A stretch of 64,000 bases of DNA from a virus. Its lineage: Duplodnaviria > Heunggongvirae > Uroviricota > Caudoviricetes. The notes under the pieces are model-generated. The model did not search any database, was not told where the DNA came from, and saw only the letters and a list, made by a program, of their open reading frames with translations. A program made the position numbers and the translations under genes. Below are positions 1 through 64,000 of the stretch, piece after piece; position 1 is the first letter of the stretch; every line of letters begins with the position of its first letter. The DNA lies in IMG/VR virus record IMGVR_UViG_3300032007_000057, positions 1-64,000 of that record; one strand, 5' to 3'.

Positions 1-514
1 TTTTTTTAATAAACTCTCCATTCTCATCTTTCTTACGACTAATATCATACGGACAAGTTTTATCTAAACAAGCTGAACAGGATTTCATATGTTTAAGACC
101 ACTAATAAGATATTGTCTAATATTATGACTAAAATCTAGTAATCCTTCAAAGCTTTTATCATCATATTCAAATCTAGCAGCTTTTCTATATCTTTCATCA
201 ACTTTCTTGAGATCTTTATTTAAACTTTCGAGTTCAGCTTCAATTTTTTGTTTATACTCTTTATGTGATTTTTTAGCTTGCCAGAGTCTCCAAGTTAAAA
301 TCTTAATCTTCTTTTCTTCAGGAGTATCTTCTGGAGTAGGTATAAGATTCTCTTTCTCATACCAGTTAAACTTATTATCTTTAAGTCTGTCCAATTCTTC
401 TCTAAGCATCTTATTCTCATTAATTAAAGATAAACCCCATCCTAATACTGTTTTAATTACATTAATGGGCTCTTCTTTTTTTAACTCCTCAAGATTCAAT
501 TCTTTAACTGGCAT
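1..514 (-). CDS. Hypothetical coiled-coil protein, 3' portion runs off the window start (>=171 aa). C-terminal CSACLDKTCPY Cys cluster.
   Basis: Uninterrupted minus-strand frame from ATG at 514 to the window edge, checked codon by codon. Co-oriented with neighbouring genes. The plus-strand ORF 207..575 is its antisense shadow. Confidence 0.5.
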   Translation of the reverse strand, partial: MPVKELNLEELKKEEPINVIKTVLGWGLSLINENKMLREELDRLKDNKFNWYEKENLIPTPEDTPEEKKIKILTWRLWQAKKSHKEYKQKIEAELESLNKDLKKVDERYRKAARFEYDDKSFEGLLDFSHNIRQYLISGLKHMKSCSACLDKTCPYDISRKKDENGEFIKK

Positions 515-995
515 CTCGTGCTTCCTCCCTGAAATTAATCTTAATAATAAACCCATACTTACTCAATTCATCTAACTTAAAAATAGCTAAAAGCCTATAT
601 GCGGGATAATCGATCAAATGCTCTGTTGCATATAAATCTAATGAAGAATCTTCATTATGATATCCTAAAAATATGATAAGTAAATTATCAACATCACAGG
701 CCGCAATCATATTATCTAAATACTTTTCCGTAGTATTACTATTGGTATCAAGTTTAGTTAAATCACTATATCTATAAAATGGAGCATCATCCGTTTCATA
801 AAGATCATAAATATCGCCACTTAAATACTTATCCCAATGATACTCATTAGCATTTAAGCTTTTATAAATATTAGGATTAAACTCTAAAGTAGTTTTACCA
901 ATTTCTTTTAAGAATCTAATTAGATCATCTTTATTCATTTCCAAACCTCTTAACACACTGATTTGGATAAATTCTCCAACAGTAGAAAGTTTCAT
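504..995 (-). CDS. Hypothetical protein (163 aa)
   Basis: Intact ORF, co-oriented in a tightly packed minus-strand block. Confidence 0.5.
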   Translation of the reverse strand: MKLSTVGEFIQISVLRGLEMNKDDLIRFLKEIGKTTLEFNPNIYKSLNANEYHWDKYLSGDIYDLYETDDAPFYRYSDLTKLDTNSNTTEKYLDNMIAACDVDNLLIIFLGYHNEDSSLDLYATEHLIDYPAYRLLAIFKLDELSKYGFIIKINFREEARDAS

Positions 996-1152
996 CTCTT
1001 ACTGTAATCATCTTAGGCCCAATACTATAAACTACTGCCTTAACTAAAGTAGGCCTATATACCCCAAGCCTTTCATCATAAACTTTTTGAATAGCCATAA
1101 CCTTATCACCAATAGTAAGTTCAAATCCAGAAGAATCCTTAGTATAGATCAT
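931..1152 (-). CDS. Hypothetical small protein (73 aa)
   Basis: ORF in minus block. Overlaps the neighbour by 65 nt, so the start is uncertain. Confidence 0.35.
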   Translation of the reverse strand: MIYTKDSSGFELTIGDKVMAIQKVYDERLGVYRPTLVKAVVYSIGPKMITVRDETFYCWRIYPNQCVKRFGNE

Positions 1153-1262
1153 AGTATTATTACTCCTTCCAAAAAAACTTGATTAGACAATACAAAGTCG
1201 CTACGAGCAGAATATAAAATATTATAAAGATATAATCAACATCTCCATAAGGAGTCATGATA

Positions 1263-1790
1263 TCAAATGTTTGTCTCCCCACTGTCAATGGTTTCATCTT
1301 CCTTTACCTCCTCAGTATCTTCTACATTCTCTTTGGTAGCCTCTTCATCAGTAGTAACTGTAAACACAGGTTTTTCAGTCCAAGCCATAACATACTTATC
1401 ATTAATAATATCTTCAAGCATCTTAACAAACTCATTCAGCATATTTGAAAGCTTGTCTTTAACTGCTTTACTATAATTGTCCTCATTATCAACACTAATA
1501 TTACAAGCAAAATTAACTCGCCTAAACAGCTGGAAAATACCTGAAGTAATCAAAAATGAATTTACCCATTTCTTACTACAAATATAATCAATATCTTCTT
1601 CTTTATATGAAGTAACCATAAAATTAATATTAACTACTGGTACTTTTTCTTTATCCTTAAAAGTTTCTTCATCCGGAATAATAGAAACGGACATAATGTC
1701 TGTCATCTCATCAGGATTTTCATTATTTCTACCAGTAATGCCAATCTTTACAGAAAAAATATCAATCTTCATTCTTATTTTCCTCCTCAA
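1263..1790 (-). CDS. Hypothetical protein with acidic C-terminus (175 aa)
   Basis: ORF. The plus-frame ORFs 1257..1448 and 1267..1476 are shadows. Confidence 0.5.
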   Translation of the reverse strand: MRRKIRMKIDIFSVKIGITGRNNENPDEMTDIMSVSIIPDEETFKDKEKVPVVNINFMVTSYKEEDIDYICSKKWVNSFLITSGIFQLFRRVNFACNISVDNEDNYSKAVKDKLSNMLNEFVKMLEDIINDKYVMAWTEKPVFTVTTDEEATKENVEDTEEVKEDETIDSGETNI

Positions 1791-2169
1791 TAACTTTGCC
1801 CAAAGGGTCTTTAGTGTATTCAGAATGTACTGTAAGTACTTTTATATCTGGAAATAGATTTACATTAGAGCCAAAAGCTTGGAGTAATAGATCCGGAGTT
1901 GTTTTATCTTTTAGCTCATAAGTGATTGTAATGGTTCTAAATCTACTTAAATGATTAACAGGAACTTCTTCTCTATTTTTATTATTCTTATGCCAGGAAA
2001 ATATATACTTCTCTATATAGGGATAATCTAAATACGTTCTTCTAAGTTTCTTATAAGCCTTTTCATCAAATTCTTTAAGCCATTTTCTATATTCTGGAGT
2101 ATCTCGATATGCTCTCCATTCATCAGCATCAAAATCTGTTAGTTTTTTCCACTCGTGGTCAGTATCCAA
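1762..2169 (-). CDS. Hypothetical protein (135 aa)
   Basis: ORF in minus block. Confidence 0.5.
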   Translation of the reverse strand: MDTDHEWKKLTDFDADEWRAYRDTPEYRKWLKEFDEKAYKKLRRTYLDYPYIEKYIFSWHKNNKNREEVPVNHLSRFRTITITYELKDKTTPDLLLQAFGSNVNLFPDIKVLTVHSEYTKDPLGKVIEEENKNED

Positions 2170-2170
2170 A

Positions 2171-2944
2171 TTACTTAACCTCGTCTACTGGAATATTACC
2201 TACAATAGGAATACTACCATTAACATTAAGAATCTTTGGCATATGACCATCCCACTTATCAACTGCTTTTTCCATAAGAACAAGTGGGCTAAGTGTTTTA
2301 GTCTTAATAGCCTGAGCTTCACTTTCAAGAATATTCTTCTGCTTAATATACTGCGCAGTAAGAGCTTCTTGTTCAGCTACCTTCTTATTTTCAATAGCTT
2401 TGTTGTACTCATCACTAAAATCATGATTAGTAATATAGAACTTCTTAACCACAATACCTGTTCCAGAAGTCTTTTCAATAATAGCAGTCAAAATCTTATG
2501 TGAAATCTCTTCTCTAGACTCAACAAATTTTTCAATAGGATAAGATGCACAAACACTATTAATAATCTCATACACTGTTGGTCTGATAACAATCTCTTCA
2601 ACTTTATTCTTATATGACTTATAGATATCTCCAAGTTTATCCGGATCAAATGCAAATACTAGTGTAGATTCAATTACAATAGTCTGCATATCCTTAGAGC
2701 TAATCTCAATCTTAGAATTAAAGTTCCTATCTCTAATACTTACTTTAGTCACTGAATCAATAAATGGGACTTTAAAGTTCAGTCCTTCGGTAATACTATA
2801 CTGATACCTGCCAAATCTGAAGATCATTCCCATTTCTCCGCTATCAATAATAGTAAATCCACCCATTACAAGAAACAGAATAAACAGCCCAACCAAACCA
2901 CCAATAGCAAATGAAGATTTAAGTACAAAATTATTTTTAAACAT
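2171..2944 (-). CDS. SPFH/band-7 (prohibitin/HflC-like) membrane protein
   Basis: N-terminal TM helix, then an SPFH-like core (GxxxxxFGRYQ...GLNFKVPFID..V..V..R) and a coiled-coil AEQEA tail. Confidence 0.65.
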   Translation of the reverse strand: MFKNNFVLKSSFAIGGLVGLFILFLVMGGFTIIDSGEMGMIFRFGRYQYSITEGLNFKVPFIDSVTKVSIRDRNFNSKIEISSKDMQTIVIESTLVFAFDPDKLGDIYKSYKNKVEEIVIRPTVYEIINSVCASYPIEKFVESREEISHKILTAIIEKTSGTGIVVKKFYITNHDFSDEYNKAIENKKVAEQEALTAQYIKQKNILESEAQAIKTKTLSPLVLMEKAVDKWDGHMPKILNVNGSIPIVGNIPVDEVK

Positions 2945-2985
2945 TGTAACTCTCCTCCTATATAGTATTTAAACTAAACATCGTT

Positions 2986-3303
2986 TTATGTAATAGATGG
3001 TCCAGGCGGATAATCATTAGGACCTTCTGAGAATGGATAAGAATATCTTACAGGGAAACCAGGCTTATCTGGTCCTTCTGGAAACTGAGGATAATTAGAC
3101 TTATTCCCAGAGTTCTTAACTGTGTTTTCTATAAATTGTAATCTAGAATCAATCCTATCAAGAACTTCACACAAATGATTTAACATTTCTGATAAGTTAA
3201 AATTGTCATAATTACAAATTTTTCGTTCAGGAATCGGAGTTCTAAAAACCCCATCATGAATAAATACTCCATTACCTAAATCTTTAATAATTCCGTCATC
3301 CAT
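2986..3303 (-). CDS. Hypothetical protein, Pro/Gly-rich C-terminus (105 aa)
   Basis: ORF. Confidence 0.45.
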   Translation of the reverse strand: MDDGIIKDLGNGVFIHDGVFRTPIPERKICNYDNFNLSEMLNHLCEVLDRIDSRLQFIENTVKNSGNKSNYPQFPEGPDKPGFPVRYSYPFSEGPNDYPPGPSIT

Positions 3304-3441
3304 TACTTAACTCACCTCCATCAATCTTCATACCATCTAGGCTTGTCAGTATTCTTCTGCAATTTATCAACAAGCTCTTCCAAAAGCCGTCTAATAGCAG
3401 TTAGTTCTCTTAAAATATCCATAGTCTGAGCATCAAACATT

Positions 3442-3993
3442 TTAAATAAACATCTCCTTCTTAATTCGATCTAAACTAATAGGATAATAATGTGTATTCT
3501 CAACGCTTACATTATAATACCTATTACCATCCGCCCAACTTCCACCATTACCATATCTTAGATTATGTGTATGACCGTGTATATTAAGATAAGGACATTC
3601 TGAAGGCATATAGGTAATTGGTTCATGACTTAGCCACAATCCATTATACATAATTGGATATCTTGAAAACTCTACACCAACATACCTGCCATTACCTAAT
3701 AGATAATTCCTATCATGATTCCCCTTAACCACAATCATCTCTATCCATAACTCTTCATCAATTAATCTATCGAGTATCTTATATAAATACTCTTCATTAC
3801 CAAAATCACCCAATATAAAAAATTTAATAGGATTAGCTTGTGTAGGATAATAATCAGTTTTACATGTTTTAAATTTTTCAACAATATTATCTATAAGTTT
3901 CTGATTCATTTCATCTACATCTTTAAAAGGCCTATGGTAATACTTAATTATATTCTCATCATCAAAATGAAGGTCTGCAATAAAGAATTCCAT
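3442..3993 (-). CDS. Calcineurin-like metallophosphoesterase
   Basis: Motifs D-x-H (ADLHFDD), GDFGN, GNHDRN and GHTHN in canonical order. Confidence 0.65.
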   Translation of the reverse strand: MEFFIADLHFDDENIIKYYHRPFKDVDEMNQKLIDNIVEKFKTCKTDYYPTQANPIKFFILGDFGNEEYLYKILDRLIDEELWIEMIVVKGNHDRNYLLGNGRYVGVEFSRYPIMYNGLWLSHEPITYMPSECPYLNIHGHTHNLRYGNGGSWADGNRYYNVSVENTHYYPISLDRIKKEMFI

Positions 3994-4155
3994 CTTAATT
4001 AAACCCTACTTTCTGTTTCTTATTCGATTCAAGTTTTTGCTTCGTGATCGAACCAAAACTAACTATATCTGCTATAATACTAAACACTATATACTGTAAT
4101 ATCCAATATAACCCAGTGATAACTATAAAGAAAACCAAATAATAAATAATATCAA

Positions 4156-4692
4156 TCATTGCTTATCAATTACACTAATTGTGCATCCAGTATAAACTGT
4201 TTTATATGTTGGCAACACTTCTGGAAAGCTGCTTCCCTTTTTGAATATTTGGATAAATGTATTTGGGGCTGTCCCACTAAAAATAACTATCATCGAAGGA
4301 AATGGGGCTGAGTTTTTGCTATTACCAAACTTAAGCCTACCCTTAATAAAAATGATATCTCCCTTTACACAGTACTTATGAAACCATTTAGTGTCAGTTC
4401 TAGCTGGGAGAAGAAGTACTCCTACATTATCATCATGCTTATATGCTTCATTATAAGCTTTTTCTACCCATTTACCAATATCCCTTCCATAAGGAGGGTT
4501 CATCCAAAAAACCCCATCCCAATCTTGTTTAAGTCCATCCATTTCTTTTGTAAAATACTTTTCACATTTATGATTAGTTTCATCGGCACATACATCCAAA
4601 GTAAAATGATAAATACTGTTAAAATAATCAAACAAATCCTGTGGAGTTGCCCATTCATCTGTTTTACTGCTAAACATAACATCTGTATTCAT
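4156..4692 (-). CDS. dam: DNA N6-adenine methyltransferase (phage Dam family, PF05869-like)
   Basis: W.TPQDLF...LDVCA...KYFT...NPPYG (NPPY catalytic motif) in the typical small phage Dam layout. Strong SD AGGGAGG before the ATG. Confidence 0.8.
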   Translation of the reverse strand: MNTDVMFSSKTDEWATPQDLFDYFNSIYHFTLDVCADETNHKCEKYFTKEMDGLKQDWDGVFWMNPPYGRDIGKWVEKAYNEAYKHDDNVGVLLLPARTDTKWFHKYCVKGDIIFIKGRLKFGNSKNSAPFPSMIVIFSGTAPNTFIQIFKKGSSFPEVLPTYKTVYTGCTISVIDKQ

Positions 4693-4723
4693 TAATGAAT
4701 ACCTCCCTAATCTTTATAAGAAG

Positions 4724-4752
4724 ATATTACCAGAAAGTAAAATAGTTGTCAA
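4724..4752 (-). promoter_or_regulatory. Sigma70-like promoter (TTGACA-17-TAATAT) for dam
   Basis: Read on the minus strand: cTTGACA, 17-nt spacer, TAATAT, then SD AGGGAGG and ATG at 4692. Confidence 0.6.
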
Positions 4753-4830
4753 GTAGAAATGTGATGAACTTTGCATATATATTTTATTACTGTGTCATTC
4801 TTATTATAAATCTTAAAGGAGCGTGTTATT

Positions 4831-5184
4831 ATGACAATTGTTAATCTCACCCCTCACGAAATCAACATCAAAACTAGTAACGGCATGATTAGTATTCCAC
4901 CATCTAATCTGCCTCCTGTAAGATTGGTGGAAAAAACTGAAACAAGAAAAACTATCGAAACATCTGAAGGAGAAATTACTGTTAGTGCCAAATACTTTGG
5001 GGAAGTAAAGAATCTTCCTTCTTCAGAAGAAGGCAAAGTGTTTGTTGTATCAGCAATCGCAGGAACTGCAATATGGGAGCTTCTTCCAGAAAGAAGAAAA
5101 GATGTATTCATTACTGGAGAAGCAATCAGAGATAGCGCTGGGAAGCACATTGGATGTAACGGCCTTTGCTGCTATCCTAAATAA
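4831..5184 (+). CDS. Hypothetical protein (117 aa), plus-strand insert in the minus block
   Basis: SD AAAGGAG 8 nt before the ATG. Followed directly by a perfect terminator hairpin. Confidence 0.55.
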   Translation: MTIVNLTPHEINIKTSNGMISIPPSNLPPVRLVEKTETRKTIETSEGEITVSAKYFGEVKNLPSSEEGKVFVVSAIAGTAIWELLPERRKDVFITGEAIRDSAGKHIGCNGLCCYPK

Positions 5185-5218
5185 AACTAGGGGACTATTG
5201 ATAGTCCCCTAGTTTTAT
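5185..5218. terminator. Rho-independent terminator (bidirectional)
   Basis: aactaGGGGACTAttgaTAGTCCCCtagtt perfect stem, flanked by an A-tract and a T-tract. Confidence 0.7.
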
Positions 5219-5224
5219 TAACAT

Positions 5225-5530
5225 ATTTTTATATGTATATTATATTAGCGCTGTTTCAGTTTTAGGGGCAGCGTATTACGGTAAACTCAAGCCGTAAAGT
5301 TGAGTAAGGTGAAAGTCTCTCTTACCTAAAGCAGAGAGTCTAGGTCCAACGTAACACGTAACTCAGGGACCGAAAGCACTAGCTGCAAGTGTGCCTACCA
5401 GCATGGGCAAAGCAGCGTTGGAAAGATATTCACAGCACCCTAAGGGCGACTTTCCAAACTATTTAATCTTAGGGGTCCAGACTGAAAGGAGGAAAGGGTG
5501 TAGTCTGGATTATTCACCAAGGAGGTGAAA
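5225..5530 (+). ncRNA. GC-rich structured non-coding segment (candidate ncRNA or cis-regulatory leader) upstream of a GC-rich small ORF
   Basis: About 300 nt without ORF. GC far above the local average. Several short stem-loops visible (ctcaa..ttgag, ggtcc..ggacc, tccagact..agtctgga). Ends in a strong SD GGAGGTG. Confidence 0.3.
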
Positions 5531-5532
5531 GA

Positions 5533-5754
5533 ATGAACGAAGTGAAGTTTATCGTCATCGCGGTCATCGACCGTGAAGACGAAAGCTTCTACTGGGACGT
5601 TCGCACATCCAACCCCGCCGAAGCGGAGCTGGAGGTGCGCGTCGTTCTCGCTCAGAAGCCCAGCAGAAAATTGCAGGGCCGATGGATCGAGGACGAAACC
5701 GGTCGCGTCCTTCTGTGGTTCAATCCCAAGAGCCACAGATGGGAGCGCTGGTAG
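5533..5754 (+). CDS. Hypothetical small protein (73 aa) encoded by an anomalously GC-rich ORF (about 57% GC)
   Basis: Strong SD (AAGGAGGTGAAAGA) before the ATG. Composition unlike the rest of the phage. Weak hairpin plus T-tract follows. Confidence 0.5.
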   Translation: MNEVKFIVIAVIDREDESFYWDVRTSNPAEAELEVRVVLAQKPSRKLQGRWIEDETGRVLLWFNPKSHRWERW

Positions 5755-5816
5755 CGTCTCCGTAGAGGCGAAAAGAGACCCTGACTGGAAGGGGTTTCTT
5801 TTTGCTTACTCTTGAA

Positions 5817-6260
5817 TTAGTTTTGAACAGTAATCTGTATTGATGGCAAATACTCATTACTCCATTCATCAGTAATCAAAACATTTCCACCATTATTTAG
5901 TTTTGCATACATATTCAATATAAATACAGACTTATCTTGGATAAATGTACAAGGTAAATTATCCCGATTATTCAATTGAGCTTTAATAAGATTTGCAATT
6001 TGACTTTTAATATCTTCATAAACATTGATGTGGCTTTCTTCAGAATAAACGTTTAAATGAGTATCGTCCAGCACATTTATCATAAGTCTGCAATACATAG
6101 TATTTAAATCGATACTAAACTCAGTACAGATTTTTTCTGCAATCCACGGAACCACATCATATAAATTATTTGATTCAACAACATATTCATCACTTTTCCA
6201 GCGGCTAATTTCAATACTTTTATACCCACAATACCTAGTAACTGTTGCAGTAATTTTCAT
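5817..6260 (-). CDS. Hypothetical protein (147 aa)
   Basis: ORF in minus block. Confidence 0.5.
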   Translation of the reverse strand: MKITATVTRYCGYKSIEISRWKSDEYVVESNNLYDVVPWIAEKICTEFSIDLNTMYCRLMINVLDDTHLNVYSEESHINVYEDIKSQIANLIKAQLNNRDNLPCTFIQDKSVFILNMYAKLNNGGNVLITDEWSNEYLPSIQITVQN

Positions 6261-6279
6261 AATCTACTCCTCCTATTGT

Positions 6280-7971
6280 TTAAATATCAGTATCTTCAAG
6301 TCTTTCTTCAAACTTACTAACATTTTCATACTTATCCACAGAGATATCTACATTATTAATAACTTTAGGGTTAACTACTTCGTTAGGATAGTTCAGCATT
6401 CTGTAAGTAGGATAGTCAATATATACTGGGAATTTAACATTATCCTGGCCCATTCTGTTTTTATCAATAATACAATAGACAGGTTCAATAGTATCTAAAG
6501 TGTTCTTAAACTGATCATGTTCATCATAGAAGTCTTTATCAATTTTTTCTTCAGAGAATTCTTCTTGAACACTCAGATCAGTTTCTTCTTTAGACTTAAA
6601 GTTAAAGATAGCGAAAAAGTCAACATTTTCTCTTTTTCTAATTGACCCAGCAATATTTCCACCATTCATATTAAATTCAGAACTATTACCTTTACCCTTA
6701 TTCTTATAAGTATCTCTGTTAAGCTGAGTAACCGTTACAATAGGAATATTAAGGCTAATAGATAGGGATTTAAGTTCATCTACAATATAGCCTAAATCCC
6801 TCCATTCTTGATCTGATTTAGAAGCATTTACAGCAGACATTTTATCTGCATAATCTACAAACAGAATATCTACTTTAGTACCAGTACTTCTTTCAATATC
6901 GGTAATAATGGTTTGGATATCATAGATATCAATACTTTTAGCAGGTCTATAAGTAATATTAATTCTAGTATTATCTGGATTAAAGACTTCTTTAATCTGA
7001 TAATCATACTCTTCTTTAGTAAGAACTTTATTATTAAAGTTGTTCTCAATTTCAACAATAGATTGACCTAAAGCACAACATACAAATCTATCACCAGTCT
7101 CTTTAGTACTATTTTCAAGAGATACATAAAGTACTGTATGCTTATTAGAATCCTCTTTATATTTTTCATCAAGAAACAACTTAGCTCTATAAGCAAAATT
7201 AACTAGTACTAGAGATTTTCCTCCACCTGAAATTCCACCAAACATATAAATTCTTTGATTCTGGAATCCACCCTGAAGGATCTTATCAAACATCTTATAA
7301 CCAGTACTAATCTTAGTTACTTCATTGTTATTAGTAATAAGGTCTGTAATAGTTACTGTAGACAAATCTAATGAATTAGCGGCATCATAAGTGTAAGACT
7401 GAACATCAAGTAAAGCATTTCCTAAAATAGTATGGAGTTTAGTAACAAGTTCATTCCAAGAATTACATTCAAGATATCCATTATTAATAAATTTCTTCAA
7501 TAGCTCAATTTGCCCCAAAGCATTGAACATACATTTCTTATTAGAAAAACTTGTTTGAATTTCATTAACTACATCAAGAATAAGTTCTTCTTGTTTAGCA
7601 ATAGATAACGCTTTATTTTTATCTTCAATAGATAGTTCAACATCATTATCAATAAAAGCCTTATACTTCTCTAAAGCAATATCTCCATCAATTACTTTAT
7701 TATTTAGTGTAAATGATTTAGAGATGTAGGTAAGCATCTTCTGTTGAAGTTTATCCAAAGAAATAAATTCAACATATTGCTGAGATTGCTTATTTTTTAC
7801 CTTATCAATAAAGGTCTTAAATTCTTTACACAGATATGATGCAGATTTAATTACTAGAGGATCATTCTTTTTACCAAAAACTAATCTGGAATATACCGAA
7901 AGAAACTCTTCACCCATAAATTCCTTATCTTTATCCAAAATCTCCCTAAGTTGTACTAACATACTATCCAT
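6280..7971 (-). CDS. DnaB-like replicative DNA helicase (RecA-fold ATPase)
   Basis: Walker A GGISGGGKSLVL, Walker B ILFVDYADKM, and VTQLNRD resembling the DnaB H4 motif. Sits in the replication module. Confidence 0.6.
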   Translation of the reverse strand: MDSMLVQLREILDKDKEFMGEEFLSVYSRLVFGKKNDPLVIKSASYLCKEFKTFIDKVKNKQSQQYVEFISLDKLQQKMLTYISKSFTLNNKVIDGDIALEKYKAFIDNDVELSIEDKNKALSIAKQEELILDVVNEIQTSFSNKKCMFNALGQIELLKKFINNGYLECNSWNELVTKLHTILGNALLDVQSYTYDAANSLDLSTVTITDLITNNNEVTKISTGYKMFDKILQGGFQNQRIYMFGGISGGGKSLVLVNFAYRAKLFLDEKYKEDSNKHTVLYVSLENSTKETGDRFVCCALGQSIVEIENNFNNKVLTKEEYDYQIKEVFNPDNTRINITYRPAKSIDIYDIQTIITDIERSTGTKVDILFVDYADKMSAVNASKSDQEWRDLGYIVDELKSLSISLNIPIVTVTQLNRDTYKNKGKGNSSEFNMNGGNIAGSIRKRENVDFFAIFNFKSKEETDLSVQEEFSEEKIDKDFYDEHDQFKNTLDTIEPVYCIIDKNRMGQDNVKFPVYIDYPTYRMLNYPNEVVNPKVINNVDISVDKYENVSKFEERLEDTDI

Positions 7972-8056
7972 TTAAACTAACCCTCCTTATATAAAAAAGA
8001 AGTGGTACACCTCTCTATATGAGAAGTATACCACTTCGAATGTTTTATGTCAAGCC

Positions 8057-8494
8057 TTAAAGGTCAACATCCTTAATCACATCACCAACAGGTGCTTCCA
8101 GCTTATCCTCAGAAGTATATGATGTGCTAGGATTATCACGCTTAGGGGAATCCAGGAATTTGAAATCATCTGCCATAACCACTGTAATAGTGTTCTTCTT
8201 TTCAGGGTTATTTTCATCTTCCCACATTCGAGTTTCAATATGGCCAATAATCATAACATTTCTACCCTTTTTAAGGTATTTAGCCATTCTTTCAGCATTC
8301 TTGCCCCAGCACTGAACAAGAGGTGCATCAGTAGCTTCCTTACGTTCAAGCTCTCCACTTTCACCCTTAGTGTAATAGCTTCTATTCACAAAGAGCCTAA
8401 AAGAGGTGAAATAACGACCTGATTCATAAACCTTATAAAAAGGATCTGCACCAAGATTTCCACAAAGAATAACCTGATTAAACTGAGCTGCCAT
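8057..8494 (-). CDS. ssb: Single-stranded DNA-binding protein (OB-fold SSB)
   Basis: N.V.L.GNLG.DP......G......F.L.VNR...... W..... WGK.AE....YL.KG..V...G......WED pattern typical of bacterial and phage SSB. Confidence 0.8.
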   Translation of the reverse strand: MAAQFNQVILCGNLGADPFYKVYESGRYFTSFRLFVNRSYYTKGESGELERKEATDAPLVQCWGKNAERMAKYLKKGRNVMIIGHIETRMWEDENNPEKKNTITVVMADDFKFLDSPKRDNPSTSYTSEDKLEAPVGDVIKDVDL

Positions 8495-8517
8495 TATACA
8501 TCAATTCCTTTCAATTA

Positions 8518-9201
8518 TTAATTATTGTCTTCAGAAGGAGCTTCTTCAGTTCCATTGTCTTCATCAATTTCAATATCAGCAGCTTCAAGATCATTCCAAT
8601 CCTGAGCATCAAGATACTGAGAAATATCACTGTCGGGGTCAGTTGGATCATAACCCATATTCACCGCATAAACAATTTCATTATTGATAGTCATCTTCTC
8701 TGTAGCTACTGAGAAACCTTCATTAAGTCTGCTAAGAATTCCAGTTCTAAAATCATTCATCATCATACTAATGTCTGAGAAGATTTCTCCAATAAATCTA
8801 GCCCTAACTCTATAATACTTAGCAAGAAGTTTTGCTTTAGCTACTTCTTTACCAAACTCTTCATTCCAAGTATCATTAGTTTCTGGATTACACTTTGCTA
8901 CTGCAAAAAACTTATCTGGAAACTCTTCAAGGAGTTTCTTATCGATAAGGTCAGCAACAAAATTACAATCACCATTCCTATGAACTGCTGTGCAATTATA
9001 AACAAAATTAACAAAATCACGATTGCAATTTGTCATAAATGCACACACTACACCTTTGTCCTTATTAATACGATACTCAATCATAGTTTCTGCTCCTTCT
9101 TTGTCTGTTATTTTTGCCCTTATTAGGGTCTGCTCGTTTTGACGTATTCTTGTGATAACCCTTATCCTTTTTCTTTTTGGTGTAATCCCAAGAATCCTCA
9201 T
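8518..9201 (-). CDS. Hypothetical protein with acidic C-terminal tail (227 aa)
   Basis: ORF. Confidence 0.5.
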   Translation of the reverse strand: MRILGITPKRKRIRVITRIRQNEQTLIRAKITDKEGAETMIEYRINKDKGVVCAFMTNCNRDFVNFVYNCTAVHRNGDCNFVADLIDKKLLEEFPDKFFAVAKCNPETNDTWNEEFGKEVAKAKLLAKYYRVRARFIGEIFSDISMMMNDFRTGILSRLNEGFSVATEKMTINNEIVYAVNMGYDPTDPDSDISQYLDAQDWNDLEAADIEIDEDNGTEEAPSEDNN

Positions 9202-9274
9202 CCAGCTTAAACTTCTTAAGTTCTTTTCCCATACCTAATTGAATCTACTTCGCTCCTTTTTATAAGATTATTTA

Positions 9275-10270
9275 CTACCAACCTATATCATTAGGATCAT
9301 CAACTTTAATCCCAAAGATATCACAAAAATTAGAAATACGATCATCAACTGCAAATTCTTGCATTTTATTATAATTAATTCTAAACTTAGTTAAATCTAA
9401 TGTACCATTAGTAGGAATAGTAATACAATCTAACTTACCTTCTTTACCCATTGTACCAGATCGAACTAAATCTGTCAAGCGTCTTTGTGTATCTGAATCA
9501 AATTGACCTATATCAATTTCTTCCAAGTCAAATCTATAGCCTCTATCCATTACTCTAAAGGTACTTCCATAAATTGCATTATATACCAACATAGATTTAA
9601 CTGATCTTGGCAGTCTATCTTGGGCATAGTTTTCTTTATTCCAAGAACTTGGAATAGCACAATAAACTGTACCTGTTTTTAACTGCTCAACATATCTACC
9701 TCTATAATCATCAATCTTAGTGGTAAGCTCTTCTTTACTGATTCCTTTCTTAAGGATATGCTCAATAAAATCATTTAACATATCTCTGCTAAATTGAGGA
9801 TAATCAGATCTTACAACTTCTATACCACTAATACTGATTTTATCCAAAGGCTTTCCTTCTTTGGAAACTAACCAAATAGCATACTTCTTTTTGATTTCCA
9901 GAAACAAAGCTCTTCTAATAACAAGTTCCTGTTTAAAATTAAAGTTAAACTTTTTAGCCGAAGATTCTGTAGGAGATGTATTATGCATATTAAGAAGTTC
10001 ATGAATCATTACATTATTAATATACTGTGCTACAGATTCATTCAATTCAATAACTTTATCTATCTTTTCCTTGTCAGAAATTTCATCATAATCTTTTCCA
10101 TAAATTGCTTTCAATGCATCGCCATATTTAGTAAAAATTGAATCTGTATTATGAACTAATATGTCATTTGCAAAAAAACAATGATCATCATCTGGCATTT
10201 CAATATCATATACATCAATAGGTTCTTCTGGAGTAATCACTTCTATTGATTTAACACTCTCTATCTTCAT
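9275..10270 (-). CDS. DNA polymerase B C-terminal fragment, preceded by a split-intein C-half (IntC, about 41 aa)
   Basis: Starts MKIESVKS...VYDIEMPDDDHCFFANDILVHN|TDSIF. That is intein blocks F/G ending in HN, then the +1 Thr, which is the TDS half of pol motif C (YGD|TDS). A KKKYA (KKRY) motif lies further downstream. Confidence 0.8.
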   Translation of the reverse strand: MKIESVKSIEVITPEEPIDVYDIEMPDDDHCFFANDILVHNTDSIFTKYGDALKAIYGKDYDEISDKEKIDKVIELNESVAQYINNVMIHELLNMHNTSPTESSAKKFNFNFKQELVIRRALFLEIKKKYAIWLVSKEGKPLDKISISGIEVVRSDYPQFSRDMLNDFIEHILKKGISKEELTTKIDDYRGRYVEQLKTGTVYCAIPSSWNKENYAQDRLPRSVKSMLVYNAIYGSTFRVMDRGYRFDLEEIDIGQFDSDTQRRLTDLVRSGTMGKEGKLDCITIPTNGTLDLTKFRINYNKMQEFAVDDRISNFCDIFGIKVDDPNDIGW

Positions 10271-10293
10271 TTTCCTTCACCACCCATATAATG

Positions 10294-10322
10294 ATTCTAT
10301 CAGACTCGGCATACTTTGTCAA
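10294..10322 (-). promoter_or_regulatory. Sigma70-like promoter (TTGACA-17-TAGAAT) for the polymerase C-fragment gene
   Basis: Minus-strand TTGACA, 17 nt, TAGAAT, then SD GGTGAAGGAAAATG. The -35 element abuts the degenerate terminal CRISPR repeat. Confidence 0.55.
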
Positions 10323-10324
10323 TA

Positions 10325-10950
10325 ATTACACAATATTCTTATTTGTAGGTCCTGTATAGTATGGGCAATACAATACTAATCAGGTATCAATTATACGATA
10401 TTCTTATTTGTAAGTCCACATGGTAAAACAATTCCACTACTCCAAAAGCTCATAGTTATACGATACCCTTATTTATAAGTAACGTATAGTGAGTATACCA
10501 GAACTGAAAGAGCACGTCAAGTTATACGATACTCTTTATTTGTAAGTGTCGTATAGTGCTAAAATACTCATGTTTAAAATGTCTGTTATACGATACCCTT
10601 ATTTGTAAGTACCGTATAGTAACATCATTAAATTTCATTTTTACATCACTGTTATACGATACCCTTATTTGTAAGTACCGTATAGTATGTGATGGACCAT
10701 GCAGGAAGAAGATAGCGTTATACGATACCCTTATTTGTAAGTACCGTATAGTGATGATGAGGTAATAGCAGTAATAGTTAGAGTTATACGATACCCTTAT
10801 TTGTAAGTACCGTATAGTCACCCAAATCAGCATACTCTTTAATATCATGTTATACGATACCCTTATTTGTAAGTACCGTATAGTTCTTTTTTATCGTCTG
10901 TTGTATCTTCTTTTGTTATACGATACCCTTATTTGTAAGTACCGTATAGT
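10325..10950 (-). CRISPR. CRISPR array. 36-nt repeat GTTATACGATACCCTTATTTGTAAGTACCGTATAGT (plus-strand reading), 10 units, 27-30-nt spacers. Six perfect units (starts 10585, 10651, 10717, 10783, 10849, 10915). Four progressively degenerate units at the distal end (starts about 10325, 10390, 10455, 10521).
   Basis: Read directly. Units are regularly spaced at 66 nt. All nine spacers between them are unique. Repeat ends are palindromic (TATACG...CGTATA). Degeneration increases away from the cas gene, so the leader is on the cas12 side. Confidence 0.9.
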
Positions 10951-11161
10951 ATCCTATACGCAAACTCTTACAAATACTGAGTTTATTCAATATTCAGTTG
11001 TAAAAAACAGCATTTTCCATACGTAAAAACAAATAAAAAGTATCGTATCCGAATAAATCCGGAGGCAGTTAATTTTCATTAACTTTATTTAAATTCACAT
11101 CGCTGATTCTGATGATCTTATTTAAATGGGTTTGCCAAACTTACCCAAATACATCCCCTGT
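10951..11161 (-). promoter_or_regulatory. CRISPR leader / candidate tracrRNA region
   Basis: AT-rich 210-nt region between the array and the cas12 stop. Contains repeat-like segments in inverted orientation at about 11024-11050 and 10968-10977. See findings. Confidence 0.4.
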
Positions 11162-12646
11162 TTATTTAGGGAATTTAGAATACTTTAGACCTTCAATTAC
11201 GTCTTTAACTCTCATCCTAACTGGATGAAATGGATGGTATCCAACCCAACTAAAATCTGGAATTGCTTTTCTCATAATACCCATAGCGCCATTTACATCA
11301 GCATTCACCAACTTTCCAACCCCAGAAGAAAACAATCCTCTGTGAATTCTTTTACCAAAGTTAGCCTCATCTCTAGTTTCAGGGTCTTCTTTAGTAGCCA
11401 AGGGAGCATTTCTAAGATGATCTGTTTTACTAGTATAAGACTCTTCAACAATCTCGAAGCTTATGCCCCTCATTTTACACTTATATTCGAGTTTGTCAAG
11501 TAGTTTTTTAAAAGGAAAGTTAACAATAATTTGATTATTTTTATGCCCAGTATTGATCTTCTGCTTCATATCTTTATTCCAACCGCAAATAACTCTACAA
11601 ATATTATAATGGAGGCAATATCTAACAATATACTTAGTATATGCATCAACGATATAATTTATACGATTAATATGATTCTTTGTCATTGCTTCAATTCTCT
11701 TAGTAGTATACTGCTTAGGTCTTTTCTTCCCATTTTCATCAGTAATAACTTCAATCTTATGTTTAAGTTTATCTACCATTAAATGATAAAATCTAATTTT
11801 AGATTTCAAAGCATTACCATCAAGGATAACTGGATTAAGTTTATCATCACTAGTAATTATAGTACAAAAATTTCTAATACCCAAATCAATACTAAGATAT
11901 CGTTTATTATCAAGTTTAGGAACCGATTCATTATACGTATAAATTATTTCAATCTTAAAATATCCTTTTTTAGGAATTATCCTAACTTGGTCAATTCTTT
12001 TTCCTTTTACATACTCCGAATTATGTGGCAATTTTTGAAGTGGGATATAAATGCTTTTATTATATCCATCCGTTCCCCTCGGCTTAGGAAACACAAGACT
12101 TCTAGTTTTTGAGTTAATTTTAATAGAAGTACCAGAAAAGTATAATGGGCACAGATCTCCTTTTTTATAAAAACCGGGCTTTCTTGGCATTCCTTTATAT
12201 TTTTCCGGGTGCCTACTCCAATCCCCAAGGGATCTTCCATATGATTTTAAATTTTTAGATAGTAATGTTCTAATTACCTCTGTAGTTGCATCTCTACCTA
12301 CAAGATTTTTAAGTAGTTCCCAATTACTTTTACCCTCAAGATTTTTAGTATAATACTCACCGTTCTCATCTTGTTCACTGGCATATCTCCTCAAACTCAT
12401 TACTTTAAAAAAATCATCGACAGGTTTTTCAAAACCAACGTATTCGTCTGGAAACCAAGGAAAAGACTTACCAGTTTCTTTTTTATATTGTTCTCTAACC
12501 GGGTCATAAGCTTCTTTAAACTCATAAGCATAGTACAGTGTCTGATTATACAAATTCTTAGCAACAGTACATGCTTCTACAAGCCAATCATATACTTCTT
12601 CATTTCCAGGTCTTCTATAAAAGTTAAAACTAGCAGTAAGTTGCAT
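11162..12646 (-). CDS. cas12: Miniature type V CRISPR effector (Cas12f/TnpB-like RuvC nuclease), 494 aa
   Basis: TnpB-type N-terminus (..LYNQTLYYAYE). RuvC-I LSIDLGIRNF, RuvC-II IVEESYTSKTD, RuvC-III NADVNGAMGI. No CxxC...CxxC zinc finger between RuvC-II and RuvC-III. SD GAGGGGG before the ATG. Directly flanked by the CRISPR array. Confidence 0.85.
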   Translation of the reverse strand: MQLTASFNFYRRPGNEEVYDWLVEACTVAKNLYNQTLYYAYEFKEAYDPVREQYKKETGKSFPWFPDEYVGFEKPVDDFFKVMSLRRYASEQDENGEYYTKNLEGKSNWELLKNLVGRDATTEVIRTLLSKNLKSYGRSLGDWSRHPEKYKGMPRKPGFYKKGDLCPLYFSGTSIKINSKTRSLVFPKPRGTDGYNKSIYIPLQKLPHNSEYVKGKRIDQVRIIPKKGYFKIEIIYTYNESVPKLDNKRYLSIDLGIRNFCTIITSDDKLNPVILDGNALKSKIRFYHLMVDKLKHKIEVITDENGKKRPKQYTTKRIEAMTKNHINRINYIVDAYTKYIVRYCLHYNICRVICGWNKDMKQKINTGHKNNQIIVNFPFKKLLDKLEYKCKMRGISFEIVEESYTSKTDHLRNAPLATKEDPETRDEANFGKRIHRGLFSSGVGKLVNADVNGAMGIMRKAIPDFSWVGYHPFHPVRMRVKDVIEGLKYSKFPK

Positions 12647-12708
12647 TGCCTTGGTTTCCCCCTCAATTGTCTTTTGTTATAACATAACTATACTATATAA
12701 AACATTTA

Positions 12709-13818
12709 TCAAGAGGCTTTATTAAAAACCTTATATCCATTACGAGCTGTCTTATCTTCACATAAGATAATAAATTTAGGATAGCTATTACTATTAAAAT
12801 AAGTTGCTCTCTTACAGTGCTTACACGATAAGCACTGAATCATCACTGGTGCCTTTTTCCTTATATGGTAGTCCTGAAATTGTGGGCAAAAATTAACGTT
12901 TGATGTAACAATCGACCTTGGAAATTCGTTTCTAAAAAATGTCCACTGTCTTGTTAGATCTAATCCATTAAAATTTTTATTTTCTAATATATTCTTAAAC
13001 TTCTTTTGTTCCATATATTCTATAATGTCAGTCTCTTTTAAAGCATCTAATCCCTCATCAGTTAGATTGTCATAAAACCTATCTACATACCATTTAACTC
13101 CGTTTGTAACTCGAAAAGCGTATTCATAAGATCTATCACAAACTAGGTCGCTCTCACCACTTCTATGAATCCAATTGCATGGAATACTGCCGCTTAAGTA
13201 TGCCTGTTTTAATTCGTCATATGTAGATTCTCTATTTACTTTAGATAAGTCATACTCTACAACATAAAAATTATTAGTATCTATAGATTTAATTAAATCT
13301 AGTTTTACATCATCTACTCCATGGGTTACTGTTACTTCAAGATACACGCTACATGGAGAGCTATTAAATCCAAACATTTCCTCATAACTAACATCATAGC
13401 ATGTCAAATCGGGTCTAATATATTTCCCATTAGCACAATTTAAATTTTTTTCAAGATAACCCTTATTAAATTTATAAAAATTTGATTCTTTAATCCTAAT
13501 ATATGATGTGCCCATACTAAGCGTATTAGGATTTATAATATTACCATTCCAATCAATATCTAATTCAGGCATCCTACATAGGCCTGTTTCCATAATAATC
13601 TTTTTCATGCCTAAATGTAAATTAGTCTCTCCATGAACATAAACTGAAGCTGGACATTTACTATTCGGTAAATGTGAAAAATGATGACCAACAATATTAC
13701 CTTTTTTAGCTACTAAAGGCTCCCCGCATATAGGGCAGATATAATTATGCAACCCAGACACTACTTCAGAAATATTCTTAATGCTACCGTCTATCAAACA
13801 ATATTCTAACTGAGCCAC
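12709..13818 (-). CDS. CoiA-like nuclease-family protein (N-terminal Cys/His zinc finger)
   Basis: CPICGEPLVAKKGNIVGHHFSHLPNSKC matches the CoiA-family N-terminal C..C...HHFAH..C signature. 369 aa, co-oriented and 62 nt upstream of cas12. Confidence 0.55.
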   Translation of the reverse strand: MAQLEYCLIDGSIKNISEVVSGLHNYICPICGEPLVAKKGNIVGHHFSHLPNSKCPASVYVHGETNLHLGMKKIIMETGLCRMPELDIDWNGNIINPNTLSMGTSYIRIKESNFYKFNKGYLEKNLNCANGKYIRPDLTCYDVSYEEMFGFNSSPCSVYLEVTVTHGVDDVKLDLIKSIDTNNFYVVEYDLSKVNRESTYDELKQAYLSGSIPCNWIHRSGESDLVCDRSYEYAFRVTNGVKWYVDRFYDNLTDEGLDALKETDIIEYMEQKKFKNILENKNFNGLDLTRQWTFFRNEFPRSIVTSNVNFCPQFQDYHIRKKAPVMIQCLSCKHCKRATYFNSNSYPKFIILCEDKTARNGYKVFNKAS

Positions 13819-13870
13819 AGCATATACCCTCTTTTCATTTATAAACTCTAGTTTATAATATATCTAATTA

Positions 13871-14581
13871 TTAAATTTTCTCCTTAGGGCAATCCTTAGT
13901 CCTATGCTTTTCAGTGCATTTTCCAAACCAGCACTTAGGACCACAACCAATAATCAACAAAGGAAACTGATTCTGGAAGATAATATAGATCCTATCAGCC
14001 AATTCTCTAATACCACTTTGAGCTCTCATACACATTCGCAATTCCATAAAGTGCCTAAGCTCTCTTAGATTCATAGTCATAACCAAAGAAGTCTGAGTAG
14101 CATTAGGAAGAATCTCTCTAGCATCTTCTTTAGGAATTCCATCTTCAATATATGCATTATACAAATCAAATGTATCCTTAAGATGCTGTTCAAACAAAGC
14201 CTGTGCATGAGGATTATTTTTAATTGATTCTGGGATAGTAAACTCTTCAGGTCGCATCGTAGTATATCTTTGACTTCTCTGAGAATAAGAAGCAATCCTA
14301 TGACGAACAAGCTGATGGCTAACACTTCTACTAATACCTTCAATAAAAAAGGTAAAATTAGCATGTTCAAGTGGAGATTCATGACCATTTTCCAGAAGCA
14401 TTTTTACCATCTTGTCTTGATACTCTTTATTTAAACACTTCTCTTTCAATTTGTCAAGAGTCAAATCTGAATAACATGTGGCAGCAGCTAAAGTAATTAC
14501 AAATTCAGGATCCTCAGTATTACTAATCAAAGTTACATTCATAATCGTCATCATCCCTTCTGATATCATATTTAAAGTCAT
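13871..14581 (-). CDS. thyX: Flavin-dependent thymidylate synthase ThyX
   Basis: ThyX signature RHRIASYSQRSQRY (RHR-x7-S...R). Start may be an internal Met, because the ORF overlaps the upstream gene by 59 nt. Confidence 0.85.
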   Translation of the reverse strand: MTLNMISEGMMTIMNVTLISNTEDPEFVITLAAATCYSDLTLDKLKEKCLNKEYQDKMVKMLLENGHESPLEHANFTFFIEGISRSVSHQLVRHRIASYSQRSQRYTTMRPEEFTIPESIKNNPHAQALFEQHLKDTFDLYNAYIEDGIPKEDAREILPNATQTSLVMTMNLRELRHFMELRMCMRAQSGIRELADRIYIIFQNQFPLLIIGCGPKCWFGKCTEKHRTKDCPKEKI

Positions 14582-14954
14582 TACCTAGGTAATCACCATA
14601 ACTATCATCAAATTCATCAGTTTCTAGCAAAAACTTATCTGATCTAAAATAAACTTCATCTTTAATGCGTTCTTGTTTATCTTCAATAAAAGAGCACAAA
14701 TATGGGTCATCATCATTAAAATGTCTTACAATTGATTCTAGGATATAATATTGTTTTCTTTGTGAATCATTCATACAATCAATACAAACATCTTCTTCAA
14801 AATCTTTTCCAATATCAGATTCATATAATTTAGTAGCCAGTTCAGCAATACTTTCTACAGTTTTCTTATTAAGATCTGTATGTTTTTGAAGTGCATTATC
14901 ATCAAACTTAGCATATTCATTAAGAACATCTTTTTTAGAAATCATCATTATCAC
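14523..14954 (-). CDS. Hypothetical acidic protein (143 aa)
   Basis: ORF. Confidence 0.45.
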   Translation of the reverse strand: MIMMISKKDVLNEYAKFDDNALQKHTDLNKKTVESIAELATKLYESDIGKDFEEDVCIDCMNDSQRKQYYILESIVRHFNDDDPYLCSFIEDKQERIKDEVYFRSDKFLLETDEFDDSYGDYLGNDFKYDIRRDDDDYECNFD

Positions 14955-15615
14955 CTCTGCTCATTTGTGAAAAAACATCAGCCATCCCATCATCATAATG
15001 ACCTTCCAAAAGGTCAATAGCTCTATCAACAGCTTTTTGATCTTTAATATCTCTACTAACTTCAGTTAATACTGCACAAGCTTTTTGAATTATTTCATCA
15101 TCATATTGATGAGAAGTTATTTCGTGGAAATATTTATTTGATCTACTAACAAATTTAATCAGTGTATTCTCATTAAACTTTTTAGATTTAATTTTAGTAA
15201 CTGGATCAATAAGGCTTTTATAAACTTTAATAAAAAATTCTTTATCAATAGGGCCTTCTACAATAGGTTCTATAGGTTTATTAAAAGTACCATCTTTCTT
15301 TTTCTGCTCAATAATCTGCTCTTCAGTATGATTCTCTAGAATATACTGAATTCTAGCTTCAAGTCTTTTTCTAAGAGTAGGATCTTTAGGAACATTTTCC
15401 TGAATAGCTCTAAGAATACAAATCTCTTTAATTTGCTTAGGTAAGTACTTTTTATCTTCAGGCATATTTGGAAGTGTTTCTGGATTCTGAAGATATTCAT
15501 TTCCTTTAGCAGTCATAGCTCTAATAACTGGTCCTTGGAGTTTAGTAGAGGTTACCTGGGCAATCTGATTAAATTTTCTATAGTGTGACAATACATTACC
15601 TTGTGTTACTTGCAT
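14935..15615 (-). CDS. Hypothetical protein (226 aa)
   Basis: ORF. Confidence 0.45.
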   Translation of the reverse strand: MQVTQGNVLSHYRKFNQIAQVTSTKLQGPVIRAMTAKGNEYLQNPETLPNMPEDKKYLPKQIKEICILRAIQENVPKDPTLRKRLEARIQYILENHTEEQIIEQKKKDGTFNKPIEPIVEGPIDKEFFIKVYKSLIDPVTKIKSKKFNENTLIKFVSRSNKYFHEITSHQYDDEIIQKACAVLTEVSRDIKDQKAVDRAIDLLEGHYDDGMADVFSQMSRGDNDDF

Positions 15616-15941
15616 TCACATTCCCTGCCTTTTAAAATGATAGACATATTGTCATAAGCAGAATCCAGAATTAATCCCAAATCATGTATATATGCAGCTA
15701 TACATTCTTCAAAAGCTTTATAGATACTAACTTCTTTTTTACGTTGATCAGATAATTTAAAAAAATTATCCAGTTCAGTTTGATCAAGATTTTTAGGATT
15801 CTCAAGAAATCTATTAGCATAATCCACAATATCTTGTATCAATTCTTTTGGGAGATGATCTCTAGTAGTTATAGAAGATTCATTATCTGAATCATAATTA
15901 CAATATACCCATTCATCAATAACGTCATCTCTGGTTATCAA
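15606..15941 (-). CDS. Hypothetical protein (111 aa)
   Basis: ORF. Confidence 0.4.
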   Translation of the reverse strand: MITRDDVIDEWVYCNYDSDNESSITTRDHLPKELIQDIVDYANRFLENPKNLDQTELDNFFKLSDQRKKEVSIYKAFEECIAAYIHDLGLILDSAYDNMSIILKGRECECK

Positions 15942-16104
15942 TATAAGTATCTCCTTCTAATATCCTCATTTACCCAATTCTTTCTAAACCAAGTATCATC
16001 ATCTAAATGAACCTTATCATATTCACACAGCTTATTCCAAATAGATTGGATAATCAACAGCTCTTTCTCAGTCTTACATGGCATAAAATCAAATAGTAAT
16101 TGTG

Positions 16105-16485
16105 TCATCGTTCTGTAAGGGGTCGTTCTGTATAAAAGTTAGAAGTATTTTCTGATTTAATAACTCTAACTGCATCATCATAAGTTTTATCTTTAAAGTA
16201 TTTCTTATATTTTTCCATTTTCTGTTCAAGTTCACCAGGTCTAAGTCTAACTTCTTTTTGATTAACAAATACCTTAGGCTTAAGAGTAGCTCTATCAACT
16301 ACAATAATATATGATGGAATTTTATCGCTAGGAAGTTTCTGAATAGCTTCTTTCAAAGCTTCATAATGTGCTTTTACTCCAAATTCAGAATATGGTTTAT
16401 AGATATCCTCAGCAATTCTGCTGTCCATTCCAAAATACATAACATCAAAATGACCTGCACCAGTAACTACTTTTGTTTCAGACAT
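16105..16485 (-). CDS. Hypothetical protein (126 aa)
   Basis: ORF. The 16089..16298 ORF is an alternative frame of the same region. Confidence 0.45.
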   Translation of the reverse strand: MSETKVVTGAGHFDVMYFGMDSRIAEDIYKPYSEFGVKAHYEALKEAIQKLPSDKIPSYIIVVDRATLKPKVFVNQKEVRLRPGELEQKMEKYKKYFKDKTYDDAVRVIKSENTSNFYTERPLTER

Positions 16486-16552
16486 TTAATCATTGCTCCT
16501 TTCAATTTTATATAAGGAGTATATCAGAAAATCAAAGCCATGTCAATATAAA

Positions 16553-16592
16553 AAATCTCTGAGATCAAGAGACCTCAGAGATTTGTTTATTT
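16553..16592 (-). terminator. Rho-independent terminator
   Basis: Minus strand: AAATCTCTGAGgtctcttgatCTCAGAGATTT, an 11-bp stem, then TTTTTATATT. Confidence 0.6.
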
Positions 16593-17191
16593 TCATTAGC
16601 ATCTTCTTTTTTAGTGGTTGCTTTTTTTCTTTTAGCCTTTGTTACAGGAGCTGCTAATGGTTCTGGTGCTGATTTCATTTTCATTGCTAATTCTTCCATA
16701 GTAGGTAATGGCTTTTTAGGCATCTTAGGCTTCTTAGGAGCTTGTCTATCTAAGGCAGCCATTTCAGCTTCCAATTGTTTAACTTGTTCGTCAATACCTA
16801 CTACCTCAGGAAACATTTCTTCACTAGATTTAGTTCTAGAGATTCCCTTTGGAAGTTTTTCTTCTTCTTTTTTAATAGCATCTTTTTGAGATGTCCAGGT
16901 AGGATCGAAAGGATTACTATTCTTAGAAGTAATAGCTCTGACACCAGAAGTAAGTTTTTCTACTGGCTTAGGTGACTCCTCCTCAATACTAAATGATGAG
17001 AAATCTTCTACTGGTTCATCCTTAACACTAAGTGTATTAAAATCTAATGGAGATGTAGTAGTAGCTTCAGCTAAAAACTGTTTAAACCTTTTATTCATCA
17101 GATCAACTTTTTTAGCCAATTTCATCTGATTAGTAGCTATTACTTTCATAAGCTCCATTATATTTTTTGACACTGAGTTCATCAAAATCAC
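16565..17191 (-). CDS. Hypothetical Lys-rich protein (208 aa)
   Basis: ORF. Confidence 0.45.
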   Translation of the reverse strand: MILMNSVSKNIMELMKVIATNQMKLAKKVDLMNKRFKQFLAEATTTSPLDFNTLSVKDEPVEDFSSFSIEEESPKPVEKLTSGVRAITSKNSNPFDPTWTSQKDAIKKEEEKLPKGISRTKSSEEMFPEVVGIDEQVKQLEAEMAALDRQAPKKPKMPKKPLPTMEELAMKMKSAPEPLAAPVTKAKRKKATTKKEDANENKQISEVS

Positions 17192-17523
17192 TCAGCTTTC
17201 TTTTTCTTAGGAGGTCTACCTCTTTTTCTCTTAACTGGAGCAGGAGGAGTAACCTCTTCCTTAACTTCTTCAACAACAGGTTTTTCAACAGGTTTTTCAA
17301 CAGGCTTTTCAGCAGGTTGTTCTTTGACCTCTTCAGTCTTAGTCTGCTTACTAGCAGCCTCTGCTTCAAAATCCTCTTTTGTTTTAATTGGAAACTTGTA
17401 AATATGTCCTTTATCATTAGTTCCAATCAAAACACTATCATTACTAAGCGGAGCTTCAGCCAAACCCATTCTTCTGCAAATTTCCAAAGCTTCAGCTCTG
17501 GTATATTTTTTCAAATTAGCCAA
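17188..17523 (-). CDS. Putative DNA-binding protein with PVEKP repeats and a C-terminal AT-hook (RGRPPKKKK)
   Basis: N-terminal helix-rich motif KKYTRAEALEICRRMGL. Three PVEKPVEKPVEKP repeats. GRP AT-hook core. Confidence 0.45.
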   Translation of the reverse strand: MANLKKYTRAEALEICRRMGLAEAPLSNDSVLIGTNDKGHIYKFPIKTKEDFEAEAASKQTKTEEVKEQPAEKPVEKPVEKPVVEEVKEEVTPPAPVKRKRGRPPKKKKAE

Positions 17524-17553
17524 TTAGATCTTCCTTTCTATTATAGTTTATTT

Positions 17554-18093
17554 TTATAAAGTCCAACTCTTTAAAGTATTGGCAAACCAAACTTCACCAT
17601 TTGGAGTAAACATGTCCACGATATCAACACTATTATTACCAGAAGTACCTGGCTCAATACCATTCATCCAAACAACTGAATCAGGCCAAGTAATCCCTTT
17701 AGAAGGATTCTTAATAATCACTTTGATATGCCTTGCTAAAGTACTTCTGTTATTAGTAATTGATGCATCTGTAGGCACATCCAAAATAGATATTGTAACC
17801 GAACCAGCTAATACTAAATAAAACATATCATAATTGTTAGTATTCAACTGGATAGAACCCATAGCGTTCTCATCTATAGAACACATTCTAAAGCCAGCAA
17901 GTCTATTAATATCTGCTAAGGTAGTAGGTCTGGCATCATTACTAACAGTTAAATTAGCCAATTCATGTGTATGATTTCTAAACTGACTAGCAGACACTTT
18001 CTCATTAAGTTCCTGAGTAATCTTTGTCTCCAATTGATTATGGTATCTCTGTAGGTTTTCAAAAGTTACTAAATTATCACTCATAATAATCAT
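17554..18093 (-). CDS. Hypothetical protein (179 aa)
   Basis: ORF immediately downstream of the polymerase N-fragment. Confidence 0.5.
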   Translation of the reverse strand: MIIMSDNLVTFENLQRYHNQLETKITQELNEKVSASQFRNHTHELANLTVSNDARPTTLADINRLAGFRMCSIDENAMGSIQLNTNNYDMFYLVLAGSVTISILDVPTDASITNNRSTLARHIKVIIKNPSKGITWPDSVVWMNGIEPGTSGNNSVDIVDMFTPNGEVWFANTLKSWTL

Positions 18094-18103
18094 TCTCCTT
18101 TCC

Positions 18104-20683
18104 TTATAAGGTGATTAGTTGGTCTGTTACAACTAATTCTGTTGGTTTAATTATAGTTTTAACATTATTTCTCATTACTACCAAACTATGATCTTCAGTT
18201 ACAGTGACTGTTTTTCCAGATTCAGTAGTAATCTTATACAGTTTCTTATTAGTTTTATGCTTCATCAGATACCTTGGGAAATAAAGTCTGTCATCATATC
18301 CAAGTACGCATTTATTAGGATTCTGAATATAATTTTTTCCGAGATAATGCCACACTTTATTATCCGAAGCACACATATCCCAAAGTTCTTTAATAGTTAT
18401 ATTACCTTTACCAGTTCTGATTAAAGAATCTCCAGTAACTGAATCTCCATAAATTACATTTGGTAGAGCTTGTTCTGATTGGTAATCCCAATCAAAAGGA
18501 ATATCTACATGGTCAAATTTATTAGATTTATTTTGAATCATTTGATTAATGCAATTATTAGCAACTACTGCGGCGATTTTAGCAATTTCTCTACCAGTAG
18601 AAGTAATACTTCTGGCAACCTCATAATCATACAATCTGAATCTAATATTGGACTGACCACCATAAAGAGAATTAGTAATGATCTTAACTGTTTTCTGCAT
18701 AGTATCATATCTGTCAACTAGCATTTGGTCTTTACCAATATTATCCTTCATAAGATCTTTATACTCTTTTCTCTTTTTAATGAGCATATCTACAATATCA
18801 TAAAGAACTGACTGCTTATCTTCATGCTTCTTAAAGATAGTGCCAATCTGGGTAATAATATACCCATTCTTAAGCATTCTTTCATGAAAACTTTTAGCAG
18901 ACAATTTATACAATCTCTCAATACCTTGAACTTTCAAATACAAACTTACATCTGTATTGGAATTAACAAATTCTTCTTTATTAAAGATATATTGTCTAGC
19001 AGTATCTGTATCAACTTTTCCTACATAGGTATCTGCACTAATGTTATATCTTGCCATAATGTATGGATAAAGAGAAGTAAGATCCAAATCACCCAACCAA
19101 TCATGTACACCGCTAATTGGTTCTCTAACATAAGCACCCGCAAACTTTTTCTTCTCAATTCCAGCTTTAACAATTTTGGCTACTTTATCTCTATCCATAA
19201 GATACTCATAAAGAATCCCATCACAAATATGTAGAGTAGTATAAATACTATCCCATGAGATATTAGCCAACTGGACTATACTAAAATTAAGGTCAATATA
19301 CTTCAACTTTTCATCCAATTTTCTTACAAGATGAACGTCGTTAATATTGTATGCAATAAACCTTTCAGGTTCTTCCCTAAAGATTTTATCCATGCCATCT
19401 TCAGTATCAAGTTTAGTAATACCCAACTCAATTTTAGAAATAGTTCCAAGCTTATAATTCTCTTTTTTACCAAGAGTTCTTTCCTTATAGCATCTTTGAT
19501 AATCAAGTGCTACAGAATAACCAATATGAGGAATACAATAAGTAACTTCCTCTTCATGTTTATTCATAACTGTTTTATATTCAATTTCAAAAGTTTTATT
19601 ATGAGCCAGTTTAGGATGTTCAATTCCTAAAAATTCTGCTCTATACTTAATATAAGGTAAATCAAATTCATCACTATTCCACCCAGATACTAGATCTGGA
19701 TCAAATTCTTTCAATAAACTGAAGAACTTAAGGAACATATCACTTTCTTTATCAAAGATTTCTACATTGAAAATACACTCATCTTTGTAATCAAGATATT
19801 CCTTAATTTGTTCAGTATTAATTTTAGCTTTGTTTAAATTATAGACCAAAGTATAATATTTGTCAGTATAATTATCATACAAAGTAATCAAGTTAACGGG
19901 AATAACTCTAGCTGACTTCTTAATATCAGCAAAGTCAATAATACCATATCCTTCTTGATACAACTCAATATCAACATAATTTACTCTAAGTTTATAATGA
20001 CCAAGATTATCTTTGTTTTCTTTTTTCCAAAGATAATTCTTATGAATAGCCAAATTAAAATCTACATTATAAATAGCTTTATAAGAAGATTCTGACTGAA
20101 TTTGTTCAATAATGTATTTTCTTTTACCATAATGTACCAGTTCACCTTTTAATCCTGCAATATCATGAACATCTAAATAATCATCTTTACCGGTATACAT
20201 CATAACCATATCATCAGTCTGAGTAATATATCTTTTATCACCAACTCTAATAACATATGCAAATTCCTTATTCACATAGTCTGAATAGAAGTTAAACAGC
20301 ATAGGCTTAGAATACCCATCAGTTGGCTTAGAATCTTCTTTCTCTTTAGAGCTATACAATTTATATTTACTCTTTTTATTAATAACTACATCAGTTTCTT
20401 TCTTTTTAGGTTTTTCTTCAATTTTGGGAAACACGGGTTTAACAGGAATATAATTAAACTTATAAATAGTGTTATACTTCTTATGTACTTTAGCAATATC
20501 TTCAATAGAATACTTATACGCATAAGGATTATTGAAAAGCTGATTCAATACAATAGATGTTTCAAAATCTTCTTCAGCTAAACTTAAAATAGAGGAAATC
20601 TTAAGAGACTTACATTCCTCTGGAAATGGCACATTTCCTTCAGTAGCTAACCATCTTATATATGTAGTTAGTGGTGAAGCCAT
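18104..20683 (-). CDS. DNA polymerase B N-terminal fragment (exonuclease plus pol motifs A and B) fused to a split-intein N-half (IntN, about 112 aa)
   Basis: Exo I VDIEL, motif A DLTSLYPYIM, motif B KIITNSLYGGQSN, then motif C cut at ...VIYGD|SVTGDSLIRTGKGNITIKELWD (intein block A with Ser1). Intein block B VTEDHSLVV follows. The ORF ends at the intein-half boundary. Confidence 0.85.
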   Translation of the reverse strand: MASPLTTYIRWLATEGNVPFPEECKSLKISSILSLAEEDFETSIVLNQLFNNPYAYKYSIEDIAKVHKKYNTIYKFNYIPVKPVFPKIEEKPKKKETDVVINKKSKYKLYSSKEKEDSKPTDGYSKPMLFNFYSDYVNKEFAYVIRVGDKRYITQTDDMVMMYTGKDDYLDVHDIAGLKGELVHYGKRKYIIEQIQSESSYKAIYNVDFNLAIHKNYLWKKENKDNLGHYKLRVNYVDIELYQEGYGIIDFADIKKSARVIPVNLITLYDNYTDKYYTLVYNLNKAKINTEQIKEYLDYKDECIFNVEIFDKESDMFLKFFSLLKEFDPDLVSGWNSDEFDLPYIKYRAEFLGIEHPKLAHNKTFEIEYKTVMNKHEEEVTYCIPHIGYSVALDYQRCYKERTLGKKENYKLGTISKIELGITKLDTEDGMDKIFREEPERFIAYNINDVHLVRKLDEKLKYIDLNFSIVQLANISWDSIYTTLHICDGILYEYLMDRDKVAKIVKAGIEKKKFAGAYVREPISGVHDWLGDLDLTSLYPYIMARYNISADTYVGKVDTDTARQYIFNKEEFVNSNTDVSLYLKVQGIERLYKLSAKSFHERMLKNGYIITQIGTIFKKHEDKQSVLYDIVDMLIKKRKEYKDLMKDNIGKDQMLVDRYDTMQKTVKIITNSLYGGQSNIRFRLYDYEVARSITSTGREIAKIAAVVANNCINQMIQNKSNKFDHVDIPFDWDYQSEQALPNVIYGDSVTGDSLIRTGKGNITIKELWDMCASDNKVWHYLGKNYIQNPNKCVLGYDDRLYFPRYLMKHKTNKKLYKITTESGKTVTVTEDHSLVVMRNNVKTIIKPTELVVTDQLITL

Positions 20684-20703
20684 CTTAGATTTCCTCCCTT
20701 GGA

Positions 20704-22086
20704 TTATTTATTACAAAACTTAATCAATTTATCTACATCATCAATACAGTTCAATTGAACTTGCATACACCCATCAATACTATGGTCATTAATTTCACCA
20801 TAATACTTTTGTCGTATCTTTCTCATATCAACTGTTTTTTGATAAGAAGAATTCACAATATCGATAAGCATAACTTTCTTATTAGGTTCTTTATTGTAAA
20901 CTCTTGCAACTCTGCCAATAGCCTGAATAAGACCATTCTTAGCAGTCAATGGAGTAGCAAAAATTAAAGTATTAAGTCTTGGAACATCCATACCTACTTT
21001 GAACATTCCTAAAGTAGCTAGGATACATCTTTTATCATAATCTTTATTTTTAACTGTACCATGGACTATGCTAATCTCTTCAGGATATTTGGAGAATTGT
21101 GCAATGCTATACAATATATTGATTTGGCTTGAAAGAACTAATGGTTCTCTTCCCTGCTCTAAGCATTTATCTACTATAACCGCAATAGACCGCAAGTACT
21201 CTTCTTTTTTAGATAGAAACTTAGCATATTTAGCACTCCAAGCGGAAGCACTACCATACTCTAAATATCTACCATATCCACCCATCTTAATTGGGATATC
21301 TAAAAGACCTGCATAAATTGGAAGTACAAACCATTGCCCATCATCATAAATAGTTTTGCCCATATTCCAAATAAGGATTGGCGCTAAGCTATCCCTTCTA
21401 ATTAGTGTTGCACTCAGACCATACATTCTTTTACTGAATACTGTTTTAGTAGATTCACTAAATTCAGCAGAGGATGCAGTGATATGACATTCATCATAAA
21501 AGGTGACTCCAAAGTTTCCGTCATACATCATGTTGAAGAAGTCTTGGTCATCTCTTTTAACTCTAGACAATAATGTTTGAACTGTAGTAAGATAAATAGG
21601 TTTATCAATTACTTTTGTCTTAGAATTGAGATACCCGATATCTTCTTCTTTAAGATCAGTGTATCTCAATATGGAGTTTTTCCACTGATCCATGAGGCCG
21701 TCTTCTGTAGATACATGAACTACAATAAGAGTACGCTTCTTAATCTTAGTAATACTATTCACAGCCACATAAGTTTTTCCAAATCCGACTCTGGCAGAAA
21801 CTAATCCATGAACATTTTCTACTATAGCATTAATCGCATTCTCTTGTTGCTCATTCAAAGGTTTAAACTCAGGCTTAAGATTAATTTCAATATCCTCACC
21901 ATCAGTACTGAGGTCTTCAACATCTTTGACTTGCTTGAAGTAACGTGGAATCCGATAATATTTTTTACCGGATACTTCAATCTCATCAAAACACTTGATG
22001 TCTCCTTCATCAGTAGCTATAGTGAGTGTATTTTTATCAAACTCAGTCAAGTCTTCTACATACATACGACCTTTAATAAATGCCAT
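20704..22086 (-). CDS. SF2 DExH-box helicase
   Basis: Walker A VGFGKTYVA, DExH box FYDECH, and C-terminal helicase-domain motifs. Confidence 0.6.
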   Translation of the reverse strand: MAFIKGRMYVEDLTEFDKNTLTIATDEGDIKCFDEIEVSGKKYYRIPRYFKQVKDVEDLSTDGEDIEINLKPEFKPLNEQQENAINAIVENVHGLVSARVGFGKTYVAVNSITKIKKRTLIVVHVSTEDGLMDQWKNSILRYTDLKEEDIGYLNSKTKVIDKPIYLTTVQTLLSRVKRDDQDFFNMMYDGNFGVTFYDECHITASSAEFSESTKTVFSKRMYGLSATLIRRDSLAPILIWNMGKTIYDDGQWFVLPIYAGLLDIPIKMGGYGRYLEYGSASAWSAKYAKFLSKKEEYLRSIAVIVDKCLEQGREPLVLSSQINILYSIAQFSKYPEEISIVHGTVKNKDYDKRCILATLGMFKVGMDVPRLNTLIFATPLTAKNGLIQAIGRVARVYNKEPNKKVMLIDIVNSSYQKTVDMRKIRQKYYGEINDHSIDGCMQVQLNCIDDVDKLIKFCNK

Positions 22087-22119
22087 ACCACTGCCCCTCC
22101 TATCAGATCTGATATAAAG

Positions 22120-22148
22120 AGTATAGCAGACTAAAAAGAATTTGTCAA
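22120..22148 (-). promoter_or_regulatory. Sigma70-like promoter (TTGACA-17-TATACT) for the SF2 helicase
   Basis: Minus-strand TTGACA, 17 nt, TATACT, then AGGAGG SD and ATG at 22086. Confidence 0.55.
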
Positions 22149-22155
22149 TATATTC

Positions 22156-22464
22156 TCATAGAATATAATAATCGTCTTTTTGAATCTCTGGGACTGTTCC
22201 ATACTTCTTTAAATAGAACTCATAGGTATCCTTAGACAACCTAGTCTCAAACCCATAGAATGTTGGGGTTCTAAAAAACTTTATTCCCTTTAAAGCAGTT
22301 GCACTATCTTCCAAATATTCAGTACCAAAGGCATCATATACTTTATTTTTACTTAAAGATAACTCTTCTACTCTTTGACCTAATTCATTTACATAATTTA
22401 CTAATTCAGTTAAGTCTAATTCTTGTACTTCTTGAGTAGTATCATCCATAATAGCTAAAACCAA
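22156..22464 (-). CDS. Hypothetical protein (102 aa)
   Basis: ORF. Confidence 0.45.
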   Translation of the reverse strand: MVLAIMDDTTQEVQELDLTELVNYVNELGQRVEELSLSKNKVYDAFGTEYLEDSATALKGIKFFRTPTFYGFETRLSKDTYEFYLKKYGTVPEIQKDDYYIL

Positions 22465-22969
22465 GATAAATCAGGATACATACAAGAATAATCCCAATAG
22501 TCCACATAGTAATACTATAGATATAATCACTCAGTTTAAAATCACCGTATTCATCTTCTGAGCTACTATCAAAGGCTTCAGCATTATCCAAAATAACAGT
22601 CTTAACATAATCATATCTTTGATCTCTTAATCTGGATTCTGCATAATCCTCCTGAATATCATTAGGATCACCATAATACTTAGACAATTTCTTCATAATA
22701 AACTGCCTAAACTTTTTACTATAGATAGTGTTCTTTACACCAATTACAAGATCTTTATAAAGATGCTCCATATCTTCTTTAGTAAAAGTATCTTTAATCT
22801 TAGCAATTTTACTCATAAGTGCTGTAGTAGATCTTTCTACACCAGTATAATCTTTCATTTCATTAGAAATCTCTTTCCAAGATTTCTCATCTTTAATAAT
22901 ATAATAGAACTTAAGTAGAGTTACTTCTTCTTCAGTCCACAGCTGGTTCTGATTCTTTTCCATACGCAT
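22442..22969 (-). CDS. Hypothetical protein with C-terminal TM helix (175 aa)
   Basis: ORF. C-terminal hydrophobic stretch. Confidence 0.45.
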   Translation of the reverse strand: MRMEKNQNQLWTEEEVTLLKFYYIIKDEKSWKEISNEMKDYTGVERSTTALMSKIAKIKDTFTKEDMEHLYKDLVIGVKNTIYSKKFRQFIMKKLSKYYGDPNDIQEDYAESRLRDQRYDYVKTVILDNAEAFDSSSEDEYGDFKLSDYIYSITMWTIGIILVCILIYLGFSYYG

Positions 22970-23378
22970 TCAACTCCTCCAAAAGATTTTGGTAAATCAA
23001 TAATGCCGAAAAAGTAGATAATTTATCTTCTTCGCTTTCATAATCATAACTACTATCAAAGTTATTAATAGTGTTATTCCATCTAATTTTTAAATCATTA
23101 TCCCAAAATCTTTCATAAAGTTCTTTCCCAAGTTCTTTAGCAATTAATAATACAAAGAACTTTTTCAGATTATTAAACTCAAGATTGTTTTCTTTAAGAT
23201 ATCTAGTAAAGTACGGATTGACATTTAAAGTATTTCCAACAAGTTTAATTTGGGTATTCTTCATTGGCTTAATAAATACTTTGATATAACTTAAATCCCA
23301 ACCATACTCTTTTTTAGCGACTTTAACTACACTATTAAAAGAGCTATAGATTAATCCAGAAGACTTATAATTGATCAT
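22932..23378 (-). CDS. Hypothetical protein (148 aa)
   Basis: ORF. Confidence 0.45.
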   Translation of the reverse strand: MINYKSSGLIYSSFNSVVKVAKKEYGWDLSYIKVFIKPMKNTQIKLVGNTLNVNPYFTRYLKENNLEFNNLKKFFVLLIAKELGKELYERFWDNDLKIRWNNTINNFDSSYDYESEEDKLSTFSALLIYQNLLEELNAYGKESEPAVD

Positions 23379-24900
23379 TAGATAACCATCTCGAATCTAC
23401 TTTAACTTTATCAGTAGAAGGATCATAAGTTACATCTAAGATAAATCCACCTACTGCAGGTACATACGCTCTTCTAATAGTGTATTCATTTGGTTTAACA
23501 AAACAACCTGGAGCTACAGCATATTGAACATCACCATAATCATGAAGTTCCATTGCCTGATGAAGATGACCCATAATAAAGATATGACACTTATTATAAG
23601 TAGTATCAATTAAACCTTTAAGTTTAGTCATAGGTTCTCCAGAATAATTAGAACCATCACAGTGAACTACTCTAATAATAACACCGTGCTTATTAAAATC
23701 TGTATAGTAATCTCCACTATACTTAATATCAAACCTAACTTTAGCCAATTCAATGATAGGATGAATATTATGTTTTTTCATAATATTAACATCATGATTA
23801 CCAGCTACTATATAAGTAGAGATACCTTCATATTTAGGGTAATTCTTTACAATCCAATTGAACTGCTCCCTATATCCAACTAGATTCTGATCTTTTTCTT
23901 GATATGAATATGTAGTACTTCCATCAAAAAGATCTCCAGCATGAATTATTCTGGTAACACCTTCATCCCTACACTTCTTATAAAATCCTTTTAAAGCATC
24001 AGCATCAAACCATTTACTACCAATATGTGTATCCGAAATAATACCTAACTTAAAATGAACAATTTCTGTAGTAGAATTACTTACAGGTTCTTTATCAAGA
24101 GTAGTTTCGGGGACTGCCTCTTCAATCCAATCTTTAAGCTTAGATTGATCAGGTATATTTTCTGTAGTAGGAGTATTATCTTGTTCATTCTCGTCATGCT
24201 CCTTATCATATAAAGAGATGTACTCATCAGATACTCCTAATTTTTTCTTAATCCTTTTAATAGACTTCTTAATAGATTTCTTTCTATTTTTACTGGTCTC
24301 CGGATTATTCAATTCATATCTAAGTTCATTCAACCTATTAAATAGAATATCCTCAGATTCAGCTTTTTCTTTCTTCTCTTTTTTAGTCTTAGGAACAGGG
24401 TCAATAACTTCAATAATCTTAGGCTCAGTTGTAGTCTTATCAAGGATATTCATTTGCTCTTCAAAAAATTCTTTAGCATGAATAACCTTTACTGGTGTAG
24501 ATTCAGTATTACCTTCAACCAAATCTAAAACAGCTCTTACTGAAAAACAAGAAGTCTTTTGATCATAGAAAGAGATATGATGTTTAAATTCAATGGCTTT
24601 AACAATTTTTTCAGCAATATCTACTGGAACATTAAATAAAATAGCTATATCATTGATACTAACAACAGACCTTGGAGTACTCTTAAGATATTCCATAAAT
24701 CTACTGTCAATATCTGTATGTGTTACTGAATTCATTTTATGCCTGATAGAATCAGGGCTTCTACTTGGAAAATTTGGATAACTAATTGACCAAATAGAAC
24801 TAATATACTTAGGGGTTAGTGCATCCTCTTTTGATACCAGATCATTAAAAGATGCTAATACAGAAATTACTTCTACTTCCCATTCAGACCATTTTGTCAT
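23365..24900 (-). CDS. Two-domain protein: N-terminal unknown domain, Lys-rich linker, C-terminal calcineurin-like metallophosphoesterase (Mre11/SbcD-like)
   Basis: C-terminal motifs ISDTHIG, GDLFDG, GNHDVN, GHLHQ. Confidence 0.6.
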   Translation of the reverse strand: MTKWSEWEVEVISVLASFNDLVSKEDALTPKYISSIWSISYPNFPSRSPDSIRHKMNSVTHTDIDSRFMEYLKSTPRSVVSINDIAILFNVPVDIAEKIVKAIEFKHHISFYDQKTSCFSVRAVLDLVEGNTESTPVKVIHAKEFFEEQMNILDKTTTEPKIIEVIDPVPKTKKEKKEKAESEDILFNRLNELRYELNNPETSKNRKKSIKKSIKRIKKKLGVSDEYISLYDKEHDENEQDNTPTTENIPDQSKLKDWIEEAVPETTLDKEPVSNSTTEIVHFKLGIISDTHIGSKWFDADALKGFYKKCRDEGVTRIIHAGDLFDGSTTYSYQEKDQNLVGYREQFNWIVKNYPKYEGISTYIVAGNHDVNIMKKHNIHPIIELAKVRFDIKYSGDYYTDFNKHGVIIRVVHCDGSNYSGEPMTKLKGLIDTTYNKCHIFIMGHLHQAMELHDYGDVQYAVAPGCFVKPNEYTIRRAYVPAVGGFILDVTYDPSTDKVKVDSRWLSNDQL

Positions 24901-24921
24901 TAATTATCAAACCCTTCCAAA

Positions 24922-25494
24922 TTATTTCATAAAGTAATTAATATAAATACCAATAGATATATAGCCAAGAATTACACAACTCATTACTAATGTACCAATT
25001 TTCCACAAAGTAAGACTATCTTCCAAATGTCTAATCTGATGATGAAGCTTTGCAATGGTATCTTCCAGATGATCAGTTTTTCTCTTAATCTCAACTGGTG
25101 GCTCGATATCTTTATCCTTACCATCATTCATAACCTTTCTAATAGTTTCTGCCATCCAACGAAGTTCTTTTTCTTCTTCAGGAGTAGTAACTGTAATAGG
25201 AATTTTTTCACCCAAATGATTCATAGCAGTATCTTCAGCATCATCATTCTTTTTCCTAAAATTCTTACCCTCCACTTCATCCCAAATCCATGATTTCTTA
25301 TCCTTAATTTTATCATCAAGTCTTTTAAGCTCAATAGGGCCAGTCGAAGTCGAATCTGGGTTTGCTTTAATATCCAAATGAACCTTTGTAACTGGGGGAT
25401 GATTATTATCAACAATAAACCCATTAGTTACAGTAGCTGTAACTAAGCTATCATCATAAACTTCTTTATAATTATATTGTTCAATACTAGACAT
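24922..25494 (-). CDS. Hypothetical protein with C-terminal TM anchor (190 aa)
   Basis: ORF. A perfect promoter lies upstream. Confidence 0.45.
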   Translation of the reverse strand: MSSIEQYNYKEVYDDSLVTATVTNGFIVDNNHPPVTKVHLDIKANPDSTSTGPIELKRLDDKIKDKKSWIWDEVEGKNFRKKNDDAEDTAMNHLGEKIPITVTTPEEEKELRWMAETIRKVMNDGKDKDIEPPVEIKRKTDHLEDTIAKLHHQIRHLEDSLTLWKIGTLVMSCVILGYISIGIYINYFMK

Positions 25495-25528
25495 AAAAAT
25501 CCTCCTTAGATATTTAATCTATAGGAGG

Positions 25529-25557
25529 ATTCTAGCACATCTGTAAGTTCTTGTCAA
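25529..25557 (-). promoter_or_regulatory. Sigma70-like promoter (TTGACA-17-TAGAAT)
   Basis: Minus-strand TTGACA, 17 nt, TAGAAT, then AAGGAGG SD and ATG at 25494. Confidence 0.55.
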
Positions 25558-25575
25558 TACTGTTTATGCAGATCT

Positions 25576-25827
25576 TTATATAATCTTTATAATATCTGTG
25601 GTTGTACCACTAAATATAAAATACATAATATCTGTTCCTTCAATGTATGTTACCCCATAGCCAATTTCAACATCTCTATACCCCAGGCTATTATGCATAG
25701 CTCTCAATCTTCTTAAATCTTTAATATATACATCATATGCTTCATGAAATGTTTGATAAAATACTGGACATACCGATTCAAAATACAATTTGTCTTTGCC
25801 TGATGCAGTAAACTTAATTATATTCAT
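25576..25827 (-). CDS. Hypothetical small protein (83 aa)
   Basis: One of ten tightly packed small minus-strand ORFs between 25576 and 28504, a typical early/moron cluster. Confidence 0.4.
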   Translation of the reverse strand: MNIIKFTASGKDKLYFESVCPVFYQTFHEAYDVYIKDLRRLRAMHNSLGYRDVEIGYGVTYIEGTDIMYFIFSGTTTDIIKII

Positions 25828-26054
25828 TTTATACTCCTTTTATTTAGAAAATGTATTACATCAACGCTCCAACTATATCCATCACGAGTCAACTCTAAAA
25901 TACATCCTTTCATAGAATCATCCTCAATAGTTAAAACGCAACTAGGATATTCCTCAAAGGAGTTAACGTATTCAATAGCCTCATAAAGAACCTTCAGACT
26001 ATCACCTTGCGCATAATACTTATCTGAATTTACTACACCTTTAATTGTAATCAT
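25824..26054 (-). CDS. Hypothetical small protein (76 aa)
   Basis: As above. 4-nt overlaps suggest translational coupling. Confidence 0.4.
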   Translation of the reverse strand: MITIKGVVNSDKYYAQGDSLKVLYEAIEYVNSFEEYPSCVLTIEDDSMKGCILELTRDGYSWSVDVIHFLNKRSIK

Positions 26055-26536
26055 TTCAATCCTAAGCTCCTACAAATCATATTAGCAAAATACTCACAAC
26101 AAGTTTCCTCATTAATAACACTACCTGCACTTCCATTAAGACTATCTAAATAAAGACTATGAAAAGATTTATCATTATTAGCCTTATTATAGATATTTGC
26201 CTTGTCTTTCTCTTTCCAATGATTCTTATACAATTCTTTGGCTACCTGATATCCAATAATAAAGGTAAACCATTTCTCTGGAGGCATATCTAAACCAAAG
26301 TAATTAAGTACTTCAGTATAATTAGGATTAATATATATTATACCATTTTCCCCCCAAGAAGATGCCCATATCTGGTCCTTTTTCTGAACTGGTTTTCCAT
26401 TAGTATAATGTGCATTAGAATCTACTACAGGTTTCATATAAGATACATTATACCCAAACTTATTAACTGCATTTATAACATTATTAAAACAATCATTAAC
26501 TAAAGTATATACATCCTTCATAATATATCCCTCCAA
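26051..26536 (-). CDS. Hypothetical protein (161 aa)
   Basis: ORF. Confidence 0.45.
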   Translation of the reverse strand: MEGYIMKDVYTLVNDCFNNVINAVNKFGYNVSYMKPVVDSNAHYTNGKPVQKKDQIWASSWGENGIIYINPNYTEVLNYFGLDMPPEKWFTFIIGYQVAKELYKNHWKEKDKANIYNKANNDKSFHSLYLDSLNGSAGSVINEETCCEYFANMICRSLGLK

Positions 26537-26540
26537 ATAT

Positions 26541-26777
26541 TTAAATTATATCGATCTTTATAGATGTTAAAAAATTTAATGTCAATTGATAATTATCATA
26601 CCTATAGACATAATCTGGCCACGGTGAAGGATAAATTTTAGATATCTTCCGTAATATAATTGATTCATAAAATTTATATTCAAAATTGTTTTGAGCTAAA
26701 TGCATAGTTGCTAATTGATATGACTCGAATAAGCTGCATATAACCAAATTCACGAAAATTTGACTCCTTTTAAACAA
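26541..26777 (-). CDS. Hypothetical small protein (78 aa)
   Basis: ORF. Confidence 0.35.
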   Translation of the reverse strand: MFKRSQIFVNLVICSLFESYQLATMHLAQNNFEYKFYESIILRKISKIYPSPWPDYVYRYDNYQLTLNFLTSIKIDII

Positions 26778-27015
26778 AATTAATCTCTAATCTACTAACT
26801 AAATCAGTAGGCAATTCAAAAACATTAATCATACCGTTTTTTATATGCTGATTTAAAATCTCTTCGGTAGTATAGCCTTTACTAAAACCTATAGATTCAT
26901 AACCAAACTCATTCGATACTTTTTTATACAGTTTTTTTAATTTTAAAGGATAGGTGCTTTTTCCGGAATCATATACTTCTAAACCCGAGTCATATCTTGT
27001 AAAGGTATCCCACAT
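26770..27015 (-). CDS. Hypothetical small protein (81 aa)
   Basis: ORF. Confidence 0.4.
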   Translation of the reverse strand: MWDTFTRYDSGLEVYDSGKSTYPLKLKKLYKKVSNEFGYESIGFSKGYTTEEILNQHIKNGMINVFELPTDLVSRLEINFV

Positions 27016-27017
27016 GT

Positions 27018-27362
27018 TTATACCACCTTTATAAAGTCTTTTCTTACATCTTTCTTAATGACATAATCTCTTTCAATAGTCCAGCATTTTCTTTTTTTAA
27101 AATACTTATAGCATTTAAATCCTCTAATCATAATACCTATGTCTTTAGTAATGAGACCTTCTCTATGATACAAGTTTCTCCAATCAGTTATCTTCAAATT
27201 ATAATCGTTATATAATTCATAAACTGAATCAAAATTACTTATAAAGTTCTTAATGCCAAGAAATATAATACTTGTATCATACCTATTATGCCAATGAATA
27301 CTACCAGGTTCTTCAGTAACATCATATAAACTAACTTTAATAACAGTGTAATTATCAATCAT
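27018..27362 (-). CDS. Hypothetical protein (114 aa)
   Basis: ORF. Confidence 0.4.
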   Translation of the reverse strand: MIDNYTVIKVSLYDVTEEPGSIHWHNRYDTSIIFLGIKNFISNFDSVYELYNDYNLKITDWRNLYHREGLITKDIGIMIRGFKCYKYFKKRKCWTIERDYVIKKDVRKDFIKVV

Positions 27363-27384
27363 ATTAATTCATCAACCCTTCTTA

Positions 27385-27747
27385 TCATATAACAGCTATA
27401 ATTTCATCATTAGTTTGTTTTACAGCTGTAATAAATAAAATCATAGATGTTGTTTTCATTGTGCTATACATCAATGTAATACTAAATGACTTATTAATAG
27501 AGTCCTCATATAGAAGCTGTTTAAATACATCTGAAATTACTGTATTATAAAACATATCATTCTTAAACATCCCATTATCTACTGCATTACAAATAGATTT
27601 TAGATTTTTCAATTTAGTCCTAATATATCTAGTCTTATAAATAGCATTTCTATTACTAAACTCAGATATTGTTATGTTAATAGAATACATTACTATATAA
27701 CCTCTATCATTATATTTGGAACATCTCCTACAATCATATACTCCCAC
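27385..27747 (-). CDS. Hypothetical protein (120 aa)
   Basis: ORF. The 27693..27878 ORF overlaps it and may be a separate small gene. Confidence 0.4.
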   Translation of the reverse strand: MGVYDCRRCSKYNDRGYIVMYSINITISEFSNRNAIYKTRYIRTKLKNLKSICNAVDNGMFKNDMFYNTVISDVFKQLLYEDSINKSFSITLMYSTMKTTSMILFITAVKQTNDEIIAVI

Positions 27748-27879
27748 AGTCCTAGCATTATTTTATTATTAAGGCTAATCCAATAATGCTTACTCTCAAC
27801 TCTATCATCTGGAATCCAGGTATATGACTTATATATCACAGTTTCATTGTATTTAACCTGCCATTCATTAATAAGCATA

Positions 27880-28164
27880 TCAAATCACCTTGATATAATC
27901 CTTAGACTCTTTAAAATCAATTTTTTCAGCATATACTTTTAACTGCCATTTAGGACTTGTATTACTAACCACCTTGCTAAGTTCAATATAACTCTTTCCA
28001 CGAGTCTGGTAAGCTAATGGAAAATTCTTATATATCATCATATATGGATATGTTATAGTTTCTACTGAAGAATTCTTAGTTCTTTTAAAAAATAAAGCAT
28101 TATTATAATACGGACTAATTTTTTCATAATATAAACATGTAGAAATCAAATAATACCTTTTCAT
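27880..28164 (-). CDS. Hypothetical protein (94 aa), tandem paralogue of 28166..28504
   Basis: Shares MKRYY...FFKRT..SS...IT.PY..IY......Y......Y.......P......AKID...SK.YIKVI with the upstream neighbour. Confidence 0.45.
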   Translation of the reverse strand: MKRYYLISTCLYYEKISPYYNNALFFKRTKNSSVETITYPYMMIYKNFPLAYQTRGKSYIELSKVVSNTSPKWQLKVYAEKIDFKESKDYIKVI

Positions 28165-28165
28165 A

Positions 28166-28504
28166 TCAAATCACCTTAATATAAAATTTAGACCCTGATA
28201 AATCTATTTTTGCAGAATATAAAATCAGCTCTAATTTTGGAATAGCATTATTAATAATCATACAATAACTATCATACATAGTACCATGATTTTGATAAGA
28301 TGATGGATAACAGCTATAAATAGTCAAATATGGATGAGTTATATCGCCTAATGAAGAACCTCTAGTCCTTTTAAAAAAGAACTCACTGTTATAATAACTT
28401 ATATTATTATCATCTTCATATACAGTTAATACCACATTATAATACCTTTTCATATACCAATCACCACCCATACAAATATTACCATAAAAAAATAAGAGAG
28501 TCAA
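28166..28504 (-). CDS. Hypothetical protein (112 aa), tandem paralogue of 27880..28164
   Basis: See above. Confidence 0.45.
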   Translation of the reverse strand: MTLLFFYGNICMGGDWYMKRYYNVVLTVYEDDNNISYYNSEFFFKRTRGSSLGDITHPYLTIYSCYPSSYQNHGTMYDSYCMIINNAIPKLELILYSAKIDLSGSKFYIKVI

Positions 28505-28567
28505 GAGGGATTTTGCTCCACTCCTTAGACTCTCTGTTTATACTAAAATATTTACTTTAAATTCTAA

Positions 28568-28645
28568 TGGTCGGGTATGGAGGATTTGAACCTCCGACCC
28601 TCTGCTCCCAAAGCAGATACGCTAACCAGACTGCGCTAATACCCG
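28568..28645 (-). tRNA. tRNA-Pro (anticodon UGG), CCA encoded
   Basis: Minus-strand cloverleaf CGGGTAT...TCTGC-TTTGGGA-GCAGA...GGTTCAAATCC...ATACCCG-A-CCA. Confidence 0.75.
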
Positions 28646-28650
28646 TTTAG

Positions 28651-29187
28651 TTACTCTTTAAAATACAAATCCCCAGTTTTATCTCCATCAATCTTATGCA
28701 GAAATACCCAATCTAAAAACTCACAAGCAGTAGATCTTTCTTCTTCAGAACAATCACTACCATTAATATACTCATCAAACCATTTATAAAACAGTTTCTT
28801 TCTATTGAAAGTTGCATTAATACAACTACTAAGCATATCCAAGTCAATATCTTTAAGATCTGTTTTACCGGCGTTTTTCATTACAGCTTCAATAGTTTCC
28901 CTGATAGCCTTAACATTTTCTGGCTGATAATAACGTTCGGCATTATTAGTCACATTTTCACATTTATTTATAGTCATATTCATATTTGTTATCCCACTTT
29001 CTTTATATTGGTAATAATGATTGGGATACTTAAAGACCAAAACTCTAGCTTTATAGGGAGAGGTTTGATCTCTATCCCAATAAACTAGTTCCATTTCTAA
29101 AAGCTTTCTAGCTTCAAATGGAGTAATCTTGACACTATCTTTTTTAAACTCTGAATCAAATAACTTAATTGTTTTCTCCATACTCAT
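28651..29187 (-). CDS. Hypothetical protein (178 aa)
   Basis: ORF. Confidence 0.45.
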   Translation of the reverse strand: MSMEKTIKLFDSEFKKDSVKITPFEARKLLEMELVYWDRDQTSPYKARVLVFKYPNHYYQYKESGITNMNMTINKCENVTNNAERYYQPENVKAIRETIEAVMKNAGKTDLKDIDLDMLSSCINATFNRKKLFYKWFDEYINGSDCSEEERSTACEFLDWVFLHKIDGDKTGDLYFKE

Positions 29188-29261
29188 TATGGGTAGTCTC
29201 CTTTATATAAGGGTGATTGTCTCTGCTTTTTTAATCAAGAAAAAACAGGTCAAAAAGAAAA

Positions 29262-29295
29262 GGTTTGAGGGGAATTTCACCCCTCTGAGAGGTAT
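29262..29295 (-). terminator. Rho-independent terminator
   Basis: GAGGGGaatttcaCCCCTC stem. On the minus strand it is followed by TTTTCTTTTT. Confidence 0.5.
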
Positions 29296-29488
29296 TAAAT
29301 TTTAAACTAAAAAGCCATAGGAATATACGCAGCTTTATAAGTCTGTTGCTTAGTTGATCAGTATCTAAGCTATCTGGAAGATGCGAAGACCTATGGTTAA
29401 TTCTTTAAAAGGCTATAGGAATATCAGTACTCAAATGATCAGTTTAAGTAGTCTATCTGATAGACCTATAGTCAATGCTTATCTATTA

Positions 29489-30097
29489 TTAGGGCCACTC
29501 ACCAAGAGGCTGTCCAAGAAGACCCTGCTGAGGAACCCCTTCAAGAATCTCCTTGAATTCAATCTTATCGTAATTGGAATACACACTGATAAGAACAACC
29601 CTGTTAGGATTACCCTTAGTCATAGCCTCAGGAGAAAGCACCATCTCTGTTTCACCAGCAAAGACGTACTTCACACCATTGACAACCTGTGTACCAATAA
29701 GTGCAAAAACTGAAACATTACTACCAACAAATCCAGCAAGATTATCCTCAAGAACCTTCATGGCCTCTTCAGGAATATCAGTAGTAGGATTAATCTGAAC
29801 CCCACCCATCTTACCAGAGTCAGACAGGACATTGGTAATCTCCACAATACTGAACTTATCATCCTTCTCATTAAGAACAATAAGAACCACATTATGAACA
29901 TCATTTCCAGTAATCATGGTCTGTGTAGCAAGAATAGCATGATTAACTCCAGAAACAACCTTACTACCAAGGTATGCAATCACATTATACTCAGCACCAA
30001 CCATATTACCAAAAATCTCTGTAAATGCGGAAGCAACCTTCTGAGGAAGCTTACCGGGAACAACATGAATCTCATAACTACCCAACATAAATATCAT
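29489..30097 (-). CDS. Hypothetical protein with internal tandem domain duplication (202 aa), moderately GC-rich
   Basis: Two repeats of ..KVVSGVNHAIL...G..VHNVVLIVL / ..QVVNGVKYVFAG.......NPNRVVLISV. Confidence 0.5.
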   Translation of the reverse strand: MIFMLGSYEIHVVPGKLPQKVASAFTEIFGNMVGAEYNVIAYLGSKVVSGVNHAILATQTMITGNDVHNVVLIVLNEKDDKFSIVEITNVLSDSGKMGGVQINPTTDIPEEAMKVLEDNLAGFVGSNVSVFALIGTQVVNGVKYVFAGETEMVLSPEAMTKGNPNRVVLISVYSNYDKIEFKEILEGVPQQGLLGQPLGEWP

Positions 30098-30422
30098 ATC
30101 CTTTCTTATTTATTTTTATCAAAAATAAAAGCTTTTATCAACATTACAATTATAAAAATTATAACTACGTATTGTATATATGGCAATAACTTTATTGAAC
30201 TATCAAATACTCCTGATAACCAGGAAAAGAATACATCAAACATACAATGTATGCACTACCAAGTTATGTTTAGTAGTATCTACTTTCTGTGGATAAGGAT
30301 CTTCATTATTCTTAAATCTCTGATACTGAAGATCTTTATACTCCTTCTTCTTCACCATTGTTCTAGTACCTGTACTGTCTTCTGTAAAATACCATTCAGT
30401 CATGTTATACATCAATCCTTTC

Positions 30423-30593
30423 TTAAGGCATATCAACTTCGTCTACATAAAGAACAATTTCCTCATTACCATAGCTATCACCAGTTGCTGAAATACTTGA
30501 TTCATCATAAAGTTGCTGAACTGAATCAAAATAGCTCTCAGAAACCTCAACTCTATGCCCTTCATCAGTTTTAAGATAGTATTTAGCAGACAT
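30423..30593 (-). CDS. Hypothetical small acidic protein (56 aa)
   Basis: ATG at 30593 with an upstream SD-like AAAGGGTG. Not in the supplied ORF track because it is under 60 aa. Confidence 0.3.
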   Translation of the reverse strand: MSAKYYLKTDEGHRVEVSESYFDSVQQLYDESSISATGDSYGNEEIVLYVDEVDMP

Positions 30594-30617
30594 ATTAACT
30601 ACACCCTTTCTTTTCTT

Positions 30618-31454
30618 TTATGTTACTGTAAATGTTTTTGAAATATCGTATTGTTCGTTCTGCCACCACGCATCCATTCCTACTCGAAAGTCTATACGGA
30701 CTGTATGTTCACCAACATCACTTACAGAGGCAGGGTCTGGAGCTGTCCAACTTCCAGAAGCAGTTAAACTATTATAAGTCTGAGAATATACCCGATTTTC
30801 ATCATAGTATAAAGTTATAGAATTAAGTTGATATCTAGTTTGTTGAACTGTATACGGAACAAAATCCCATTCAACATATGCACTTTCACCAACCGATATA
30901 TTATTAACCCTTAACACCATACCCTTGTATCTGCCTTCACCTTCTCTATACGAAATATCAACGGTCCTTACGTTATCATTGTTGTCTTCTCTAACATAGG
31001 TGTTAAACAAATCTATTATACGATTATAACAGCTATCTGCCGGTCTACTTGATAAATAAATACTATAAAATGAATCTTCACCATAATCATAATAGGTTAA
31101 AGTTTCTCCGTCATAATTAAATGTTTGATCGATATATGGAAAATAAATAGAAAAAGAGCCTAAATGGGCTATGTCAGGATCAGAGCAATATGCTCTTAGT
31201 TCAAACCATCCCATATCGGGAGGAGTATTATAATAAGGATCGTCTCCATTGCCATATGTACCGTAAGCTGACGCAGCTGGTTTACCAATTAAACGATCAT
31301 TTATAACTAAAACAATTTTAAATTTTTCAGATTTATTTTTAATAACAAACCCAACACTAATAGTCGAATCATAAGTTTGTGCTTCCGCAAAGGTCATTCT
31401 GTATATCTTATACTCATCTTTCCCCCCATTCAACAAAAGAGGTTTTGTAAACAT
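30618..31454 (-). CDS. Hypothetical protein (278 aa), possibly structural
   Basis: ORF. Tyr/Asn/Asp-rich beta-like composition. Confidence 0.45.
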   Translation of the reverse strand: MFTKPLLLNGGKDEYKIYRMTFAEAQTYDSTISVGFVIKNKSEKFKIVLVINDRLIGKPAASAYGTYGNGDDPYYNTPPDMGWFELRAYCSDPDIAHLGSFSIYFPYIDQTFNYDGETLTYYDYGEDSFYSIYLSSRPADSCYNRIIDLFNTYVREDNNDNVRTVDISYREGEGRYKGMVLRVNNISVGESAYVEWDFVPYTVQQTRYQLNSITLYYDENRVYSQTYNSLTASGSWTAPDPASVSDVGEHTVRIDFRVGMDAWWQNEQYDISKTFTVT

Positions 31455-31523
31455 TGATAAACACTCCTTTTATAAGTTTTATATTTGTAAGAACTAGGTA
31501 AACTAGTTTAAAAGTCAAAGGTA

Positions 31524-31599
31524 TGGTGGACTCGCTGGGGTATGATCCCAGAACCTGGCGATTATAAGTCGCCTACTCTACCAATTGAGCTACAAGTCC
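31524..31599 (-). tRNA. tRNA with anticodon read as UAU (Ile2-like). Anticodon assignment tentative.
   Basis: Minus strand: GGACTTG acceptor, GGCGA-CTTATAA-TCGCC anticodon arm, GGTTCTGGGATC T-arm, CGAGTCC-A-CCA. Confidence 0.65.
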
Positions 31600-31608
31600 A
31601 TGTAATAA

Positions 31609-31695
31609 TGGTGCCCAGGGGGGGACTCGAACCCCCACGCCAGAGATGGCAAGGGATTTTAAGTCCCTTGTGTCTACCTATTCCACCACCTGGGC
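31609..31695 (-). tRNA. tRNA-Leu (anticodon UAA), type II with long variable arm
   Basis: Minus strand: GCCCAGG acceptor, AGGGA-CTTAAAA-TCCCT, long extra arm, GGGGGTTCGAGTCCCCC, CCTGGGC-A-CCA. Confidence 0.75.
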
Positions 31696-31717
31696 ATTTA
31701 ACTATTTTTATATTTTA

Positions 31718-31794
31718 TGGAGCCCCTAGGAAAAGAGTTGAACTTCCATCACTTCTTTACAAGAGAAGTATAATAGCCGTTATACTATAGGGGC
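31718..31794 (-). tRNA. tRNA-Thr (anticodon UGU)
   Basis: Minus strand: GCCCCTA acceptor, CTTCT-CTTGTAA-AGAAG, GGAAGTTCAACTCTTTTCC, TAGGGGC-T-CCA. Confidence 0.7.
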
Positions 31795-31963
31795 AAATAA
31801 ATCTTATTTGTAGTCTACATCACTCAAAAGATTTAGGAAAGTTCTATACTATATTTTACTTCTGATTAACAGAGAGTGCTCCATCCTTAGCTATAGTATA
31901 GATAGATGGTTAAAAGGTGTAGATCTTTCAATAACTACTTACTGAAGACCTTTATCCAGGAAA

Positions 31964-31992
31964 ATTATATCAGCAGTATAGTTATTTGTCAA
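31964..31992 (-). promoter_or_regulatory. Perfect consensus sigma70 promoter (TTGACA-17-TATAAT) driving the tRNA cluster
   Basis: Minus strand: TTGACAaataactatactgctgaTATAAT, about 170 nt upstream of tRNA-Thr. Confidence 0.6.
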
Positions 31993-32544
31993 GTACAAAA
32001 CTGACTCACTTATTTATATGATCTACATGACCCTAAGAATAGGTCATTTGTGTAGTACTTTCGATGACTTTAATGGGCGTAATATATGTACTACAATCCT
32101 TTTCCCCTTTCAATCAAAGGATGACAGTTTCTTACCACTTGCAGTAACCTGACAACTCTCCGGAATCCTCCACTCAACACTGCTCTAGCTTCTACTAAAG
32201 GTGGCTCAACATTAAGTTTCATAGGATAACTACTACCTCAAGTGTAGTAGGTTCTAACAGTTTTTATAAAGTCTATCCCTTAGCCAAGGTAATTTTTATT
32301 GAGGGTTACATTCCCTAATAGACTTCTATCCTACTTATGCCAAATGAAGACATTACAATCTTCTAAGTAGATCAGCCTTTATTTACTGTTATTTCCCAAG
32401 CACTGATTTGGGTGAAAGGATTTTAATTGTAACTCATTTTAGGTTACAATTTAATTTTTAATGGCTCCTCCTGGTGGTTACGCTCCACCGTATACGGTTT
32501 AACAGACCGCCACTCTACTATTGAGTTAAGGAGGAATTAGAACT

Positions 32545-32639
32545 GGCTCTGGAGCCCCGATTCGAACGAGGATGAGAAAGGAGGTCCCTTTACTTACTGA
32601 TCCAAAGTCAGCTGTTTTTCCAATTAAACTACTCCAGAG
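32545..32639 (-). ncRNA. Atypical tRNA-like element. 8-bp acceptor stem, long variable arm, anticodon loop CTTTGGA (UUG).
   Basis: Minus strand: CTCTGGAG...GTTT-AATTGGAA-AAAC...GCTGA-CTTTGGA-TCAGT...AAAGG-GACCT-CCTTT...CCTCGTTCGAATCGGGG...CTCCAGAG-CC. Canonical T-loop GTTCGAATC. Non-standard combination of features. Confidence 0.3.
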
Positions 32640-32782
32640 TTAAATTATCAAGGGTTCACTTAAGACTCGCACTTAAGATCTTCAGCTTTCACATTTTCCT
32701 AATTATGCTCTAGAAGCATACATAGAAAACACTACTCAGTGAGATTTTGCTATTTAAACTATGAACCATGTCCAACAAAGAT

Positions 32783-32811
32783 ATTAAAGCATACTGACAA
32801 GAATTTGTCAA
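32783..32811 (-). promoter_or_regulatory. Sigma70-like promoter (TTGACA-17-TTTAAT) inside the ORF-free region, pointing at the tRNA-like element
   Basis: Minus-strand TTGACA, 17 nt, TTTAAT. Confidence 0.45.
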
Positions 32812-33503
32812 GAGGTGATTTTAAAAATTTTATGGCAGGTCCACTACCGCTTGCAGATAGTTCTGAAGTTTTGGAGACTCCTGTTTTACTACATAAACTA
32901 TGGACCCATCAATATTTGTTCAAAAAATTTTAGGTGTGGAGAGAAGTAATGAGGTACTCCTCCCCACTTCAAAGGAGAACGATCATGAGCGGAAAAATAT
33001 ATAGATACTTGATAGCTGTGAGGTATGTTCAGACTCAGACTCTGTTTAAATAGTACAGACCTTTATTCACAGATTTACATAATAATTACCAGCTACTTAC
33101 TATTAGCGAACGAGTTTACGTTATATTAAAGCTAATGTGATTTCACTAAGTAAATCTTAAGTGAGGTTCGACCAAGCCTCTTCATAGGGTCTAACTACTA
33201 AATCAACAATACTAACTACTCCCTACTCAGTAAAGTCTTACTCAATCCAAGATAAAATAGTCATCAATCAAAGACTATTATTTGAAATTAGATGTAAGGC
33301 TTTCTAGTCTCAGGAAAATTGAGAGAAAAGCATTGTTATTATATCGTCACATTTCAGGTGTGAAAATATAATTAGATAACTTTGCGGTCATCTAAATATT
33401 AGGAGAGTATCTTTCTTATTTTTACATGAATAAGATACTCAGAAAATCATGAAACAGAGTATTTAGAACTTTCACCAAGTATCAAATCTTTAAGTACTAA
33501 AAC

Positions 33504-34172
33504 TTAGTACTCAATTTCAATAGTGGTAGTTGCGTTAGAAACCTGAAGTGCTGAATCAACATTGAGTTCAAACTGATCAATCTCAATACTAAGAGCGTTA
33601 ATCTTCTTATTAATATCAATAGGATCAATAAGAACTGGCTGATTCTCCATATTGTACTTTTTCTTAAAGGCCATGATAGCATCTGTATTGATATTGGTTT
33701 TATCCTTATTACCATACAGGGTCTCAATGGTTTTTTCAAGTCTCTGTTCAGCTTTTTTAGTATCCTCTTCAAGCTGACTCTGTGCAAACTGAAGCTGAGT
33801 CTGAAGAGTATTAAGAAGCATTTTCTTAGTCTTAAGCCCATACTTCATCTGATAAATTGCTTCAGCAACAGTCATTTCCTTACCACCAACATTAATGATG
33901 GTTTCAGCATTAGACTTACTGATAGCAGCTTTAATAGCATCAACTCTTCTAATCAGATCAGTAACTGCCTGATAATTACTGCTTACCTTAGAACTAAAAT
34001 CCTGAATTGACATTCCATCAATTCTAAAATTATCATTAGTAGGATTATTATTTACAGCCACATACCTATTGCTAAAACTAGTGTACTGCATAATTTTCTT
34101 ATCTGCAAGTTTGACCTCACAAAGCGCCTTATGAATAGTCATCTTCTCAGTAGTCATTGCTTCAACCTCCAA
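33504..34172 (-). CDS. Hypothetical coiled-coil protein (222 aa)
   Basis: ORF. The 33497..33841 ORF is an alternative frame. Confidence 0.5.
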   Translation of the reverse strand: MEVEAMTTEKMTIHKALCEVKLADKKIMQYTSFSNRYVAVNNNPTNDNFRIDGMSIQDFSSKVSSNYQAVTDLIRRVDAIKAAISKSNAETIINVGGKEMTVAEAIYQMKYGLKTKKMLLNTLQTQLQFAQSQLEEDTKKAEQRLEKTIETLYGNKDKTNINTDAIMAFKKKYNMENQPVLIDPIDINKKINALSIEIDQFELNVDSALQVSNATTTIEIEY

Positions 34173-34182
34173 ATAATAGTTT

Positions 34183-34320
34183 TTACTTAACTCTCTTAAA
34201 ATAAACTACAACACCAGCAATAATAACAAGCAAAGCTACAAGAACTGCACTGGAAGTAATAGGATTAGCAGCTACAGTATTCTTAGCAGCGGTAAGCCAA
34301 GTAAACGCATAATTCAACAT
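34183..34320 (-). CDS. Small hydrophobic protein (45 aa)
   Basis: ATG at 34320 preceded by SD GAGGAGG. One clear TM helix (AVLVALLVIIAGVVVYF). Confidence 0.4.
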   Translation of the reverse strand: MLNYAFTWLTAAKNTVAANPITSSAVLVALLVIIAGVVVYFKRVK

Positions 34321-34392
34321 GTTTAAATTCCTCCTCATAATAAATACTAAGTCTATAAACTCTTACTAATACTACTTTAGTAAGTTTAGGAC

Positions 34393-34478
34393 AGAGGGCA
34401 GGAGACTCGAACTCCCAATACCTTTTCAGGTATGCCTGTTTTCAAGACAGGTTCCTTAACCAATTTGGATAACCCTCT
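34393..34478 (-). tRNA. tRNA-Ser (anticodon UGA), type II
   Basis: Minus strand: AGAGGGT acceptor, CCTGT-CTTGAAA-ACAGG, long variable arm, GGAGTTCGAGTCTCC, GCCCTCT-G. Confidence 0.65.
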
Positions 34479-34574
34479 ATATTAGGGGGAGTAGAATGTA
34501 ACCAAGACCTCCCCATTTTAGGAGATTACATTTTTAAATATTATACTTCTCCCACCAGTCACATTCTAATAATG

Positions 34575-34602
34575 ATTATACACAAGATTTATTTCTTGTC
34601 AA
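34575..34602 (-). promoter_or_regulatory. Sigma70-like promoter (TTGACA-16-TATAAT) upstream of tRNA-Ser
   Basis: Minus-strand TTGACAagaaataaatcttgtgTATAAT. Shares the 16-mer atgattatacacaag with the 35053 promoter. Confidence 0.55.
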
Positions 34603-34723
34603 GTACTTCTTTTTCAAAGTCTTTAAAGGTTCTCATCTTAGGATAAACTTGAATTACTGTAGGCCTCTTACTATTGATTTCAATTTTCCTAAACAACTTC
34701 TTAAAACCATTATCCATAACCAT
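34589..34723 (-). CDS. Hypothetical small protein (44 aa)
   Basis: SD AGGAGG before ATG 34723. Below the ORF-track size threshold. Confidence 0.3.
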   Translation of the reverse strand: MVMDNGFKKLFRKIEINSKRPTVIQVYPKMRTFKDFEKEVLDKK

Positions 34724-34767
34724 ATCCTCCTAAGTAAGATTCATTGCAATTAGTACTTTAGCATAAG

Positions 34768-34939
34768 CAAATTATTTTGTCAATGGGTTAATTTCAAACT
34801 TTTCCAAGATCTTTTTTGCAATATCAATAGCACATTCTTTATTGGTAGAAGTGTATCCAATATCGTCTTCCCATCTAAAGATCTTATCCTCAATAATTCT
34901 AATAAGTTTAACCTTATTCTTTAATTCAGGAGACATCAT
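34768..34939 (-). CDS. Hypothetical small protein (57 aa)
   Basis: SD GAGGTGA, then ATGATG at 34939. Confidence 0.35.
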
Positions 34940-35052
34940 AATCACCTCTAAATATTAAAAAAGGAAGAAGTAGAAAGAGGTAAAGATCTTCTTCCTATAT
35001 TTATGAAGGAGGGCTATGAAAGATCGAAAGGACTGTCCTCTTTCTAAATATG

Positions 35053-35080
35053 ATTATACACAAGTAAAATTTTTTGTCAA
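35053..35080 (-). promoter_or_regulatory. Sigma70-like promoter (TTGACA-16-TATAAT)
   Basis: Minus-strand TTGACAaaaaattttacttgtgTATAAT. Confidence 0.5.
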
Positions 35081-35087
35081 GTACCTA

Positions 35088-35279
35088 TCACAAGAAATTT
35101 TTCAATTTATTGATAAGAAGATCATTAGTAGCAAGAACCACTCCAAACACACACCACCAATAAATATCATAGAAGAGATTAGTGATAAATGCATTATTGG
35201 TAATAAACGCTAAAACAAAAAGAACTGCTGGAGTGAAGATAAAGAATTCAGGGATATATGATACAACTTTTTTAAACAT
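35088..35279 (-). CDS. Small membrane protein (63 aa)
   Basis: Two hydrophobic helices. Co-oriented with the block. The plus ORF 35016..35213 is the less likely alternative. Confidence 0.35.
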   Translation of the reverse strand: MFKKVVSYIPEFFIFTPAVLFVLAFITNNAFITNLFYDIYWWCVFGVVLATNDLLINKLKNFL

Positions 35280-35282
35280 AGT

Positions 35283-35624
35283 CTAAGTCTCCTTTGCAAT
35301 ATCTAAATAATAAGGTGAAGATCCTAATAGACAAATACTTAAATACATGTACACATCATAATTAATAGGATTCAGATCAAACCCAGATATAGCTAAAAGT
35401 AAAAGTGTTATCAAATACATCTGAATTTGATCCATATAATCTCTTTTCTTTAGAATAAGTGATCTACCCATTTTAAAGAATAAGATTCCCATAAGAGTTG
35501 CACTAGTAAAAAGTAATGCTTCAAATATAATGCTACTAATCTTGATCACCTTCTTCTTCTTCAAATAAACCATTAGTATTTGGATTGATATATTCAAGAT
35601 ATCTAGAATCACCAAATAAAACAT
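35283..35624 (-). CDS. Membrane protein (113 aa)
   Basis: Multiple TM helices. Confidence 0.4.
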   Translation of the reverse strand: MFYLVILDILNISIQILMVYLKKKKVIKISSIIFEALLFTSATLMGILFFKMGRSLILKKRDYMDQIQMYLITLLLLAISGFDLNPINYDVYMYLSICLLGSSPYYLDIAKET

Positions 35625-35751
35625 ATGCTATTGCTAAAGCTAAAATTGGAGATAACAGTACTATAAAAAATACTGAAAATAGTCCAAAGATTACCTTATA
35701 GATATGCATACCAATAAAGTTTTTAACGATTGTCATATGGGAAAACCTCAA
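35536..35751 (-). CDS. Small membrane protein (71 aa) with acidic C-terminus
   Basis: TM helix. Overlaps both neighbours in other frames. Confidence 0.3.
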   Translation of the reverse strand: MRFSHMTIVKNFIGMHIYKVIFGLFSVFFIVLLSPILALAIAYVLFGDSRYLEYINPNTNGLFEEEEGDQD

Positions 35752-37156
35752 CTAACTTACTCCTAAGAGCTAAATATTTTTCATTATCTAATAAGGCATT
35801 ATTTTTGATACCTTTTACTTTAAGCTTATCTAATTCAGTTTGATTATTAAATCTAATAGGCATATTCTCTAATGTGAAACCTAACTTAGCAAATCTAGTA
35901 TACAGCTCTTTACATTCATCACATTCACCACAAAGAGTATAATTGCCAAACGTATCTCTATGAAAGTGCTCACATTTAGATTTAAACTTCATAAAGGGTA
36001 TATTCAAATATAACCCTAATAGCAATATCTCTTCAGATTGAAGATTCTTAAATACTGGGGTATAGGTAGAACCTTTATTAAATCTGGTTAAATGAGTATA
36101 TAAATCAATCTCATCTAAATCGTTAGTATAGTCAATATAGTTTACTTTAAACTGATGAAAAAGAGGGTTTAATAAGTGCTCTTTTAATAATGGTGCATTT
36201 ACAATATTAAAAGTATCTATATTGAATGATTCCGTTAATAATGTAAATTCATCTTCACCTATACAATTATAGTCATTGATATTAATCTTGATCGGATGAT
36301 AAAGTTCATTAACTAAATATGGTAAAATAAAAGATTCTATACTGCCATCATAATTACAAGTTAAAACATACTTATTATTAATACTAATTGGATCATCAAT
36401 ATAGATTTGTTTAAAAGCAAATCTACCATCGATCTTAATAGTATAAACTGTCCTGTTTTCAATATTAGAAGAGCTATTTAATTGATACTCTGTAGATGGT
36501 ATATTATCGGAACTAATGAATATAGATTGGTCATCTATATGAACATAACTAGTTCTATTACTGTTAAATAGATAAATGTTATTGGCAGGTGCTTCATATA
36601 AAACTATTGAAAAGTTACCAGTAGTATTCTTCAGTACTTCTTCTAAGCCCATTAAAATATTATTTCTATGAGCTTGAATGTACATATCCAATTGATCTAA
36701 TAAAGTTTTTATATCAACTTCTTTAAATTGATCAGAATTTCTATGAGCCTGAATGTACATATCTAATTGATCTAAAGACTTTATATCAACTTCTTCAAAT
36801 CGATCAGAGGCAATTTTTTGTTTAGGAATGCCACTTACTAATAGATATAAAATATTATCTTTATTAACTAAATTGGATTCGTTAGTATTATTAGCTCCAA
36901 TTAAAACGGTATTCCTAAAGAAACTGTTATTCGATGATCTGTTAATAAGATTATACATATCACCTTTAATCTTGATAATATCATTACCTAATTTGTTTAA
37001 GCTATTAACAACCAGATTAACGTTATTACCAGTATTAACTATTGAACTAAATAAAGTTTTAAAAGTAGATTTATTAGAACTAAGATCTGTATTGAATAAA
37101 TGTACTAATAAAAAACTGGATCTTTTAGTATCCATCACTGTAATCCTCCATAACAT
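35723..37156 (-). CDS. Hypothetical protein (477 aa) with an in-frame tandem repeat and a C-terminal CGECDECK Cys cluster
   Basis: Repeat DIK(S/T)L(L)DQLDMYIQAHRN appears twice, from a roughly 60-nt DNA tandem duplication at about 36660-36800. Confidence 0.5.
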   Translation of the reverse strand: MLWRITVMDTKRSSFLLVHLFNTDLSSNKSTFKTLFSSIVNTGNNVNLVVNSLNKLGNDIIKIKGDMYNLINRSSNNSFFRNTVLIGANNTNESNLVNKDNILYLLVSGIPKQKIASDRFEEVDIKSLDQLDMYIQAHRNSDQFKEVDIKTLLDQLDMYIQAHRNNILMGLEEVLKNTTGNFSIVLYEAPANNIYLFNSNRTSYVHIDDQSIFISSDNIPSTEYQLNSSSNIENRTVYTIKIDGRFAFKQIYIDDPISINNKYVLTCNYDGSIESFILPYLVNELYHPIKININDYNCIGEDEFTLLTESFNIDTFNIVNAPLLKEHLLNPLFHQFKVNYIDYTNDLDEIDLYTHLTRFNKGSTYTPVFKNLQSEEILLLGLYLNIPFMKFKSKCEHFHRDTFGNYTLCGECDECKELYTRFAKLGFTLENMPIRFNNQTELDKLKVKGIKNNALLDNEKYLALRSKLVEVFPYDNR

Positions 37157-37379
37157 CTAAATTACAGTTTTCATGTAATTCATAAATCTTATCTAAAAGA
37201 TTACTTAACTTATTTATATCTGGATTATATGGGTCATATACACTGTATAAATCAATTAATGACTGTAAATTTGATTTTATCCTACAGTATAAAGTATCAG
37301 GGTCCTTTATATTAAGCTGACTTAAATCTGTATCAAATAAGTTTATATTATTATAAGCAGGAAGGCTTTCAATATTCAT
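37125..37379 (-). CDS. Hypothetical protein (84 aa)
   Basis: ORF. Confidence 0.4.
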   Translation of the reverse strand: MNIESLPAYNNINLFDTDLSQLNIKDPDTLYCRIKSNLQSLIDLYSVYDPYNPDINKLSNLLDKIYELHENCNLDVMEDYSDGY

Positions 37380-37736
37380 TTAATGCGCAACTAATAACCC
37401 AGATTTGGTAGCTGCGGAGGATGTAGCTACTGTTAAACCTGTGGTAGCTTGGATATACTCATTTAAGATACCCTGATCAATATCTTTTTCATCTATAGAC
37501 CAGCCAATTTGATTTTTATAAATTTTAACTGGTGCATCTGTACTACTCAATGCGCTGCTTAACATAAACGGGACAATTGCAGCTGCTAACCCTTGAGGTG
37601 TAGGCTGTTTCATAAATGTCTTCAGCTTTTTCATAATATAAAATTCTGAAGTTTCATCTATGACCGTGCCTAAATGCTCATCTGTCCCTTGGGCATAACC
37701 GAATAAAAGCTTGTATTCTTGCATGTGTAAATACAC
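37380..37736 (-). CDS. Hypothetical protein (118 aa), first gene of the leftward transcription unit
   Basis: ORF. A promoter lies just upstream. Confidence 0.45.
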   Translation of the reverse strand: MYLHMQEYKLLFGYAQGTDEHLGTVIDETSEFYIMKKLKTFMKQPTPQGLAAAIVPFMLSSALSSTDAPVKIYKNQIGWSIDEKDIDQGILNEYIQATTGLTVATSSAATKSGLLVAH

Positions 37737-37770
37737 ACTCCTTATTTTTAAAATCTTAGTTTCTGGTTAT

Positions 37771-37799
37771 ATTAAAGCATAACTAAAATATTTTGTCAA
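37771..37799 (-). promoter_or_regulatory. Sigma70-like promoter (TTGACA-17-TTTAAT), leftward
   Basis: Minus-strand TTGACAaaatattttagttatgcTTTAAT. A second TTGACA lies at about 38022 on the minus strand. Confidence 0.5.
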
Positions 37800-38107
37800 G
37801 TATAAAATTAATTTTTCGAAGAAAATTATAAGAATTAAATTTTTTCAGCTGGGTCAATTCAGTGGGTTTACCCCCAAATCAGATTTTTGACCTTTTGAAT
37901 AAAATTTTATATTTGATTTTAAAAGTCTTTGCTGAAGCTTGTTCTTTTATCAGAATTTAATTTTGTTTTGCTTAATAAAAATTTAGCTTTCAGTAATCAT
38001 TTTACATAACTCTTTCATTTTGTCAAGAGGGTAAAATTTAAGTCCTTGGTAATTATTTATTAGGTTTTAACTTGAAAAAAAAAAAATAATAGTTTAACTT
38101 TCAGTAA

Positions 38108-38151
38108 GAGAGTAAGGAGTCGTCGTCTTGAAAAGACGACTCCTTACTCTC
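38108..38151. other. Long near-perfect hairpin (about 18-20 bp stem, GAAA loop) followed by an A/T tract
   Basis: gagagtaaggagtcgtcgtcttGAAAagacgactccttactctc, then tattattatatattttttta. Confidence 0.6.
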
Positions 38152-38194
38152 TATTATTATATATTTTTTTATAGTAGTAGGGAAATGGTAAAAC

Positions 38195-38585
38195 GGTGGA
38201 TAACTCTCTTTTGAAAGTTATGTGCTACGATGGTTGCGTTTTTGTTACTAAACATAAACGGTGGATAACTCTGTGGATAACTCTGTGGATAACCTATTTT
38301 TAGGTTGCATGGGTCATAAAATATAATATTTTATATCATATACTATAAAACATGGCTTAAGCCATTGAGAATACTGAGGTAGCGTAATATTGCCTGAATA
38401 TTCTGTGAATGCAGCGTTATAGTTTACATTGTGGATAACTTTTGACTGAATTGTATGCATCTGTAATTTTTAGATTAAAACTAGTTTAAAGATATTAGTA
38501 TACATTAAATAAGTTTAAATTATAGATAGTTAAATATAAAAACTGTTTGAGGCGGTTGTGGATATGTGGATAAGTATGTGGATAA
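38195..38585. promoter_or_regulatory. Cluster of about 8 DnaA boxes (TGTGGATAA = TTATCCACA), an origin-like region at the strand switch
   Basis: ggtggataa at 38196 and 38260. tgtggataa at 38273, 38285, 38430 and 38577. gtggatatgtggataag at 38557-38573. All in the same orientation within an ORF-free AT-rich region. Confidence 0.6.
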
Positions 38586-38713
38586 CTTGAGATGAAATTT
38601 GCATATATATTATATAAGAGTCCTTTGTCTTTTATTAAAGACAGGGTTATTAAAATAACCTACTATTGTAGGATGATTTTATAAATATTCTTTCATACAA
38701 GGGAGTAGATATA

Positions 38714-39061
38714 ATGGATATGACAAAACTTAAAAAATTTTTGAAAAAAATGTTCCTTGCTTCCGATAGCATTATTCTTGACGGTGAAGAGTTCAAGGGT
38801 CATGAGCTGCTTCAGATGATGCAGCAGTTGTTTAAAATCGAAGGGTACTACGAGTTTCAGAATGGTAATTTGGGCCTCGTTGTGCTTAACGATTTTGACC
38901 GGGGGCATGGCATGCCTGTTCGAGCTATGCTTCAGTGGGCGGAGGGAGGAGTACTTCTTCCTGAGGAGGGGGAAAAGTACCTGAAAGAGTGGGAAGCGGA
39001 GAGGATTCGGAGGGCTTCGGGTGATGAGCCAATCACCTTGAAGGATTTTTTGAATAAGTAG
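38714..39061 (+). CDS. Hypothetical protein (115 aa), GC-rich early gene
   Basis: ORF. GC clearly above the phage average. The minus ORFs 38693..39379 and 38932..39150 are shadows. Confidence 0.5.
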   Translation: MDMTKLKKFLKKMFLASDSIILDGEEFKGHELLQMMQQLFKIEGYYEFQNGNLGLVVLNDFDRGHGMPVRAMLQWAEGGVLLPEEGEKYLKEWEAERIRRASGDEPITLKDFLNK

Positions 39062-39073
39062 GAGGTAATATAC

Positions 39074-39400
39074 ATGATTAAAAGCGTGAAAGTGGTATTT
39101 GCAAATGGTATTCGTCGTTTTGAGAAGGTTCTCTCTTTTGAGGGAACCAACGAAGTGGCGATTGCTGGATTTCGGTTTACAGTTAGTCACAATTTCGAAA
39201 GTGGTAACACCGTTTTGAAGGTGTACAATCCGAATGGGTTGTATAAGGCCTTTCTCATTGAGTTCGATGGAAGGGAAAACACCGAACGTGATTTTTCCCT
39301 GTTGCTTGATGAGCTCAAGCTGAATGGTGTTGAGGTTGCTATCGACACTATTCAGCTTGATAGCGGTAAGCGGTGGCATTGGCTGGATGGCTGGAATTAA
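39074..39400 (+). CDS. Hypothetical protein (108 aa), GC-rich early gene
   Basis: SD GGAGG before the ATG. Confidence 0.5.
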   Translation: MIKSVKVVFANGIRRFEKVLSFEGTNEVAIAGFRFTVSHNFESGNTVLKVYNPNGLYKAFLIEFDGRENTERDFSLLLDELKLNGVEVAIDTIQLDSGKRWHWLDGWN

Positions 39401-39424
39401 ACAGTCCTAAAGGGAGGCATTGGT

Positions 39425-39664
39425 ATGAAGAAAATGGCAGTAGTGTATTACAAGAACGGTGAGCTGCGTCGGTTCACCGTTCTCGCGACTTCACCCCTTG
39501 AGGCTGCTCAGCGAGTTTCCTACCTGATGTTTGTGGGGAATCCGGATTGGGATCGTACTTGTAAAGTGCTTGACGGCTCTCAGGTGAAGATTTTTCAGGT
39601 ATGCGGTCCGTATCCTGAGAATGTGTTTGAGGGGCTCCCGTGGTACGAGCTTGAGGACGAGTAA
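39425..39664 (+). CDS. Hypothetical protein (79 aa), GC-rich early gene
   Basis: SD AGGGAGG before the ATG. Confidence 0.5.
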   Translation: MKKMAVVYYKNGELRRFTVLATSPLEAAQRVSYLMFVGNPDWDRTCKVLDGSQVKIFQVCGPYPENVFEGLPWYELEDE

Positions 39665-39729
39665 AATGTAAGGCTTAAATGCCTATACCTTGTAAATTCA
39701 TCAGGGTGTAGGTTTCTTTTAGTTCAGTC

Positions 39730-39758
39730 TTGACACTTTTCTTTTTGTCTGGTATACT
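39730..39758 (+). promoter_or_regulatory. Sigma70-like promoter (TTGACA-17-TATACT)
   Basis: cTTGACActtttctttttgtctggTATACT, then AAAGGAGG SD and ATG at 39781. Confidence 0.55.
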
Positions 39759-39780
39759 CCCACTTAAAGGAGGGATAAAA

Positions 39781-41703
39781 ATGTTTGAATGGCATGACAT
39801 TGAAGAAGGAAAACTTACATTAAATTTTAGTGGAGTTACATCCAGATTAAACATACAGATAGGAATATATGCTAAGTATAATGATACTACACATTATCTT
39901 GAAGATGTGTATCCTATGGTATCTATTTCAGATAATAAGAATTATTCGATGTCTTTAAATCCCAGTAATGCCCTTATGTTTTCAAGTATAATGTCAGTAT
40001 ACACAGAAGAGGGTACTATTAAGGAGTATTTCAATAAAACTGATATAAGTGATGGCTGGTATGTAACTACAAAGTACGTAGATAAGGTTATTTTTAAAAA
40101 GGTTTTAACTGATAAGATTACATTGAAGATTAAACCAGTTACAGATGAAAGAAGGATACCATTATATCAGTTTAACTTTATTAAGGATAAGAATAGTATT
40201 AGTATTGATTTAACTAAAGCAGAGATTAAGTCATTGATTCTATTTTTTTCTAATTTTGCATCAAATGCCTCAGTATATAGTTTTATGTTTAGGTCTAAGA
40301 ATCAATACAAAGTTATTGAAGACACTATTGATAAGATTAGTAAGAATAATCTGTTACTTGAATCAATTTTAAGATATTTAGAAAAACCGAGTATTAAATC
40401 AGATATAGAGTATCATCCTGATGATACCATGTGTGTAGTTCCAGAGATTGATTTTAGTAATTTAAAGAAAGAAGTAAATAACAACAATATTGTTAAAAAA
40501 GTTAAAAAAGAAATTAAGAAAACAGATGTGGTTGATATTGATAGTATTGAAGTAGATAATACTAGTGAGATTGATGATAAGATTGTAGAAGTAGTTGAAA
40601 GTACTACTGGGGTTAAAGTAGGTAAGAAGGATAGTTTTGATAGCGTAGACATAAAGAAAATTTTAGCAAAGGAGGATATGGAAGTGGTAGAGCCATTGAT
40701 GGAAGTTAGTAAATTTCATAATGCTGTTATAAGAAACTATAAAGAAACGTATATCAATGCAGATACTAAATTTGATCTACTTAATGTATTGGCTAAAACT
40801 GGTAAAGTTGATAGAAGACTTAAAAATAAATCAATAGTGTATAATATTGCTAAGAAGGGAATTCTGGATCCTAAAGCAATTCCTACTCTGTTGGTTAATA
40901 AAGAAGCACTTTGTACACCAGCAACATCTTTGATTTATTCTGCATCTTTGTTTGCATCGGTATATGAGTATAATGAGAATCATCCTAATGAAGATTTTAA
41001 TGATATTATTACTATTGCTTATAAAGCATTACAGTTGAGTTCAGTAGAAGGACAAGATCTATTTGCTAATAATGTTGAACTAAAAGAGTATGGAAATACT
41101 TATATGAATATTCTTACTAATATACTTCTGGGTAATAAGAATAAGCTAGGTATTGGAGGAATTAGGACTATTGATAAGTACCTTACTTTGAATCATACTT
41201 ATGAAAAAGATAATTCAGATGAAGTATATTTTAACTTTGCTTATTTCGATTTTTCAATATTGGATGATTTTGATCAGGATACACTTAATAAGAAAGCATC
41301 TTGCTTAGTTTCAGCACTTACTGATATTTATTTTGTACTGTGGTATGGAGAAAACAAGTATATTAAAGATGTAAAGCTGAGTAATACTACTGGGTATATG
41401 ATGGAAGTTGTTAATAAGCCTATGTATGAACTAGCAAGAGCAATTCTTATTAATCTTGTAAACAGACTTCATCTGAAAGATATTATGCTTAAGGGTATCT
41501 TTGACTTTGATAGCATGGTTAAGTATGCTGGTAGTTGGGATTACGAAACCTATAAAGATGCTCTTGTTGAGCTTATTTCATATAAGAGGGCTTCTTGTGA
41601 TTATTGCCCTTATAATGAAGTACTTCCTTTGGGTTCTGTAGTTAAGAATGATATTAAGGTAGGTATGCCATGCTTCAATTACTCACAAGTTATCTCAGAC
41701 TAA
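39781..41703 (+). CDS. Hypothetical large protein (640 aa)
   Basis: Start reassigned to the ATG at 39781 (MFEWHD), since the promoter and SD lie inside the track ORF 39730..41703. Confidence 0.55.
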   Translation: MFEWHDIEEGKLTLNFSGVTSRLNIQIGIYAKYNDTTHYLEDVYPMVSISDNKNYSMSLNPSNALMFSSIMSVYTEEGTIKEYFNKTDISDGWYVTTKYVDKVIFKKVLTDKITLKIKPVTDERRIPLYQFNFIKDKNSISIDLTKAEIKSLILFFSNFASNASVYSFMFRSKNQYKVIEDTIDKISKNNLLLESILRYLEKPSIKSDIEYHPDDTMCVVPEIDFSNLKKEVNNNNIVKKVKKEIKKTDVVDIDSIEVDNTSEIDDKIVEVVESTTGVKVGKKDSFDSVDIKKILAKEDMEVVEPLMEVSKFHNAVIRNYKETYINADTKFDLLNVLAKTGKVDRRLKNKSIVYNIAKKGILDPKAIPTLLVNKEALCTPATSLIYSASLFASVYEYNENHPNEDFNDIITIAYKALQLSSVEGQDLFANNVELKEYGNTYMNILTNILLGNKNKLGIGGIRTIDKYLTLNHTYEKDNSDEVYFNFAYFDFSILDDFDQDTLNKKASCLVSALTDIYFVLWYGENKYIKDVKLSNTTGYMMEVVNKPMYELARAILINLVNRLHLKDIMLKGIFDFDSMVKYAGSWDYETYKDALVELISYKRASCDYCPYNEVLPLGSVVKNDIKVGMPCFNYSQVISD

Positions 41704-42533
41704 ATACTTTTAATGATGAGTTTACTCCAGATAGCTTAATTAAGTTCTTTGATACTGAGTTGGTGGATATGATTAAGTACCTTTATTCAGATCATAGGCT
41801 TAATTATGATAGACTATATAAGCAAGAACAGATAAATAACATTTATAAAGTAAAGCAGGATAAAAAAGAAAACTATGAACAGCATATAATTAGCTATTGT
41901 AAAAAGAATTTTAATTTGAGTCATACACTGGTTACTTTAATTAGTAATAATGGAGATGCCTATGGTTATGGAGATATAGTTAGATACTCAAATTACATAG
42001 AGGAACATCTGAAAATTTGGAACAAATTATGGGATGAAAATATCTCTTTAGAGAATTTGAAAGAAGTATCTGAACTAAATCTGATTGTAGATAGTGTAAA
42101 GAATTACTACTATGGAAGTATCTATGATTTGCTTTATGATCCTATATGGTCAATGATTAATTACTTTAGCGAAGAGTACTATTTGCATGAAGATGATATT
42201 AACAAAGCATTTCAGTTTAAGTATGATTCTATTTATAACATTACTAAATTGACTAAAGTATTTAAACTAGTTATGATGGATGTCTTAAAATGCATTTATC
42301 AGTATAGTAATAGTAGTACCTTAAGTCCAAAGATTGAGAAGATACTTAGAAAGAGTCTTAATAGTGAAGAAGAAGTATCTAAATGGATGTTTATAGTCTA
42401 CGATATTATGATTAATGGTAGATTAAAGGGAATACTGAAGAATACTGATAAAGAGATTAAAGTATTGGATACCTATTATAAACTCTATAGAGATAATGGA
42501 GTTAGGTTTATATATGAGATTGGCGGTGTTTAA
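41670..42533 (+). CDS. Hypothetical protein (287 aa)
   Basis: ORF. Confidence 0.5.
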   Translation: MLQLLTSYLRLNTFNDEFTPDSLIKFFDTELVDMIKYLYSDHRLNYDRLYKQEQINNIYKVKQDKKENYEQHIISYCKKNFNLSHTLVTLISNNGDAYGYGDIVRYSNYIEEHLKIWNKLWDENISLENLKEVSELNLIVDSVKNYYYGSIYDLLYDPIWSMINYFSEEYYLHEDDINKAFQFKYDSIYNITKLTKVFKLVMMDVLKCIYQYSNSSTLSPKIEKILRKSLNSEEEVSKWMFIVYDIMINGRLKGILKNTDKEIKVLDTYYKLYRDNGVRFIYEIGGV

Positions 42534-42539
42534 TATAAG

Positions 42540-43295
42540 ATGTATTTGGAAAAAGCATTTTGTGAATTTGTAAAACCAAAACAGGTAAATTATGTATTGG
42601 ATGAAGTTTCTGATAAGAAAACCCTATTTGAAGCAGATGAAATAACAAAACGACTTCATAATAGTTATTTGAGATCTGAAATAGATAAAAGTACTTGGAC
42701 TAAAAAGAGTATAAGTGCTTATGACCTTACTGGTTGTATAAAGAAGCTATATTTTAGGTTAAGGGGTATTAGTCCATCTGATACTCCTAATTATCCATAT
42801 TCAAATATAATTTTTGGTATAGGCAATTCAGTACATCAAGCATTAGTGGATGCTATACAACCAGAAGAAGTTGAAGTTTCATTTAAGTCATATATTATTG
42901 GTTTTGAATTGAATATGAGATGTGATGCTATTTGCTATGGTAAGATATTGCATGAGTATAAAACTGTGGAAAAGATAGATGATGACACTGAATTAAAACC
43001 AGAGCATTTACAACAAGCAGTTATTTATGCATACTTATTGAATAAAATACATCATAGAAATATACAGTATATTCAGATTATATATGTTTCTAGAGGTAAA
43101 GTTAGCGTTAAAGTATTTAATGTTGAAGTTAATGAAGATATAATGAATAAGGTTGGTAATAGATTGAACAAGCAATTGAGAGAACTTAAAGATTGCTTAG
43201 ATCAATATAGAGTACCTTCTTTTGATAGTGAGTATTGTTCAAAAGATTGTAAGTTTTGTGAGTATGCAACTTTTTGTAGATGTTTAAGTAGTTAA
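42540..43295 (+). CDS. PD-(D/E)xK nuclease, RecB/Cas4-like, with C-terminal four-Cys cluster
   Basis: N-terminal Cys (LTGCIKK). D...EYK nuclease core (CDAICYGKILHEYK). QQAVIYAYLL (QxxxY). C-terminal C-x4-C-x2-C-x5-C (CSKDCKFCEYATFC). Confidence 0.5.
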   Translation: MYLEKAFCEFVKPKQVNYVLDEVSDKKTLFEADEITKRLHNSYLRSEIDKSTWTKKSISAYDLTGCIKKLYFRLRGISPSDTPNYPYSNIIFGIGNSVHQALVDAIQPEEVEVSFKSYIIGFELNMRCDAICYGKILHEYKTVEKIDDDTELKPEHLQQAVIYAYLLNKIHHRNIQYIQIIYVSRGKVSVKVFNVEVNEDIMNKVGNRLNKQLRELKDCLDQYRVPSFDSEYCSKDCKFCEYATFCRCLSS

Positions 43296-43321
43296 TATAA
43301 TAAGAAGAAAGGGGTTAGTCT

Positions 43322-43939
43322 ATGTTTGGATTAACTTTTAAAGATTTAAGTAAATATTTTACAGTGTTAGATCCAGTTCAATTAGAAGATTTATATCCAA
43401 TTAGAACTGAAAATGATATGACTGCTTGGAAGTTTTCATTTGATGATAATGTGATATGGCTTCCAGTTAGTAATATGCTGGATGTAACTGATTACGCAGC
43501 AGCTTTTAAACTATTACTGAATGGTGGTCTTTATAATGTTTATAATGATTATGAAGTATACGGTGATGAGGTAGGATTAGTTAATAAGGCATTAGGTATT
43601 ACAGACAGAAGTATTGTTAAAAGTGAGTATGATGAAAAGAATACTTGTATGAATTATAATTTATCTACAGTTAAATATAAGCATATAGATGATGCTGTTA
43701 TTGAAAAGAAGAATCATGTTGGTATTTTCTTTAAAGATATCTTTGAAGCATTAAGAGAAGATAATCAGTATAATGAAATTGTAGTTATAGTTAAAGGTGA
43801 GATTACAGAAATCGCGGCATATTTGTTTAGAGTTCAAATAGAACTTACTAATAAAGATAAGCAGATTTTGTGTAATCAGGTAATCCAATGTAATGATTTT
43901 GCATTACTTAAATTTAAAATTGTCCGAAAGGAGGAATAA
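43322..43939 (+). CDS. Hypothetical protein (205 aa)
   Basis: ORF. Confidence 0.5.
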   Translation: MFGLTFKDLSKYFTVLDPVQLEDLYPIRTENDMTAWKFSFDDNVIWLPVSNMLDVTDYAAAFKLLLNGGLYNVYNDYEVYGDEVGLVNKALGITDRSIVKSEYDEKNTCMNYNLSTVKYKHIDDAVIEKKNHVGIFFKDIFEALREDNQYNEIVVIVKGEITEIAAYLFRVQIELTNKDKQILCNQVIQCNDFALLKFKIVRKEE

Positions 43940-43940
43940 T

Positions 43941-44504
43941 ATGTTAAAATTAGATTTAGATATGAAAGATTATAGTGATGTTGAGTTAGAAGTTTTCTTA
44001 GTTGAGCTTACTAAAGCCTATGACCATATGATGTGTTTATCGGAGCCAACTGAAGAGTATTCTATGTTTGAACTTGATGTTACTAAGAATGCTATTTATA
44101 ATGGCTATGTTGAGTCAACTAGAAAGTCTATTGAAAGACTTATGGAGACTATTAAAACTGAACAGACCTTAAGAGCTACACTTAAGGAAGAGATGATGAA
44201 GAAGTTAGATAGTTATACTATTGCTGAACTTACCGATCTTCACTTTAATGTTCAGAATGAAATTGCACATCAGAGAGATATTCTTGAAAAGATTTCTGAT
44301 TCTGATGGTACTAATATTAAAAGAGATATTAAAGACTTTATTGAGAAACAGGAGAACTACCTTACTCTTCTTACTGATACAATCAAGAAGAGAGCTTCTG
44401 AAAGTAGCAGCCCTACTGAACCAACTACTGATGAAGGTGAAACTACAGACCCTGAACAAGGTGTGACTCCTTTAGGAATGACACTTGGTAGTTCGAGAGG
44501 TTAA
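43941..44504 (+). CDS. Hypothetical protein, acidic C-terminus (187 aa)
   Basis: Start moved to the ATG at 43941, preceded by SD AAAGGAGG. Confidence 0.5.
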   Translation: MLKLDLDMKDYSDVELEVFLVELTKAYDHMMCLSEPTEEYSMFELDVTKNAIYNGYVESTRKSIERLMETIKTEQTLRATLKEEMMKKLDSYTIAELTDLHFNVQNEIAHQRDILEKISDSDGTNIKRDIKDFIEKQENYLTLLTDTIKKRASESSSPTEPTTDEGETTDPEQGVTPLGMTLGSSRG

Positions 44505-44578
44505 TAATTGTTTAATTAGAGGTAAAGGTATTATATCCTTTGCCTCTTTTATTTTACCTGAAAGGAGTTCTATATATA

Positions 44579-45229
44579 ATGCCTTTTGCAGGTATTGAGG
44601 ATAGATTAGTATCATTAGAGAGTGCTAATTATGGTAAAGAATATTTCTGTTTTGTAGATCAAGATATCTTTGAAGATGATGAGAAAGCTAAAACTAAGTT
44701 TATAAGAAATGTTGAAAAGACTGTAAGATCTTCTGCAGAATATAAGAAATGGCTAAATTTCTTGAAGAGCACTTTATCTATAGATTTACAATGTTATCAT
44801 ACTGGGAATCTTCCTGGGATGTGTTCTTTAGAAATACATCATCACCCGTATACCTTATTTCAATTGGTTGATATAAGTATGTATAATATGCAGGATCAAT
44901 TGTATACTATATTTGATTTAGCAAAAAATGTGATGAAGTTACATTTTATGAATCTAGTAGGTTTTGTACCATTATGCATATCTTCACATGAAAATTATCA
45001 TAACCAGATATTGGATATCCCAATAGAAGTATGCGAGGGAAATTGGAAAGATTTGGAGTCAGTATTAAATATACCAGAATATATTGAATCAGATGTAAAA
45101 AGAAAAAGTGCTATTACCTTTGAGAATGCCAGAAGTAAAGATGAGTGGAAAGTACATGGTGGATTGTATAGGTTAGATAAAACGGTTGAACCAGAAATTA
45201 AACGTGTAGACACTTCAGAATGGGAGTGA
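44579..45229 (+). CDS. Hypothetical protein (216 aa) with Cys/His-rich segment (CYHTGN...MCSLEIHHHP)
   Basis: Start moved to the ATG at 44579 after SD GAAAGGAG. Confidence 0.5.
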   Translation: MPFAGIEDRLVSLESANYGKEYFCFVDQDIFEDDEKAKTKFIRNVEKTVRSSAEYKKWLNFLKSTLSIDLQCYHTGNLPGMCSLEIHHHPYTLFQLVDISMYNMQDQLYTIFDLAKNVMKLHFMNLVGFVPLCISSHENYHNQILDIPIEVCEGNWKDLESVLNIPEYIESDVKRKSAITFENARSKDEWKVHGGLYRLDKTVEPEIKRVDTSEWE

Positions 45230-45237
45230 GATAAAGA

Positions 45238-45648
45238 ATGTCTATTATTAACAAAGAAGAGCTTAAGGAAAAAGCTAAAGAAGTTGCTATTAATATTGGT
45301 AATGATTTAAAAGAAGCTAATTCTACTAGTAAGACTCTTATTATAGTTTTACTTATTTTATTTATTCTTTCATTTAGTACAGCATATAGGTTATATAGAA
45401 CTGATGCTGAAATTAAGACATTGAAAACTGAGAATCTTATGATTAAAAATAGAATGAAGGATTTAGATAGAGAAGTTAAACAGAATAAAATGGAGTTTTT
45501 AGAAATAGCTAATAGAGTTGATAAGATTAATACTAATTTAGAAACTAAACTTAAGGAAGCAAAGGAGGTAGTAATTGATGAAGTTAAGACATCTAGTGAC
45601 ATCATTAGTGTGCTTGATGGTTTGTCTGACCTCACCACAGGCAAGTAA
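45238..45648 (+). CDS. Membrane-anchored coiled-coil protein (136 aa)
   Basis: One TM helix (LIIVLLILFILSF), then a coiled coil. Confidence 0.45.
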   Translation: MSIINKEELKEKAKEVAINIGNDLKEANSTSKTLIIVLLILFILSFSTAYRLYRTDAEIKTLKTENLMIKNRMKDLDREVKQNKMEFLEIANRVDKINTNLETKLKEAKEVVIDEVKTSSDIISVLDGLSDLTTGK

Positions 45649-46054
45649 TGCAGGTATTGAAGTATTACAAGTAACCAGTGCTAAAGTTATAGCAGCTAAT
45701 AAGTCTTATGATTTTGATTCAGGGTGGTATGTAACTGATAAGAAGATGACTGCTATAGCTAATGGTGCTAAGAAATTACAGGCGCAGGTTAAGTCATTAA
45801 CTATTGAAAGAGATGCTTATAAAGAAGCTTATGAAAAGTTAAGTACTGAACACGATAATCTTAAGATTACGTATAATAGACTTTATGAGACTCATGAACA
45901 GTATAAATTGGAAACTACTGCTTTAATTAAGAATTATGAAGATCAAATTAATTTTTATCAGAAGGAGAACTATAAACTCAAGAGAAATGCTACCACTTAT
46001 AAATGGCTTTCAGGAGCTTTAGCAGTAGGTGGGATTATAGCATTATGCAAGTAA
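45575..46054 (+). CDS. Secreted or membrane coiled-coil protein (159 aa) with N-terminal signal-like and C-terminal hydrophobic segments
   Basis: MMKLRHLVTSLVCLMVCLTSPQASNA N-terminus. Overlaps the upstream gene out of frame. Confidence 0.4.
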   Translation: MMKLRHLVTSLVCLMVCLTSPQASNAGIEVLQVTSAKVIAANKSYDFDSGWYVTDKKMTAIANGAKKLQAQVKSLTIERDAYKEAYEKLSTEHDNLKITYNRLYETHEQYKLETTALIKNYEDQINFYQKENYKLKRNATTYKWLSGALAVGGIIALCK

Positions 46055-47076
46055 AATTATGGTATCCTGATGATGCTGTTATAGCAACAGAAGTACCTTT
46101 TTATGTTCCAGTAAAAGCTACTGTAACAGATACTGAAAGGGTGTTAAATGAAAAAGATTTAGAGTATGAATGGGAGATAAATAATAATTTATTATCAGAA
46201 CCTATTCCATATTCAGCTTACGGTAGAAAGCATATTCTTTGTTTAGCATTTTCTTCAGTAGGATTAATTAGGGTTACTGTAACTGTTAAAGATACAGTAA
46301 CTGGAGAAACTGTTACAGATACAATTGATGTTTTCGGTCAGATTAAAGGTGCTGATGGTATTTATAGATGGGATGAAGAGCCTGTAGCAACTTATTATGA
46401 TGATAGGTATGTACCTAATTTTACAGTGCAATTTAGGAAGAAGTTTAAAGCTGGTGATGAGTTTTCTGGAGCTTATAACTATTTCTTAGGTAGATGGTTT
46501 GTTTCTTCAAGTGACTATAGCTTTGATTATGAAAGTATTGAAAATGCAGTTAGAGAGCTTATCAATAGAACAACTCAACCAGATCAAATGTGGGAGAGAT
46601 TCTTGGATTCAGATTGTAAGTGCTATTATTATATGAAAGACCCTGTAGATGCATATTATCCCAATAAGTTTAATTTAATGCAGTTGTATAATTATACTAC
46701 AGGTATAGGGTATCATATTAAAGTTAATAATGATTATCCTATAGAATTAGCTCAAGAAAGATTATTCCAAGCAGTTAGATTTGTGTTATATCTTAAGGGA
46801 GTAGAAGTGCAGAGGCATGATTGGCAAAAATATGTTTGTAGCTATCCTATAGAAGAGTATGACGATGTTCTTGATAAACTGGATGTTTATATGGACCAAA
46901 AATATACTGAAATGAAATCAGTTATAGACTTAGACAATATGTACGAACTTTTAAGTGATACCGTTGATGATTTCTTAGGTCAGAAATCTTATGATGATAA
47001 TATGGTGGTTTATGATTGGGAAGAAAGCGATAAAGATTATTTGGAGAGACCTCTTGAAGAACCCGCTCAAGTATGA
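46045..47076 (+). CDS. Hypothetical protein (about 343 aa)
   Basis: Start is uncertain: Met at 46003 or at 46045 (MQVKLWYPDD). Confidence 0.5.
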   Translation: MQVKLWYPDDAVIATEVPFYVPVKATVTDTERVLNEKDLEYEWEINNNLLSEPIPYSAYGRKHILCLAFSSVGLIRVTVTVKDTVTGETVTDTIDVFGQIKGADGIYRWDEEPVATYYDDRYVPNFTVQFRKKFKAGDEFSGAYNYFLGRWFVSSSDYSFDYESIENAVRELINRTTQPDQMWERFLDSDCKCYYYMKDPVDAYYPNKFNLMQLYNYTTGIGYHIKVNNDYPIELAQERLFQAVRFVLYLKGVEVQRHDWQKYVCSYPIEEYDDVLDKLDVYMDQKYTEMKSVIDLDNMYELLSDTVDDFLGQKSYDDNMVVYDWEESDKDYLERPLEEPAQV

Positions 47077-47119
47077 TATACTCCTCCCTAGAGAGAACAA
47101 TATCTAGGGAGGTTTTGTC

Positions 47120-48061
47120 ATGTGGGTAGATAAGTACAGACCTAAGACAATTTATGATGTAGCTCTTGAAGATGATATTAAAACCAAACTTATTAATCAG
47201 CTCAATAATAAATCTATTAATCATTCTATTTTTGTAGGAAAACCTGGTACAGGCAAAACATCTTTAGCATTAGTTATTAGGGATACTCTTATTAAAGACG
47301 ATTCAGATGTATTGTTTATGAATGCCTCTGGAGACAGAGGAATTGATACTATTAGAGATGTGGTAATTGATTTCATTAAGACACCTCCATTCAAATCTAA
47401 TATTAAATTAGTTATAATGGATGAAGCAGATAATCTTACATCTGATGCGTGGAAGACTTTAAGAAATCCTATTGAGAACCCAGAGATTAATGTTAATTTA
47501 AGCTCTAGGTTTATCTTTACAGCAAACTATGAACAAGGTATTCCTGATTTTATTAAAAGCAGATGTGATTTGTACAAGTTCTATGGTATGCCTAAAGAAA
47601 AAGCATACGATAAAGCTTTTAGTATACTACAGAATGAGATGGTAGAATATGAAGAAAAGGATGTATATAGTTTAGTTAATGATAAGTATCCAGATCTAAG
47701 GGCTATTATTAATAGTTTAGAAAGTAATACAATTGATAATAAGTTTAGTTATAATTATACAGAATCTGTAGAGAGTATTGTTAAATCTTTATTTAATCAG
47801 TTTATTGATGCGATAATTCATGATAAAGATTATGATAAAGCATCTACTATAATTTATCAGATCAGAAATAGTATTGGTTCTAATGTGGTAAATTATATAG
47901 AACTTACAAGATACTTTATGGATAATGTTGATTTACCTATTGCTATGATTCCAATAATGAATCACTATTTTAACCAATTTAATATGGTTATAGACCCAAG
48001 ATTACATTTTATTGCGATGCTAGGAGATATGATGCTTGTATACAAGAGAATTGGGGGTTAA
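47120..48061 (+). CDS. Clamp loader ATPase subunit (RFC-small/gp44-like AAA+)
   Basis: Walker A GKPGTGKTS. Walker B LVIMDEADNLT. Sensor-1 FIFTAN. SRC motif SRCDLYKF. Confidence 0.8.
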   Translation: MWVDKYRPKTIYDVALEDDIKTKLINQLNNKSINHSIFVGKPGTGKTSLALVIRDTLIKDDSDVLFMNASGDRGIDTIRDVVIDFIKTPPFKSNIKLVIMDEADNLTSDAWKTLRNPIENPEINVNLSSRFIFTANYEQGIPDFIKSRCDLYKFYGMPKEKAYDKAFSILQNEMVEYEEKDVYSLVNDKYPDLRAIINSLESNTIDNKFSYNYTESVESIVKSLFNQFIDAIIHDKDYDKASTIIYQIRNSIGSNVVNYIELTRYFMDNVDLPIAMIPIMNHYFNQFNMVIDPRLHFIAMLGDMMLVYKRIGG

Positions 48062-48064
48062 GAT

Positions 48065-48991
48065 ATGTTTGAGGATTTCTTCAGAGAATTAGGTAAGCAC
48101 CTTAAGTATATTACAACTACTTCTGGGCATAAAATCTATAGATGCCCTTTTTGTGGAGATTCTAGTAATACTAATAAAGGTCATCTGTACGTAGCTACAG
48201 ATAAGCCAGTATTTAGATGTGCAAAATGTGGTGAATCTGGTCATTTCAGTAAGCTTATTAATCTGTTTAATTTAGATAATATTGTATTACCTAAAACTAA
48301 GATATCTGGTAATAAGTATAGTAATACTCCTGTGTCCAATATAATTAAGTATACTTTGGATGAAGATACTGAAAATTATTTGGAGAGCAGATTAGGTAAA
48401 GTTACAATTGATCCAGATGAAGCTAATATTATTAATAATGATGAACTTAATAATATCTGGACTGGTAGTTCTAAATATACTTCAGATAGAGTTATACCCA
48501 AACATTCTGTGAACTTTTTAACCTACTTTAAAAAGAAAGTTGTTGTAAGATTGTATAATGAAGATGACTTGAAGTATTTTGGAAGATATGATACAATTCA
48601 GTTATCAGAGGGATCTGACGTTTATATACTGAACAATAAAAGAATTTTTTCAGAATACTTTAAGCATCGAACTATAGTTATTGCTGAAGGTATCTTTGAC
48701 ATACTTAATACATATTATAATCTTAATATGTTTCCCAAGGATGCTATTTATACAGCGGCTCTTAATGCACATATAGGTAAAGCATATGAAATAGCATCTT
48801 CAGTAGCAATTAGTTTTAATCCAAATATAATTGTATTAGCTGATAATGATAAGAAAGACATAGATTATTTGAAATGTTTGCCTAAGTCTCTATGGAACAG
48901 TACAGTTATCTATAGGAATACTTTAGGTAAAGACTTTGGAGAAAAAGAAGTGAAGGGAGAAATCTCTTATGGTCGAGCTAACCAAAGATAA
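48065..48991 (+). CDS. DNA primase (zinc-ribbon plus TOPRIM)
   Basis: CPFCGDS...H...FRCAKCGESGHF zinc-binding domain. TOPRIM E (IVIAEGIFD) and DxD (LADNDKKD). Confidence 0.7.
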   Translation: MFEDFFRELGKHLKYITTTSGHKIYRCPFCGDSSNTNKGHLYVATDKPVFRCAKCGESGHFSKLINLFNLDNIVLPKTKISGNKYSNTPVSNIIKYTLDEDTENYLESRLGKVTIDPDEANIINNDELNNIWTGSSKYTSDRVIPKHSVNFLTYFKKKVVVRLYNEDDLKYFGRYDTIQLSEGSDVYILNNKRIFSEYFKHRTIVIAEGIFDILNTYYNLNMFPKDAIYTAALNAHIGKAYEIASSVAISFNPNIIVLADNDKKDIDYLKCLPKSLWNSTVIYRNTLGKDFGEKEVKGEISYGRANQR

Positions 48992-49694
48992 ATACACAGA
49001 TCTTTGTGCTATTATTAATAAGATAAGCTATATTACTACGGATATGGATATGAGGCATTCTGAAATGAGCCAAAGATCTGGTGATAATACTTATAATATC
49101 AATATAGATTTTACTCCTATACATTCTGATCTTAATCTTGGTATCATCAATATACCTACGAAATATCCTCTCCTTAAATCATTAATGGATACCACTTCAG
49201 AAAAGTATATTATTGATACACTTAAAGATAAGAATTCCTATATTATTACAGATACTATTAGTGATATAGAATTAGCTATTCCAGATTTTACTAATTTCAC
49301 TACTAAGTATGATGAAAGTCTTAAGATTGATTTAAATCAAAATGATAAGATTTTTACAGTAAATTTGGATAAAACTCTTATAAAGAAACTCAATAATTTT
49401 GTAAGAATCCTTGGTGCTGAAACAGTTAATATTGATATAACTAATGGTGAAGGTAAGATAAACATTAGTAGTAAGTCAAAAGTATCTACAGTTAAACTTA
49501 TTTCTGGCTTTGAAACTAATGTTGATAATTTTAAAACAGATATTAATATGGAGTGTTTTAAAATGAGTGTAGGTGATGAATGTGTGATTACTGCTTATAA
49601 GAGATCAAAAACAGCTTGTTATGTGGATATTCAAACTGAGCTATCTGGATGTAAAGTTAGCTATAAACAAAATAGACAGGGGATATTCAAATGA
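48969..49694 (+). CDS. Probable sliding clamp (gp45-like)
   Basis: Size 241 aa. Position next to the clamp loader. N-terminal M.LTKD....L..I.N. and central ...L.RI.....V.IDIT.GEGKI.I. patterns resemble T4 gp45. Confidence 0.4.
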   Translation: MVELTKDKYTDLCAIINKISYITTDMDMRHSEMSQRSGDNTYNINIDFTPIHSDLNLGIINIPTKYPLLKSLMDTTSEKYIIDTLKDKNSYIITDTISDIELAIPDFTNFTTKYDESLKIDLNQNDKIFTVNLDKTLIKKLNNFVRILGAETVNIDITNGEGKINISSKSKVSTVKLISGFETNVDNFKTDINMECFKMSVGDECVITAYKRSKTACYVDIQTELSGCKVSYKQNRQGIFK

Positions 49695-50476
49695 TTTACC
49701 TTACTGGTGATACTCATGGAGAAATGTCTAGGTTTAAATTCCTAGATTATAGTTATGGTGATATTGTTATTATTCTAGGTGATTTTGGTGGAATCTTCTT
49801 TAATGAGTCACGGCAGTTTAAAGAGGTAAGAATTCAATATGAAAAAGAGATATTTGATACTCTGAATGATTTCAGATGTACTTTTCTTTTTATTGATGGG
49901 AATCACGATAATATTGATAGGCTTGAAAACCTTCCTATTAAGTATAAGTTTGGTAATCAGGTAGGAGAAGTTTCAGATAATGTATTCTATCTAAAACGTG
50001 GTCATATTTATACTATTGAAGATAAGAAGTTTATGTGTATGGGTGGAGCATTAAGTCAAGATAGAAACCATAGAACTGAAGGTGTAGATTACTGGAGAGA
50101 TGAAAATCCTACTTTTAAAGACTGGAACAAACTAGAAATGGAACTAGTTAATAACCAGTATAAAGTAGATTATGTTCTTACACACACTCCACCCGAGTTC
50201 ATTACAGAAAAGTGTTTAAAGTATCAATATTTTAGTGAACCAAGTACTCCTTCTTACATGCTTGAGGATGATTATATTAAAGGTAAATTAAATGATCCTA
50301 CTGCTAGGACTTTAAATAAAGTATATGATATGATTAAGTTTAAGATTTGGTTCTTCGGTCATATGCATCTCAATATTACCTTTAAAGATTATCCTAAGTT
50401 TGTAGGTCTTTATGAAAAAATTGTACCATTGAAAGATGATGTAGATGAATATCATAAGTTATTATCCAACTTTTGA
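49691..50476 (+). CDS. Calcineurin-like metallophosphoesterase
   Basis: GDTHGE, ILGDFGG, DGNHDN, GHMH. Confidence 0.65.
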   Translation: MIYLTGDTHGEMSRFKFLDYSYGDIVIILGDFGGIFFNESRQFKEVRIQYEKEIFDTLNDFRCTFLFIDGNHDNIDRLENLPIKYKFGNQVGEVSDNVFYLKRGHIYTIEDKKFMCMGGALSQDRNHRTEGVDYWRDENPTFKDWNKLEMELVNNQYKVDYVLTHTPPEFITEKCLKYQYFSEPSTPSYMLEDDYIKGKLNDPTARTLNKVYDMIKFKIWFFGHMHLNITFKDYPKFVGLYEKIVPLKDDVDEYHKLLSNF

Positions 50477-51503
50477 AGAACTTGACAGCCTTAGGGAATC
50501 GCATCCTAAGGCTAATTGTTTAAATATATTTTTAGACTTAAAGAATGCTTTAGGTATACTTTATGTTAAAAATGTTGTAGAGAATTTATTAGAGATTTCC
50601 AATAAGACTGGTAAGCCCAATAGTATGATATTTTTATCCTGGTTAGACTTTTTAATGTTTCACTATGATTACGCTATTAAAAATAATGTTAATATTAGAA
50701 TTATAACTTATGCTGATGTAGGAGAATATCAATATCATAAAGCTATCTATAAAGATTATAAAAGTAATAGAAGCATTACTAAAAAACGAACTCATTCGGA
50801 TTTATGTGATTCAGATGATTTTCATAAAGTAATGCTGTCTAATATAGAAACGATTATGAAAGCTTGTAATAAATTTTATCATACTAAAGGAGTATACCTT
50901 TCTTTCTGTGAATCTGATTTTGTTCCAGAATACTATATTGAAAAGTACTTTACTGATGAAAAGTATTTGAATATTATTTATAGTTCTGATAGAGATTATG
51001 TTCAGACTCTTAGATTTAAGAATACAGTTCAATTTATGAAGAAAAGTAATCATGAAAGAGAATTCTTAGATTACAGTAATTGGTCAAATATCTTGGATAA
51101 GCCTACTACTCTTCCAGTAGATTCTTATATTTATATTAAATCTATTATGGGTGATAAAGGTGATGGTATTGATGGTATTGGTAAAGTAGGTCCAGTAAAG
51201 GCTACTCAGTTTATAGAGTACTGTTATAATACATTGAATAACGCATCTATAGAACAAATATTGGAAGAAGCTACTAACTGTTGTAATAATGCTGATATAA
51301 AGGAATCTAAGATCGCTAAAGCTATTGAAGAGAAAAAAGATATAGTCTATAGAAACTATAGATTAATGTCTTTTAATGAATTGATTCAAAATCTATCGTT
51401 ACCTACTATAGAAAAGTTAATTAAAAAAGAAGAAAATCACTTGACATTAGAACAAACTTTTGATACTATTAAATTATTAAGAGAAAAACTAAAACTTTGG
51501 TAG
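50445..51503 (+). CDS. 5'-3' exonuclease / flap endonuclease (T4 RNase H-like)
   Basis: H3TH motif SIMGDKGDGIDGIGKVGPVKATQF. Confidence 0.7.
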   Translation: MNIISYYPTFEELDSLRESHPKANCLNIFLDLKNALGILYVKNVVENLLEISNKTGKPNSMIFLSWLDFLMFHYDYAIKNNVNIRIITYADVGEYQYHKAIYKDYKSNRSITKKRTHSDLCDSDDFHKVMLSNIETIMKACNKFYHTKGVYLSFCESDFVPEYYIEKYFTDEKYLNIIYSSDRDYVQTLRFKNTVQFMKKSNHEREFLDYSNWSNILDKPTTLPVDSYIYIKSIMGDKGDGIDGIGKVGPVKATQFIEYCYNTLNNASIEQILEEATNCCNNADIKESKIAKAIEEKKDIVYRNYRLMSFNELIQNLSLPTIEKLIKKEENHLTLEQTFDTIKLLREKLKLW

Positions 51504-52237
51504 TTATACTAAAGAAGGTGATATTTAAATTGTTATCTAAACAGAAAGTAATCTTTTTTGTTAAACAAAGATTAGGATTTCCAAATGTTACCATTGAAAA
51601 GTCTGATGAAGATATGTGGGAATATATTAGAAACTTCTCTATAATGGAGTTCAGCAAGTATGTTCCGGATTATCAGGAAATGACTTTAGATTGTAATGAT
51701 TCTGATAATAAGACTGATGATGAGAATATGTTTTTACTGCATGAGCCTGAAGGTGCTCAAATTATGGATATAGTAGATATTCCAATGCCTTGGAATAATG
51801 CATTTATTAATGGCTGGGAATATCAAGCTCCTATAGCGTCATATGATTCTTTAGCTAATTATGCTCAGTCAGTTGAGAGAGAAAAGACAGTAGAGCATTT
51901 CTCTAAAGCAGGTCTTTCATGGAGATTCTTTCCCCCAAATAGATTAAGAATCAACATGAGCATGCGGCCTGATAAGTTAAAGATTATGTACTATAGAGCT
52001 CAGCCAGAATCACTTTACTATATTCCATATCAGTATGAATCAGAATTTTTATTCTTATGTTTAGCTGATATTATGACTATAATTGGTAATATTAGACTAA
52101 AATATTCTTCATTGACCACACCTTTTGGAGAAATACCAGTTAGTGGAGACATAGCTAATACAGGTAATGAGCTAAAAGATAAAGTTATCCAGAGACTTGA
52201 GCAGTTACCTCCTAATGCACTTATTTATGTGGATTAA
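51497..52237 (+). CDS. Hypothetical protein (246 aa)
   Basis: ORF. Confidence 0.5.
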   Translation: MVVILKKVIFKLLSKQKVIFFVKQRLGFPNVTIEKSDEDMWEYIRNFSIMEFSKYVPDYQEMTLDCNDSDNKTDDENMFLLHEPEGAQIMDIVDIPMPWNNAFINGWEYQAPIASYDSLANYAQSVEREKTVEHFSKAGLSWRFFPPNRLRINMSMRPDKLKIMYYRAQPESLYYIPYQYESEFLFLCLADIMTIIGNIRLKYSSLTTPFGEIPVSGDIANTGNELKDKVIQRLEQLPPNALIYVD

Positions 52238-52240
52238 AAT

Positions 52241-52741
52241 ATGACTAGTAAACAAAAAGCTAAAGGTAAATACTTTGAAGATAAAATTGCTACGCATTTA
52301 AGGAATACTCTTAATCTAAGAGAAAATGAGTGTGTTAGGTCTCCTAATTCTGGAAATGGAGAATTTGAATTTGGTGATTTATTTTTTACAGACCCTATTA
52401 AGTATCCATTTATATTTGAATGTAAGTTTGGATATGATTGGGATTTGAAATCAATATTCCCTAAATTAAATAAACAATTAAGTAAATTTCTAAAGCAGAA
52501 TAAAGAAGCTGTTGAAAAGTATAAAATAAAAATGAAACAAGAACCAAGATTCTCAGGAGTAATACTTTCAAAACCTTATTCTGAAATTTTGGTGTTGACA
52601 AATTTTTATGAATGCGATTTAATTGATTGTACTAGGATAGTTACAGAAGATATTGATGGAAATAGAGTATATGTGTATCCTCTTAATAAAGCTTTAGAGA
52701 TTATTTTAGAACTGCAGGAGGATCCTCTTTATGGTAGATAA
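52241..52741 (+). CDS. Hypothetical protein (166 aa)
   Basis: ORF. Confidence 0.5.
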   Translation: MTSKQKAKGKYFEDKIATHLRNTLNLRENECVRSPNSGNGEFEFGDLFFTDPIKYPFIFECKFGYDWDLKSIFPKLNKQLSKFLKQNKEAVEKYKIKMKQEPRFSGVILSKPYSEILVLTNFYECDLIDCTRIVTEDIDGNRVYVYPLNKALEIILELQEDPLYGR

Positions 52742-53123
52742 GTATAAAGAGCTAGAGTTGATCCTTGAAGATTTAGCAAAAAGAAAAGAGAAGTATGAGG
52801 GGATTAGTTCTCAGGCAACTAAAGTTATAGATGAACTTGAAGCTAAAATTATGCATGCAGTAAGAGGTAGCCAAAATTTACCAAGAACTGCTGATATTAG
52901 TATTATAATTCAAACATTTAGTCAATTACTTAAAACTAAGTTAGATGCTGAAGATTCTATTACAAGATCCTTAGAAAAGAGATATGACTTAGTTAATAAG
53001 TTTGAGAATCCTGATAATACAACTGATCCTAATTCAATTACTGCTGATTCAGTTGATAAACTTCTTGTTCTTTTTGAAAAATCTAAGCAAAAGGATCTTG
53101 ACAAAAGTTCTGAAGAAGAGTAA
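52731..53123 (+). CDS. Hypothetical protein (130 aa)
   Basis: ORF. Confidence 0.5.
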   Translation: MVDKYKELELILEDLAKRKEKYEGISSQATKVIDELEAKIMHAVRGSQNLPRTADISIIIQTFSQLLKTKLDAEDSITRSLEKRYDLVNKFENPDNTTDPNSITADSVDKLLVLFEKSKQKDLDKSSEEE

Positions 53124-53261
53124 AATATTTTTACTGAGTTGTTAACTGCCCTGTTAAATAAATTGGCCCTTTAGTCTGAGGATTACTGGGTGGGGAGTTA
53201 ATAGCATGCTATTCTTTGGTAGACAACTGCCATCAGTTAACAACCAGTATACATTTTAAAT

Positions 53262-53337
53262 GCCTCGCCATAGTTCAATGGAAAGAATCCGGGTCTTCTA
53301 AACCCATGATCTCAGTTCGATTCTGAGTGGCGAGGCC
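53262..53337 (+). tRNA. tRNA-Arg (anticodon UCU)
   Basis: GCCTCGC acceptor, GGGT-CTTCTAA-ACCC anticodon arm, TCAGTTCGATTCTGA T-arm, GCGAGGC-C. Confidence 0.65.
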
Positions 53338-53402
53338 AGTATTTATCAATATTTACATGCTGTTAACAAAATCTAAAATAGAAAGGCAGTGGTAATGACC
53401 CT

Positions 53403-53717
53403 ATGAATAAAGAGGAAAAAGCATTATCAATTGTATATGGTATAACAACTTGTTTAACATTAGGATTATTTATTTTTATGTACTATACAATGTATCAGGA
53501 AATTTTTGTAGCAAATAGTATTACCTTAACAACCTGGGGAATAGTGTTGCTTATATTATTTGCAGGATATCCTGTAGTATTTGCTATGAAATTGCTATCA
53601 TTAGTTATGCCATTGCCATTTATTATTTCAGATAAACTTCTTTGGATTGCTATATCAGTTGCTGTAGCAAGGGGACTTATGGATATTTTTGAAAAAACTT
53701 TGAAGGGGGATAAGTAG
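53403..53717 (+). CDS. Small integral membrane protein (104 aa, about 3 TM)
   Basis: Three hydrophobic helices. Confidence 0.5.
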   Translation: MNKEEKALSIVYGITTCLTLGLFIFMYYTMYQEIFVANSITLTTWGIVLLILFAGYPVVFAMKLLSLVMPLPFIISDKLLWIAISVAVARGLMDIFEKTLKGDK

Positions 53718-53721
53718 AGCT

Positions 53722-54936
53722 ATGCCAAGAAAAAAAGCAGATGGTACTGAAGTAGAACAGGTTGCTGATGATCTTATTGCTGGATTGGACGATGCATTAA
53801 GTAAAATTAGTGGTTTGGAAGATCTGACTGGTAGTGATGAAATTAGGTGTGTTCCTACTGGAATAGACCTTCTTGATGAAGTCCTTGGCGGCGGAGTTCC
53901 AGTAGGTAAACTGTGCTCAATGACTGGTGCCGCTGGGTCCGCAAAGAGCTCGTGTGCGATTCAGTATATTGTAGGCTTTCAGCATTATGACCCTCGTTCA
54001 ATTGGAGTATTTATTGATGTTGAGCAAGCAATTAGTATGAAGAGACTTATTGAATTGGGTTGTGATCCTAAAAGAACTAAACTTTTTAGCAATTCTGAAT
54101 TAACAATGGAAAGAATAGCTTCAATTGTTAGAGGATTGGCTAAGTTTAAAATAGAGCATAAGGTTAAAGATGTTCCATATATTGTAGTGTGGGATTCTGA
54201 ATCAGTGACACCTACACAAAAAAGCCTTGAAGCAGCTGAGTCTTCTAAAGTAATGGGAGAGCATTCAAGAACTTTGGGATTTATTATGAATCAGTTAATC
54301 CCATATATTGCTAAAACAAACATCACTTTGGTTATTATTTCTCAATTAAGAGATAAGATTAGTCAGAATCCTTATGAAGTAAGGTTTGATATGAATTTTG
54401 GATCTAATCAGAAGATTACTGGTGGTTCTGTAATGCAGTATTATCCCTTTAATATGTGCCGAACTAGGAATAAGGGTGAATTGGATTATGATATGATGGG
54501 TATTAGAGGGTTTAAAACAGAGATGACATTTCTTAAAAATAAGAACTTTGCCCCTAAAATTCCTATCCAAGTAGTTCTCGATTATGCAACAGGATTTTCA
54601 GATTTTTGGACTAAAGAGAATCTTATTAGGGAAGCTAAATGTTTTATTACTTCTGGACCTAAGAATGCTTTGAAAAATTATAAAGATTTTAAATTCAGTA
54701 GAAGAGACATTAAAAAACTTTATGATACTGACGAAACCTTTAGGGAAAAGTTTGAAGAGCAGTATAACATCTGTAAATCAGAAATTCAAACAAATAATCC
54801 GTGGGATAAAAATCTTCAGATCAAGAAAGTTAAAGAAGTTGAATCTGATTTGTCTGATGAAGATCAGGATCTTCTTAGTAAACTTGATTCTCTTGGTTCA
54901 GAACCTACAGATGAATTGAATTTGGATAATCTTTAA
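53722..54936 (+). CDS. RecA/UvsX-like recombinase
   Basis: PTGIDLLDEVLGGGVPVGKL..MTGAAGSAKSS (Walker A), IVVWDSESVTP (Walker B-like), SQLRDKI. Confidence 0.65.
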   Translation: MPRKKADGTEVEQVADDLIAGLDDALSKISGLEDLTGSDEIRCVPTGIDLLDEVLGGGVPVGKLCSMTGAAGSAKSSCAIQYIVGFQHYDPRSIGVFIDVEQAISMKRLIELGCDPKRTKLFSNSELTMERIASIVRGLAKFKIEHKVKDVPYIVVWDSESVTPTQKSLEAAESSKVMGEHSRTLGFIMNQLIPYIAKTNITLVIISQLRDKISQNPYEVRFDMNFGSNQKITGGSVMQYYPFNMCRTRNKGELDYDMMGIRGFKTEMTFLKNKNFAPKIPIQVVLDYATGFSDFWTKENLIREAKCFITSGPKNALKNYKDFKFSRRDIKKLYDTDETFREKFEEQYNICKSEIQTNNPWDKNLQIKKVKEVESDLSDEDQDLLSKLDSLGSEPTDELNLDNL

Positions 54937-54957
54937 AGAAAGAAGGTTTGCATTAAT

Positions 54958-55260
54958 ATGAAAATCTTTATTTCTCAGCCTATTACAGGTAAATCAAATT
55001 CAGAAATCTTTGCAACTAGGAAAAATATTGTATCCAAACTTCATACTAAATATCCAGATGCTACTATCATTAACTCTATTATCTTAGGTGGTAATGATAC
55101 TAATGATATTAAATATCTTGGACTTACTCTCAATCTTATGGCTGATGCAGATCTAGTAGTTATGGCTAAAGATAGAGCAAATTCTAAGGGATGCCAAGTT
55201 GAGCAGTATGTTGCGACAATCTATAATAAAGAAATCATTGAAGAAAGTGAGTTGGATTAA
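54958..55260 (+). CDS. Hypothetical protein (100 aa)
   Basis: ORF. Confidence 0.45.
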   Translation: MKIFISQPITGKSNSEIFATRKNIVSKLHTKYPDATIINSIILGGNDTNDIKYLGLTLNLMADADLVVMAKDRANSKGCQVEQYVATIYNKEIIEESELD

Positions 55261-55262
55261 TT

Positions 55263-55850
55263 TTGTTTAATGATTTTAATGTGGTCATAAGCATTACTTT
55301 ATCTGGTAAATCTTATGAAGAATCTATGCATCTTAGTGATGATGTAATTATGGGTATTTGTAGGAATTGTAATCCTAAATATAGCCCTAAAACTTATTTT
55401 CATCCTAAAACTTTTGAATCAAATATTAAAGTTCCAGATATGGATAAAGAACTAAAAGAGATGGTTAATAGAAGGAAATGCATTATAATCACTCCTAAAA
55501 TTAATGACTATGATGTGGTTATTAACCTTCTTTCAGCAGTAAAAAGATGGAGAGAAAACTGTGATGAAAATGTTTTTGGTAAAACTATTGAAATCACGGC
55601 AGAGTCTAAAAGCTTTGATGGAACTCTTCATTACAATATCTCTAATAAAATGTTCATTCCATCAAGAACTAAACTGGAAATTGAAGGGGTTACCCAGTCT
55701 TTTATTGATAAAATTAACGCATTCAATAAAGATATTGATGATATCCCAGTTGTTGTTCTTACTGAAGAGGAGTTGGCTGAAATCAATAAGCCAAAAATTA
55801 AACAGGAAACCTTTGTTGATAAACTTCTTAAAGATTTTCCTATAAAATAA
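55263..55850 (+). CDS. Hypothetical protein (195 aa)
   Basis: ORF. Confidence 0.45.
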   Translation: MFNDFNVVISITLSGKSYEESMHLSDDVIMGICRNCNPKYSPKTYFHPKTFESNIKVPDMDKELKEMVNRRKCIIITPKINDYDVVINLLSAVKRWRENCDENVFGKTIEITAESKSFDGTLHYNISNKMFIPSRTKLEIEGVTQSFIDKINAFNKDIDDIPVVVLTEEELAEINKPKIKQETFVDKLLKDFPIK

Positions 55851-55867
55851 TTAAATAAATCTTTTAA

Positions 55868-55915
55868 AGAGACTCCTCTTCTGGTATAATATCTCCAGAG
55901 TGAGGAGTTTTTCTT
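55868..55915 (+). promoter_or_regulatory. Terminator hairpin with embedded extended -10 (TGGTATAAT) before the nrd cluster
   Basis: aGACTCCTCttctggtataatatctccagagtGAGGAGTtTTTCTTT. Confidence 0.4.
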
Positions 55916-55947
55916 TACTCAAATATAAATGGAGGTAATGATATAAT

Positions 55948-56157
55948 ATGCTGTTATATACGACTGGATGTTCAAAATGTAAAATCCTTGAGTCAAAACT
56001 TAATGAAAAAGAAATTAAGTATGAAGTGTGTGAAGATAAAGAGCTGATGAAATCTAAAGGATTCAGATCAGTACCTGTTCTTGAATTGGATGATGGAACT
56101 ATACTGACCTATGGTAAAGCAGTCAAGTATGTGAATAATTGGGAGGATAATCAGTAG
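55948..56157 (+). CDS. nrdH: Glutaredoxin-like protein NrdH
   Basis: 69 aa. CSKC redox motif. VPVLELDDG. Confidence 0.65.
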   Translation: MLLYTTGCSKCKILESKLNEKEIKYEVCEDKELMKSKGFRSVPVLELDDGTILTYGKAVKYVNNWEDNQ

Positions 56158-56158
56158 T

Positions 56159-56695
56159 ATGGCTGGATACTTAGATATTAGTATTAAGTTAGATGAAGAC
56201 TTTGTTGAATGTCTTAAAGGATTAAAGAAAGAATACGGTAATAAATTAACTATACTCAATGGTTTGAGTAATAGCCAATTAAATAATACAGAATTTATAG
56301 ATAACTTTGTTGATAAGAATACCTCCACAGCAGATGCATCTATAGATGGTAATGCTAATGCAAGTACTAAAGATATCTGCTCATTAATGGTAGAAATGAG
56401 AAAACCAGAACTTAAGCTTGAATCATTTAATAAAATATTCTATGAGTTAAAGAAGAAGTATGGTGTTGAAGTAGCTAGAGACTGGTTAAAGAATGAGTGG
56501 GATGGGCACTTTTATAATCATGATGCCTACAGTACTAGCTTTTTGCCTTACTGCTTTGCTTATGATTTAAAAGATCTGGCTGAGAAGGGGTTGTATTTTA
56601 TTAAGGACAACTTTAACCATCAACCACCACAGCATTTAACTACCTTTACAGACTTTGTTGGAGAATTCGTGTCCTATATGAGCAATCGTGGATAA
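56159..56695 (+). CDS. nrdD: Anaerobic ribonucleotide reductase NrdD, exon 1
   Basis: FYNHDAYSTSFLPYCFAYDLKDL...VGEFVSYMSNRG aligns with the T4 NrdD region HVHDIDYSPALPFTNCCLVDLKG...QYGG. The frame stops exactly where the conserved sequence should continue. Confidence 0.65.
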   Translation: MAGYLDISIKLDEDFVECLKGLKKEYGNKLTILNGLSNSQLNNTEFIDNFVDKNTSTADASIDGNANASTKDICSLMVEMRKPELKLESFNKIFYELKKKYGVEVARDWLKNEWDGHFYNHDAYSTSFLPYCFAYDLKDLAEKGLYFIKDNFNHQPPQHLTTFTDFVGEFVSYMSNRG

Positions 56696-57069
56696 AACTG
56701 CGACTTTATAGAGTAATCTATATTGTAATTCAATTGTGAACTGCTGGAAAGGTTAATTAACCTAATCAGCATCTACGTTTAATAATAATTAAACAAGATC
56801 AACGACTATTCCTTTAAAAGGAAGTAAAACTAACTTTCATAAAGTTAAAGTTTGAAGTGCAAGGGCCTAAATATTAGGTTGAAGATATAGTCTTTTAGTT
56901 TTTTAAGCTAAAAAGTTCAGGAGCTTGTGGACTCCCCAATTTCTTAATTTACTCATTTTATTTTTGGAAGAAAGATTGTGAGAATGGGTATTACCCCAAA
57001 AGTCAAGAATATTATAGAGACAATGAGTTCCAACGCATAATTTTTAAACTGAACCAACCGTACCTGAGA
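56696..57069 (+). other. Intervening sequence splitting nrdD (candidate group I intron, about 375 nt, no ORF)
   Basis: Flanking ORFs align to contiguous NrdD sequence (..QYGG|TTFANVD.. versus ..SNRG* / ..SSFTNFTIFD..). Confidence 0.45.
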
Positions 57070-58323
57070 GTGAACCAAAGTTCATTTACAAATTTTACTA
57101 TTTTTGATAGAGAATATTTTGAAGCACTTTTTGGAGATAAAACCTTCCCTGATGGAAGTTATATGATTGATTTTGAGGAAGAGTTTATTAATTATGAAAA
57201 GGCGTTTATGAAAGTTGTGTCAAAGATTAGAGAAACTAATATGATGACATTCCCAGTATTAACCTTTTCATTGCTTAGAGTTGATGGTAAGTTTATAGAT
57301 GAAGAATTTGCAAGGTTTGCTGTGCAGCATAATATGCGTTGGAATGACAGCAATTTCTATATTTCTGAGGATGTGACAAGTCTCAGTAACTGCTGTAGAC
57401 TGGTCTCTGACATTAATACTCCCTTCTTTAACAGCATTGGGGGCACAGCATTAGAAGTAGGATCTATTAAGGTTAATACAATTAATCTTGCTAGAATTGC
57501 ATATGAAACCAATACTAAAGAAGAGTATATGAAATTATTAGAAGAAAAAACTATTTTGTGCTTACAGACATTGGATGTAATTAGACACATTATAAAGAGA
57601 AATATTGAAAAAGGATTACTTCCAAATTATTCTTGTGGAGCACTTCATTTGGAATCTCAGTATAATACTATTGGTATTATTGGCATATATGAGGCAATTC
57701 AGAAGTTTGGTTTTACCTATAAAGATGAATTTGGTAATACCTTCTATACTGATGAAGGACTTCAGTTTGCCAAAGATTTTATGCAGAAGATGATTGATGT
57801 TAAGACTGAATTTGCTAAAGATAAGGATTATATGATTAATATTGAACAGATTCCTGGAGAAAGAGCTGCGGCTGTTCTTATGCAGAAAGATCAGATATTC
57901 TTCCCAGATGAAGCTTATGAGTTACCACTGTATGGAAATCAATTTATACCATTAGGTGTTAAGACTACTTTACAAGAAAAAGTCAGAGTGTCTGCGGTAT
58001 TAGATGCTGCCTGTTCAGGCGGTTCAATACTGCACGCAAACGTTGATGCACCTATACATGATTTTGATACTGCATGGAGATTGATTAACTATATTGCTGA
58101 TAGTGGCGTAAAGTACTTTGCTTTATGTGTAAGGATTAGCACCTGTAAAAATAACCATGCATATTATGGGTCCAGGTGTCCAATCTGTGGAGATCCTACA
58201 GAAACCACATGGCAGAGAATAGTTGGCTTTTTAACACCAGAGAAATCATACTCTAAAGAAAGAAAGGCTGAATTTGCTTTGAGAGATTGGTTTAAAATTA
58301 ATGATATGGGAGAAACCTTTTGA
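57070..58323 (+). CDS. nrdD: Anaerobic ribonucleotide reductase NrdD, exon 2 (Zn-ribbon and glycyl-radical region)
   Basis: NCCRLVSD, TALEVGSIKVNTINLARIA, C-terminal CVRISTC...CPICG and RIVGFL (glycyl-radical-like). Confidence 0.65.
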   Translation: MNQSSFTNFTIFDREYFEALFGDKTFPDGSYMIDFEEEFINYEKAFMKVVSKIRETNMMTFPVLTFSLLRVDGKFIDEEFARFAVQHNMRWNDSNFYISEDVTSLSNCCRLVSDINTPFFNSIGGTALEVGSIKVNTINLARIAYETNTKEEYMKLLEEKTILCLQTLDVIRHIIKRNIEKGLLPNYSCGALHLESQYNTIGIIGIYEAIQKFGFTYKDEFGNTFYTDEGLQFAKDFMQKMIDVKTEFAKDKDYMINIEQIPGERAAAVLMQKDQIFFPDEAYELPLYGNQFIPLGVKTTLQEKVRVSAVLDAACSGGSILHANVDAPIHDFDTAWRLINYIADSGVKYFALCVRISTCKNNHAYYGSRCPICGDPTETTWQRIVGFLTPEKSYSKERKAEFALRDWFKINDMGETF

Positions 58324-58808
58324 GATTAACTAATCTTAAAGATGAAGACTTTGTGAACTATAAGAAGCCATCACTTTTTATAGGCACATGTTATTGTGAT
58401 TTTAAGTGCTGTGATGAGGGTGGTTTTGACAGGTCAATCTGTCAGAACCATTCTCTCTACAATTCAAAACAGCATGAGCTTACTTCAGAACAACTTTATA
58501 ACAGATACATCAATAATCCAATTACTTCAGCTATAGTTATAGGTGGATTAGAACCTATATTACAAGTGGAAGAAGTTATTGAGCTTATATCATATTTTAG
58601 ATCTAAAGATTGTAAAGATGATTTTGTTATATATACAGGTTATACTGAAGAAGAACTCATTAATAATCATATTCTTGACAAATTTAAGAAATATGATAAT
58701 ATTATATTCAAATTTGGTAGATTCAAACCAAACCAAGAAAAACATTGGGATGAAGTATTGGGAGTATATTTGATTTCAGATAATCAATACGGAAAGAAGG
58801 TATCTTAA
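58320..58808 (+). CDS. nrdG: Probable anaerobic RNR activating protein NrdG
   Basis: 162 aa directly downstream of nrdD. Cys cluster GTCYCDFKCC. Non-canonical CxxxCxxC spacing, so confidence is moderate. Confidence 0.5.
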   Translation: MRLTNLKDEDFVNYKKPSLFIGTCYCDFKCCDEGGFDRSICQNHSLYNSKQHELTSEQLYNRYINNPITSAIVIGGLEPILQVEEVIELISYFRSKDCKDDFVIYTGYTEEELINNHILDKFKKYDNIIFKFGRFKPNQEKHWDEVLGVYLISDNQYGKKVS

Positions 58809-58812
58809 AACT

Positions 58813-59070
58813 ATGTCTATACCTGTAATTACTGGTGCAACTTTAGCTTGTTCAGTTGGAGCCATTCATAATGAGACTATGAATAGATCCAATGAAAAAT
58901 ATGATACCGATGACTTGATGGATATGCTTAATTTAATAGAAGCTCATTACTTTATGATGTTGAATCGTATAGATTGGGAAAAGAGTTATAATCCTAATTT
59001 AAGATCTAAATTGATTAAAGATTTTGATAGCTTTAAAGAAGAGCTATTTAAAGTACTAATTAATAAGTAA
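58813..59070 (+). CDS. Hypothetical protein (85 aa)
   Basis: ORF. Confidence 0.45.
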   Translation: MSIPVITGATLACSVGAIHNETMNRSNEKYDTDDLMDMLNLIEAHYFMMLNRIDWEKSYNPNLRSKLIKDFDSFKEELFKVLINK

Positions 59071-59190
59071 ATATAAGGATATATTATATAGATAAAATGT
59101 GAATGAATTGGTATTAAATTATTATAGAAAGCGTGATTATATATAGTTCATTTTGTAAGAGCATTTGATTTAGAGAATGAAATAAAACGA

Positions 59191-59442
59191 ATGGAGAGTA
59201 CTCCTATTGGTTATAATAATAGACCTATAGGAGTTACTTCCAATGAAAAAACAGTTACAATAGATTTATCATTAGCTCAATATAGAACTTTGATTATAGA
59301 TGTGTATGGTATTGAAATATTGAATAAGTTATTATCGGGAGAATATGAAAGTTATAGTGGTGAACATAAAGAAGGTGGAAAATTTAAGTTTGATAGAGTT
59401 AAAGATAATATCTGGAAGATAACTGAATATATTTTAGATTAA
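59191..59442 (+). CDS. Hypothetical protein (83 aa)
   Basis: ORF. Confidence 0.45.
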   Translation: MESTPIGYNNRPIGVTSNEKTVTIDLSLAQYRTLIIDVYGIEILNKLLSGEYESYSGEHKEGGKFKFDRVKDNIWKITEYILD

Positions 59443-59470
59443 GTTTTTATTTGGAGGTGGTTGGAGGAGG

Positions 59471-60193
59471 ATGTTTAATAAAAAATTATTGATGAAGAAC
59501 TTTGATGAGAAAGAAAAACCTCTAGTAGATCTTTCTAATTGGGCTTATAACACTTATACTAAAACATATAGTACCATGACTGAATTAGACCAAACAGGAA
59601 TTGATTATTTAAATTCCGTTAGAGGGACCGGTATGGGTAACATGTTTTATAATTGTAGTTCATTAACTTCATTAGATGTATCTAATTGGGATACTAGTAA
59701 TGTTACTAGTATGGACTATGTGTTTTCTGGGTGTCGTTCATTAACTTTATTAGACGTATCTAATTGGGATACTAGTAATGTTATGTATATGAGCTATATG
59801 TTTGATAATTGTAGTTCATTAACTACATTAGATGTTTCTAATTGGGATACTAGTAACGTAACTGATATGGAGAATATGTTTTATGATTGTAATTCATTAA
59901 CTTCATTAGATGTATCTAATTGGGATACTGGTAAGGTTAATCATATGATGGATATGTTCGAAGAGTGTAGTTCATTAGAATATTTAATTATTGGATCTCC
60001 TACTTTTAAATTTCGGATGATTGATTCTAGTTGTGGAAACCTTAACACTACTTGTAAGATTTTAGTTCCATCAGCATTACTTGATACATTTAAAACTGCC
60101 ACTAACTGGTCTTCAAGAGCCTCACAGTTTGATGCAATAGAAAACTATACAATAACTAGATCAAATGGTCAGGTTACTGTGACACCCAAATAG
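59471..60193 (+). CDS. DUF285-type repeat protein (four or more LDVSNWDTSNVT.M..MF..C.SLT repeats)
   Basis: Four consecutive roughly 26-aa repeats. Matches the Mycoplasma/Firmicutes DUF285 surface-protein repeat. Confidence 0.6.
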   Translation: MFNKKLLMKNFDEKEKPLVDLSNWAYNTYTKTYSTMTELDQTGIDYLNSVRGTGMGNMFYNCSSLTSLDVSNWDTSNVTSMDYVFSGCRSLTLLDVSNWDTSNVMYMSYMFDNCSSLTTLDVSNWDTSNVTDMENMFYDCNSLTSLDVSNWDTGKVNHMMDMFEECSSLEYLIIGSPTFKFRMIDSSCGNLNTTCKILVPSALLDTFKTATNWSSRASQFDAIENYTITRSNGQVTVTPK

Positions 60194-60256
60194 GTTATGC
60201 AAATATTTATGCTATCTGGTTAGACTAAAAATATTTAAAGAAGGTGATACTCAAAC

Positions 60257-60829
60257 ATGTTAGAAAATTGGCAGAAATCATTTAATTCAGTTTTAAGATA
60301 TGAAGGTGGCTATGTTAATGACCCATTAGATATGGGTGGAGAAACCAATCTTGGTATTACAAAGAGTACATTAAATAAAGCTATAAGAGAAGGTGTAGTT
60401 GATTCATCAGTTACAGTAAGGACTTTAAAGAAATGTGATGCTGAAAAGATATATAAGAAGTATTACTGGGATAAGATGTTTTGTGATGATATGCCTACTC
60501 CAATAGATCATATGATATTTGATACAGTAGTTAATCATGGTATAATTGGAGGATCAAGAATTATCCAAAGAGCTATTAATTCGGCTGGAATATCTAATGA
60601 TATTAGTATAGTAGTTGATGGTAAATTTGGTAAACTTTCTAAAGAAGCGGTAGATAGATTAGATGCTTTGGAAGAAACTCCATATTTAGCTAGAATGATT
60701 CTTATTAAGAGAAAAGCATACTATGATGATATTATTGCTAATAAACCATCTCAAGCTAAGTTTAGAAGAGGCTGGTATAATAGAATCAATAATTTGGCTA
60801 AAGATTGTTGTATTGATTGGACGGCATAA
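60257..60829 (+). CDS. Endolysin: GH108 lysozyme domain plus PG_binding_3 C-terminal domain
   Basis: N-terminal LRYEGGYVNDPLDMGGETNLGIT is the GH108 signature. C-terminal ..KRKAYYDDIIANKP.QAKFRRGWYNRINNL. Confidence 0.8.
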   Translation: MLENWQKSFNSVLRYEGGYVNDPLDMGGETNLGITKSTLNKAIREGVVDSSVTVRTLKKCDAEKIYKKYYWDKMFCDDMPTPIDHMIFDTVVNHGIIGGSRIIQRAINSAGISNDISIVVDGKFGKLSKEAVDRLDALEETPYLARMILIKRKAYYDDIIANKPSQAKFRRGWYNRINNLAKDCCIDWTA

Positions 60830-60942
60830 CATAATTAATTATAGCTATTAGGTCAATACCTATACTAGATAAAACAGTAGCATACTCTCCGACAGTTAGT
60901 GTAGCACTAGTACAAATTTCACTATAGTAATAAAAAGGAGGC

Positions 60943-61467
60943 TTGACAAGAATAAAAATTTATGTTTATAATGAAGTAACATATACAGATCCTGATCAGT
61001 TCAGGAAAGTATTTAAGAATGTTTCATTTCCAAAAACAATAACAGATGACATGTTAATGGCAAGAGGAGTTGTTGTTAAGGAAGAAGTGGAACCAGAAGA
61101 ATCATTTGAAGATAAAAAGAAAAAGAAACTTTTAGAGCTTCAAACTGCATATAATACAGCAGTTAGTGGATCAGTTTCAGTTCAGTTAAATGATACAACA
61201 ACTATCAGAATGTTATTTGCAGAAAAAGATCTTTTGATGGTTAGGGCTATGCTTGATAAGATGACTGATGCATCTGTTGATAATGGAGTCTTAGTTGATG
61301 TTGATGATAATGTTTATATGAATTTAGATAAAGATACAGTTAATAAAGTATATCTGGCTATGCTGGATAAACAGTTTGGAGTGTATATGCAAATGAAGCA
61401 GTATCAGATTCAGATTAATAATGCTTCTAATGAAGAAGATCTAGAAGGGATTAGAATATCTTTTTAA
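60943..61467 (+). CDS. Hypothetical protein (up to 174 aa)
   Basis: ORF. Start uncertain: a TTGACA-17-TTATAA promoter-like sequence sits at 60942-60972, inside the annotated 5' end. Confidence 0.4.
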   Translation: MTRIKIYVYNEVTYTDPDQFRKVFKNVSFPKTITDDMLMARGVVVKEEVEPEESFEDKKKKKLLELQTAYNTAVSGSVSVQLNDTTTIRMLFAEKDLLMVRAMLDKMTDASVDNGVLVDVDDNVYMNLDKDTVNKVYLAMLDKQFGVYMQMKQYQIQINNASNEEDLEGIRISF

Positions 61468-61487
61468 AGAAGGGAACTGAATAAGAT

Positions 61488-64000
61488 ATGGCCTATATTT
61501 TTGATAATAAAGATACAGTAGTTGAATACTTAAGACAATTAGAAATTACTGTTGGAGAAGAGTACAATCACTATATAGTTCCTCATCATTCTTATGTAAG
61601 AAGATTTGACATTTTTTATAATAGTGAAAACATTGGCTATGTTGAAAATGAAGAGCTTACTCCAAATGCTAAAAGTGAATGGGTTATACATATTCCTTCT
61701 GAAAAGAGAGCATATTTGGAAGCAAAACAAAAAGGATTATATGGCGCTATTTATGATTTACCTAATGAATCCTATGGAGATATTGATAAGAAGTACTATA
61801 TAGAGCCTAGAGCTTTTACTAGAATAATTGCTAAGAAATCAGATAATACTCCTATTCAAGTTGATGCAAATGGACCCGGTGCATATGTTGGATTAAAGTT
61901 TAACAATAGTTTTGTTAATTTAGATAAAACTGAAGTAGCATTAGGATCAACACAGTTAAATATAACTATAGACCCTAAAAAATTAGCTAATGAACTTAAG
62001 TATTCTTTTGCTGAAATCTCTGGTTCATTACCTACTGGAGTAGTTGTAGAACCAGAAGGGATTTCAATTCAGAAGTGTTTAGAGTATCCTTCAATAATAG
62101 TTGCTACAGAACCTGGTGAAAGGCCAAAGTGGGTTAAAGCAGAAGAACTTACAGTTGGAAAAGCAGCTTCAGCAGCTAATGCAGATTTATTTGGTTTTAA
62201 GAAACCTGAAGATTACGTAACTTATCAGAATATTAATACAGATATTACATCATACTTTGACAACAGTTATGAATATGGCTTTAGAACTGGTTATGATTTA
62301 GAAAAAGAGCAGTCTTATGTTTATACCAGAGCATACAGAGTTCATTTGGTTGGGGATGTTTCCGGAGATGCTGAAGTTCATAATTTTGAAGACATAGATA
62401 TTGAAACTAAGCTTGCTGACCAGAGTAAACTGGTATTTATAAAAAATGTTGAAGATGGTACAGAATTTCATAGTGGGCTTAGAATAAATGGTCCGGTTAC
62501 TTTAGCTTATGGAAATGAAGGACCTTACTCTACTGCGTCCACATCTGAAAACCCAAGAGGGGAAGTTATTTATAATCAAGTAACAGGTCTTATGGCGTTT
62601 AGTGATATGTGGAGAATGGGTGCCGGATCAGTTGCGAGTGATAGAGGTTTCTTAGAAATTGCCACAGGTGATGATGCTAATAGTCCCACTTCTGAAGCGA
62701 TTTATGTATCACAGTATAGTGGTAATAAGTTTAATACTTTAGTTAGAAGGGCCGCACTTCTTGATTCCGATGGAAATACGAGTTTTCCTGGAACAGTAAC
62801 TTCAGCTGGATTAACGGCTGGAGATCTTACAATTAGTACAGATAGACTTGGAAATACCGTTTTTGATATTTCAAGAAGTAAGGAATATAAATTTAATATA
62901 AATGGTATAAATGTCTTAACTTTAGATGAACGTGGAACTCCTTATGATAGTGTTTATGCTAAGTTAGTTTCTCCTCATTTTACAGGTACTCCGACAGCAC
63001 CAACTCCAGAAAGTACAGATAATTCTGATAAAGTTGCAACAACCGCATATGTTAAAGCTAATGTTCCAGTTTCAATTGGGTCTGATGTTACACCTGTGTA
63101 TACAAATGAAAATGGTGTTATTACAGCGTCTAATGCCACTGTTGGATCAGAAACAGTTCCAGTTTATATTAAAGATGGTGTAATTACTTCTACGGATGTT
63201 TCATTTATTGACTATGCTGCTAAAGAATCTCCGATATTAACTGGTGTCCCTAAAGCACCAACTGCTGAAGCAGGAACAAATAATAAGCAAATTGCTACTA
63301 CGGAATTTGTACAGACAGCTATTGATAATTTAGTAAATGGTGCTCCAGAACAATTAGATACTTTAAAAGAATTAGCTGATGCTTTAAATAATAATGCTGA
63401 TATGGCTAATGCTCTTACAGCAAACTTAGCATCTAAAATTGATAGGATTGGTGATGGGTATATTAAGGAATTAAGTATAGATGGGCAAAGTATTACAGTT
63501 ACAAAAGGTGATGGCTCACAGGATACTCTTGTTACTAAAGATACTACATATACTGATGCTACTTCATCTAAAGCGGGTCTTATGTCTGCCGAAGATAAGG
63601 CTAAATTAGATACTATTGAGGCTAATGCTAATGCATATACATATACTCTTACAGCAGCTAATAGTTCTACTTTAGGTGGTATTAAAGTAGGAACGAACTT
63701 AAGCATAGATAATGATGGGGTATTATCTGCTAAAGATACTGTTTATAGTAATGCAACTTCTGTTATATCAGGTCTTATGTCAGCAGCTGATAAAGCAAAA
63801 CTTGATACCATTTCTGAAAATGCTAATAATTTTACCTATACATTGCCTAAGGCAACTACAAATGTTCTTGGTGGTATTAAGGTAGGAACTAATTTAAGTA
63901 TTGATGCTGATGGAGTTTTATCTGCTGATGCTCAGGCTTATGCGGATGTTACTGCTACAGCGTCAGGATTAATGACTCCAGAAGATAAAGTTAAGTTAGA
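61488..64000 (+). CDS. Tail fibre protein, 5' portion (continues past the window end)
   Basis: ATG at 61488, open to the window edge. C-terminal repeats of GLMSA(E/A)DKAKLDTI..NAN..TYTL......LGGIKVGTNLSID.DGVLSA, a typical phage tail-fibre repeat. The minus ORF 63212..63706 is a shadow. Confidence 0.75.
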   Translation, partial: MAYIFDNKDTVVEYLRQLEITVGEEYNHYIVPHHSYVRRFDIFYNSENIGYVENEELTPNAKSEWVIHIPSEKRAYLEAKQKGLYGAIYDLPNESYGDIDKKYYIEPRAFTRIIAKKSDNTPIQVDANGPGAYVGLKFNNSFVNLDKTEVALGSTQLNITIDPKKLANELKYSFAEISGSLPTGVVVEPEGISIQKCLEYPSIIVATEPGERPKWVKAEELTVGKAASAANADLFGFKKPEDYVTYQNINTDITSYFDNSYEYGFRTGYDLEKEQSYVYTRAYRVHLVGDVSGDAEVHNFEDIDIETKLADQSKLVFIKNVEDGTEFHSGLRINGPVTLAYGNEGPYSTASTSENPRGEVIYNQVTGLMAFSDMWRMGAGSVASDRGFLEIATGDDANSPTSEAIYVSQYSGNKFNTLVRRAALLDSDGNTSFPGTVTSAGLTAGDLTISTDRLGNTVFDISRSKEYKFNINGINVLTLDERGTPYDSVYAKLVSPHFTGTPTAPTPESTDNSDKVATTAYVKANVPVSIGSDVTPVYTNENGVITASNATVGSETVPVYIKDGVITSTDVSFIDYAAKESPILTGVPKAPTAEAGTNNKQIATTEFVQTAIDNLVNGAPEQLDTLKELADALNNNADMANALTANLASKIDRIGDGYIKELSIDGQSITVTKGDGSQDTLVTKDTTYTDATSSKAGLMSAEDKAKLDTIEANANAYTYTLTAANSSTLGGIKVGTNLSIDNDGVLSAKDTVYSNATSVISGLMSAADKAKLDTISENANNFTYTLPKATTNVLGGIKVGTNLSIDADGVLSADAQAYADVTATASGLMTPEDKVKL

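Follow-up and report, generated by a model that had tools for sequence, protein, structure and literature searches.

A candidate tracrRNA between a TnpB-like effector gene and the CRISPR array of a huge rumen phage

The DNA analysed here is a 64,000-nt stretch from a huge rumen phage (the window, G+C 31%) in which a gene for a TnpB-family nuclease (cas12) is followed on the minus strand, after a gap of 210 bases, by a CRISPR array (Table 1). The interval 10951–11161 is exactly the non-coding gap between the effector stop codon (11162) and the first repeat (10950). No open reading frame of at least 60 aa was found within 11002–11175, and an Rfam search of positions 9000–14000 returned no match relevant to the locus. 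In all relatives, the locus is found at one conserved syntenic site in the phage replication module, with the same gene order and the array after the effector gene, and the relatives' contigs all come from rumen or gut-type metagenomes. A protein identical to the effector is present on 18 public contigs, the longest of 288 kb. Our comparisons cover six lineages (the window, WIN; L004/L006/L137; L005; L007/L187; L130/L186; and L188), which form two phylogenetically related groups, group 1 with 36-nt repeats and group 2 with 28-nt repeats.

Table 1. Features of the locus in the window and repeat variants of the six lineages.
Feature	Position	Strand	Description
Effector gene	11162..12646	-	TnpB-family Cas12-like RNA-guided nuclease, 494 aa (NCBIfam and Pfam)
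Predicted tracrRNA	11002..11175	-	About 150–175 nt; both ends putative
Hairpin S0	11153..11172	-	Over the cas12 stop codon; two pairs changed on both sides
Hairpin S1	11128..11145	-	3 of 5 pairs compensatory (GC<->AU, CG<->UA)
Hairpin S2 with inner stem S2b	11088..11126	-	Outer stem UUUAAAU/AUUUAAA; four pairs compensatory; 92–96% of cells paired
Hairpin S3	11068..11083	-	GUUAAU-GAAA-AUUAAC; consensus helices 5 and 6
Hairpin S4	11049..11062	-	CCGGA...UUCGG, directly 5' of AR1; 100% paired; two pairs compensated (CCGGA / CCGUA / CCAUA)
AR1, main anti-repeat	11017..11049	-	Complementary to repeat nt 2–8 and 15–33; 26-pair duplex, -28.2 kcal/mol
T-run	11002..11007	-	UUUUUU, inside the conserved TTTTTTACAAYTGAATAT motif
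AR2, second repeat-complementary segment	10953..10983	-	Pairs with repeat nt 2–27, -20.8 kcal/mol; abuts the first repeat
CRISPR array	10325..10950	-	10 repeats of 36 nt, 9 spacers of about 30 nt
Array repeat sequence			Minus-strand reading ACTATACGGTACTTACAAATAAGGGTATCGTATAAC; plus-strand reading GTTATACGATACCCTTATTTGTAAGTACCGTATAGT
WIN repeat			ACTATACGGTAC..GGGTATCGTATAAC, 36 nt
L004/L006/L137 repeat			CCTATACGATACCCTAAAATACAGGTATCGTAGGAC, 36 nt
L005 repeat			CCTATACGATACCTTTAAATAAGAGGTACGTATAGC, 36 nt
L007/L187 repeat			CATTCTTCCGTATACGTAGGGATGATCC, 28 nt
L130/L186 repeat			CATTCTCCCGTGAGCGTGTGGATGATCC, 28 nt
L188 repeat			CTATCCTCCGTGCGCGTGTGGATGATCC, 28 nt

The effector passes the curated NCBIfam model guided_TnpB (112.9 bits, cut-off 100) and carries the Pfam domain Cas12f1-like_TNB, whereas the NCBIfam model CRISPR_Cas12f2 fails by a wide distance (37.4 bits against a cut-off of 450), and PADLOC returns weak partial matches to Cas12f and Cas12u3 (E 1e-9 to 1e-12). 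The label Cas12f-like, used in the initial annotation, is thus a loose one. The RuvC D-E-D triad is intact, with D254, E401/E402 and D450 invariant in the family alignment, and in the same alignment the CxxC zinc-finger cysteines are absent from the effector. The AlphaFold model (pLDDT 82, pTM 0.75) finds its best PDB match in AsCas12f (8J12, TM 0.56–0.58), followed nearly as closely by ISDra2 TnpB (8H1J); ISFba1 TnpB is also among the closest folds, and LaTranC, Cas12p, Cas12m and others score lower. The clade is small: a search of 5.8 billion protein clusters recovered four other close clusters only (85, 80, 77 and 52% identity), beyond which it fell to ordinary TnpBs of about 410 aa at no more than 36% identity; in the family alignment these nearest outside relatives stand at 33–40%. 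GenBank phages hold no near-identical DNA and no protein match that reaches 40% identity, and in IMG/VR, the JGI metagenome contigs and the GTDB genomes the rumen MAG contig L137 is the only close relative. No tnpA was seen among the Pfam-annotated neighbours and no transposon ends were seen; the effector gene is accompanied by an array of variable spacers and not by a fixed guide, and the locus lacks the mobile-element character of a TnpB.

Differences in spacer content among close relatives reveal the direction in which the array is read. L132, L134 and L136 encode the identical protein and share with the window its leader and its four distal spacers, and the five window spacers nearest to cas12 are missing from them. 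L001–L003 differ in their spacers at the cas12-proximal end, and L137 has one extra spacer on the leader side relative to L004. Spacers are therefore gained at the cas12 side and the array is read from that side, which makes 10951–11161 the leader and sets cas12, leader and array in the same direction. The repeats are increasingly degenerate toward the low-coordinate end of the array (the 10325 side). The phages of this clade gain spacers at the leader end yet carry no cas1 or cas2. A search for protospacers of 36 spacers found none in GenBank phages, in all the related loci compared or in the window, and we therefore draw no conclusion on a PAM/TAM or a target. Neither two spacer cores nor the repeats themselves matched IMG/VR.

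The initial annotation had read the leader as a candidate tracrRNA carrying an anti-repeat at 11024–11050. The reverse complement of the plus strand over that interval is indeed GGATACGATACTTTTTATTTGTTTTTA, as it had written, and the anti-repeat is real, but those coordinates take in only the 5' two-thirds of the element, which we call AR1. Likewise, the 17 identical positions that had been counted against the repeat are there, spread over 20 columns with one 1-nt gap (repeat 4–22, ATACGATACCCTTATTTGT) rather than over 21. Read on the minus strand from 11049 to 11017, AR1 is GATACGATACTTTTTATTTGTTTTTACGTATGG (= GATACGATACUUUUUAUUUGUUUUUACGUAUGG); it begins 112 nt past the cas12 stop codon and ends 66 nt ahead of the first repeat. 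Since its complementarity covers both ends of the repeat, nt 2–8 and 15–33, AR1 is a full-length inverted and diverged copy of the 36-nt unit. On the strand shared by cas12, leader and array, AR1 has the complementarity to the crRNA that the anti-repeat of a tracrRNA must have.

How clearly AR1 emerges depends on the search. An ungapped search allowing 3 mismatches recovered the array repeats alone and missed AR1; a repeat search listed it, as match I4, over 20 nt and with 95% complementarity to an older repeat variant; and by local alignment of DNA its score of 23 is barely above background, unrelated sites in the window scoring 20–24. Co-folding of the leader with the repeat, which the initial annotation had suggested as a check, identifies AR1 as the best site in the 64 kb. 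With both partners taken from the minus strand, the AR1:repeat duplex ranks first of about 16,900 50-nt windows over four strand combinations (background mean -9.6, sd 2.9 kcal/mol), ahead of runners-up at -23.8 and, in another strand combination, -26.4 kcal/mol. The duplex contains three G:U pairs (repeat GGG against UUU) that exist on the minus strand only, and the corresponding duplex of the opposite strand reaches -20.4 kcal/mol as against -28.2 kcal/mol on the cas12 strand. The cas12 strand is favoured by this asymmetry in 7 of 10 comparisons. The asymmetry is not uniform, as for the AR1 of group 2 the opposite strand is slightly better, and this weakens the case for a tracrRNA.

The strongest evidence is comparative. 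The six repeat variants belong to two to three unrelated families, three of them 36-nt palindromes and three of 28 nt, and each leader (200–230 nt) contains its own best repeat partner at a fixed place, nt 110–148 in the 36-nt group and nt 160–185 in the 28-nt group. When repeats and anti-repeats of the six lineages are reassigned in all 720 permutations, the cognate assignment is the best (-160.1 kcal/mol, the next at -150.7), and swaps of AR1 within each group also score worse than the cognate pairs. Compensation extends to single bases, the repeats CAUUCUUCCG, CAUUCUCCCG and CUAUCCUCCG standing opposite the anti-repeats CGGAAGAAUG, UGAGAGAAUG and CGGAGUAUUG, respectively. Within group 2, whose effectors share 90% identity or more, the leader is almost invariant over its first 177 nt, and variation is concentrated in AR1, in the AR2 segment beside the first repeat and in one hairpin, where it is compensatory. 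Such a mosaic of fixed blocks and variable blocks that face the repeat argues for selection on pairing, and against both a decaying copy and the wholesale exchange of the module. The RuvC third of the protein remains 85–95% identical across the clade despite the switches between 28-nt and 36-nt repeat families, and in L007, L130 and L188 repeat and anti-repeat have been replaced in concert while the effector stays at least 90% identical. The comparison is limited to six lineages in two groups that are related by descent, which tempers its weight. We also considered AR1 as a direct degenerate repeat, because palindromic arms match both ways; this was rejected, since the loop ACAAATAA and the asymmetric arm bases fit the inverted sense only and the repeats of group 2 are non-palindromic.

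Between the stop codon and AR1, the leader can be folded into five hairpins (S0–S4). A consensus fold built from four distinct group 1 sequences has 38 pairs, with 93.4% of cells paired and 12 pairs compensated, as against 5.5 +/- 1.6 compensated pairs in shuffled controls (0 of 500 reached 12) and 0–3 in slid-partner controls. At S0, a synonymous change in L004 (TTC->TTT) is matched by a change in the non-coding 3' arm, and group 2 likewise has a hairpin that spans the stop codon (GCGCTAATTATAGCGC). In group 2 the equivalent of S3 differs by compensatory changes between L007, L186 and L188, and S4 has a group 2 counterpart in the same place (CCGGGUUUUAGACCCGG). The two groups thus have unrelated sequences and a common order of elements: the stop codon lies in a hairpin, next come a long stem enclosing an inner hairpin and the sequence AAAG, then two hairpins (the second one G+C-rich in group 2), and last the anti-repeat. 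By folding energy, the scaffold of the window is not significantly more stable than its shuffles (z = -1.95); the leader of L007, from group 2, folds with z = -5.8. A covariance model of the group 1 scaffold detected nothing homologous in group 2 or in the neighbourhood of about 90 TnpB genes, L021 being marginal (E 0.17). Descent of the scaffold from an omega-RNA is plausible, and in view of the covariance-model result we do not claim it as demonstrated.

The predicted RNA would start close to the stop codon or slightly upstream of it, and would end after AR1, perhaps at the T-run. The TTTTTTACAAYTGAATAT motif with its run of six to seven T is conserved in WIN, L004, L006 and L005, and follows AR1 after a gap of 9 nt. 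The run may mark the 3' end of the tracrRNA, the promoter region of the array or both, a role that we infer only, because the terminator scan found no canonical terminator there. That scan gave one match where 0.9 were expected, and nothing that delimits the RNA, and a scan for sigma-70-type promoters gave 10, as against 14.0 expected from the shuffled mean, again with none that delimits the RNA. The sequence TTGACA-N16-TAAAAT inside cas12 (11499–11472) is identical in all six lineages, but it lies within an invariant segment of the protein.

From these data, the interval between cas12 and the array probably encodes a trans-acting tracrRNA of about 150–175 nt that ends in AR1. The initial interpretation is supported in that AR1 lies between gene and array on the crRNA-complementary strand, tracks the repeats in six lineages and stands directly 3' of covarying hairpins, and in that the effector has a TnpB/Cas12f fold and the size of the class that normally needs a tracrRNA. 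Every prediction of a tracrRNA that could be tested at the level of sequence was borne out, the comparative evidence being decisive. A rule published for compact type V tracrRNAs places the anti-repeat between gene and array, has it pair inside the final 16 nt of the repeat, puts about 120–200 nt of stem-loops upstream of it, and the locus is built in this way. We propose that the RNA, read like cas12 and the array from the minus strand, would start near the stop codon (about 11175–11160), fold into the five hairpins and end in AR1 (11049–11017), and that AR1 would pair with the repeat-derived portion of every crRNA unit. In this duplex the 5' half of AR1 would face the 3' half of the repeat (the spacer side), and the 3' end of AR1 would face the 5' end of the repeat. 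The 494-aa TnpB-like nuclease would bind, and presumably need, this separate RNA as one part of a two-part guide, much as TnpB binds its single omega-RNA, and its RuvC site would cut DNA that matches the spacer. The repeat:anti-repeat duplex is a possible site of pre-crRNA cleavage, for example by host RNase III. What weakens this proposal on the side of the RNA is the modest stability of the window scaffold and the lack of a promoter or canonical terminator delimiting it.

The element that a simple tracrRNA model leaves unexplained, and by which it is weakened, is the second repeat-complementary segment, AR2. The initial annotation had noticed a short piece of it, cttacaaata, which is present as part of a longer match (I16, 19 nt, 84%) and lies at 10967–10976, one base away from the 10968–10977 first given. 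Every lineage has a second-best site of repeat pairing that adjoins its first repeat; the one in group 2 engages the spacer-proximal 9 nt of the repeat through G:U pairs, at positions that vary by lineage. With the 5' half of the first repeat, AR2 forms a near-perfect hairpin (TATTTGTAAG..CGTATAG gat aCTATACG..CTTACAAATA), and the junction palindrome recurs in group 2, where it changes with the repeat (GGAAGAcATTCTTCC vs GGATGAcTATCC). Three roles are conceivable for AR2: it may belong to a longer tracrRNA, form a structure in cis within the pre-crRNA, or act as a signal at the leader–repeat junction.

These properties of the junction speak for a model in which the anti-repeats are purely cis-acting: a long transcript would run from the 3' end of cas12 through the leader into the array, and AR1, AR2 or both would pair with the first repeat, so that either the first spacer would receive a single guide resembling an omega-RNA, or the structure would control array transcription, processing or leader-side spacer integration. 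All the elements lie on one strand, no clear terminator is seen, and TranC systems have been reported as descended from a split single guide RNA. We nevertheless regard a purely cis role as rather unlikely. It would serve the first unit only, in arrays of as many as 10 units whose turnover takes place at that very end; in group 1 the conserved run of six to seven T lies between AR1 and AR2; and AR2 tells cognate from non-cognate repeats only marginally, its cognate assignment ranking 1 of 720 with a margin of just 0.9 kcal/mol. A cis role of this kind is compatible with AR1 acting in trans as well.

In Cas12a, Cas12j and Cas12r, the repeat hairpin is a handle recognised by the protein, and there is no tracrRNA. 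The repeat of the window's group folds on itself in just this manner, as a 12-bp hairpin of -12.8 kcal/mol, which weakens the tracrRNA reading; AR1 also self-folds, so that in this group pairing in trans brings little net gain (-5.5 to -10 kcal/mol; -5.8 kcal/mol for the 26-pair duplex). The effector might then work with the crRNA alone, the palindromic repeat hairpin being its handle and AR1 a terminator, attenuator or stability hairpin that shares ancestry with the repeat, as the U-run 9 nt beyond the AR1 hairpin would suggest. Cas12r, a 564-aa protein of Thermus Lalka phages that is reported to need no RNA other than crRNA, and for which small-RNA sequencing gave crRNAs only and no tracrRNA was detected, sets a precedent for a crRNA-only TnpB-like effector in a phage and weakens the tracrRNA reading further. 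Such an explanation is unlikely for our locus, since a terminator would have no reason to track the repeat across three unrelated families, and complementarity is kept to the loop of the repeat as well as to its arms. The repeats of group 2 self-fold weakly (-4.5 to -6.5 kcal/mol) and yet show the strongest net gain from pairing in trans (-11 to -12 kcal/mol), the five covarying hairpins upstream would be left unexplained, the nearest folds all depend on a scaffold RNA, and the terminator scan is empty at AR1. As for a chance similarity or a functionless, decaying inverted copy left by an array rearrangement, to which the background-level DNA alignment score in this A+T-rich window lends some colour, we hold it to be highly improbable and, for practical purposes, refuted by the comparative data, in which all six lineages, different as their repeats are, keep the element at one position and in one orientation, none of the 720 assignments outscores the cognate one, AR1 is the top RNA duplex of the window and variation is concentrated there between fixed flanks.

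A tracrRNA at this locus would agree with what is known of the closest relatives by fold, as AsCas12f, ISDra2 TnpB and ISFba1 TnpB all use scaffold RNAs of 100–200 nt. Type V systems derived from TnpB have had many independent origins, with the array downstream of the gene. Cas12f (AsCas12f 8J12 and 7WJU; Un1Cas12f1 7C7L) resembles the predicted system: the nuclease is small, has a RuvC site and derives from TnpB, the array follows the gene, a tracrRNA of about 130–180 nt is encoded between the two, and the anti-repeat lies at the 3' end of a multi-hairpin scaffold. It also provides the best structural match to the effector model. The Cas12f fold combines WED, REC and RuvC with a target-nucleic-acid-binding domain that has a zinc finger. 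It differs in that sequence identity is 14%, the Cas12f2 model fails and the zinc-finger cysteines are missing here, and the anti-repeat spans nearly the whole 36-nt palindromic repeat. A short pseudoknot pairing with the last 4–6 nt of the repeat has been described in Cas12 tracrRNAs, and none was found at this locus.

TranC effectors have 300–600 aa and repeats of 32–38 nt, their omega/reRNA is read as having split into a tracrRNA and a crRNA, and some are phage-borne. Our system shares with them a TnpB-sized effector that is nearer to TnpB than to classical Cas12, a short array and the absence of adaptation genes. With 494 aa, TnpBs as nearest relatives, an array and an anti-repeat, it corresponds to TranC in the descriptive sense, and by structure LaTranC (9JFQ) resembles it only distantly (rank 37, TM 0.42). 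The predicted RNA also resembles the omega-RNA or reRNA of TnpB itself (ISDra2 8H1J/8EXA; ISFba1 8IAZ), the family whose model the effector passes: it would set out from the 3' end of the effector gene and continue downstream along that strand, and the guide would be placed on the 3' side of the scaffold. Here, however, the guide would come from an array with spacer turnover, the predicted scaffold ends in an anti-repeat instead of a guide, and the locus is one conserved phage site and not a multi-copy transposon.

Two phage-borne effectors offer further points of comparison. The 'hacker' Cas12p (9JFS) is likewise compact and has a tracrRNA of 185 nt and a repeat of 37 nt, but it is a distant match by fold (TM 0.39), is larger (500–700 aa), and carries a zinc finger as well as an insertion that binds thioredoxin. 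Cas12r is alike in being a phage TnpB-like nuclease encoded directly before a short array whose repeats are degenerate, and in lacking adaptation genes; what sets our locus apart from it is an anti-repeat and a scaffold that are conserved and covary.

Judged by its sequence, the system is predicted to belong to a known class, that of TnpB-like type V effectors with tracrRNAs (Cas12f, Cas12n, Cas12p and TranC), and as these have already been described it brings no new principle. A correct tracrRNA would be the missing part for reconstituting a nuclease of 460–494 aa, a size sought for genome editing where delivery is limiting. Single-guide RNAs could be designed immediately from the covarying hairpins and from the repeat/anti-repeat pairs that occur naturally in the six lineages, which also form a natural mutational map of the parts that tolerate change. 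The locus adds a huge rumen phage with an actively updated TnpB-derived CRISPR system that lacks adaptation genes, and it shows fast co-evolution of repeat and anti-repeat. It is conceivable, though in our opinion quite unlikely, that the phage retunes repeat, junction and anti-repeat to whichever CRISPR repeats its present host carries, which would let the adaptation machinery of the host load the phage array, with AR2 and the junction palindrome serving as the integration signal. The entire module is located in the gap of a split-intein DNA polymerase gene.

Our data place the TnpB-like cas12 gene and its CRISPR array within a split-intein locus. A split intein joins two separately encoded pieces of the family-B DNA polymerase in the window. 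Approximately 12 genes over 7.8 kb separate these pieces; ThyX and a homing-type endonuclease are encoded here, as well as cas12 with its array, and only ~55 nt lie between the array end and the C-terminal polymerase gene. The polymerase pieces and intervening genes follow an identical order in four metagenome loci with related cas12 genes (L005, L007, L130 and L137). Between ThyX and cas12 the gene content varies and homing-type genes abound, and the ThyX of another such locus, L006, is interrupted by a LAGLIDADG insertion.

Features discussed in the text, with positions in the window unless a locus is named
Feature	Position	Strand	Description
Polymerase N-terminal piece	18104-20683	(-)	859-aa ORF, N-intein at its end (Pfam Intein_splicing 8-93/155)
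Polymerase C-terminal piece	9275-10270	(-)	331-aa ORF; C-intein first (..HCFFANDILVHN, then T), followed by the remaining polymerase
Genes between the polymerase pieces	10271-18103		
ThyX-cas12 slot, window	12709-13818	(-)	CoiA_N/zinc-ribbon endonuclease
ThyX-cas12 slot, L001 and L006	L001 6306-7723; L006 2870-4645		HNH_3 protein and two small ORFs
cas12 segment compared with L007	11225-11585	(-)	aa 354-473
Promoter-like motif	11472-11499	(-)	TTGACA-N16-TAAAAT
Leader-end spacer block, window	10621-10914		
Additional leader-end spacer, L137	L137 2224-2253		
Older repeat variant	10522-10557		One-base insertion (..AAATAAAGAGTATCG..)
Cas4-like nuclease	42540-43295	(+)	PD-(D/E)XK
TnpB-like gene and array, L033	L033 529-2231		Repeat CCTGTATGTACATGACAAAATAGGGATAGAAAC
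tRNA, anticodon CTA	32652-32745	(-)	94 nt; reads the TAG stop codon
tRNA-Gln(TTG)	32544-32638	(-)	Adjoins the CTA tRNA, similar size
78-nt coding repeats	59642-59977	(+)	4.3 tandem copies

The array itself differs among phages encoding identical Cas12. Compared with three contigs of this kind (L132, L134 and L136), the window has a block of five additional leader-end spacers, and L137 has one more than L004. The comparison implies that spacer gain or loss is ongoing. Scanning the window's 33 larger ORFs against Pfam detected neither cas1 nor cas2, but only the Cas4-like nuclease. The array also retains an older repeat variant, which matches AR1, the main anti-repeat of the predicted tracrRNA, at 19/20 positions, more than the current consensus repeat does; at the corresponding positions the consensus has GGG, giving wobble pairing with UUU. 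AR1 may track an ancestral form of the repeat.

Comparison of the two repeat groups (36-nt and 28-nt) reveals that cas12 is a mosaic. The last third of the effector (RuvC II/III) is 85-95% identical between groups, with raised third-codon-position identity (0.67-0.85). Over the N-terminal two-thirds, identity is 33-62% for the protein and 0.53-0.75 for third codon positions (~0.55 over aa 1-186). Either recombination or an RNA-level constraint extending into the 3' coding region would account for this pattern. A sigma-70-like motif also lies within cas12, ~310 nt upstream of the stop codon, with both hexamers identical in six lineages and a synonymous site between them varying. This motif could be an internal promoter for downstream RNAs, or its conservation could be a mere by-product of the invariant peptide LLDKLEYKCKM.

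L033, from a different metagenome, carries a TnpB-like gene that is unrelated to the window's effector (29% identity) and has a six-repeat array ~220 nt downstream; it represents a further independent TnpB-plus-array locus.

Elsewhere in the window, one of the eight tRNAs carries a CTA anticodon and lies beside a tRNA-Gln(TTG) of similar size. This suggests TAG recoding in this phage, as in some megaphages of the gut and rumen; standard-code ORF calls elsewhere in the window may be truncated. Finally, the 78-nt repeats fall within a 240-aa ORF in a neighbourhood of phage replication genes, and its matches to BspA-type leucine-rich repeats and DUF285 identify it as a cell-surface-type repeat protein.

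Follow-up and report, generated by a model that had tools for sequence, protein, structure and literature searches.

A phage-encoded, TnpB-derived CRISPR effector whose TNB domain lacks the zinc finger, a trait apparently inherited from IS607-type TnpBs

The window (the whole 64,000-nt stretch of Caudoviricetes DNA that was analysed) contains a compact locus on its minus strand, in which a gene for a protein of the TnpB/Cas12 superfamily is followed by a candidate tracrRNA and by a CRISPR array (Table 1). The protein, hereafter the effector, exceeds the cut-off of the NCBIfam model guided_TnpB (NF040570; 112.9 bits versus a cut-off of 100, 2e-32) as well as that of Pfam PF07282 (38.5 bits versus 26.3, E=1.3e-9); it also matches Pfam OrfB_IS605 and is labelled 'transposase' by PHROGs. 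Named Cas12 HMMs from NCBIfam and PADLOC all remain below threshold: the effector obtains 37.4 bits with Cas12f2 from NCBIfam, for which the cut-off is 450, and 35-45 bits with the PADLOC Cas12f/Cas12u3 models. The proposal of an earlier, sequence-only reading of this DNA, that the protein belongs to a lineage distinct from typical Cas12f, is borne out by these scores. In its AF2 model (pLDDT 84, pTM 0.78), for which the best Foldseek matches are AsCas12f, CnCas12f, ISFba1 TnpB and ISDra2 TnpB (probability 1.0, ~14% identity), the WED-REC-RuvC(TNB) fold is recognizable. Judged by its features, with named subtypes and clades compared by description only, the effector is a TnpB-derived type V, or TranC-like, CRISPR effector.

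Table 1. Features of the effector locus, in window coordinates.
Feature	Position	Strand	Description
Effector gene	11162..12646	-	494 aa TnpB/Cas12-superfamily protein; predicted RNA-guided nuclease
Candidate tracrRNA	11002..11161	-	Four-stem scaffold 11038..11160, anti-repeat 11017..11050, T-run 11002..11007
CRISPR array	10325..10949	-	Ten 35-36-nt repeats, nine spacers of ~31 nt
RuvC-I Asp254 (IDLG)	11885..11887	-	100% conserved in the 121-sequence alignment
Gly355, end of β4, predicted canonical RuvC-II Glu position	11582..11584	-	G 100% conserved
Lid-like loop, residues 362-374, after β4	11525..11563	-	Low-confidence, conserved; putative lid role
Glu401-Glu402, after β5; alternative RuvC-II Glu is E402	11441..11446	-	E402 100%, E401 98% conserved
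TNB domain, residues 403-448	11303..11440	-	Zn ribbon homologue without Cys; PF07282 positions 1-60/60
Thr408	11423..11425	-	Cys in 81% of relatives; 6 residues after E402
DPETRDE insertion in TNB, residues 421-427	11366..11386	-	Specific to the CRISPR-linked clade
RuvC-III Asp450 (NADVNGA)	11297..11299	-	100% conserved

All three acidic residues expected of a RuvC active site (D254, E402 and D450) are present in the effector, with the Glu in a non-canonical position. In the AF2 model, β4 spans residues 351-355 and β5 residues 396-400. Gly355 is equated with the canonical Glu position because of this secondary-structure topology and because no acidic column is conserved between residues 345 and 400 in the 121-sequence alignment that served for all conservation statistics; the equivalence is a model-based one, and the gap falls at different places in the two HMMER alignments. 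A replacement of Glu by Gly has been described in RIIr-5 (PMC10691335), and an alternative Glu 'approximately 45 residues' downstream is known from TnpB2/Fanzor (PMC10530073). Of the two sequence marks of the TnpB2/RIIr type, the effector shows the first, a canonical Glu changed to Gly or Pro, at G355, and the second, an alternative Glu about 45 residues downstream, at E402, which stands 47 residues after G355. RuvC-II is, by sequence comparison, rearranged in the manner of TnpB2/RIIr. The claim that all three RuvC motifs are intact therefore stands for D254 and D450, which are canonical, but not for RuvC-II, which is relocated to E402. The lid, which had been merged with the TNB, is better sought upstream of E402, in a loop (residues 362-374) that is modelled with pLDDT below 50 and in which, or next to which, K361, G367, N370, N371 and Q372 are nearly invariant.

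The state of the active site bears on whether the effector cuts at all. The function of the zinc finger in TnpB is unclear (PMC10691335), some TnpB-derived proteins have become repressors (review PMC13565253), and the spacers yielded no credible target, so that one could picture a DNA-binding, non-cleaving regulator, comparable to Cas12m, Cas12c or TldR, in which the finger was lost as the need for substrate loading relaxed. We consider this improbable: D254, E402 and D450 are 100% conserved, also in the transposon relatives, where cleavage is needed for homing; TnpB2-type enzymes with a rearranged site, namely TvTnpB and Fanzors, do cleave DNA (PMC10530073); and the array holds many diverse spacers instead of one or two promoter-matching guides. 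If the analogy with TnpB2 and Fanzor holds, the effector may be devoid of collateral cleavage, a property demonstrated experimentally, for ssDNA, in TvTnpB and Fanzors only (PMC10530073).

The translation of the open reading frame contains ...FEIVEESYTSKTD-HLRNAPLATKEDPETRDEANFGKRIHRGLFSSGVGKLVNAD-VNGA, and the 41-aa segment quoted in the sequence-only reading corresponds to residues 410-450 (H410-D450), that is, to positions 11297..11419 of the window. The range given for it, 11162..11400, leaves out the first 19 nt of the segment and takes in the unrelated C-terminal tail. The absence of cysteines between RuvC-II and RuvC-III was correctly noticed: there are none in the segment and none in residues 403-450, the seven cysteines of the effector being located at positions 26, 166, 261, 344, 350, 354 and 390. 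At the overall Cys frequency of the protein (~1.4%) a Cys-free 41-mer is expected about half the time and is unremarkable by chance alone; it is homology to the Zn ribbon that gives the absence its meaning. The TNB of the effector aligns to that of AsCas12f across the CSEC...CRAC motif, and the AsCas12f entries (7wju, 8dzj) bear the depositors' molecule name 'OrfB_Zn_ribbon domain-containing protein'. The C4 zinc finger, present in most but not all superfamily members, is missing from the effector. What is invariant according to the column statistics is a core of the form GKRxxRGLFxS..G...N. Three β-strands (432-435, 438-440 and 446-448) are predicted in the domain, which is modelled with lower confidence than the rest (residues 403-440 have pLDDT 59-77).

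Two positions within the TNB set the effector apart. Position 408, the only one between E402 and D450 that is commonly Cys among relatives, is occupied by Thr in the effector and probably marks what was once the first zinc ligand; according to a review (PMC13565253), the zinc finger of Fanzor and RIIr TnpBs lies 6 residues after the relocated Glu. The DPETRDE insertion falls in a gap in ~93% of the alignment sequences and is near-invariant within the CRISPR-linked clade, and the AF2 model predicts a helix there (residues 422-428).

A metal might be held by other ligands, either D409/H410/H435 in the TNB or C344/C350/C354/C390 in the RuvC core, and we give this little credence. Conservation does reach 94% at D409, and H410 never varies within the CRISPR-linked clade, but 60% of relatives carry Ala in place of H410, 79% of relatives and the homologous cluster P0005 carry Lys in place of H435, and the TNB offers no conserved four-ligand set. 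Among the core cysteines, C390 is 94% conserved and C350 and C354 are essentially confined to the effector clade, but 69% of relatives have Leu at position 344, and C350 and C354, four residues apart in or at β-strand 351-355, would by strand geometry be separated by ~13 Å, too far for a single metal ion. A zinc site relocated to these four cysteines was rejected, given the i, i+4 spacing along a strand and the lack of Cys conservation in relatives. A zinc-independent TNB is the best reading of the alignment, since no C4 site is possible and no alternative ligand set is conserved, and in this respect the sequence-only reading, which had proposed a zinc-independent domain, is supported by the prevalence of Ala and Lys at positions 410 and 435 in most relatives.

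The missing finger had been presented as something special to this gene, which does not hold. Among the 120 closest homologues, none of the 117 parsable sequences has a CxxC in the stretch from the RuvC-II Glu to the RuvC-III Asp; the same segment is devoid of it in ~145 representatives of 50%-identity clusters (117 + 28) and in all 32 segments from IMG/VR phage contigs, so that every parsed homologue, close or moderately distant, is without the motif. That the lineage normally lacks it, an outcome that the sequence-only reading had itself named as contrary to its claim, is what the alignment reveals, and large TnpB branches have already been reported to have lost the C4 zinc finger (PMC10691335). 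The nearest relatives, with 36-42% identity over nearly their full length, are IS607-type TnpBs of ~410-430 aa encoded next to serine recombinases: P0121 (42% identity), P0006 and P0033 are located directly downstream of Resolvase/HTH_17 genes, and a Resolvase neighbour was found at 7 of the 39 IMG/VR phage loci of TnpB relatives. From these sequence relationships, the effector clade appears as a CRISPR-linked offshoot of the IS607-type TnpB clade.

Downstream of the effector, a tracrRNA and adjacent CRISPR repeats are found in all nine clade loci. Arrays occupy the same place in L001, L002, L047-L050 and L052, and L003 breaks off at the first repeat; in the window, the six repeats next to the tracrRNA are perfect and the four at the far end are degenerate. 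The predicted tracrRNA scaffold shows compensatory changes in 14 of its 30 pairs across five loci, strand-specific G-U pairs included. Complementarity between anti-repeat and repeat, predicted from sequence in four variants, is strong: the duplex in the window reaches -28.2 kcal/mol versus -8.9 ± 2.6 for shuffled repeats, and cognate duplexes in the four variants, in which anti-repeat and repeat covary, range from -25 to -30 kcal/mol, while shuffled repeats give -9 to -12; the best partner is the cognate one each time. A covariance model of the tracrRNA matches all nine clade loci and nothing else searched; in ~0.7 Mb of related TnpB loci this model, a weak one built from five sequences, retrieved the clade's own only, and with filters off it found no match in the nearest relative. 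Rfam, RAGATH-18 included, yielded no match either, and these results lend no support to homology of the tracrRNA to omegaRNAs. The single omegaRNA of RAGATH-18 type expected at the 3' end of an IS607 TnpB gene is thus replaced here by a tracrRNA and an array. Conversely, 34 of the 39 loci of phage TnpB relatives contain no repeat array within 8 kb, and a crude k-mer scan retrieved weak 3-4-copy matches for the other 5, the nearest ~1.1 kb downstream of the TnpB match.

These loci would also have to be accounted for if the effector were a mobile IS607/IS605 TnpB served by an omegaRNA, with the neighbouring repeats incidental. Its best database matches and HMMs are TnpBs, and the PHROGs label points the same way, but such a reading is very unlikely: neither a serine recombinase nor a Y1 TnpA adjoins the effector in any of the nine loci; in related phages the gene keeps a fixed place, flanked by the thyX region on one side and the C-terminal half of the DNA polymerase on the other, instead of occupying variable insertion sites; at every locus the array repeat covaries with the upstream anti-repeat; and spacer content turns over between strains, even loci whose effectors share 99% identity having no spacer in common. 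No adaptation genes are adjacent to the effector at these loci. None of the 24 spacers has a credible match in GenBank phages, where hits stayed at chance level (E=0.3). Exact searches of IMG/VR with three spacer seeds retrieved nothing, and within the loci examined the spacers matched neither their own locus nor another one.

The same Cys-less segment recurs in five further protein clusters (P0001-P0005), which stem from independent assemblies. Residues 376-425 are 92% invariant among clade members whose overall identity is 56%, which makes the Cys-less domain the most conserved part of the effector. A frameshift from sequencing or assembly that conceals a Cys motif, which the sequence-only reading had named as contrary to its claim, or a pseudogene with an eroded zinc finger can be practically dismissed, as the open reading frame is uninterrupted, the other two frames of the segment are full of stops and contain no CxxC, identical or near-identical Cys-less segments come from independent assemblies and several samples, the TNB region is so highly conserved, and the Pfam TNB model is covered end to end. 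An RNA-level constraint behind the extreme conservation of codons 351-475 was also considered; the rise in third-position identity is modest, and this explanation is not favoured because AT-rich codon bias confounds third-position identity and selection at the protein level is simpler. Since the ancestral IS607-type clade would already have been without the C4 zinc finger, the effector would have inherited its absence, which the sequence comparisons present as a trait of a large transposon-nuclease clade and as neither error nor decay.

Inherited loss of the zinc finger, a relocated Glu, descent from an IS607 TnpB and a CRISPR-guided DNA nuclease together form what we hold to be the probable joint explanation of the locus. 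The ancestor of the effector would have belonged to a large clade of TnpBs of the IS607 type (associated with serine recombinases), and this clade would have moved the RuvC-II Glu from the end of β4 (now Gly355) to a position after β5 (Glu402), and would have lost the C4 zinc finger while keeping a vestigial first Cys that became Thr408 in the effector. The former zinc ribbon may persist as a short metal-free β-ribbon around GKRxxRGLFxSxxGxxxN, and the TNB presumably still helps to bring substrate DNA into place for the RuvC site. Within a rumen-phage replication module, a rare sub-lineage would then have lost the transposase and gained ~70 residues, mostly in REC/WED and including the 7-residue insert in the TNB. 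Its guide would be supplied by the CRISPR array and a separate tracrRNA encoded between gene and array, the anti-repeat of the tracrRNA pairing with each repeat and the ~31-nt spacers programming the complex. We infer both the nuclease activity and its targets, which are most likely the DNA of competing phages or plasmids.

Compared with known systems, the closest sequences are those of IS607 TnpB2 (Jiang et al. 2023, PMC10530073) and the RIIr branches (Altae-Tran et al. 2023, PMC10691335), which share with the effector a Gly at the canonical Glu site, an alternative Glu 45-47 residues further on, the NADxN form of RuvC-III and a Cys-less GKRxxRGLFxS. Unlike IS607 TnpBs, the effector has no serine recombinase neighbour, is longer by ~70 residues inserted in REC/WED, in a helix of RuvC and in the TNB, is paired with a tracrRNA and a CRISPR array where they have a single omegaRNA, and has Thr in place of the vestigial Cys408. 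As far as TranC is described in citing papers, the effector resembles it in being a TnpB-like protein in the ~300-600 aa range with a CRISPR array, a tracrRNA and no adjacent adaptation genes; these papers relate independent TranC origins from IS605 or IS607 TnpBs (Jin et al., Cell 2025) and a phage-borne example, CauTranC9, and their accounts of TranC mention neither loss of the zinc finger nor a rearranged RuvC-II. The predicted V-U subtypes of PMC10691335 are similar as well.

Cas12f proteins (AsCas12f, 8dzj/8j12; Un1Cas12f1, 7c7l) are the best structural matches (E=2e-15, TM 0.55-0.63) and are, like the effector as predicted from its sequence, miniature, tracrRNA-dependent and equipped with a TNB inserted in RuvC. 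They differ in their low identity (~14%), their canonical RuvC-II Glu and their CxxC...CxxC zinc finger, and assignment of the effector to Cas12f (V-F) was rejected in view of its HMM scores below threshold, absent finger, rearranged Glu and TnpB nearest relatives. Cas12j (CasΦ), which the sequence-only reading had cited as a lineage without the finger, is phage-encoded, has no adaptation genes, and is a single RuvC nuclease of ~700-800 aa that needs no tracrRNA; it was discarded as the family of the effector, being absent from the top 50 Foldseek matches of the model. Cas12p ('Cas12 hacker', bioRxiv 10.1101/2025.01.20.633832; PDB 9jfs) is also phage-encoded, early TnpB-like, tracrRNA-dependent and without an adjacent adaptation module. 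Unlike the effector, it has 500-700 aa, a zinc-finger domain, a thioredoxin-binding insertion and the catalytic residues D378/E478/D582; its zinc finger and its standing as a distant fold match only (Foldseek E=2.4e-10, TM ~0.4) led to its rejection as the family.

The C4 zinc finger appears dispensable across a large and evidently active branch of RNA-guided nucleases, in which the Cys-less form is under strong purifying selection, and its loss from the TNB amounts to a natural experiment on the requirements of this domain. With regard to CRISPR evolution, the locus would represent a rare phage-resident TnpB for which a tracrRNA and an array took the place of transposase and omegaRNA, in a CRISPR-linked lineage that would have started from an IS607-type, RuvC-II-rearranged ancestor. 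A 494-aa effector predicted to do without structural zinc, and perhaps without collateral cleavage, could be worth considering as a compact editor.

Tentatively, and with the odds rather against it, the effector clade might be an uncatalogued, independent domestication of TnpB into Cas12 inside phages, the first CRISPR-associated effector to unite a relocated RuvC-II Glu with a wholly metal-free TNB. If so, it would provide a zinc-independent, possibly collateral-free RNA-guided nuclease with a tracrRNA architecture of its own, and would indicate that the switch from omegaRNA to CRISPR array requires neither the zinc finger nor a canonical RuvC-II site. The clade seems to be a rare one: protein patterns retrieved no further members from IMG/VR, and the conserved tracrRNA motif none from IMG/VR or JGI metagenomes. 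In GTDB genomes, one further rumen MAG contig was found to carry a member of the clade.

The C-terminal part of the 494-aa effector reads ...GISFEIVEESYTSKTDHLRNAPLATKEDPETRDEANFGKRIHRGLFSSGVGKLVNADVNGAMGIMRK... and a sequence-only reading had described it as a Cas12/TnpB-like protein without a zinc finger between RuvC-II and RuvC-III. Residues 410-450 are indeed free of cysteine, the range then given (11162..11400) being slightly offset from where the quoted segment maps (Table); the seven cysteines of the protein occupy positions 26, 166, 261, 344, 350, 354 and 390. Taken alone, a 41-mer free of Cys is not improbable, and the observation draws its weight from homology to a zinc ribbon: the region covers the Pfam model of the target nucleic-acid-binding domain (TNB; PF07282) in full (profile match, positions 1-60/60, E=1.3e-9) and in the family profile alignment stands opposite '...YTSQR-CSEC-GNIDSGNRIGQAIFKCRaCGYEANADYNAA' of AsCas12f, both CxxC knuckles of which align with Cys-less effector positions. 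A frameshift or assembly artefact hiding the motif is ruled out, since the alternative reading frames are full of stops and contain no CxxC, and the same Cys-less segment recurs in five other protein clusters, which come from independent assemblies.

Table. Coordinates of the features discussed (in the window unless another locus is named)
Feature	Position	Strand	Remark
Effector ORF	11162..12646	-	494 aa
Cys-less segment	11297..11419	-	residues 410-450, translation
C-terminal RuvC/TNB module	11222..11596	-	codons 351-475
Predicted sigma-70-type promoter	11472..11499	-	inside effector ORF
Non-coding region		-	160 nt, between effector gene and array
Anti-repeat	11017..11050	-	end of non-coding region, with T-run
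CRISPR array	10325..10949	-	ten repeats, downstream of effector, same strand
Family-B DNA polymerase, C-terminal half	9275..10270	-	begins with 41-aa C-intein
Family-B DNA polymerase, N-terminal half	18104..20683	-	ends in N-intein
CoiA_N-like zinc-ribbon protein	12709..13818	-	upstream gene, window and L050
HNH_3 endonuclease and two small ORFs	L047 6306..7723; L003 4504..5915		upstream genes, L047-L049 and L003
Unrelated 247-aa ORF	L001 3396..4139		upstream gene, L001
tRNA, anticodon CTA	32652..32745	-	ARAGORN label Pyl
tRNA cluster	28568..34479
Orientation and GC-skew switch	~36000..40000
Cas4-like PD-(D/E)XK nuclease	42540..43295	+	phrog_1706

Judged from homologous sequences, this absence is an inherited trait of a large clade, and one already described. 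CxxC motifs between the Glu of RuvC-II and the Asp of RuvC-III were counted in parsable segments only; there were none in the best 120 homologues from a 5.8-billion-protein collection (117 parsed), none in the best 149 new representatives (P0121-P0269; 117 parsed, and another 28 once the motif was relaxed) that emerged when 1.84 billion representatives of 50%-identity clusters were searched exhaustively, where 303 reached E<=1e-30, and none in the relatives (28-37% identity) encoded at 39 IMG/VR phage loci (32 segments parsed). Parsed homologues have no CxxC, and zinc-finger loss in large TnpB branches has been published by Altae-Tran et al. (PMC10691335); the lineage therefore normally lacks the finger, the outcome that the sequence-only reading had itself named as its refutation. 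Of the top homologues, 84 carry a single Cys there, that of 'TSKCD', and position 408 is the sole commonly-Cys TNB column of a 121-sequence alignment (81%, the remaining columns each having at most 8%). This position, Thr in the sub-clade of the window, lies six residues after E402, and a review places the zinc-finger motif of Fanzor and RIIr-type TnpBs six residues beyond their relocated catalytic Glu (PMC13565253); we read position 408 as a putative relic of the first zinc ligand.

The RuvC motifs had been called intact, which holds for the invariant D254 (IDLG) and D450 (NADVNGA) and fails for RuvC-II, whose Glu is not at the canonical place. No conserved acidic residue was found in residues 345-400 of the 121-sequence alignment. 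In the structural model, beta4 (351-355) ends in Gly355, which is invariant, as are N357 and K361 after it, and beta5 (396-400) is directly followed by Glu401 (98%) and Glu402 (100%). Among TnpBs with rearranged RuvC-II, TnpB2 has Gly or Pro in place of the canonical Glu and an alternative Glu 'approximately 45 residues away' (PMC10530073), and in RIIr branches 'glutamate ... replaced with glycine' accompanies an alternative Glu in beta5, as in RuvX (PMC10691335). The corresponding distance in the effector is 47 residues, and its RuvC-II is the published TnpB2/RIIr arrangement, with Gly355 equated to the canonical position by topology and conservation rather than superposition, because the gap falls at different places in the two HMMER alignments to canonical proteins. 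Displacement of the Glu to the edge of the TNB explains why the RuvC-II-to-RuvC-III segment is so short (48 aa). A single lid/TNB region, as first proposed, is likewise not recovered: a conserved flexible loop at 362-374 (pLDDT below 50; conserved K361, G367, N370, N371 and Q372) lies apart from the TNB and is the better lid candidate.

Conservation indicates that the Cys-less TNB is functional and without decay. Among clade members with an overall identity of only 56%, the invariant share is 80-92% in residues 351-475 (92% in 376-425) and 6-65% in the N-terminal half. The wider-clade motif G431-K/R-R433-x-x-R436-G437-L-F439-x-S441-x-x-G444-x-x-x-N448 is essentially invariant and is modelled by AlphaFold as three short strands, the picture to be expected if a zinc ribbon had kept its hairpins minus the metal. 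No conserved substitute set of metal ligands was found in the TNB, H410 and H435 being Ala and Lys in most relatives. Nucleotide identity between the window and the clade locus L002 is 81-90% over codons 351-475 and 37-70% elsewhere, most simply read as strong selection on the protein; the RuvC/TNB module may alternatively have been exchanged between phages by recombination. A near-consensus promoter (TTGACA-16-TAAAAT, 11/12) is predicted ~310 nt ahead of the stop, immediately 5' of the extremely conserved stretch that codes for RuvC-II and the TNB; by analogy with TnpB omegaRNAs, which begin within the ORF, it could drive a 3' transcript. Promoter-like sites show no overall enrichment in the region.

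The five close clusters of the effector (52-99% identity, 460-495 aa) are followed by TnpBs of ~410-430 aa at only 34-42% identity. The nearest of these, P0121 (42%), P0006 and P0033, lie immediately 3' of a gene for an HTH_17-bearing serine recombinase, the IS607 organisation, and a serine recombinase directly precedes the TnpB relative in 7 of the 39 IMG/VR phage loci; none adjoins the effector in any clade locus. The proposed separation from typical Cas12f is supported by the scores of named Cas12 models, all far under threshold: Cas12f2 gives 37 bits against a threshold of 450, and the PADLOC Cas12u3/Cas12f models give 35-45 bits. The AlphaFold model (pLDDT 84, pTM 0.78) is closest to AsCas12f, CnCas12f, ISFba1 TnpB and ISDra2 TnpB (each ~14% identity), Cas12p being a distant structural match and Cas12j absent from the top 50; no solved structure from the clade was found. 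Compared with TnpBs, the effector carries insertions in REC, WED, one RuvC helix and the TNB, the last consisting of seven residues (DPETRDE, predicted helix). Tested for membership, it does not qualify as Cas12f, Cas12p or Cas12j, nor as a mobile IS607 TnpB.

The array comprises six perfect 35-nt repeats nearest the gene and degenerate repeats at the far end, with spacers of ~31 nt. Gene, non-coding region and array follow the same layout in all nine clade loci (the window, L001, L002, L003, L047-L050 and L052), the sequences of L001 and L003 ending within their first repeats. In a crude k-mer scan, 34 of the phage TnpB loci (39 in all) showed no repeat array and five gave weak 3-4-copy matches. 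The non-coding region has a four-stem fold, in which double changes maintain 14 of 30 pairs across five loci and several G-U pairs fit the minus strand only. Each of four repeat variants has a matching anti-repeat; cognate duplexes reach -24.7 to -30.2 kcal/mol versus -9 to -12 for shuffled repeats, and each row of the cross-table has the cognate pair as its best. As read from this pairing, the protein is a CRISPR effector with a candidate tracrRNA. Effectors of the window and L047-L049 are 99% identical and their repeats alike, and since their spacers are entirely different, comparison of these sequences points to array turnover between strains. No protospacers were found for 24 spacers among GenBank phages or, by exact match, for three in IMG/VR, nor were cas1 or cas2 among the ORFs examined near the locus. 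The sole adaptation-type gene seen, 30 kb from the array, encodes the Cas4-like nuclease (Pfam Cas_Cas4, 25.1 bits, cut-off 22.7; PADLOC Cas4, E=2e-10).

A tracrRNA:crRNA would guide a RuvC nuclease with the triad D254/E402/D450 and a metal-free TNB, carried by a rumen phage presumably for cutting competing mobile elements; by analogy with TvTnpB and Fanzors (PMC10530073), it may be devoid of collateral cleavage. In its working the protein resembles the miniature type V effectors that depend on a tracrRNA, Cas12f and TranC (transposon-CRISPR intermediates), while its descent is from a RuvC-II-rearranged, zinc-finger-less IS607-type TnpB clade. RuvC-II rearrangement (PMC10530073, PMC10691335) and CRISPR transitions from IS607 TnpBs (TranC), including phage-borne examples, are already published. 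Each component trait is known, the likeness of the clade to TranC clades and V-U subtypes being drawn from their descriptions. The clade is rare: P0005 is its sole other full-length representative among the 1.84 billion 50%-identity clusters, and no members came from protein-pattern searches of IMG/VR or from tracrRNA-motif searches of IMG/VR and JGI metagenomes.

The window, of rumen-sample origin, is a phage replication region low in GC (~31%). Its CRISPR locus lies between two halves of a family-B DNA polymerase divided by a split intein, a position also used in related phages; the halves are two genes ~8 kb apart, and the locus is directly upstream of the C-half, as in L002. Residues 760-857 hold the N-intein match to positions 8-93 of Pfam Intein_splicing, and the C-intein junction, ...ILVHN|TDS, interrupts pol motif C; the intein looks naturally split and trans-splicing. 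The gene immediately 5' of the effector varies among closely related phages (Table), and this region looks like a hotspot for homing-type elements. The ThyX of L003 holds a LAGLIDADG intein. L052 (CACXFL010000100.1, RUG11211) is a contig of 3 kb assigned to a rumen MAG, on which an effector of 84% identity is accompanied by the tracrRNA and an array of seven repeats; it is probably a phage contaminant of a bacterial MAG. This origin and the sample names (L047 from STEW19-1) assign the phage family to the rumen. The CTA-anticodon tRNA, which reads UAG, adjoins an unusually long tRNA-Gln(TTG) in the tRNA cluster; it may act as an amber suppressor, a hint that stop codons are recoded in part of the phage genome. 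Further along, gene orientation and GC skew both reverse, from minus-strand and negative to plus-strand and positive, which fits either a replication origin or a point of divergent transcription.

Follow-up and report, generated by a model that had tools for sequence, protein, structure and literature searches.

In an uncultured large phage, the 1.7-kb gene-free stretch at 31795-33503 is an island of tRNAs and small RNAs. Within the window (the whole 64,000-nt stretch of DNA that was analysed), the island's elements all lie on the minus strand, with a conserved tail-fibre-like gene (33504-34172) upstream, and they comprise six tRNA genes together with at least two structured RNAs of other kinds, called elements A and B here. 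One of the tRNAs appears to be a glutamine tRNA with an extra arm, and element B ends in a module that resembles the bacterial drum RNA. The features are the following:

31524-31794, minus: tRNA-Thr(UGU), tRNA-Leu(UAA) and tRNA-Ile(UAU), found by ARAGORN and Rfam, downstream of the perfect promoter
31916-32045, minus: element D, a conserved leader with a hairpin (32029-32045) and with GTAGATC/GATCTAC bracketing the perfect promoter
31964-31992, minus: perfect sigma-70 promoter, TTGACA-17-TATAAT (12/12), with TG upstream; five lineages of relatives conserve it
32050-32121, minus: indel segment of about 72-76 nt, absent from a 97%-identical relative (L019)
32122-32412, minus: element B, predicted structured RNA of about 300 nt, following tRNA-Asn, found in five relative lineages
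32125-32251, minus: 3' domain of element B, with H8 (32229-32251) and the drum-like three-helix module (32125-32227) with its UGAA and GGA junction strands
32252-32412, minus: 5' domain of element B, with hairpins H1 and H2 and a three-way branch (helices 2-7), from alignment A4
32465-32535, minus: tRNA-Asn(GUU), Rfam 53.1 bits, ARAGORN at a relaxed threshold only
32544-32638, minus: tRNA-Gln(UUG), 95 nt, called tRNA-Gln(ttg) by ARAGORN, Rfam tRNA 52.4 bits
32653-32767, minus: element A, a conserved tRNA-shaped RNA of 115 nt
32783-32811, minus: near-consensus promoter, TTGACA-17-TTTAAT, read from the sequence
32836-32907, minus: tRNA-Trp(CCA), 39 bits with the Rfam tRNA model, reported solely in E-value mode
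32922-32967, minus: terminator-like 8-bp GC-rich hairpin with a U-run, just upstream of tRNA-Trp, seen in the sequence itself and absent from the scan list
33144-33248, minus: block C2, with GGATTGAKTA, about 40 nt, AGTAGTTAG, a GAGC/GCTC-type stem and TCGAACCTCACTTAAG
33249-33278, minus: terminator-like hairpin ATAGTC...GACTAT followed by UUUUAUCUU, downstream of the gene at 33504-34172, from the sequence and the MFE fold

The absence of ORFs noted in a preliminary description holds, and the stretch is truly non-coding, whether it is read in the standard code or with one stop codon, whichever it is, taken as sense. Its longest standard-code ORF on either strand is 64 aa and its stop-free stretches reach at most 76 codons. 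No hidden protein gene appears when TGA, TAG or TAA is singly read as sense; stop-free stretches then do not exceed 145 codons, the longest being antisense to tRNA genes. The less AT-biased composition also holds, as a modest effect (GC 0.347-0.373 over 31001-33000 versus about 0.28-0.33 in most coding kilobases). The region had been described as flanked by tRNAs, which is correct, but it contains the Asn and Trp genes as well, and ordinary or near-ordinary tRNA genes make up about one fifth of it. The wider interpretation, that it holds a large structured RNA and an aberrant tRNA, is partly supported.

Loci of relatives were fetched through the neighbouring protein and numbered L001-L022; a second flanking protein used as query retrieved no loci, and exact-pattern scans of IMG/VR and JGI metagenomes contributed no more than L018 and L019. 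The relatives stem from metagenomes of bovine and other gut-type origin; of the long ones, a 275-kb IMG/VR contig is the closest. All relatives fetched through the neighbouring protein have a gene-free stretch of 1-2.5 kb with collinear conserved blocks. Among INPHARED phages, the only similarity to the island is ordinary tRNA similarity; no isolate has a DNA polymerase more than 31% identical to that of the phage, and Pfam gave no usable match for ten neighbouring window proteins. Distant relatives, in which the protein is 45% identical, carry large tRNA arrays and lack the drum-like module. Near the same conserved gene they have genes for RNA ligase, Tpt1, Thg1 and RlaP, a theme of tRNA damage.

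Several of the tRNA genes are unusual. tRNA-Asn has a non-canonical T-loop (AGCGUAA) and an encoded CCA, and L001 has a tRNA-Asn at the same position. tRNA-Trp also encodes CCA, its T-loop (UGCAAGC) is non-canonical and its D-loop is without GG, while its acceptor stem covaries with the L008 homologue. At default settings, tRNA finders missed two of the six island tRNAs and invented a tRNA-Pyl, so "empty" phage stretches deserve covariance-model and comparative checks. Low-threshold ARAGORN calls of Leu(gag), Thr(ggt), Ile(aat) and an intron-containing Tyr were rejected; their stems are mismatched and they are not reproduced in relatives.

tRNA-Gln(UUG) is unusual as well. The preliminary description placed a tRNA-like gene at 32545-32639 on the minus strand, with a perfect T-loop, a long variable arm, an 8-bp acceptor stem and anticodon UUG, a combination matching no standard isoacceptor. 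Both ARAGORN and Rfam identify a tRNA there, with a cloverleaf above the tRNA model threshold, anticodon UUG, T-loop UUCGAAU, a U1-A72 pair, and G73 followed by an encoded CCA. The long arm is also present: in place of the short 4-5 nt variable loop of class I there are 21 nt (32574-32594) with a 5-bp stem, as in the class II tRNAs (Leu, Ser, Tyr). The acceptor stem, however, has 7 bp and not 8, next to a 5-bp T stem; an eighth pair is obtained only by pairing base -1 with the discriminator. This 7/5 geometry rules out an allo-tRNA or tRNA-Sec-like form (8/4, 9/3 or 8/5). Allo-tRNAs, reportedly described by Mukai et al. 2017, share with the phage tRNA an anticodon foreign to Leu, Ser and Tyr, but have 8/4 or 9/3 geometry where the phage tRNA has the canonical 7/5.

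A first pair U1-A72 is an identity element for bacterial GlnRS and for GatCAB, and it is found in the window tRNA-Gln and in all six sister-phage tRNA-Gln genes (6/6). In a second phage lineage, L011, the tRNA-Gln has the same long-arm form (88.8% identity), and in L019, L001, L005, L008 and L012 it is 75-79 nt long. Since the window gene shares both U1-A72 and the anticodon loop CUUUGGA with the normal-length genes of sister phages, the 95-nt tRNA has the look of a tRNA-Gln with an added arm, not of a tRNA-Ser with a switched anticodon. It really is non-standard in form, with a glutamine anticodon and U1-A72 together with a class-II-type extra arm. A targeted literature search found no description of a natural glutamine tRNA with a class-II extra arm, and we know of none. 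It may be a new type of tRNA, present in two phage lineages whose close sisters are normal, and could reveal how tRNA identity or resistance to nucleases is tuned in phages.

Element A lies between tRNA-Gln and the near-consensus promoter, and begins about 10 nt after that promoter, from which transcription would start some 8-10 nt ahead of element A. The scan did not list the promoter because position 2 of its -10 hexamer is T. It is laid out like a tRNA, with an acceptor stem, a D-like arm, a rod of about 65 nt replacing the anticodon arm, and a T-like arm with the loop UGCGAGU; CCA is not encoded. Element A is 82% identical to its counterpart in L001, compared with 54% identity for the neighbouring protein, and five of its 31 pairs are compensatory. 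In a relative, the acceptor stem is wholly replaced in sequence with its pairing kept. No Rfam family matches element A. ARAGORN, one of the checks suggested for the region, found tRNA-Gln(ttg) but reported tRNA-Asn at a relaxed threshold only, and its tRNA-Pyl(cta) at 32652-32745 is a miscall on element A, with an acceptor stem pairing at only 4 of 7 positions. A tRNA-Pyl or amber suppressor was rejected: there is no Rfam tRNA match, and the supposed anticodon loop, UUCUAGA in the window, is UCCAUGG in L001 and can close to a triloop. As the acceptor and T stack is of tRNA size, tRNA-processing enzymes could release element A. T4 species 1 and 2 (rnaC and rnaD) are stable non-tRNA RNAs of phage tRNA clusters, a setting shared by element A, although neither they nor YrlA, a bacterial Y RNA with a tRNA-like module, show sequence or covariance-model similarity to it. 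The YrlA model gave just 20.5 bits, at another spot, and the two RNA ends sit in the long stem in YrlA and in the acceptor stem in element A.

The large structured RNA that had been suggested takes the form of the roughly 300-nt element B beside the tRNAs, not of one 1.7-kb RNA. Alignment A4 has six sequences, and the covariation rests on five independent lineages. RNAalifold predicts 78 pairs, of which 24 are compensatory; once the drum P3 helix is put in place, both sides have changed in 26 of 74 pairs. Paired cells amount to 94.6%, against 36-47% when partners are slid, and the 26 pairs changed on both sides fall to 1-5 when slid and were reached by none of 500 shuffles. Compensatory changes are borne by helices 2-6 of the 5' domain. 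The folding energy is no better than that of shuffled sequence (z = -0.63). Taken together, the covariation supports element B as a conserved, structured non-coding RNA beside phage tRNA genes. An nhmmer search with its 5' domain turned up nothing related either at bacterial loci that bear drum or at loci of distant phages, and on this evidence the domain is apparently confined to this phage group.

At its 3' end, over ~105 nt, element B resembles drum RNA (Rfam RF02958) in architecture and in junction sequences, with scores below the family cut-off. Four lineages give full-length matches at the syntenic position (window 31.2, L019 33.3, L010 29.8 and L005 36.4 bits; E 0.0015-0.019), none reaching the gathering score of 43 bits; lineages L011 and L012 gave no match. 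The helices that RNAalifold found independently are the drum P1 and P2, and P3 covaries (CAG/CUG to GGG/CCC), so that P1, P2 and P3 (helices 9, 10 and 11) have 3, 4 and 2 double-change pairs. Helix order is the same in both families, with P1 enclosing P2 and then P3, and both have UGAA 5' and GGA 3' junction strands, a G(N)GUUGU linker (GGGUUGU in the phage), a P3 loop with UUAC..CAAG..GAAA, and a hairpin immediately upstream; the junction letters are conserved in all six phage sequences. The search also works in the other direction. A reciprocal model, R1, built from phage copies only, had a genuine drum site as its sole hit in 743 kb (23.6 bits, E 0.036), and with filters off its top hit was at the drum site in 6/6 genuine loci and at the pattern site in 0/6 controls, with weak scores throughout (9.5-23.6 bits). 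There are also differences. The phage P3 loop is shorter and lacks an internal hairpin, and the phage module is joined to a structured 5' domain of about 190 nt inside a tRNA operon. Drum RNAs have a Rho-independent terminator at the 3' end and one specific protein family encoded nearby (Weinberg et al., PMC5737381); the phage copy has neither a 3' terminator nor an adjacent PBECR4 gene. A terminator scan of the minus strand at 31400-33700 listed no terminator-like site, and a hairpin without a U-run follows the module. The window, like every relative carrying the module, has one copy of it.

In 18 of 33 genuine drum loci, an ORF of 92-242 aa starts shortly downstream on the same strand, and this family matches Pfam PBECR4 at 1.3e-35. 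In bacteria and prophages the genuine RNA lies 50-125 nt upstream of the PBECR4 gene on the same strand. Such pairs also occur on viral contigs, where, at seven of nine PBECR4 loci with upstream flank, the drum pattern precedes the gene by 93-161 nt. The prediction for PBECR domains is that they are endoRNases of conflict systems and need no metal (PMC5512222). The protein found with drum is not covered by any PADLOC model, a full-text literature search found no functional follow-up on drum RNA since 2017, and the abiF-motif RNA is a different RNA. ToxIN is a type III toxin-antitoxin system, and the pseudo-ToxI of phage PhiTE is an antitoxin mimic. The drum-PBECR4 layout, a structured RNA gene, a U-run and a same-strand nuclease gene, looks like that of a type III toxin-antitoxin or abortive-infection module (for the ToxIN/AbiF gene layout see PMC12373285), although ToxIN has tandem repeats of 34-50 nt and drum is a single structured unit of about 110 nt. 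The phage copy, with the RNA alone, parallels pseudo-ToxI, but is only distantly similar to drum.

From this we propose an explanation for the island. Elements A and B would be transcribed together with the tRNAs and released by tRNA-processing enzymes cutting on either side; these enzymes measure a 12-bp acceptor plus T minihelix, which element A appears to keep. The phage drum-like copy is an orphan, and we therefore propose it as an antitoxin mimic or decoy, which would bind and silence a host- or prophage-encoded PBECR4 RNase during infection. That is the least secure part, although a decoy for host or prophage PBECR4 is our best inference for the drum-like RNA. The unusual phage tRNAs, with the extra arm of tRNA-Gln and the altered elbow loops, might meanwhile supply translation while being poorly recognised by such RNases. 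Taken together, an island with a drum-like element B, tRNA co-processing and a decoy role has, in our judgement, somewhat less than an even chance of being right. A wider idea is doubtful: that drum and PBECR4 form an unrecognised type III-like RNA-antitoxin/RNase-toxin module for abortive infection, widespread among gut Clostridia and their prophages, whose RNA half was captured and remodelled by this group of large phages as an orphan anti-defence decoy in the tRNA operon, beside nuclease-evading tRNAs (the extra-arm tRNA-Gln and those with altered elbow loops) and a tRNA-shaped decoy. Drum is a widespread, highly structured bacterial RNA; the adjoining predicted RNase gives it a testable partner, and its occurrence as an orphan in a large phage of lytic type suggests a part in an arms race.

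It is possible, though on the whole unlikely, that elements A and B are instead phage-specific RNAs of the tRNA operon, with a likeness to drum that is convergent or too remote for function. They could serve as processing scaffolds or as spacers controlling the order of cleavage and the yield of tRNA, or else form structures for read-through and attenuation around the internal promoter. Their position between tRNA genes and promoters fits such a role, as do the sub-threshold drum scores, a 5' domain without relatives outside the phage group, and window scans with neither a terminator nor PBECR4. Element D fits it as well. Its block is 86-89% identical to L008 and L011, and covariation is found both in the stem bracketing the perfect promoter and in a stem that includes the -10 region; the latter stem is sensible only if transcription reads through it or if it acts as an operator at the DNA level. 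The preliminary description had two consensus promoters firing into the region; the one at 31964-31992 is indeed perfect, but fires out of it, towards tRNA-Thr, tRNA-Leu and tRNA-Ile, and the one at 32783-32811 is near-consensus only. Against an operon role, processing spacers rarely keep some 70 covarying pairs, here across lineages whose neighbouring protein is 54-78% identical, and the three helices and junction strands of drum recur and are reciprocally found. L001 keeps the tRNAs and element D and lacks most of element B, so that element B would be dispensable for processing of the operon.

Less probable still is that the drum-like RNA restrains or regulates, as a cognate partner, a nuclease of the phage itself that is encoded outside the 64 kb, for example a PBECR-type domain in a virion polyvalent protein. 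The proteins in which PBECR domains were defined come from phages and prophages and include injected polyvalent proteins (PMC5512222), drum and PBECR4 are paired on viral contigs, and the window covers 64 kb of a genome of possibly ~275 kb. However, RNA and gene are adjacent (50-125 nt) in every genuine case, and here it is tRNAs that adjoin. Six-frame translations of the window and of loci L001-L022, that is, 64 kb and about 190 kb of relatives' loci, gave no PBECR4 signal (best E-value 0.19), and the 275-kb contig is not among the IMG/VR PBECR4 hits of a scan with short exact peptide patterns, which has limited sensitivity.

That the stretch is debris, made of decaying tRNA genes and scars of homing endonucleases or introns with no functional non-tRNA RNA, is very improbable and largely refuted by covariation. 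HNH, HNH_3 and PD-(D/E)XK endonuclease genes do occur at varying positions in relatives, one of which has a group I intron. The 97%-identical relative L019 differs through cassette swaps and a 76-nt indel (blastn joins its 2509 and 2510 against window 32123 and 32046), and low-threshold ARAGORN finds poor tRNA-like shapes in some blocks. But element A and the promoter block are 82-89% conserved compared with about 68% for flanking protein-coding DNA, compensatory changes preserve about 26 pairs in element B and five in element A, and the low-threshold calls have mismatched stems that relatives do not reproduce.

A giant ornate RNA of the GOLLD or ROOL class filling the 1.7 kb, as suggested earlier, fits the context of a phage, adjacent tRNAs and slightly raised GC; GOLLD and ROOL are described near tRNAs and in prophages (PMC5737381). 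But membership of those families is already refuted and the idea can be set aside almost entirely: with filters relaxed and E values up to 10 allowed, 31400-33700 has no match to GOLLD, ROOL, HEARO, raiA, tmRNA or group I/II introns (as a positive control, Rfam searches detected a group I intron and a tmRNA in relatives), the stretch splits into separate tRNAs, promoters and shorter RNAs, and element B is two to three times smaller.

Between the tail-fibre-like gene and tRNA-Trp, the hairpin at 33249-33278 is not in the terminator-scan list, and relatives have a different hairpin at the same place. Block C2 next to it was considered as a structured RNA and as a phage promoter motif; RNAalifold gave no consensus fold for the first, and the single occurrence in 64 kb speaks against the second. 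The combined C2 motif, with 0 occurrences expected by chance, is found once in the window; its motifs are invariant in nine loci, and one of its stems covaries by eye.

The roughly 1.7 kb between the tRNA cluster (Thr, Leu, Ile; 31524-31794) and the tail-fibre-like gene at 33504-34172 have no ORF longer than 64 aa on either strand. Reading TGA, TAG or TAA as sense opens no gene, as stop-free runs reach at most 145 codons, and the longest of these lie antisense to tRNA genes. The GC content is 0.35-0.37, against ~0.30 for the adjacent coding kilobases, so the region is ORF-free and GC-richer than its neighbours, as the preliminary description had it. It is not empty between tRNAs, since it contains two overlooked tRNA genes, Asn(GUU) and Trp(CCA). 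Two consensus promoters had been proposed: the one at 31964-31992 (minus) is perfect in the promoter scan (TTGACA-17-TATAAT, with TG upstream), while the one at 32783-32811 (minus) is near-consensus (TTGACA-17-TTTAAT) and absent from the scan list. Both the earlier observation and its interpretation thus stand in part.

Features of the gene-free region
33144-33248, minus: block C2, motifs invariant in nine loci and unique in the window
32836-32907, minus: tRNA-Trp(CCA), Rfam 39 bits
32653-32767, minus: element A, a tRNA-shaped RNA, from conservation and compensatory pairs against the phage relative L001
32544-32638, minus: tRNA-Gln, long-arm form, from ARAGORN and the Rfam tRNA model
32465-32535, minus: tRNA-Asn(GUU), Rfam 53.1 bits
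32122-32412, minus: element B, an RNA of ~300 nt, from alignment and covariation among relatives
31916-32045, minus: element D, a promoter block

With two divergent gene blocks and genes for a family-B DNA polymerase (closest isolate relative ~31% identical), a helicase and an SbcD-like protein, the window looks like a piece of a large phage. The gene adjoining the region belongs to phrog_1491 (annotated "tail fiber protein", 584 homologues), and syntenic loci from five further lineages and one near-identical strain were fetched through its homologues. The phrog_1491 protein is 78% identical to that of the window in L003, 74% in L012 (the same as L018), 73% in L005/L006, 71% in L008-L010, 56% in L011 and 54% in L001, which comes from a 275-kb IMG/VR contig; the near-identical strain L019 was compared as DNA (97%). 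In every locus with sufficient downstream flank, 1-2.5 kb without called genes follow the phrog_1491 gene, and these stretches share conserved, collinear blocks with the window. More distant relatives (45% identical) carry arrays of up to ~20 tRNAs at the equivalent place, one of them with a tmRNA. Because of these collinear stretches and arrays, the region is this phage group's island of tRNAs and small RNAs.

All six island tRNA genes encode the CCA end. The UUC normally found in the T-loop is missing from three of them (Asn, AGCGUAA; Trp, UGCAAGC; Ile at 31524-31599, AUCAUAC), and the D-loops of Asn and Trp lack GG, which is why default ARAGORN missed those two. The tRNA-like gene first placed at 32545-32639 is a genuine tRNA gene at 32544-32638; its acceptor stem has 7 bp instead of the 8 bp ascribed to it, which rules out an 8/4 or 9/3 geometry. 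The first pair is U1-A72, the discriminator G73 is followed by CCA, the D arm is normal with GG present, the anticodon loop is CUUUGGA, the T-loop is UUCGAAU, and the extra arm of 21 nt has a 5-bp stem. U1-A72 and the anticodon are known glutamine identity marks, and the gene is therefore read as a probable tRNA-Gln that gained an arm; such a class-II-type tRNA-Gln would be new. The long form also occurs in L011 (88.8% identity), and short forms of 75-79 nt, with U1-A72 and the anticodon loop as in the window, are found in L019, L001, L005, L008 and L012. In L019 the short form is followed by an HNH endonuclease gene where the window has the long form and tRNA-Asn. As two 97%-identical phages carry different forms at one position, the forms are exchanged as cassettes.

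Other relatives have further unusual tRNAs. In a sister phage (L008 7241-7338, L010 1280-1377), the tRNA-Trp homologue, whose acceptor stem covaries, has the anticodon loop CUCUAAA and therefore the anticodon CUA, making it a predicted amber suppressor. Classical CUA suppressors derived from tRNA-Trp insert Gln, and the gene may point to read-through or recoding of TAG in this relative. In L005, tRNA-Leu(UAA) (8644-9030, 3' exon near 8985-9030) is interrupted in its anticodon loop by a group I intron at 8677-8920 (Rfam, 86.9 bits); further downstream come a promoter and a free-standing gene for an HNH_3 endonuclease. The tRNA-Leu(UAA) of the window has no intron. In the distant relative L021, the tRNA model matches stretches 124 and 151 nt long (4931-5054 and 5967-6117), far above tRNA length, which suggests additional tRNAs with large insertions.

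Between the window and L001, element A keeps 82% identity, against ~68% for flanking coding DNA. Its acceptor stem is entirely replaced with pairing kept (GGUUCAU/GUGAACC in the window, AAUCUG/CGGAUU in L001), and there are compensatory changes at 5 pairs. The fold has a D-like arm of 4 bp, a rod of ~65 nt with a conserved internal loop, and a T-like arm of 6 bp with the loop UGCGAGU; the acceptor and T stack measures 12 bp, a tRNA-like length, and CCA is not encoded. The start predicted from the near-consensus promoter lies ~10 nt upstream. ARAGORN labels part of the element tRNA-Pyl(cta), which was rejected, the acceptor stem being largely unpaired and the Rfam tRNA model unmatched.

Element B, which follows tRNA-Asn, aligns at 70-76% to L008, L011 and L012 and partially to L005 and L001. 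RNAalifold on six sequences predicted 78 pairs, 24 of them compensatory. Pairs were then counted on this structure with the last hairpin swapped for the P3 helix of drum, a bacterial structured RNA (Rfam RF02958), and compared with partners slid by 1-3 columns and with 500 shuffles. As given, 94.6% of cells are paired and 26 pairs changed on both sides, against 36-47% and 1-5 with slid partners; none of the 500 shuffles attains the observed values. No covariation was seen in one small hairpin or in the long-range closing helix, so neither is claimed; by folding energy alone, element B does not stand out (z = -0.63).

The Rfam scan proposed in the preliminary description gave one non-tRNA signal in the region, a full-length drum match at 32120-32227 (31.2 bits, E 0.0021). 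Matches at the syntenic position score 36.4 (L005), 33.3 (L019) and 29.8 bits (L010), all below the gathering score of 43. RNAalifold independently recovered phage helices that coincide with P1 and P2 of drum. Conservation extends to the UGAA and GGA junction strands and to the GUUGU linker, and P3 covaries (CAG/CUG to GGG/CCC in L005). For the reverse comparison, 120 loci were gathered from bacterial genomes by consensus pattern, about half of them genuine drum RNAs and the chance matches serving as controls, and a covariance model, R1, was built from the six phage copies. With default filters its single match in 743 kb is a genuine drum site, the full model aligning, upstream hairpin included; with filters off its best match falls exactly on the drum site in 6/6 genuine loci (9.5-22 bits) and on the pattern site in 0/6 controls. 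The phage module is thus a diverged drum relative or close structural analogue that does not pass the Rfam membership bar, and a drum-like RNA in this setting is new. No relative of the ~190-nt 5' domain of element B was found near bacterial drum RNAs. Most Clostridia-type drum copies seen have a conserved hairpin, GAUAGC...GCUAUC, on their 5' side.

The main text of Weinberg et al. (PMC5737381) describes terminators after drum RNAs and an association with one protein family, unnamed there. Of 33 genuine drum loci, 18 have a same-strand ORF (92-242 aa) that begins a short way downstream and matches Pfam PBECR4 (PF18813; 1.3e-35). In a search started from the protein, the drum pattern occurs 93-161 nt ahead of the gene in 7/9 viral-contig PBECR4 loci that include upstream flank. 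Genuine drum RNAs stand immediately upstream of PBECR4 genes in bacterial (L025-L142) and viral (L143-L153) loci; a literature search found no paper stating such a link. Domains of the PBECR type are predicted to be metal-independent endoRNases that belong to conflict systems in phages and mobile elements (PMC5512222). The order RNA gene, U-run, nuclease gene would correspond to the arrangement found in type III toxin-antitoxin modules. Six-frame searches of the window and all relatives' loci found no PBECR4 (best E-value 0.19), and a terminator scan found no terminator after the phage module.

The island's anatomy, conservation and covariation are established here, as are the drum-like architecture and the position of drum beside PBECR4. 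A reading held with moderate confidence is that the non-tRNA RNAs would be co-transcribed with the tRNAs and then freed by tRNA-processing enzymes. More tentatively, the orphan drum-like RNA may be a decoy for a PBECR4 RNase of the host or a prophage, with the unusual tRNAs part of the same arms race. There are two main rivals: the non-tRNA RNAs may have an operon-internal role, processing or regulatory, or the cognate nuclease may be encoded elsewhere in the phage genome, beyond the 64 kb. The finding is of interest mainly in that an orphan bacterial RNA gains a testable handle. Distant relatives have RNA-repair-type genes close to their phrog_1491 gene and tRNA arrays (Thg1 and RlaP, L016 45-1878; a T4 Rnl2-like RNA ligase, L020 825-2027; Tpt1, L021 1423-1950), which fits a tRNA-damage theme and is no proof for the window. 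The 120-aa product of a window gene (27385-27747) has a weak match (16.9 bits, below the cut-off of 23) to a tRNA-ligase cyclic phosphodiesterase domain.

Element B is followed by a 72-76-nt segment, absent from L019, and then by element D, which holds the perfect promoter and shares 86-89% identity with L008 and L011. An inverted repeat (GTAGATC/GATCTAC) brackets this promoter and a second stem takes in the -10 region; both covary, and either a read-through RNA structure or a DNA operator would fit them. Block C2 gave no consensus fold.

Cassette swaps separate L019 from the window. Homing-type endonuclease genes (HNH, HNH_3, PD-(D/E)XK with HTH) occupy island positions that vary by relative (L019 1257-2171; L011 5362-6282 and 8001-8894; L005/L008 ~9128-10123; L001 8536-9456), with none in the window. 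HEARO (IscB-type omega) RNA matches occur in L003 (4816-5041, 134.8 bits) and L020 (2136-2403, 71.2 bits), the latter adjoining an RRXRR/HNH gene pair. Directly after the tail-fibre-like gene, L021 (8664-8752, 47.9 bits) and L010 (712-793, 28 bits) have RAGATH-27 matches below the cut-off of 76.1, and the equivalent window position (33430-33503) has none. Elsewhere in the window, a GC-rich island between hairpins at 5240-5800 (0.43 over 5001-6000, ~0.30 around) has no Rfam match and looks foreign. It holds ~280 nt of GC-rich non-coding sequence followed by a 73-codon plus-strand ORF (5534-5755) with a strong AAGGAGG site ahead of it, running opposite to the flanking genes.
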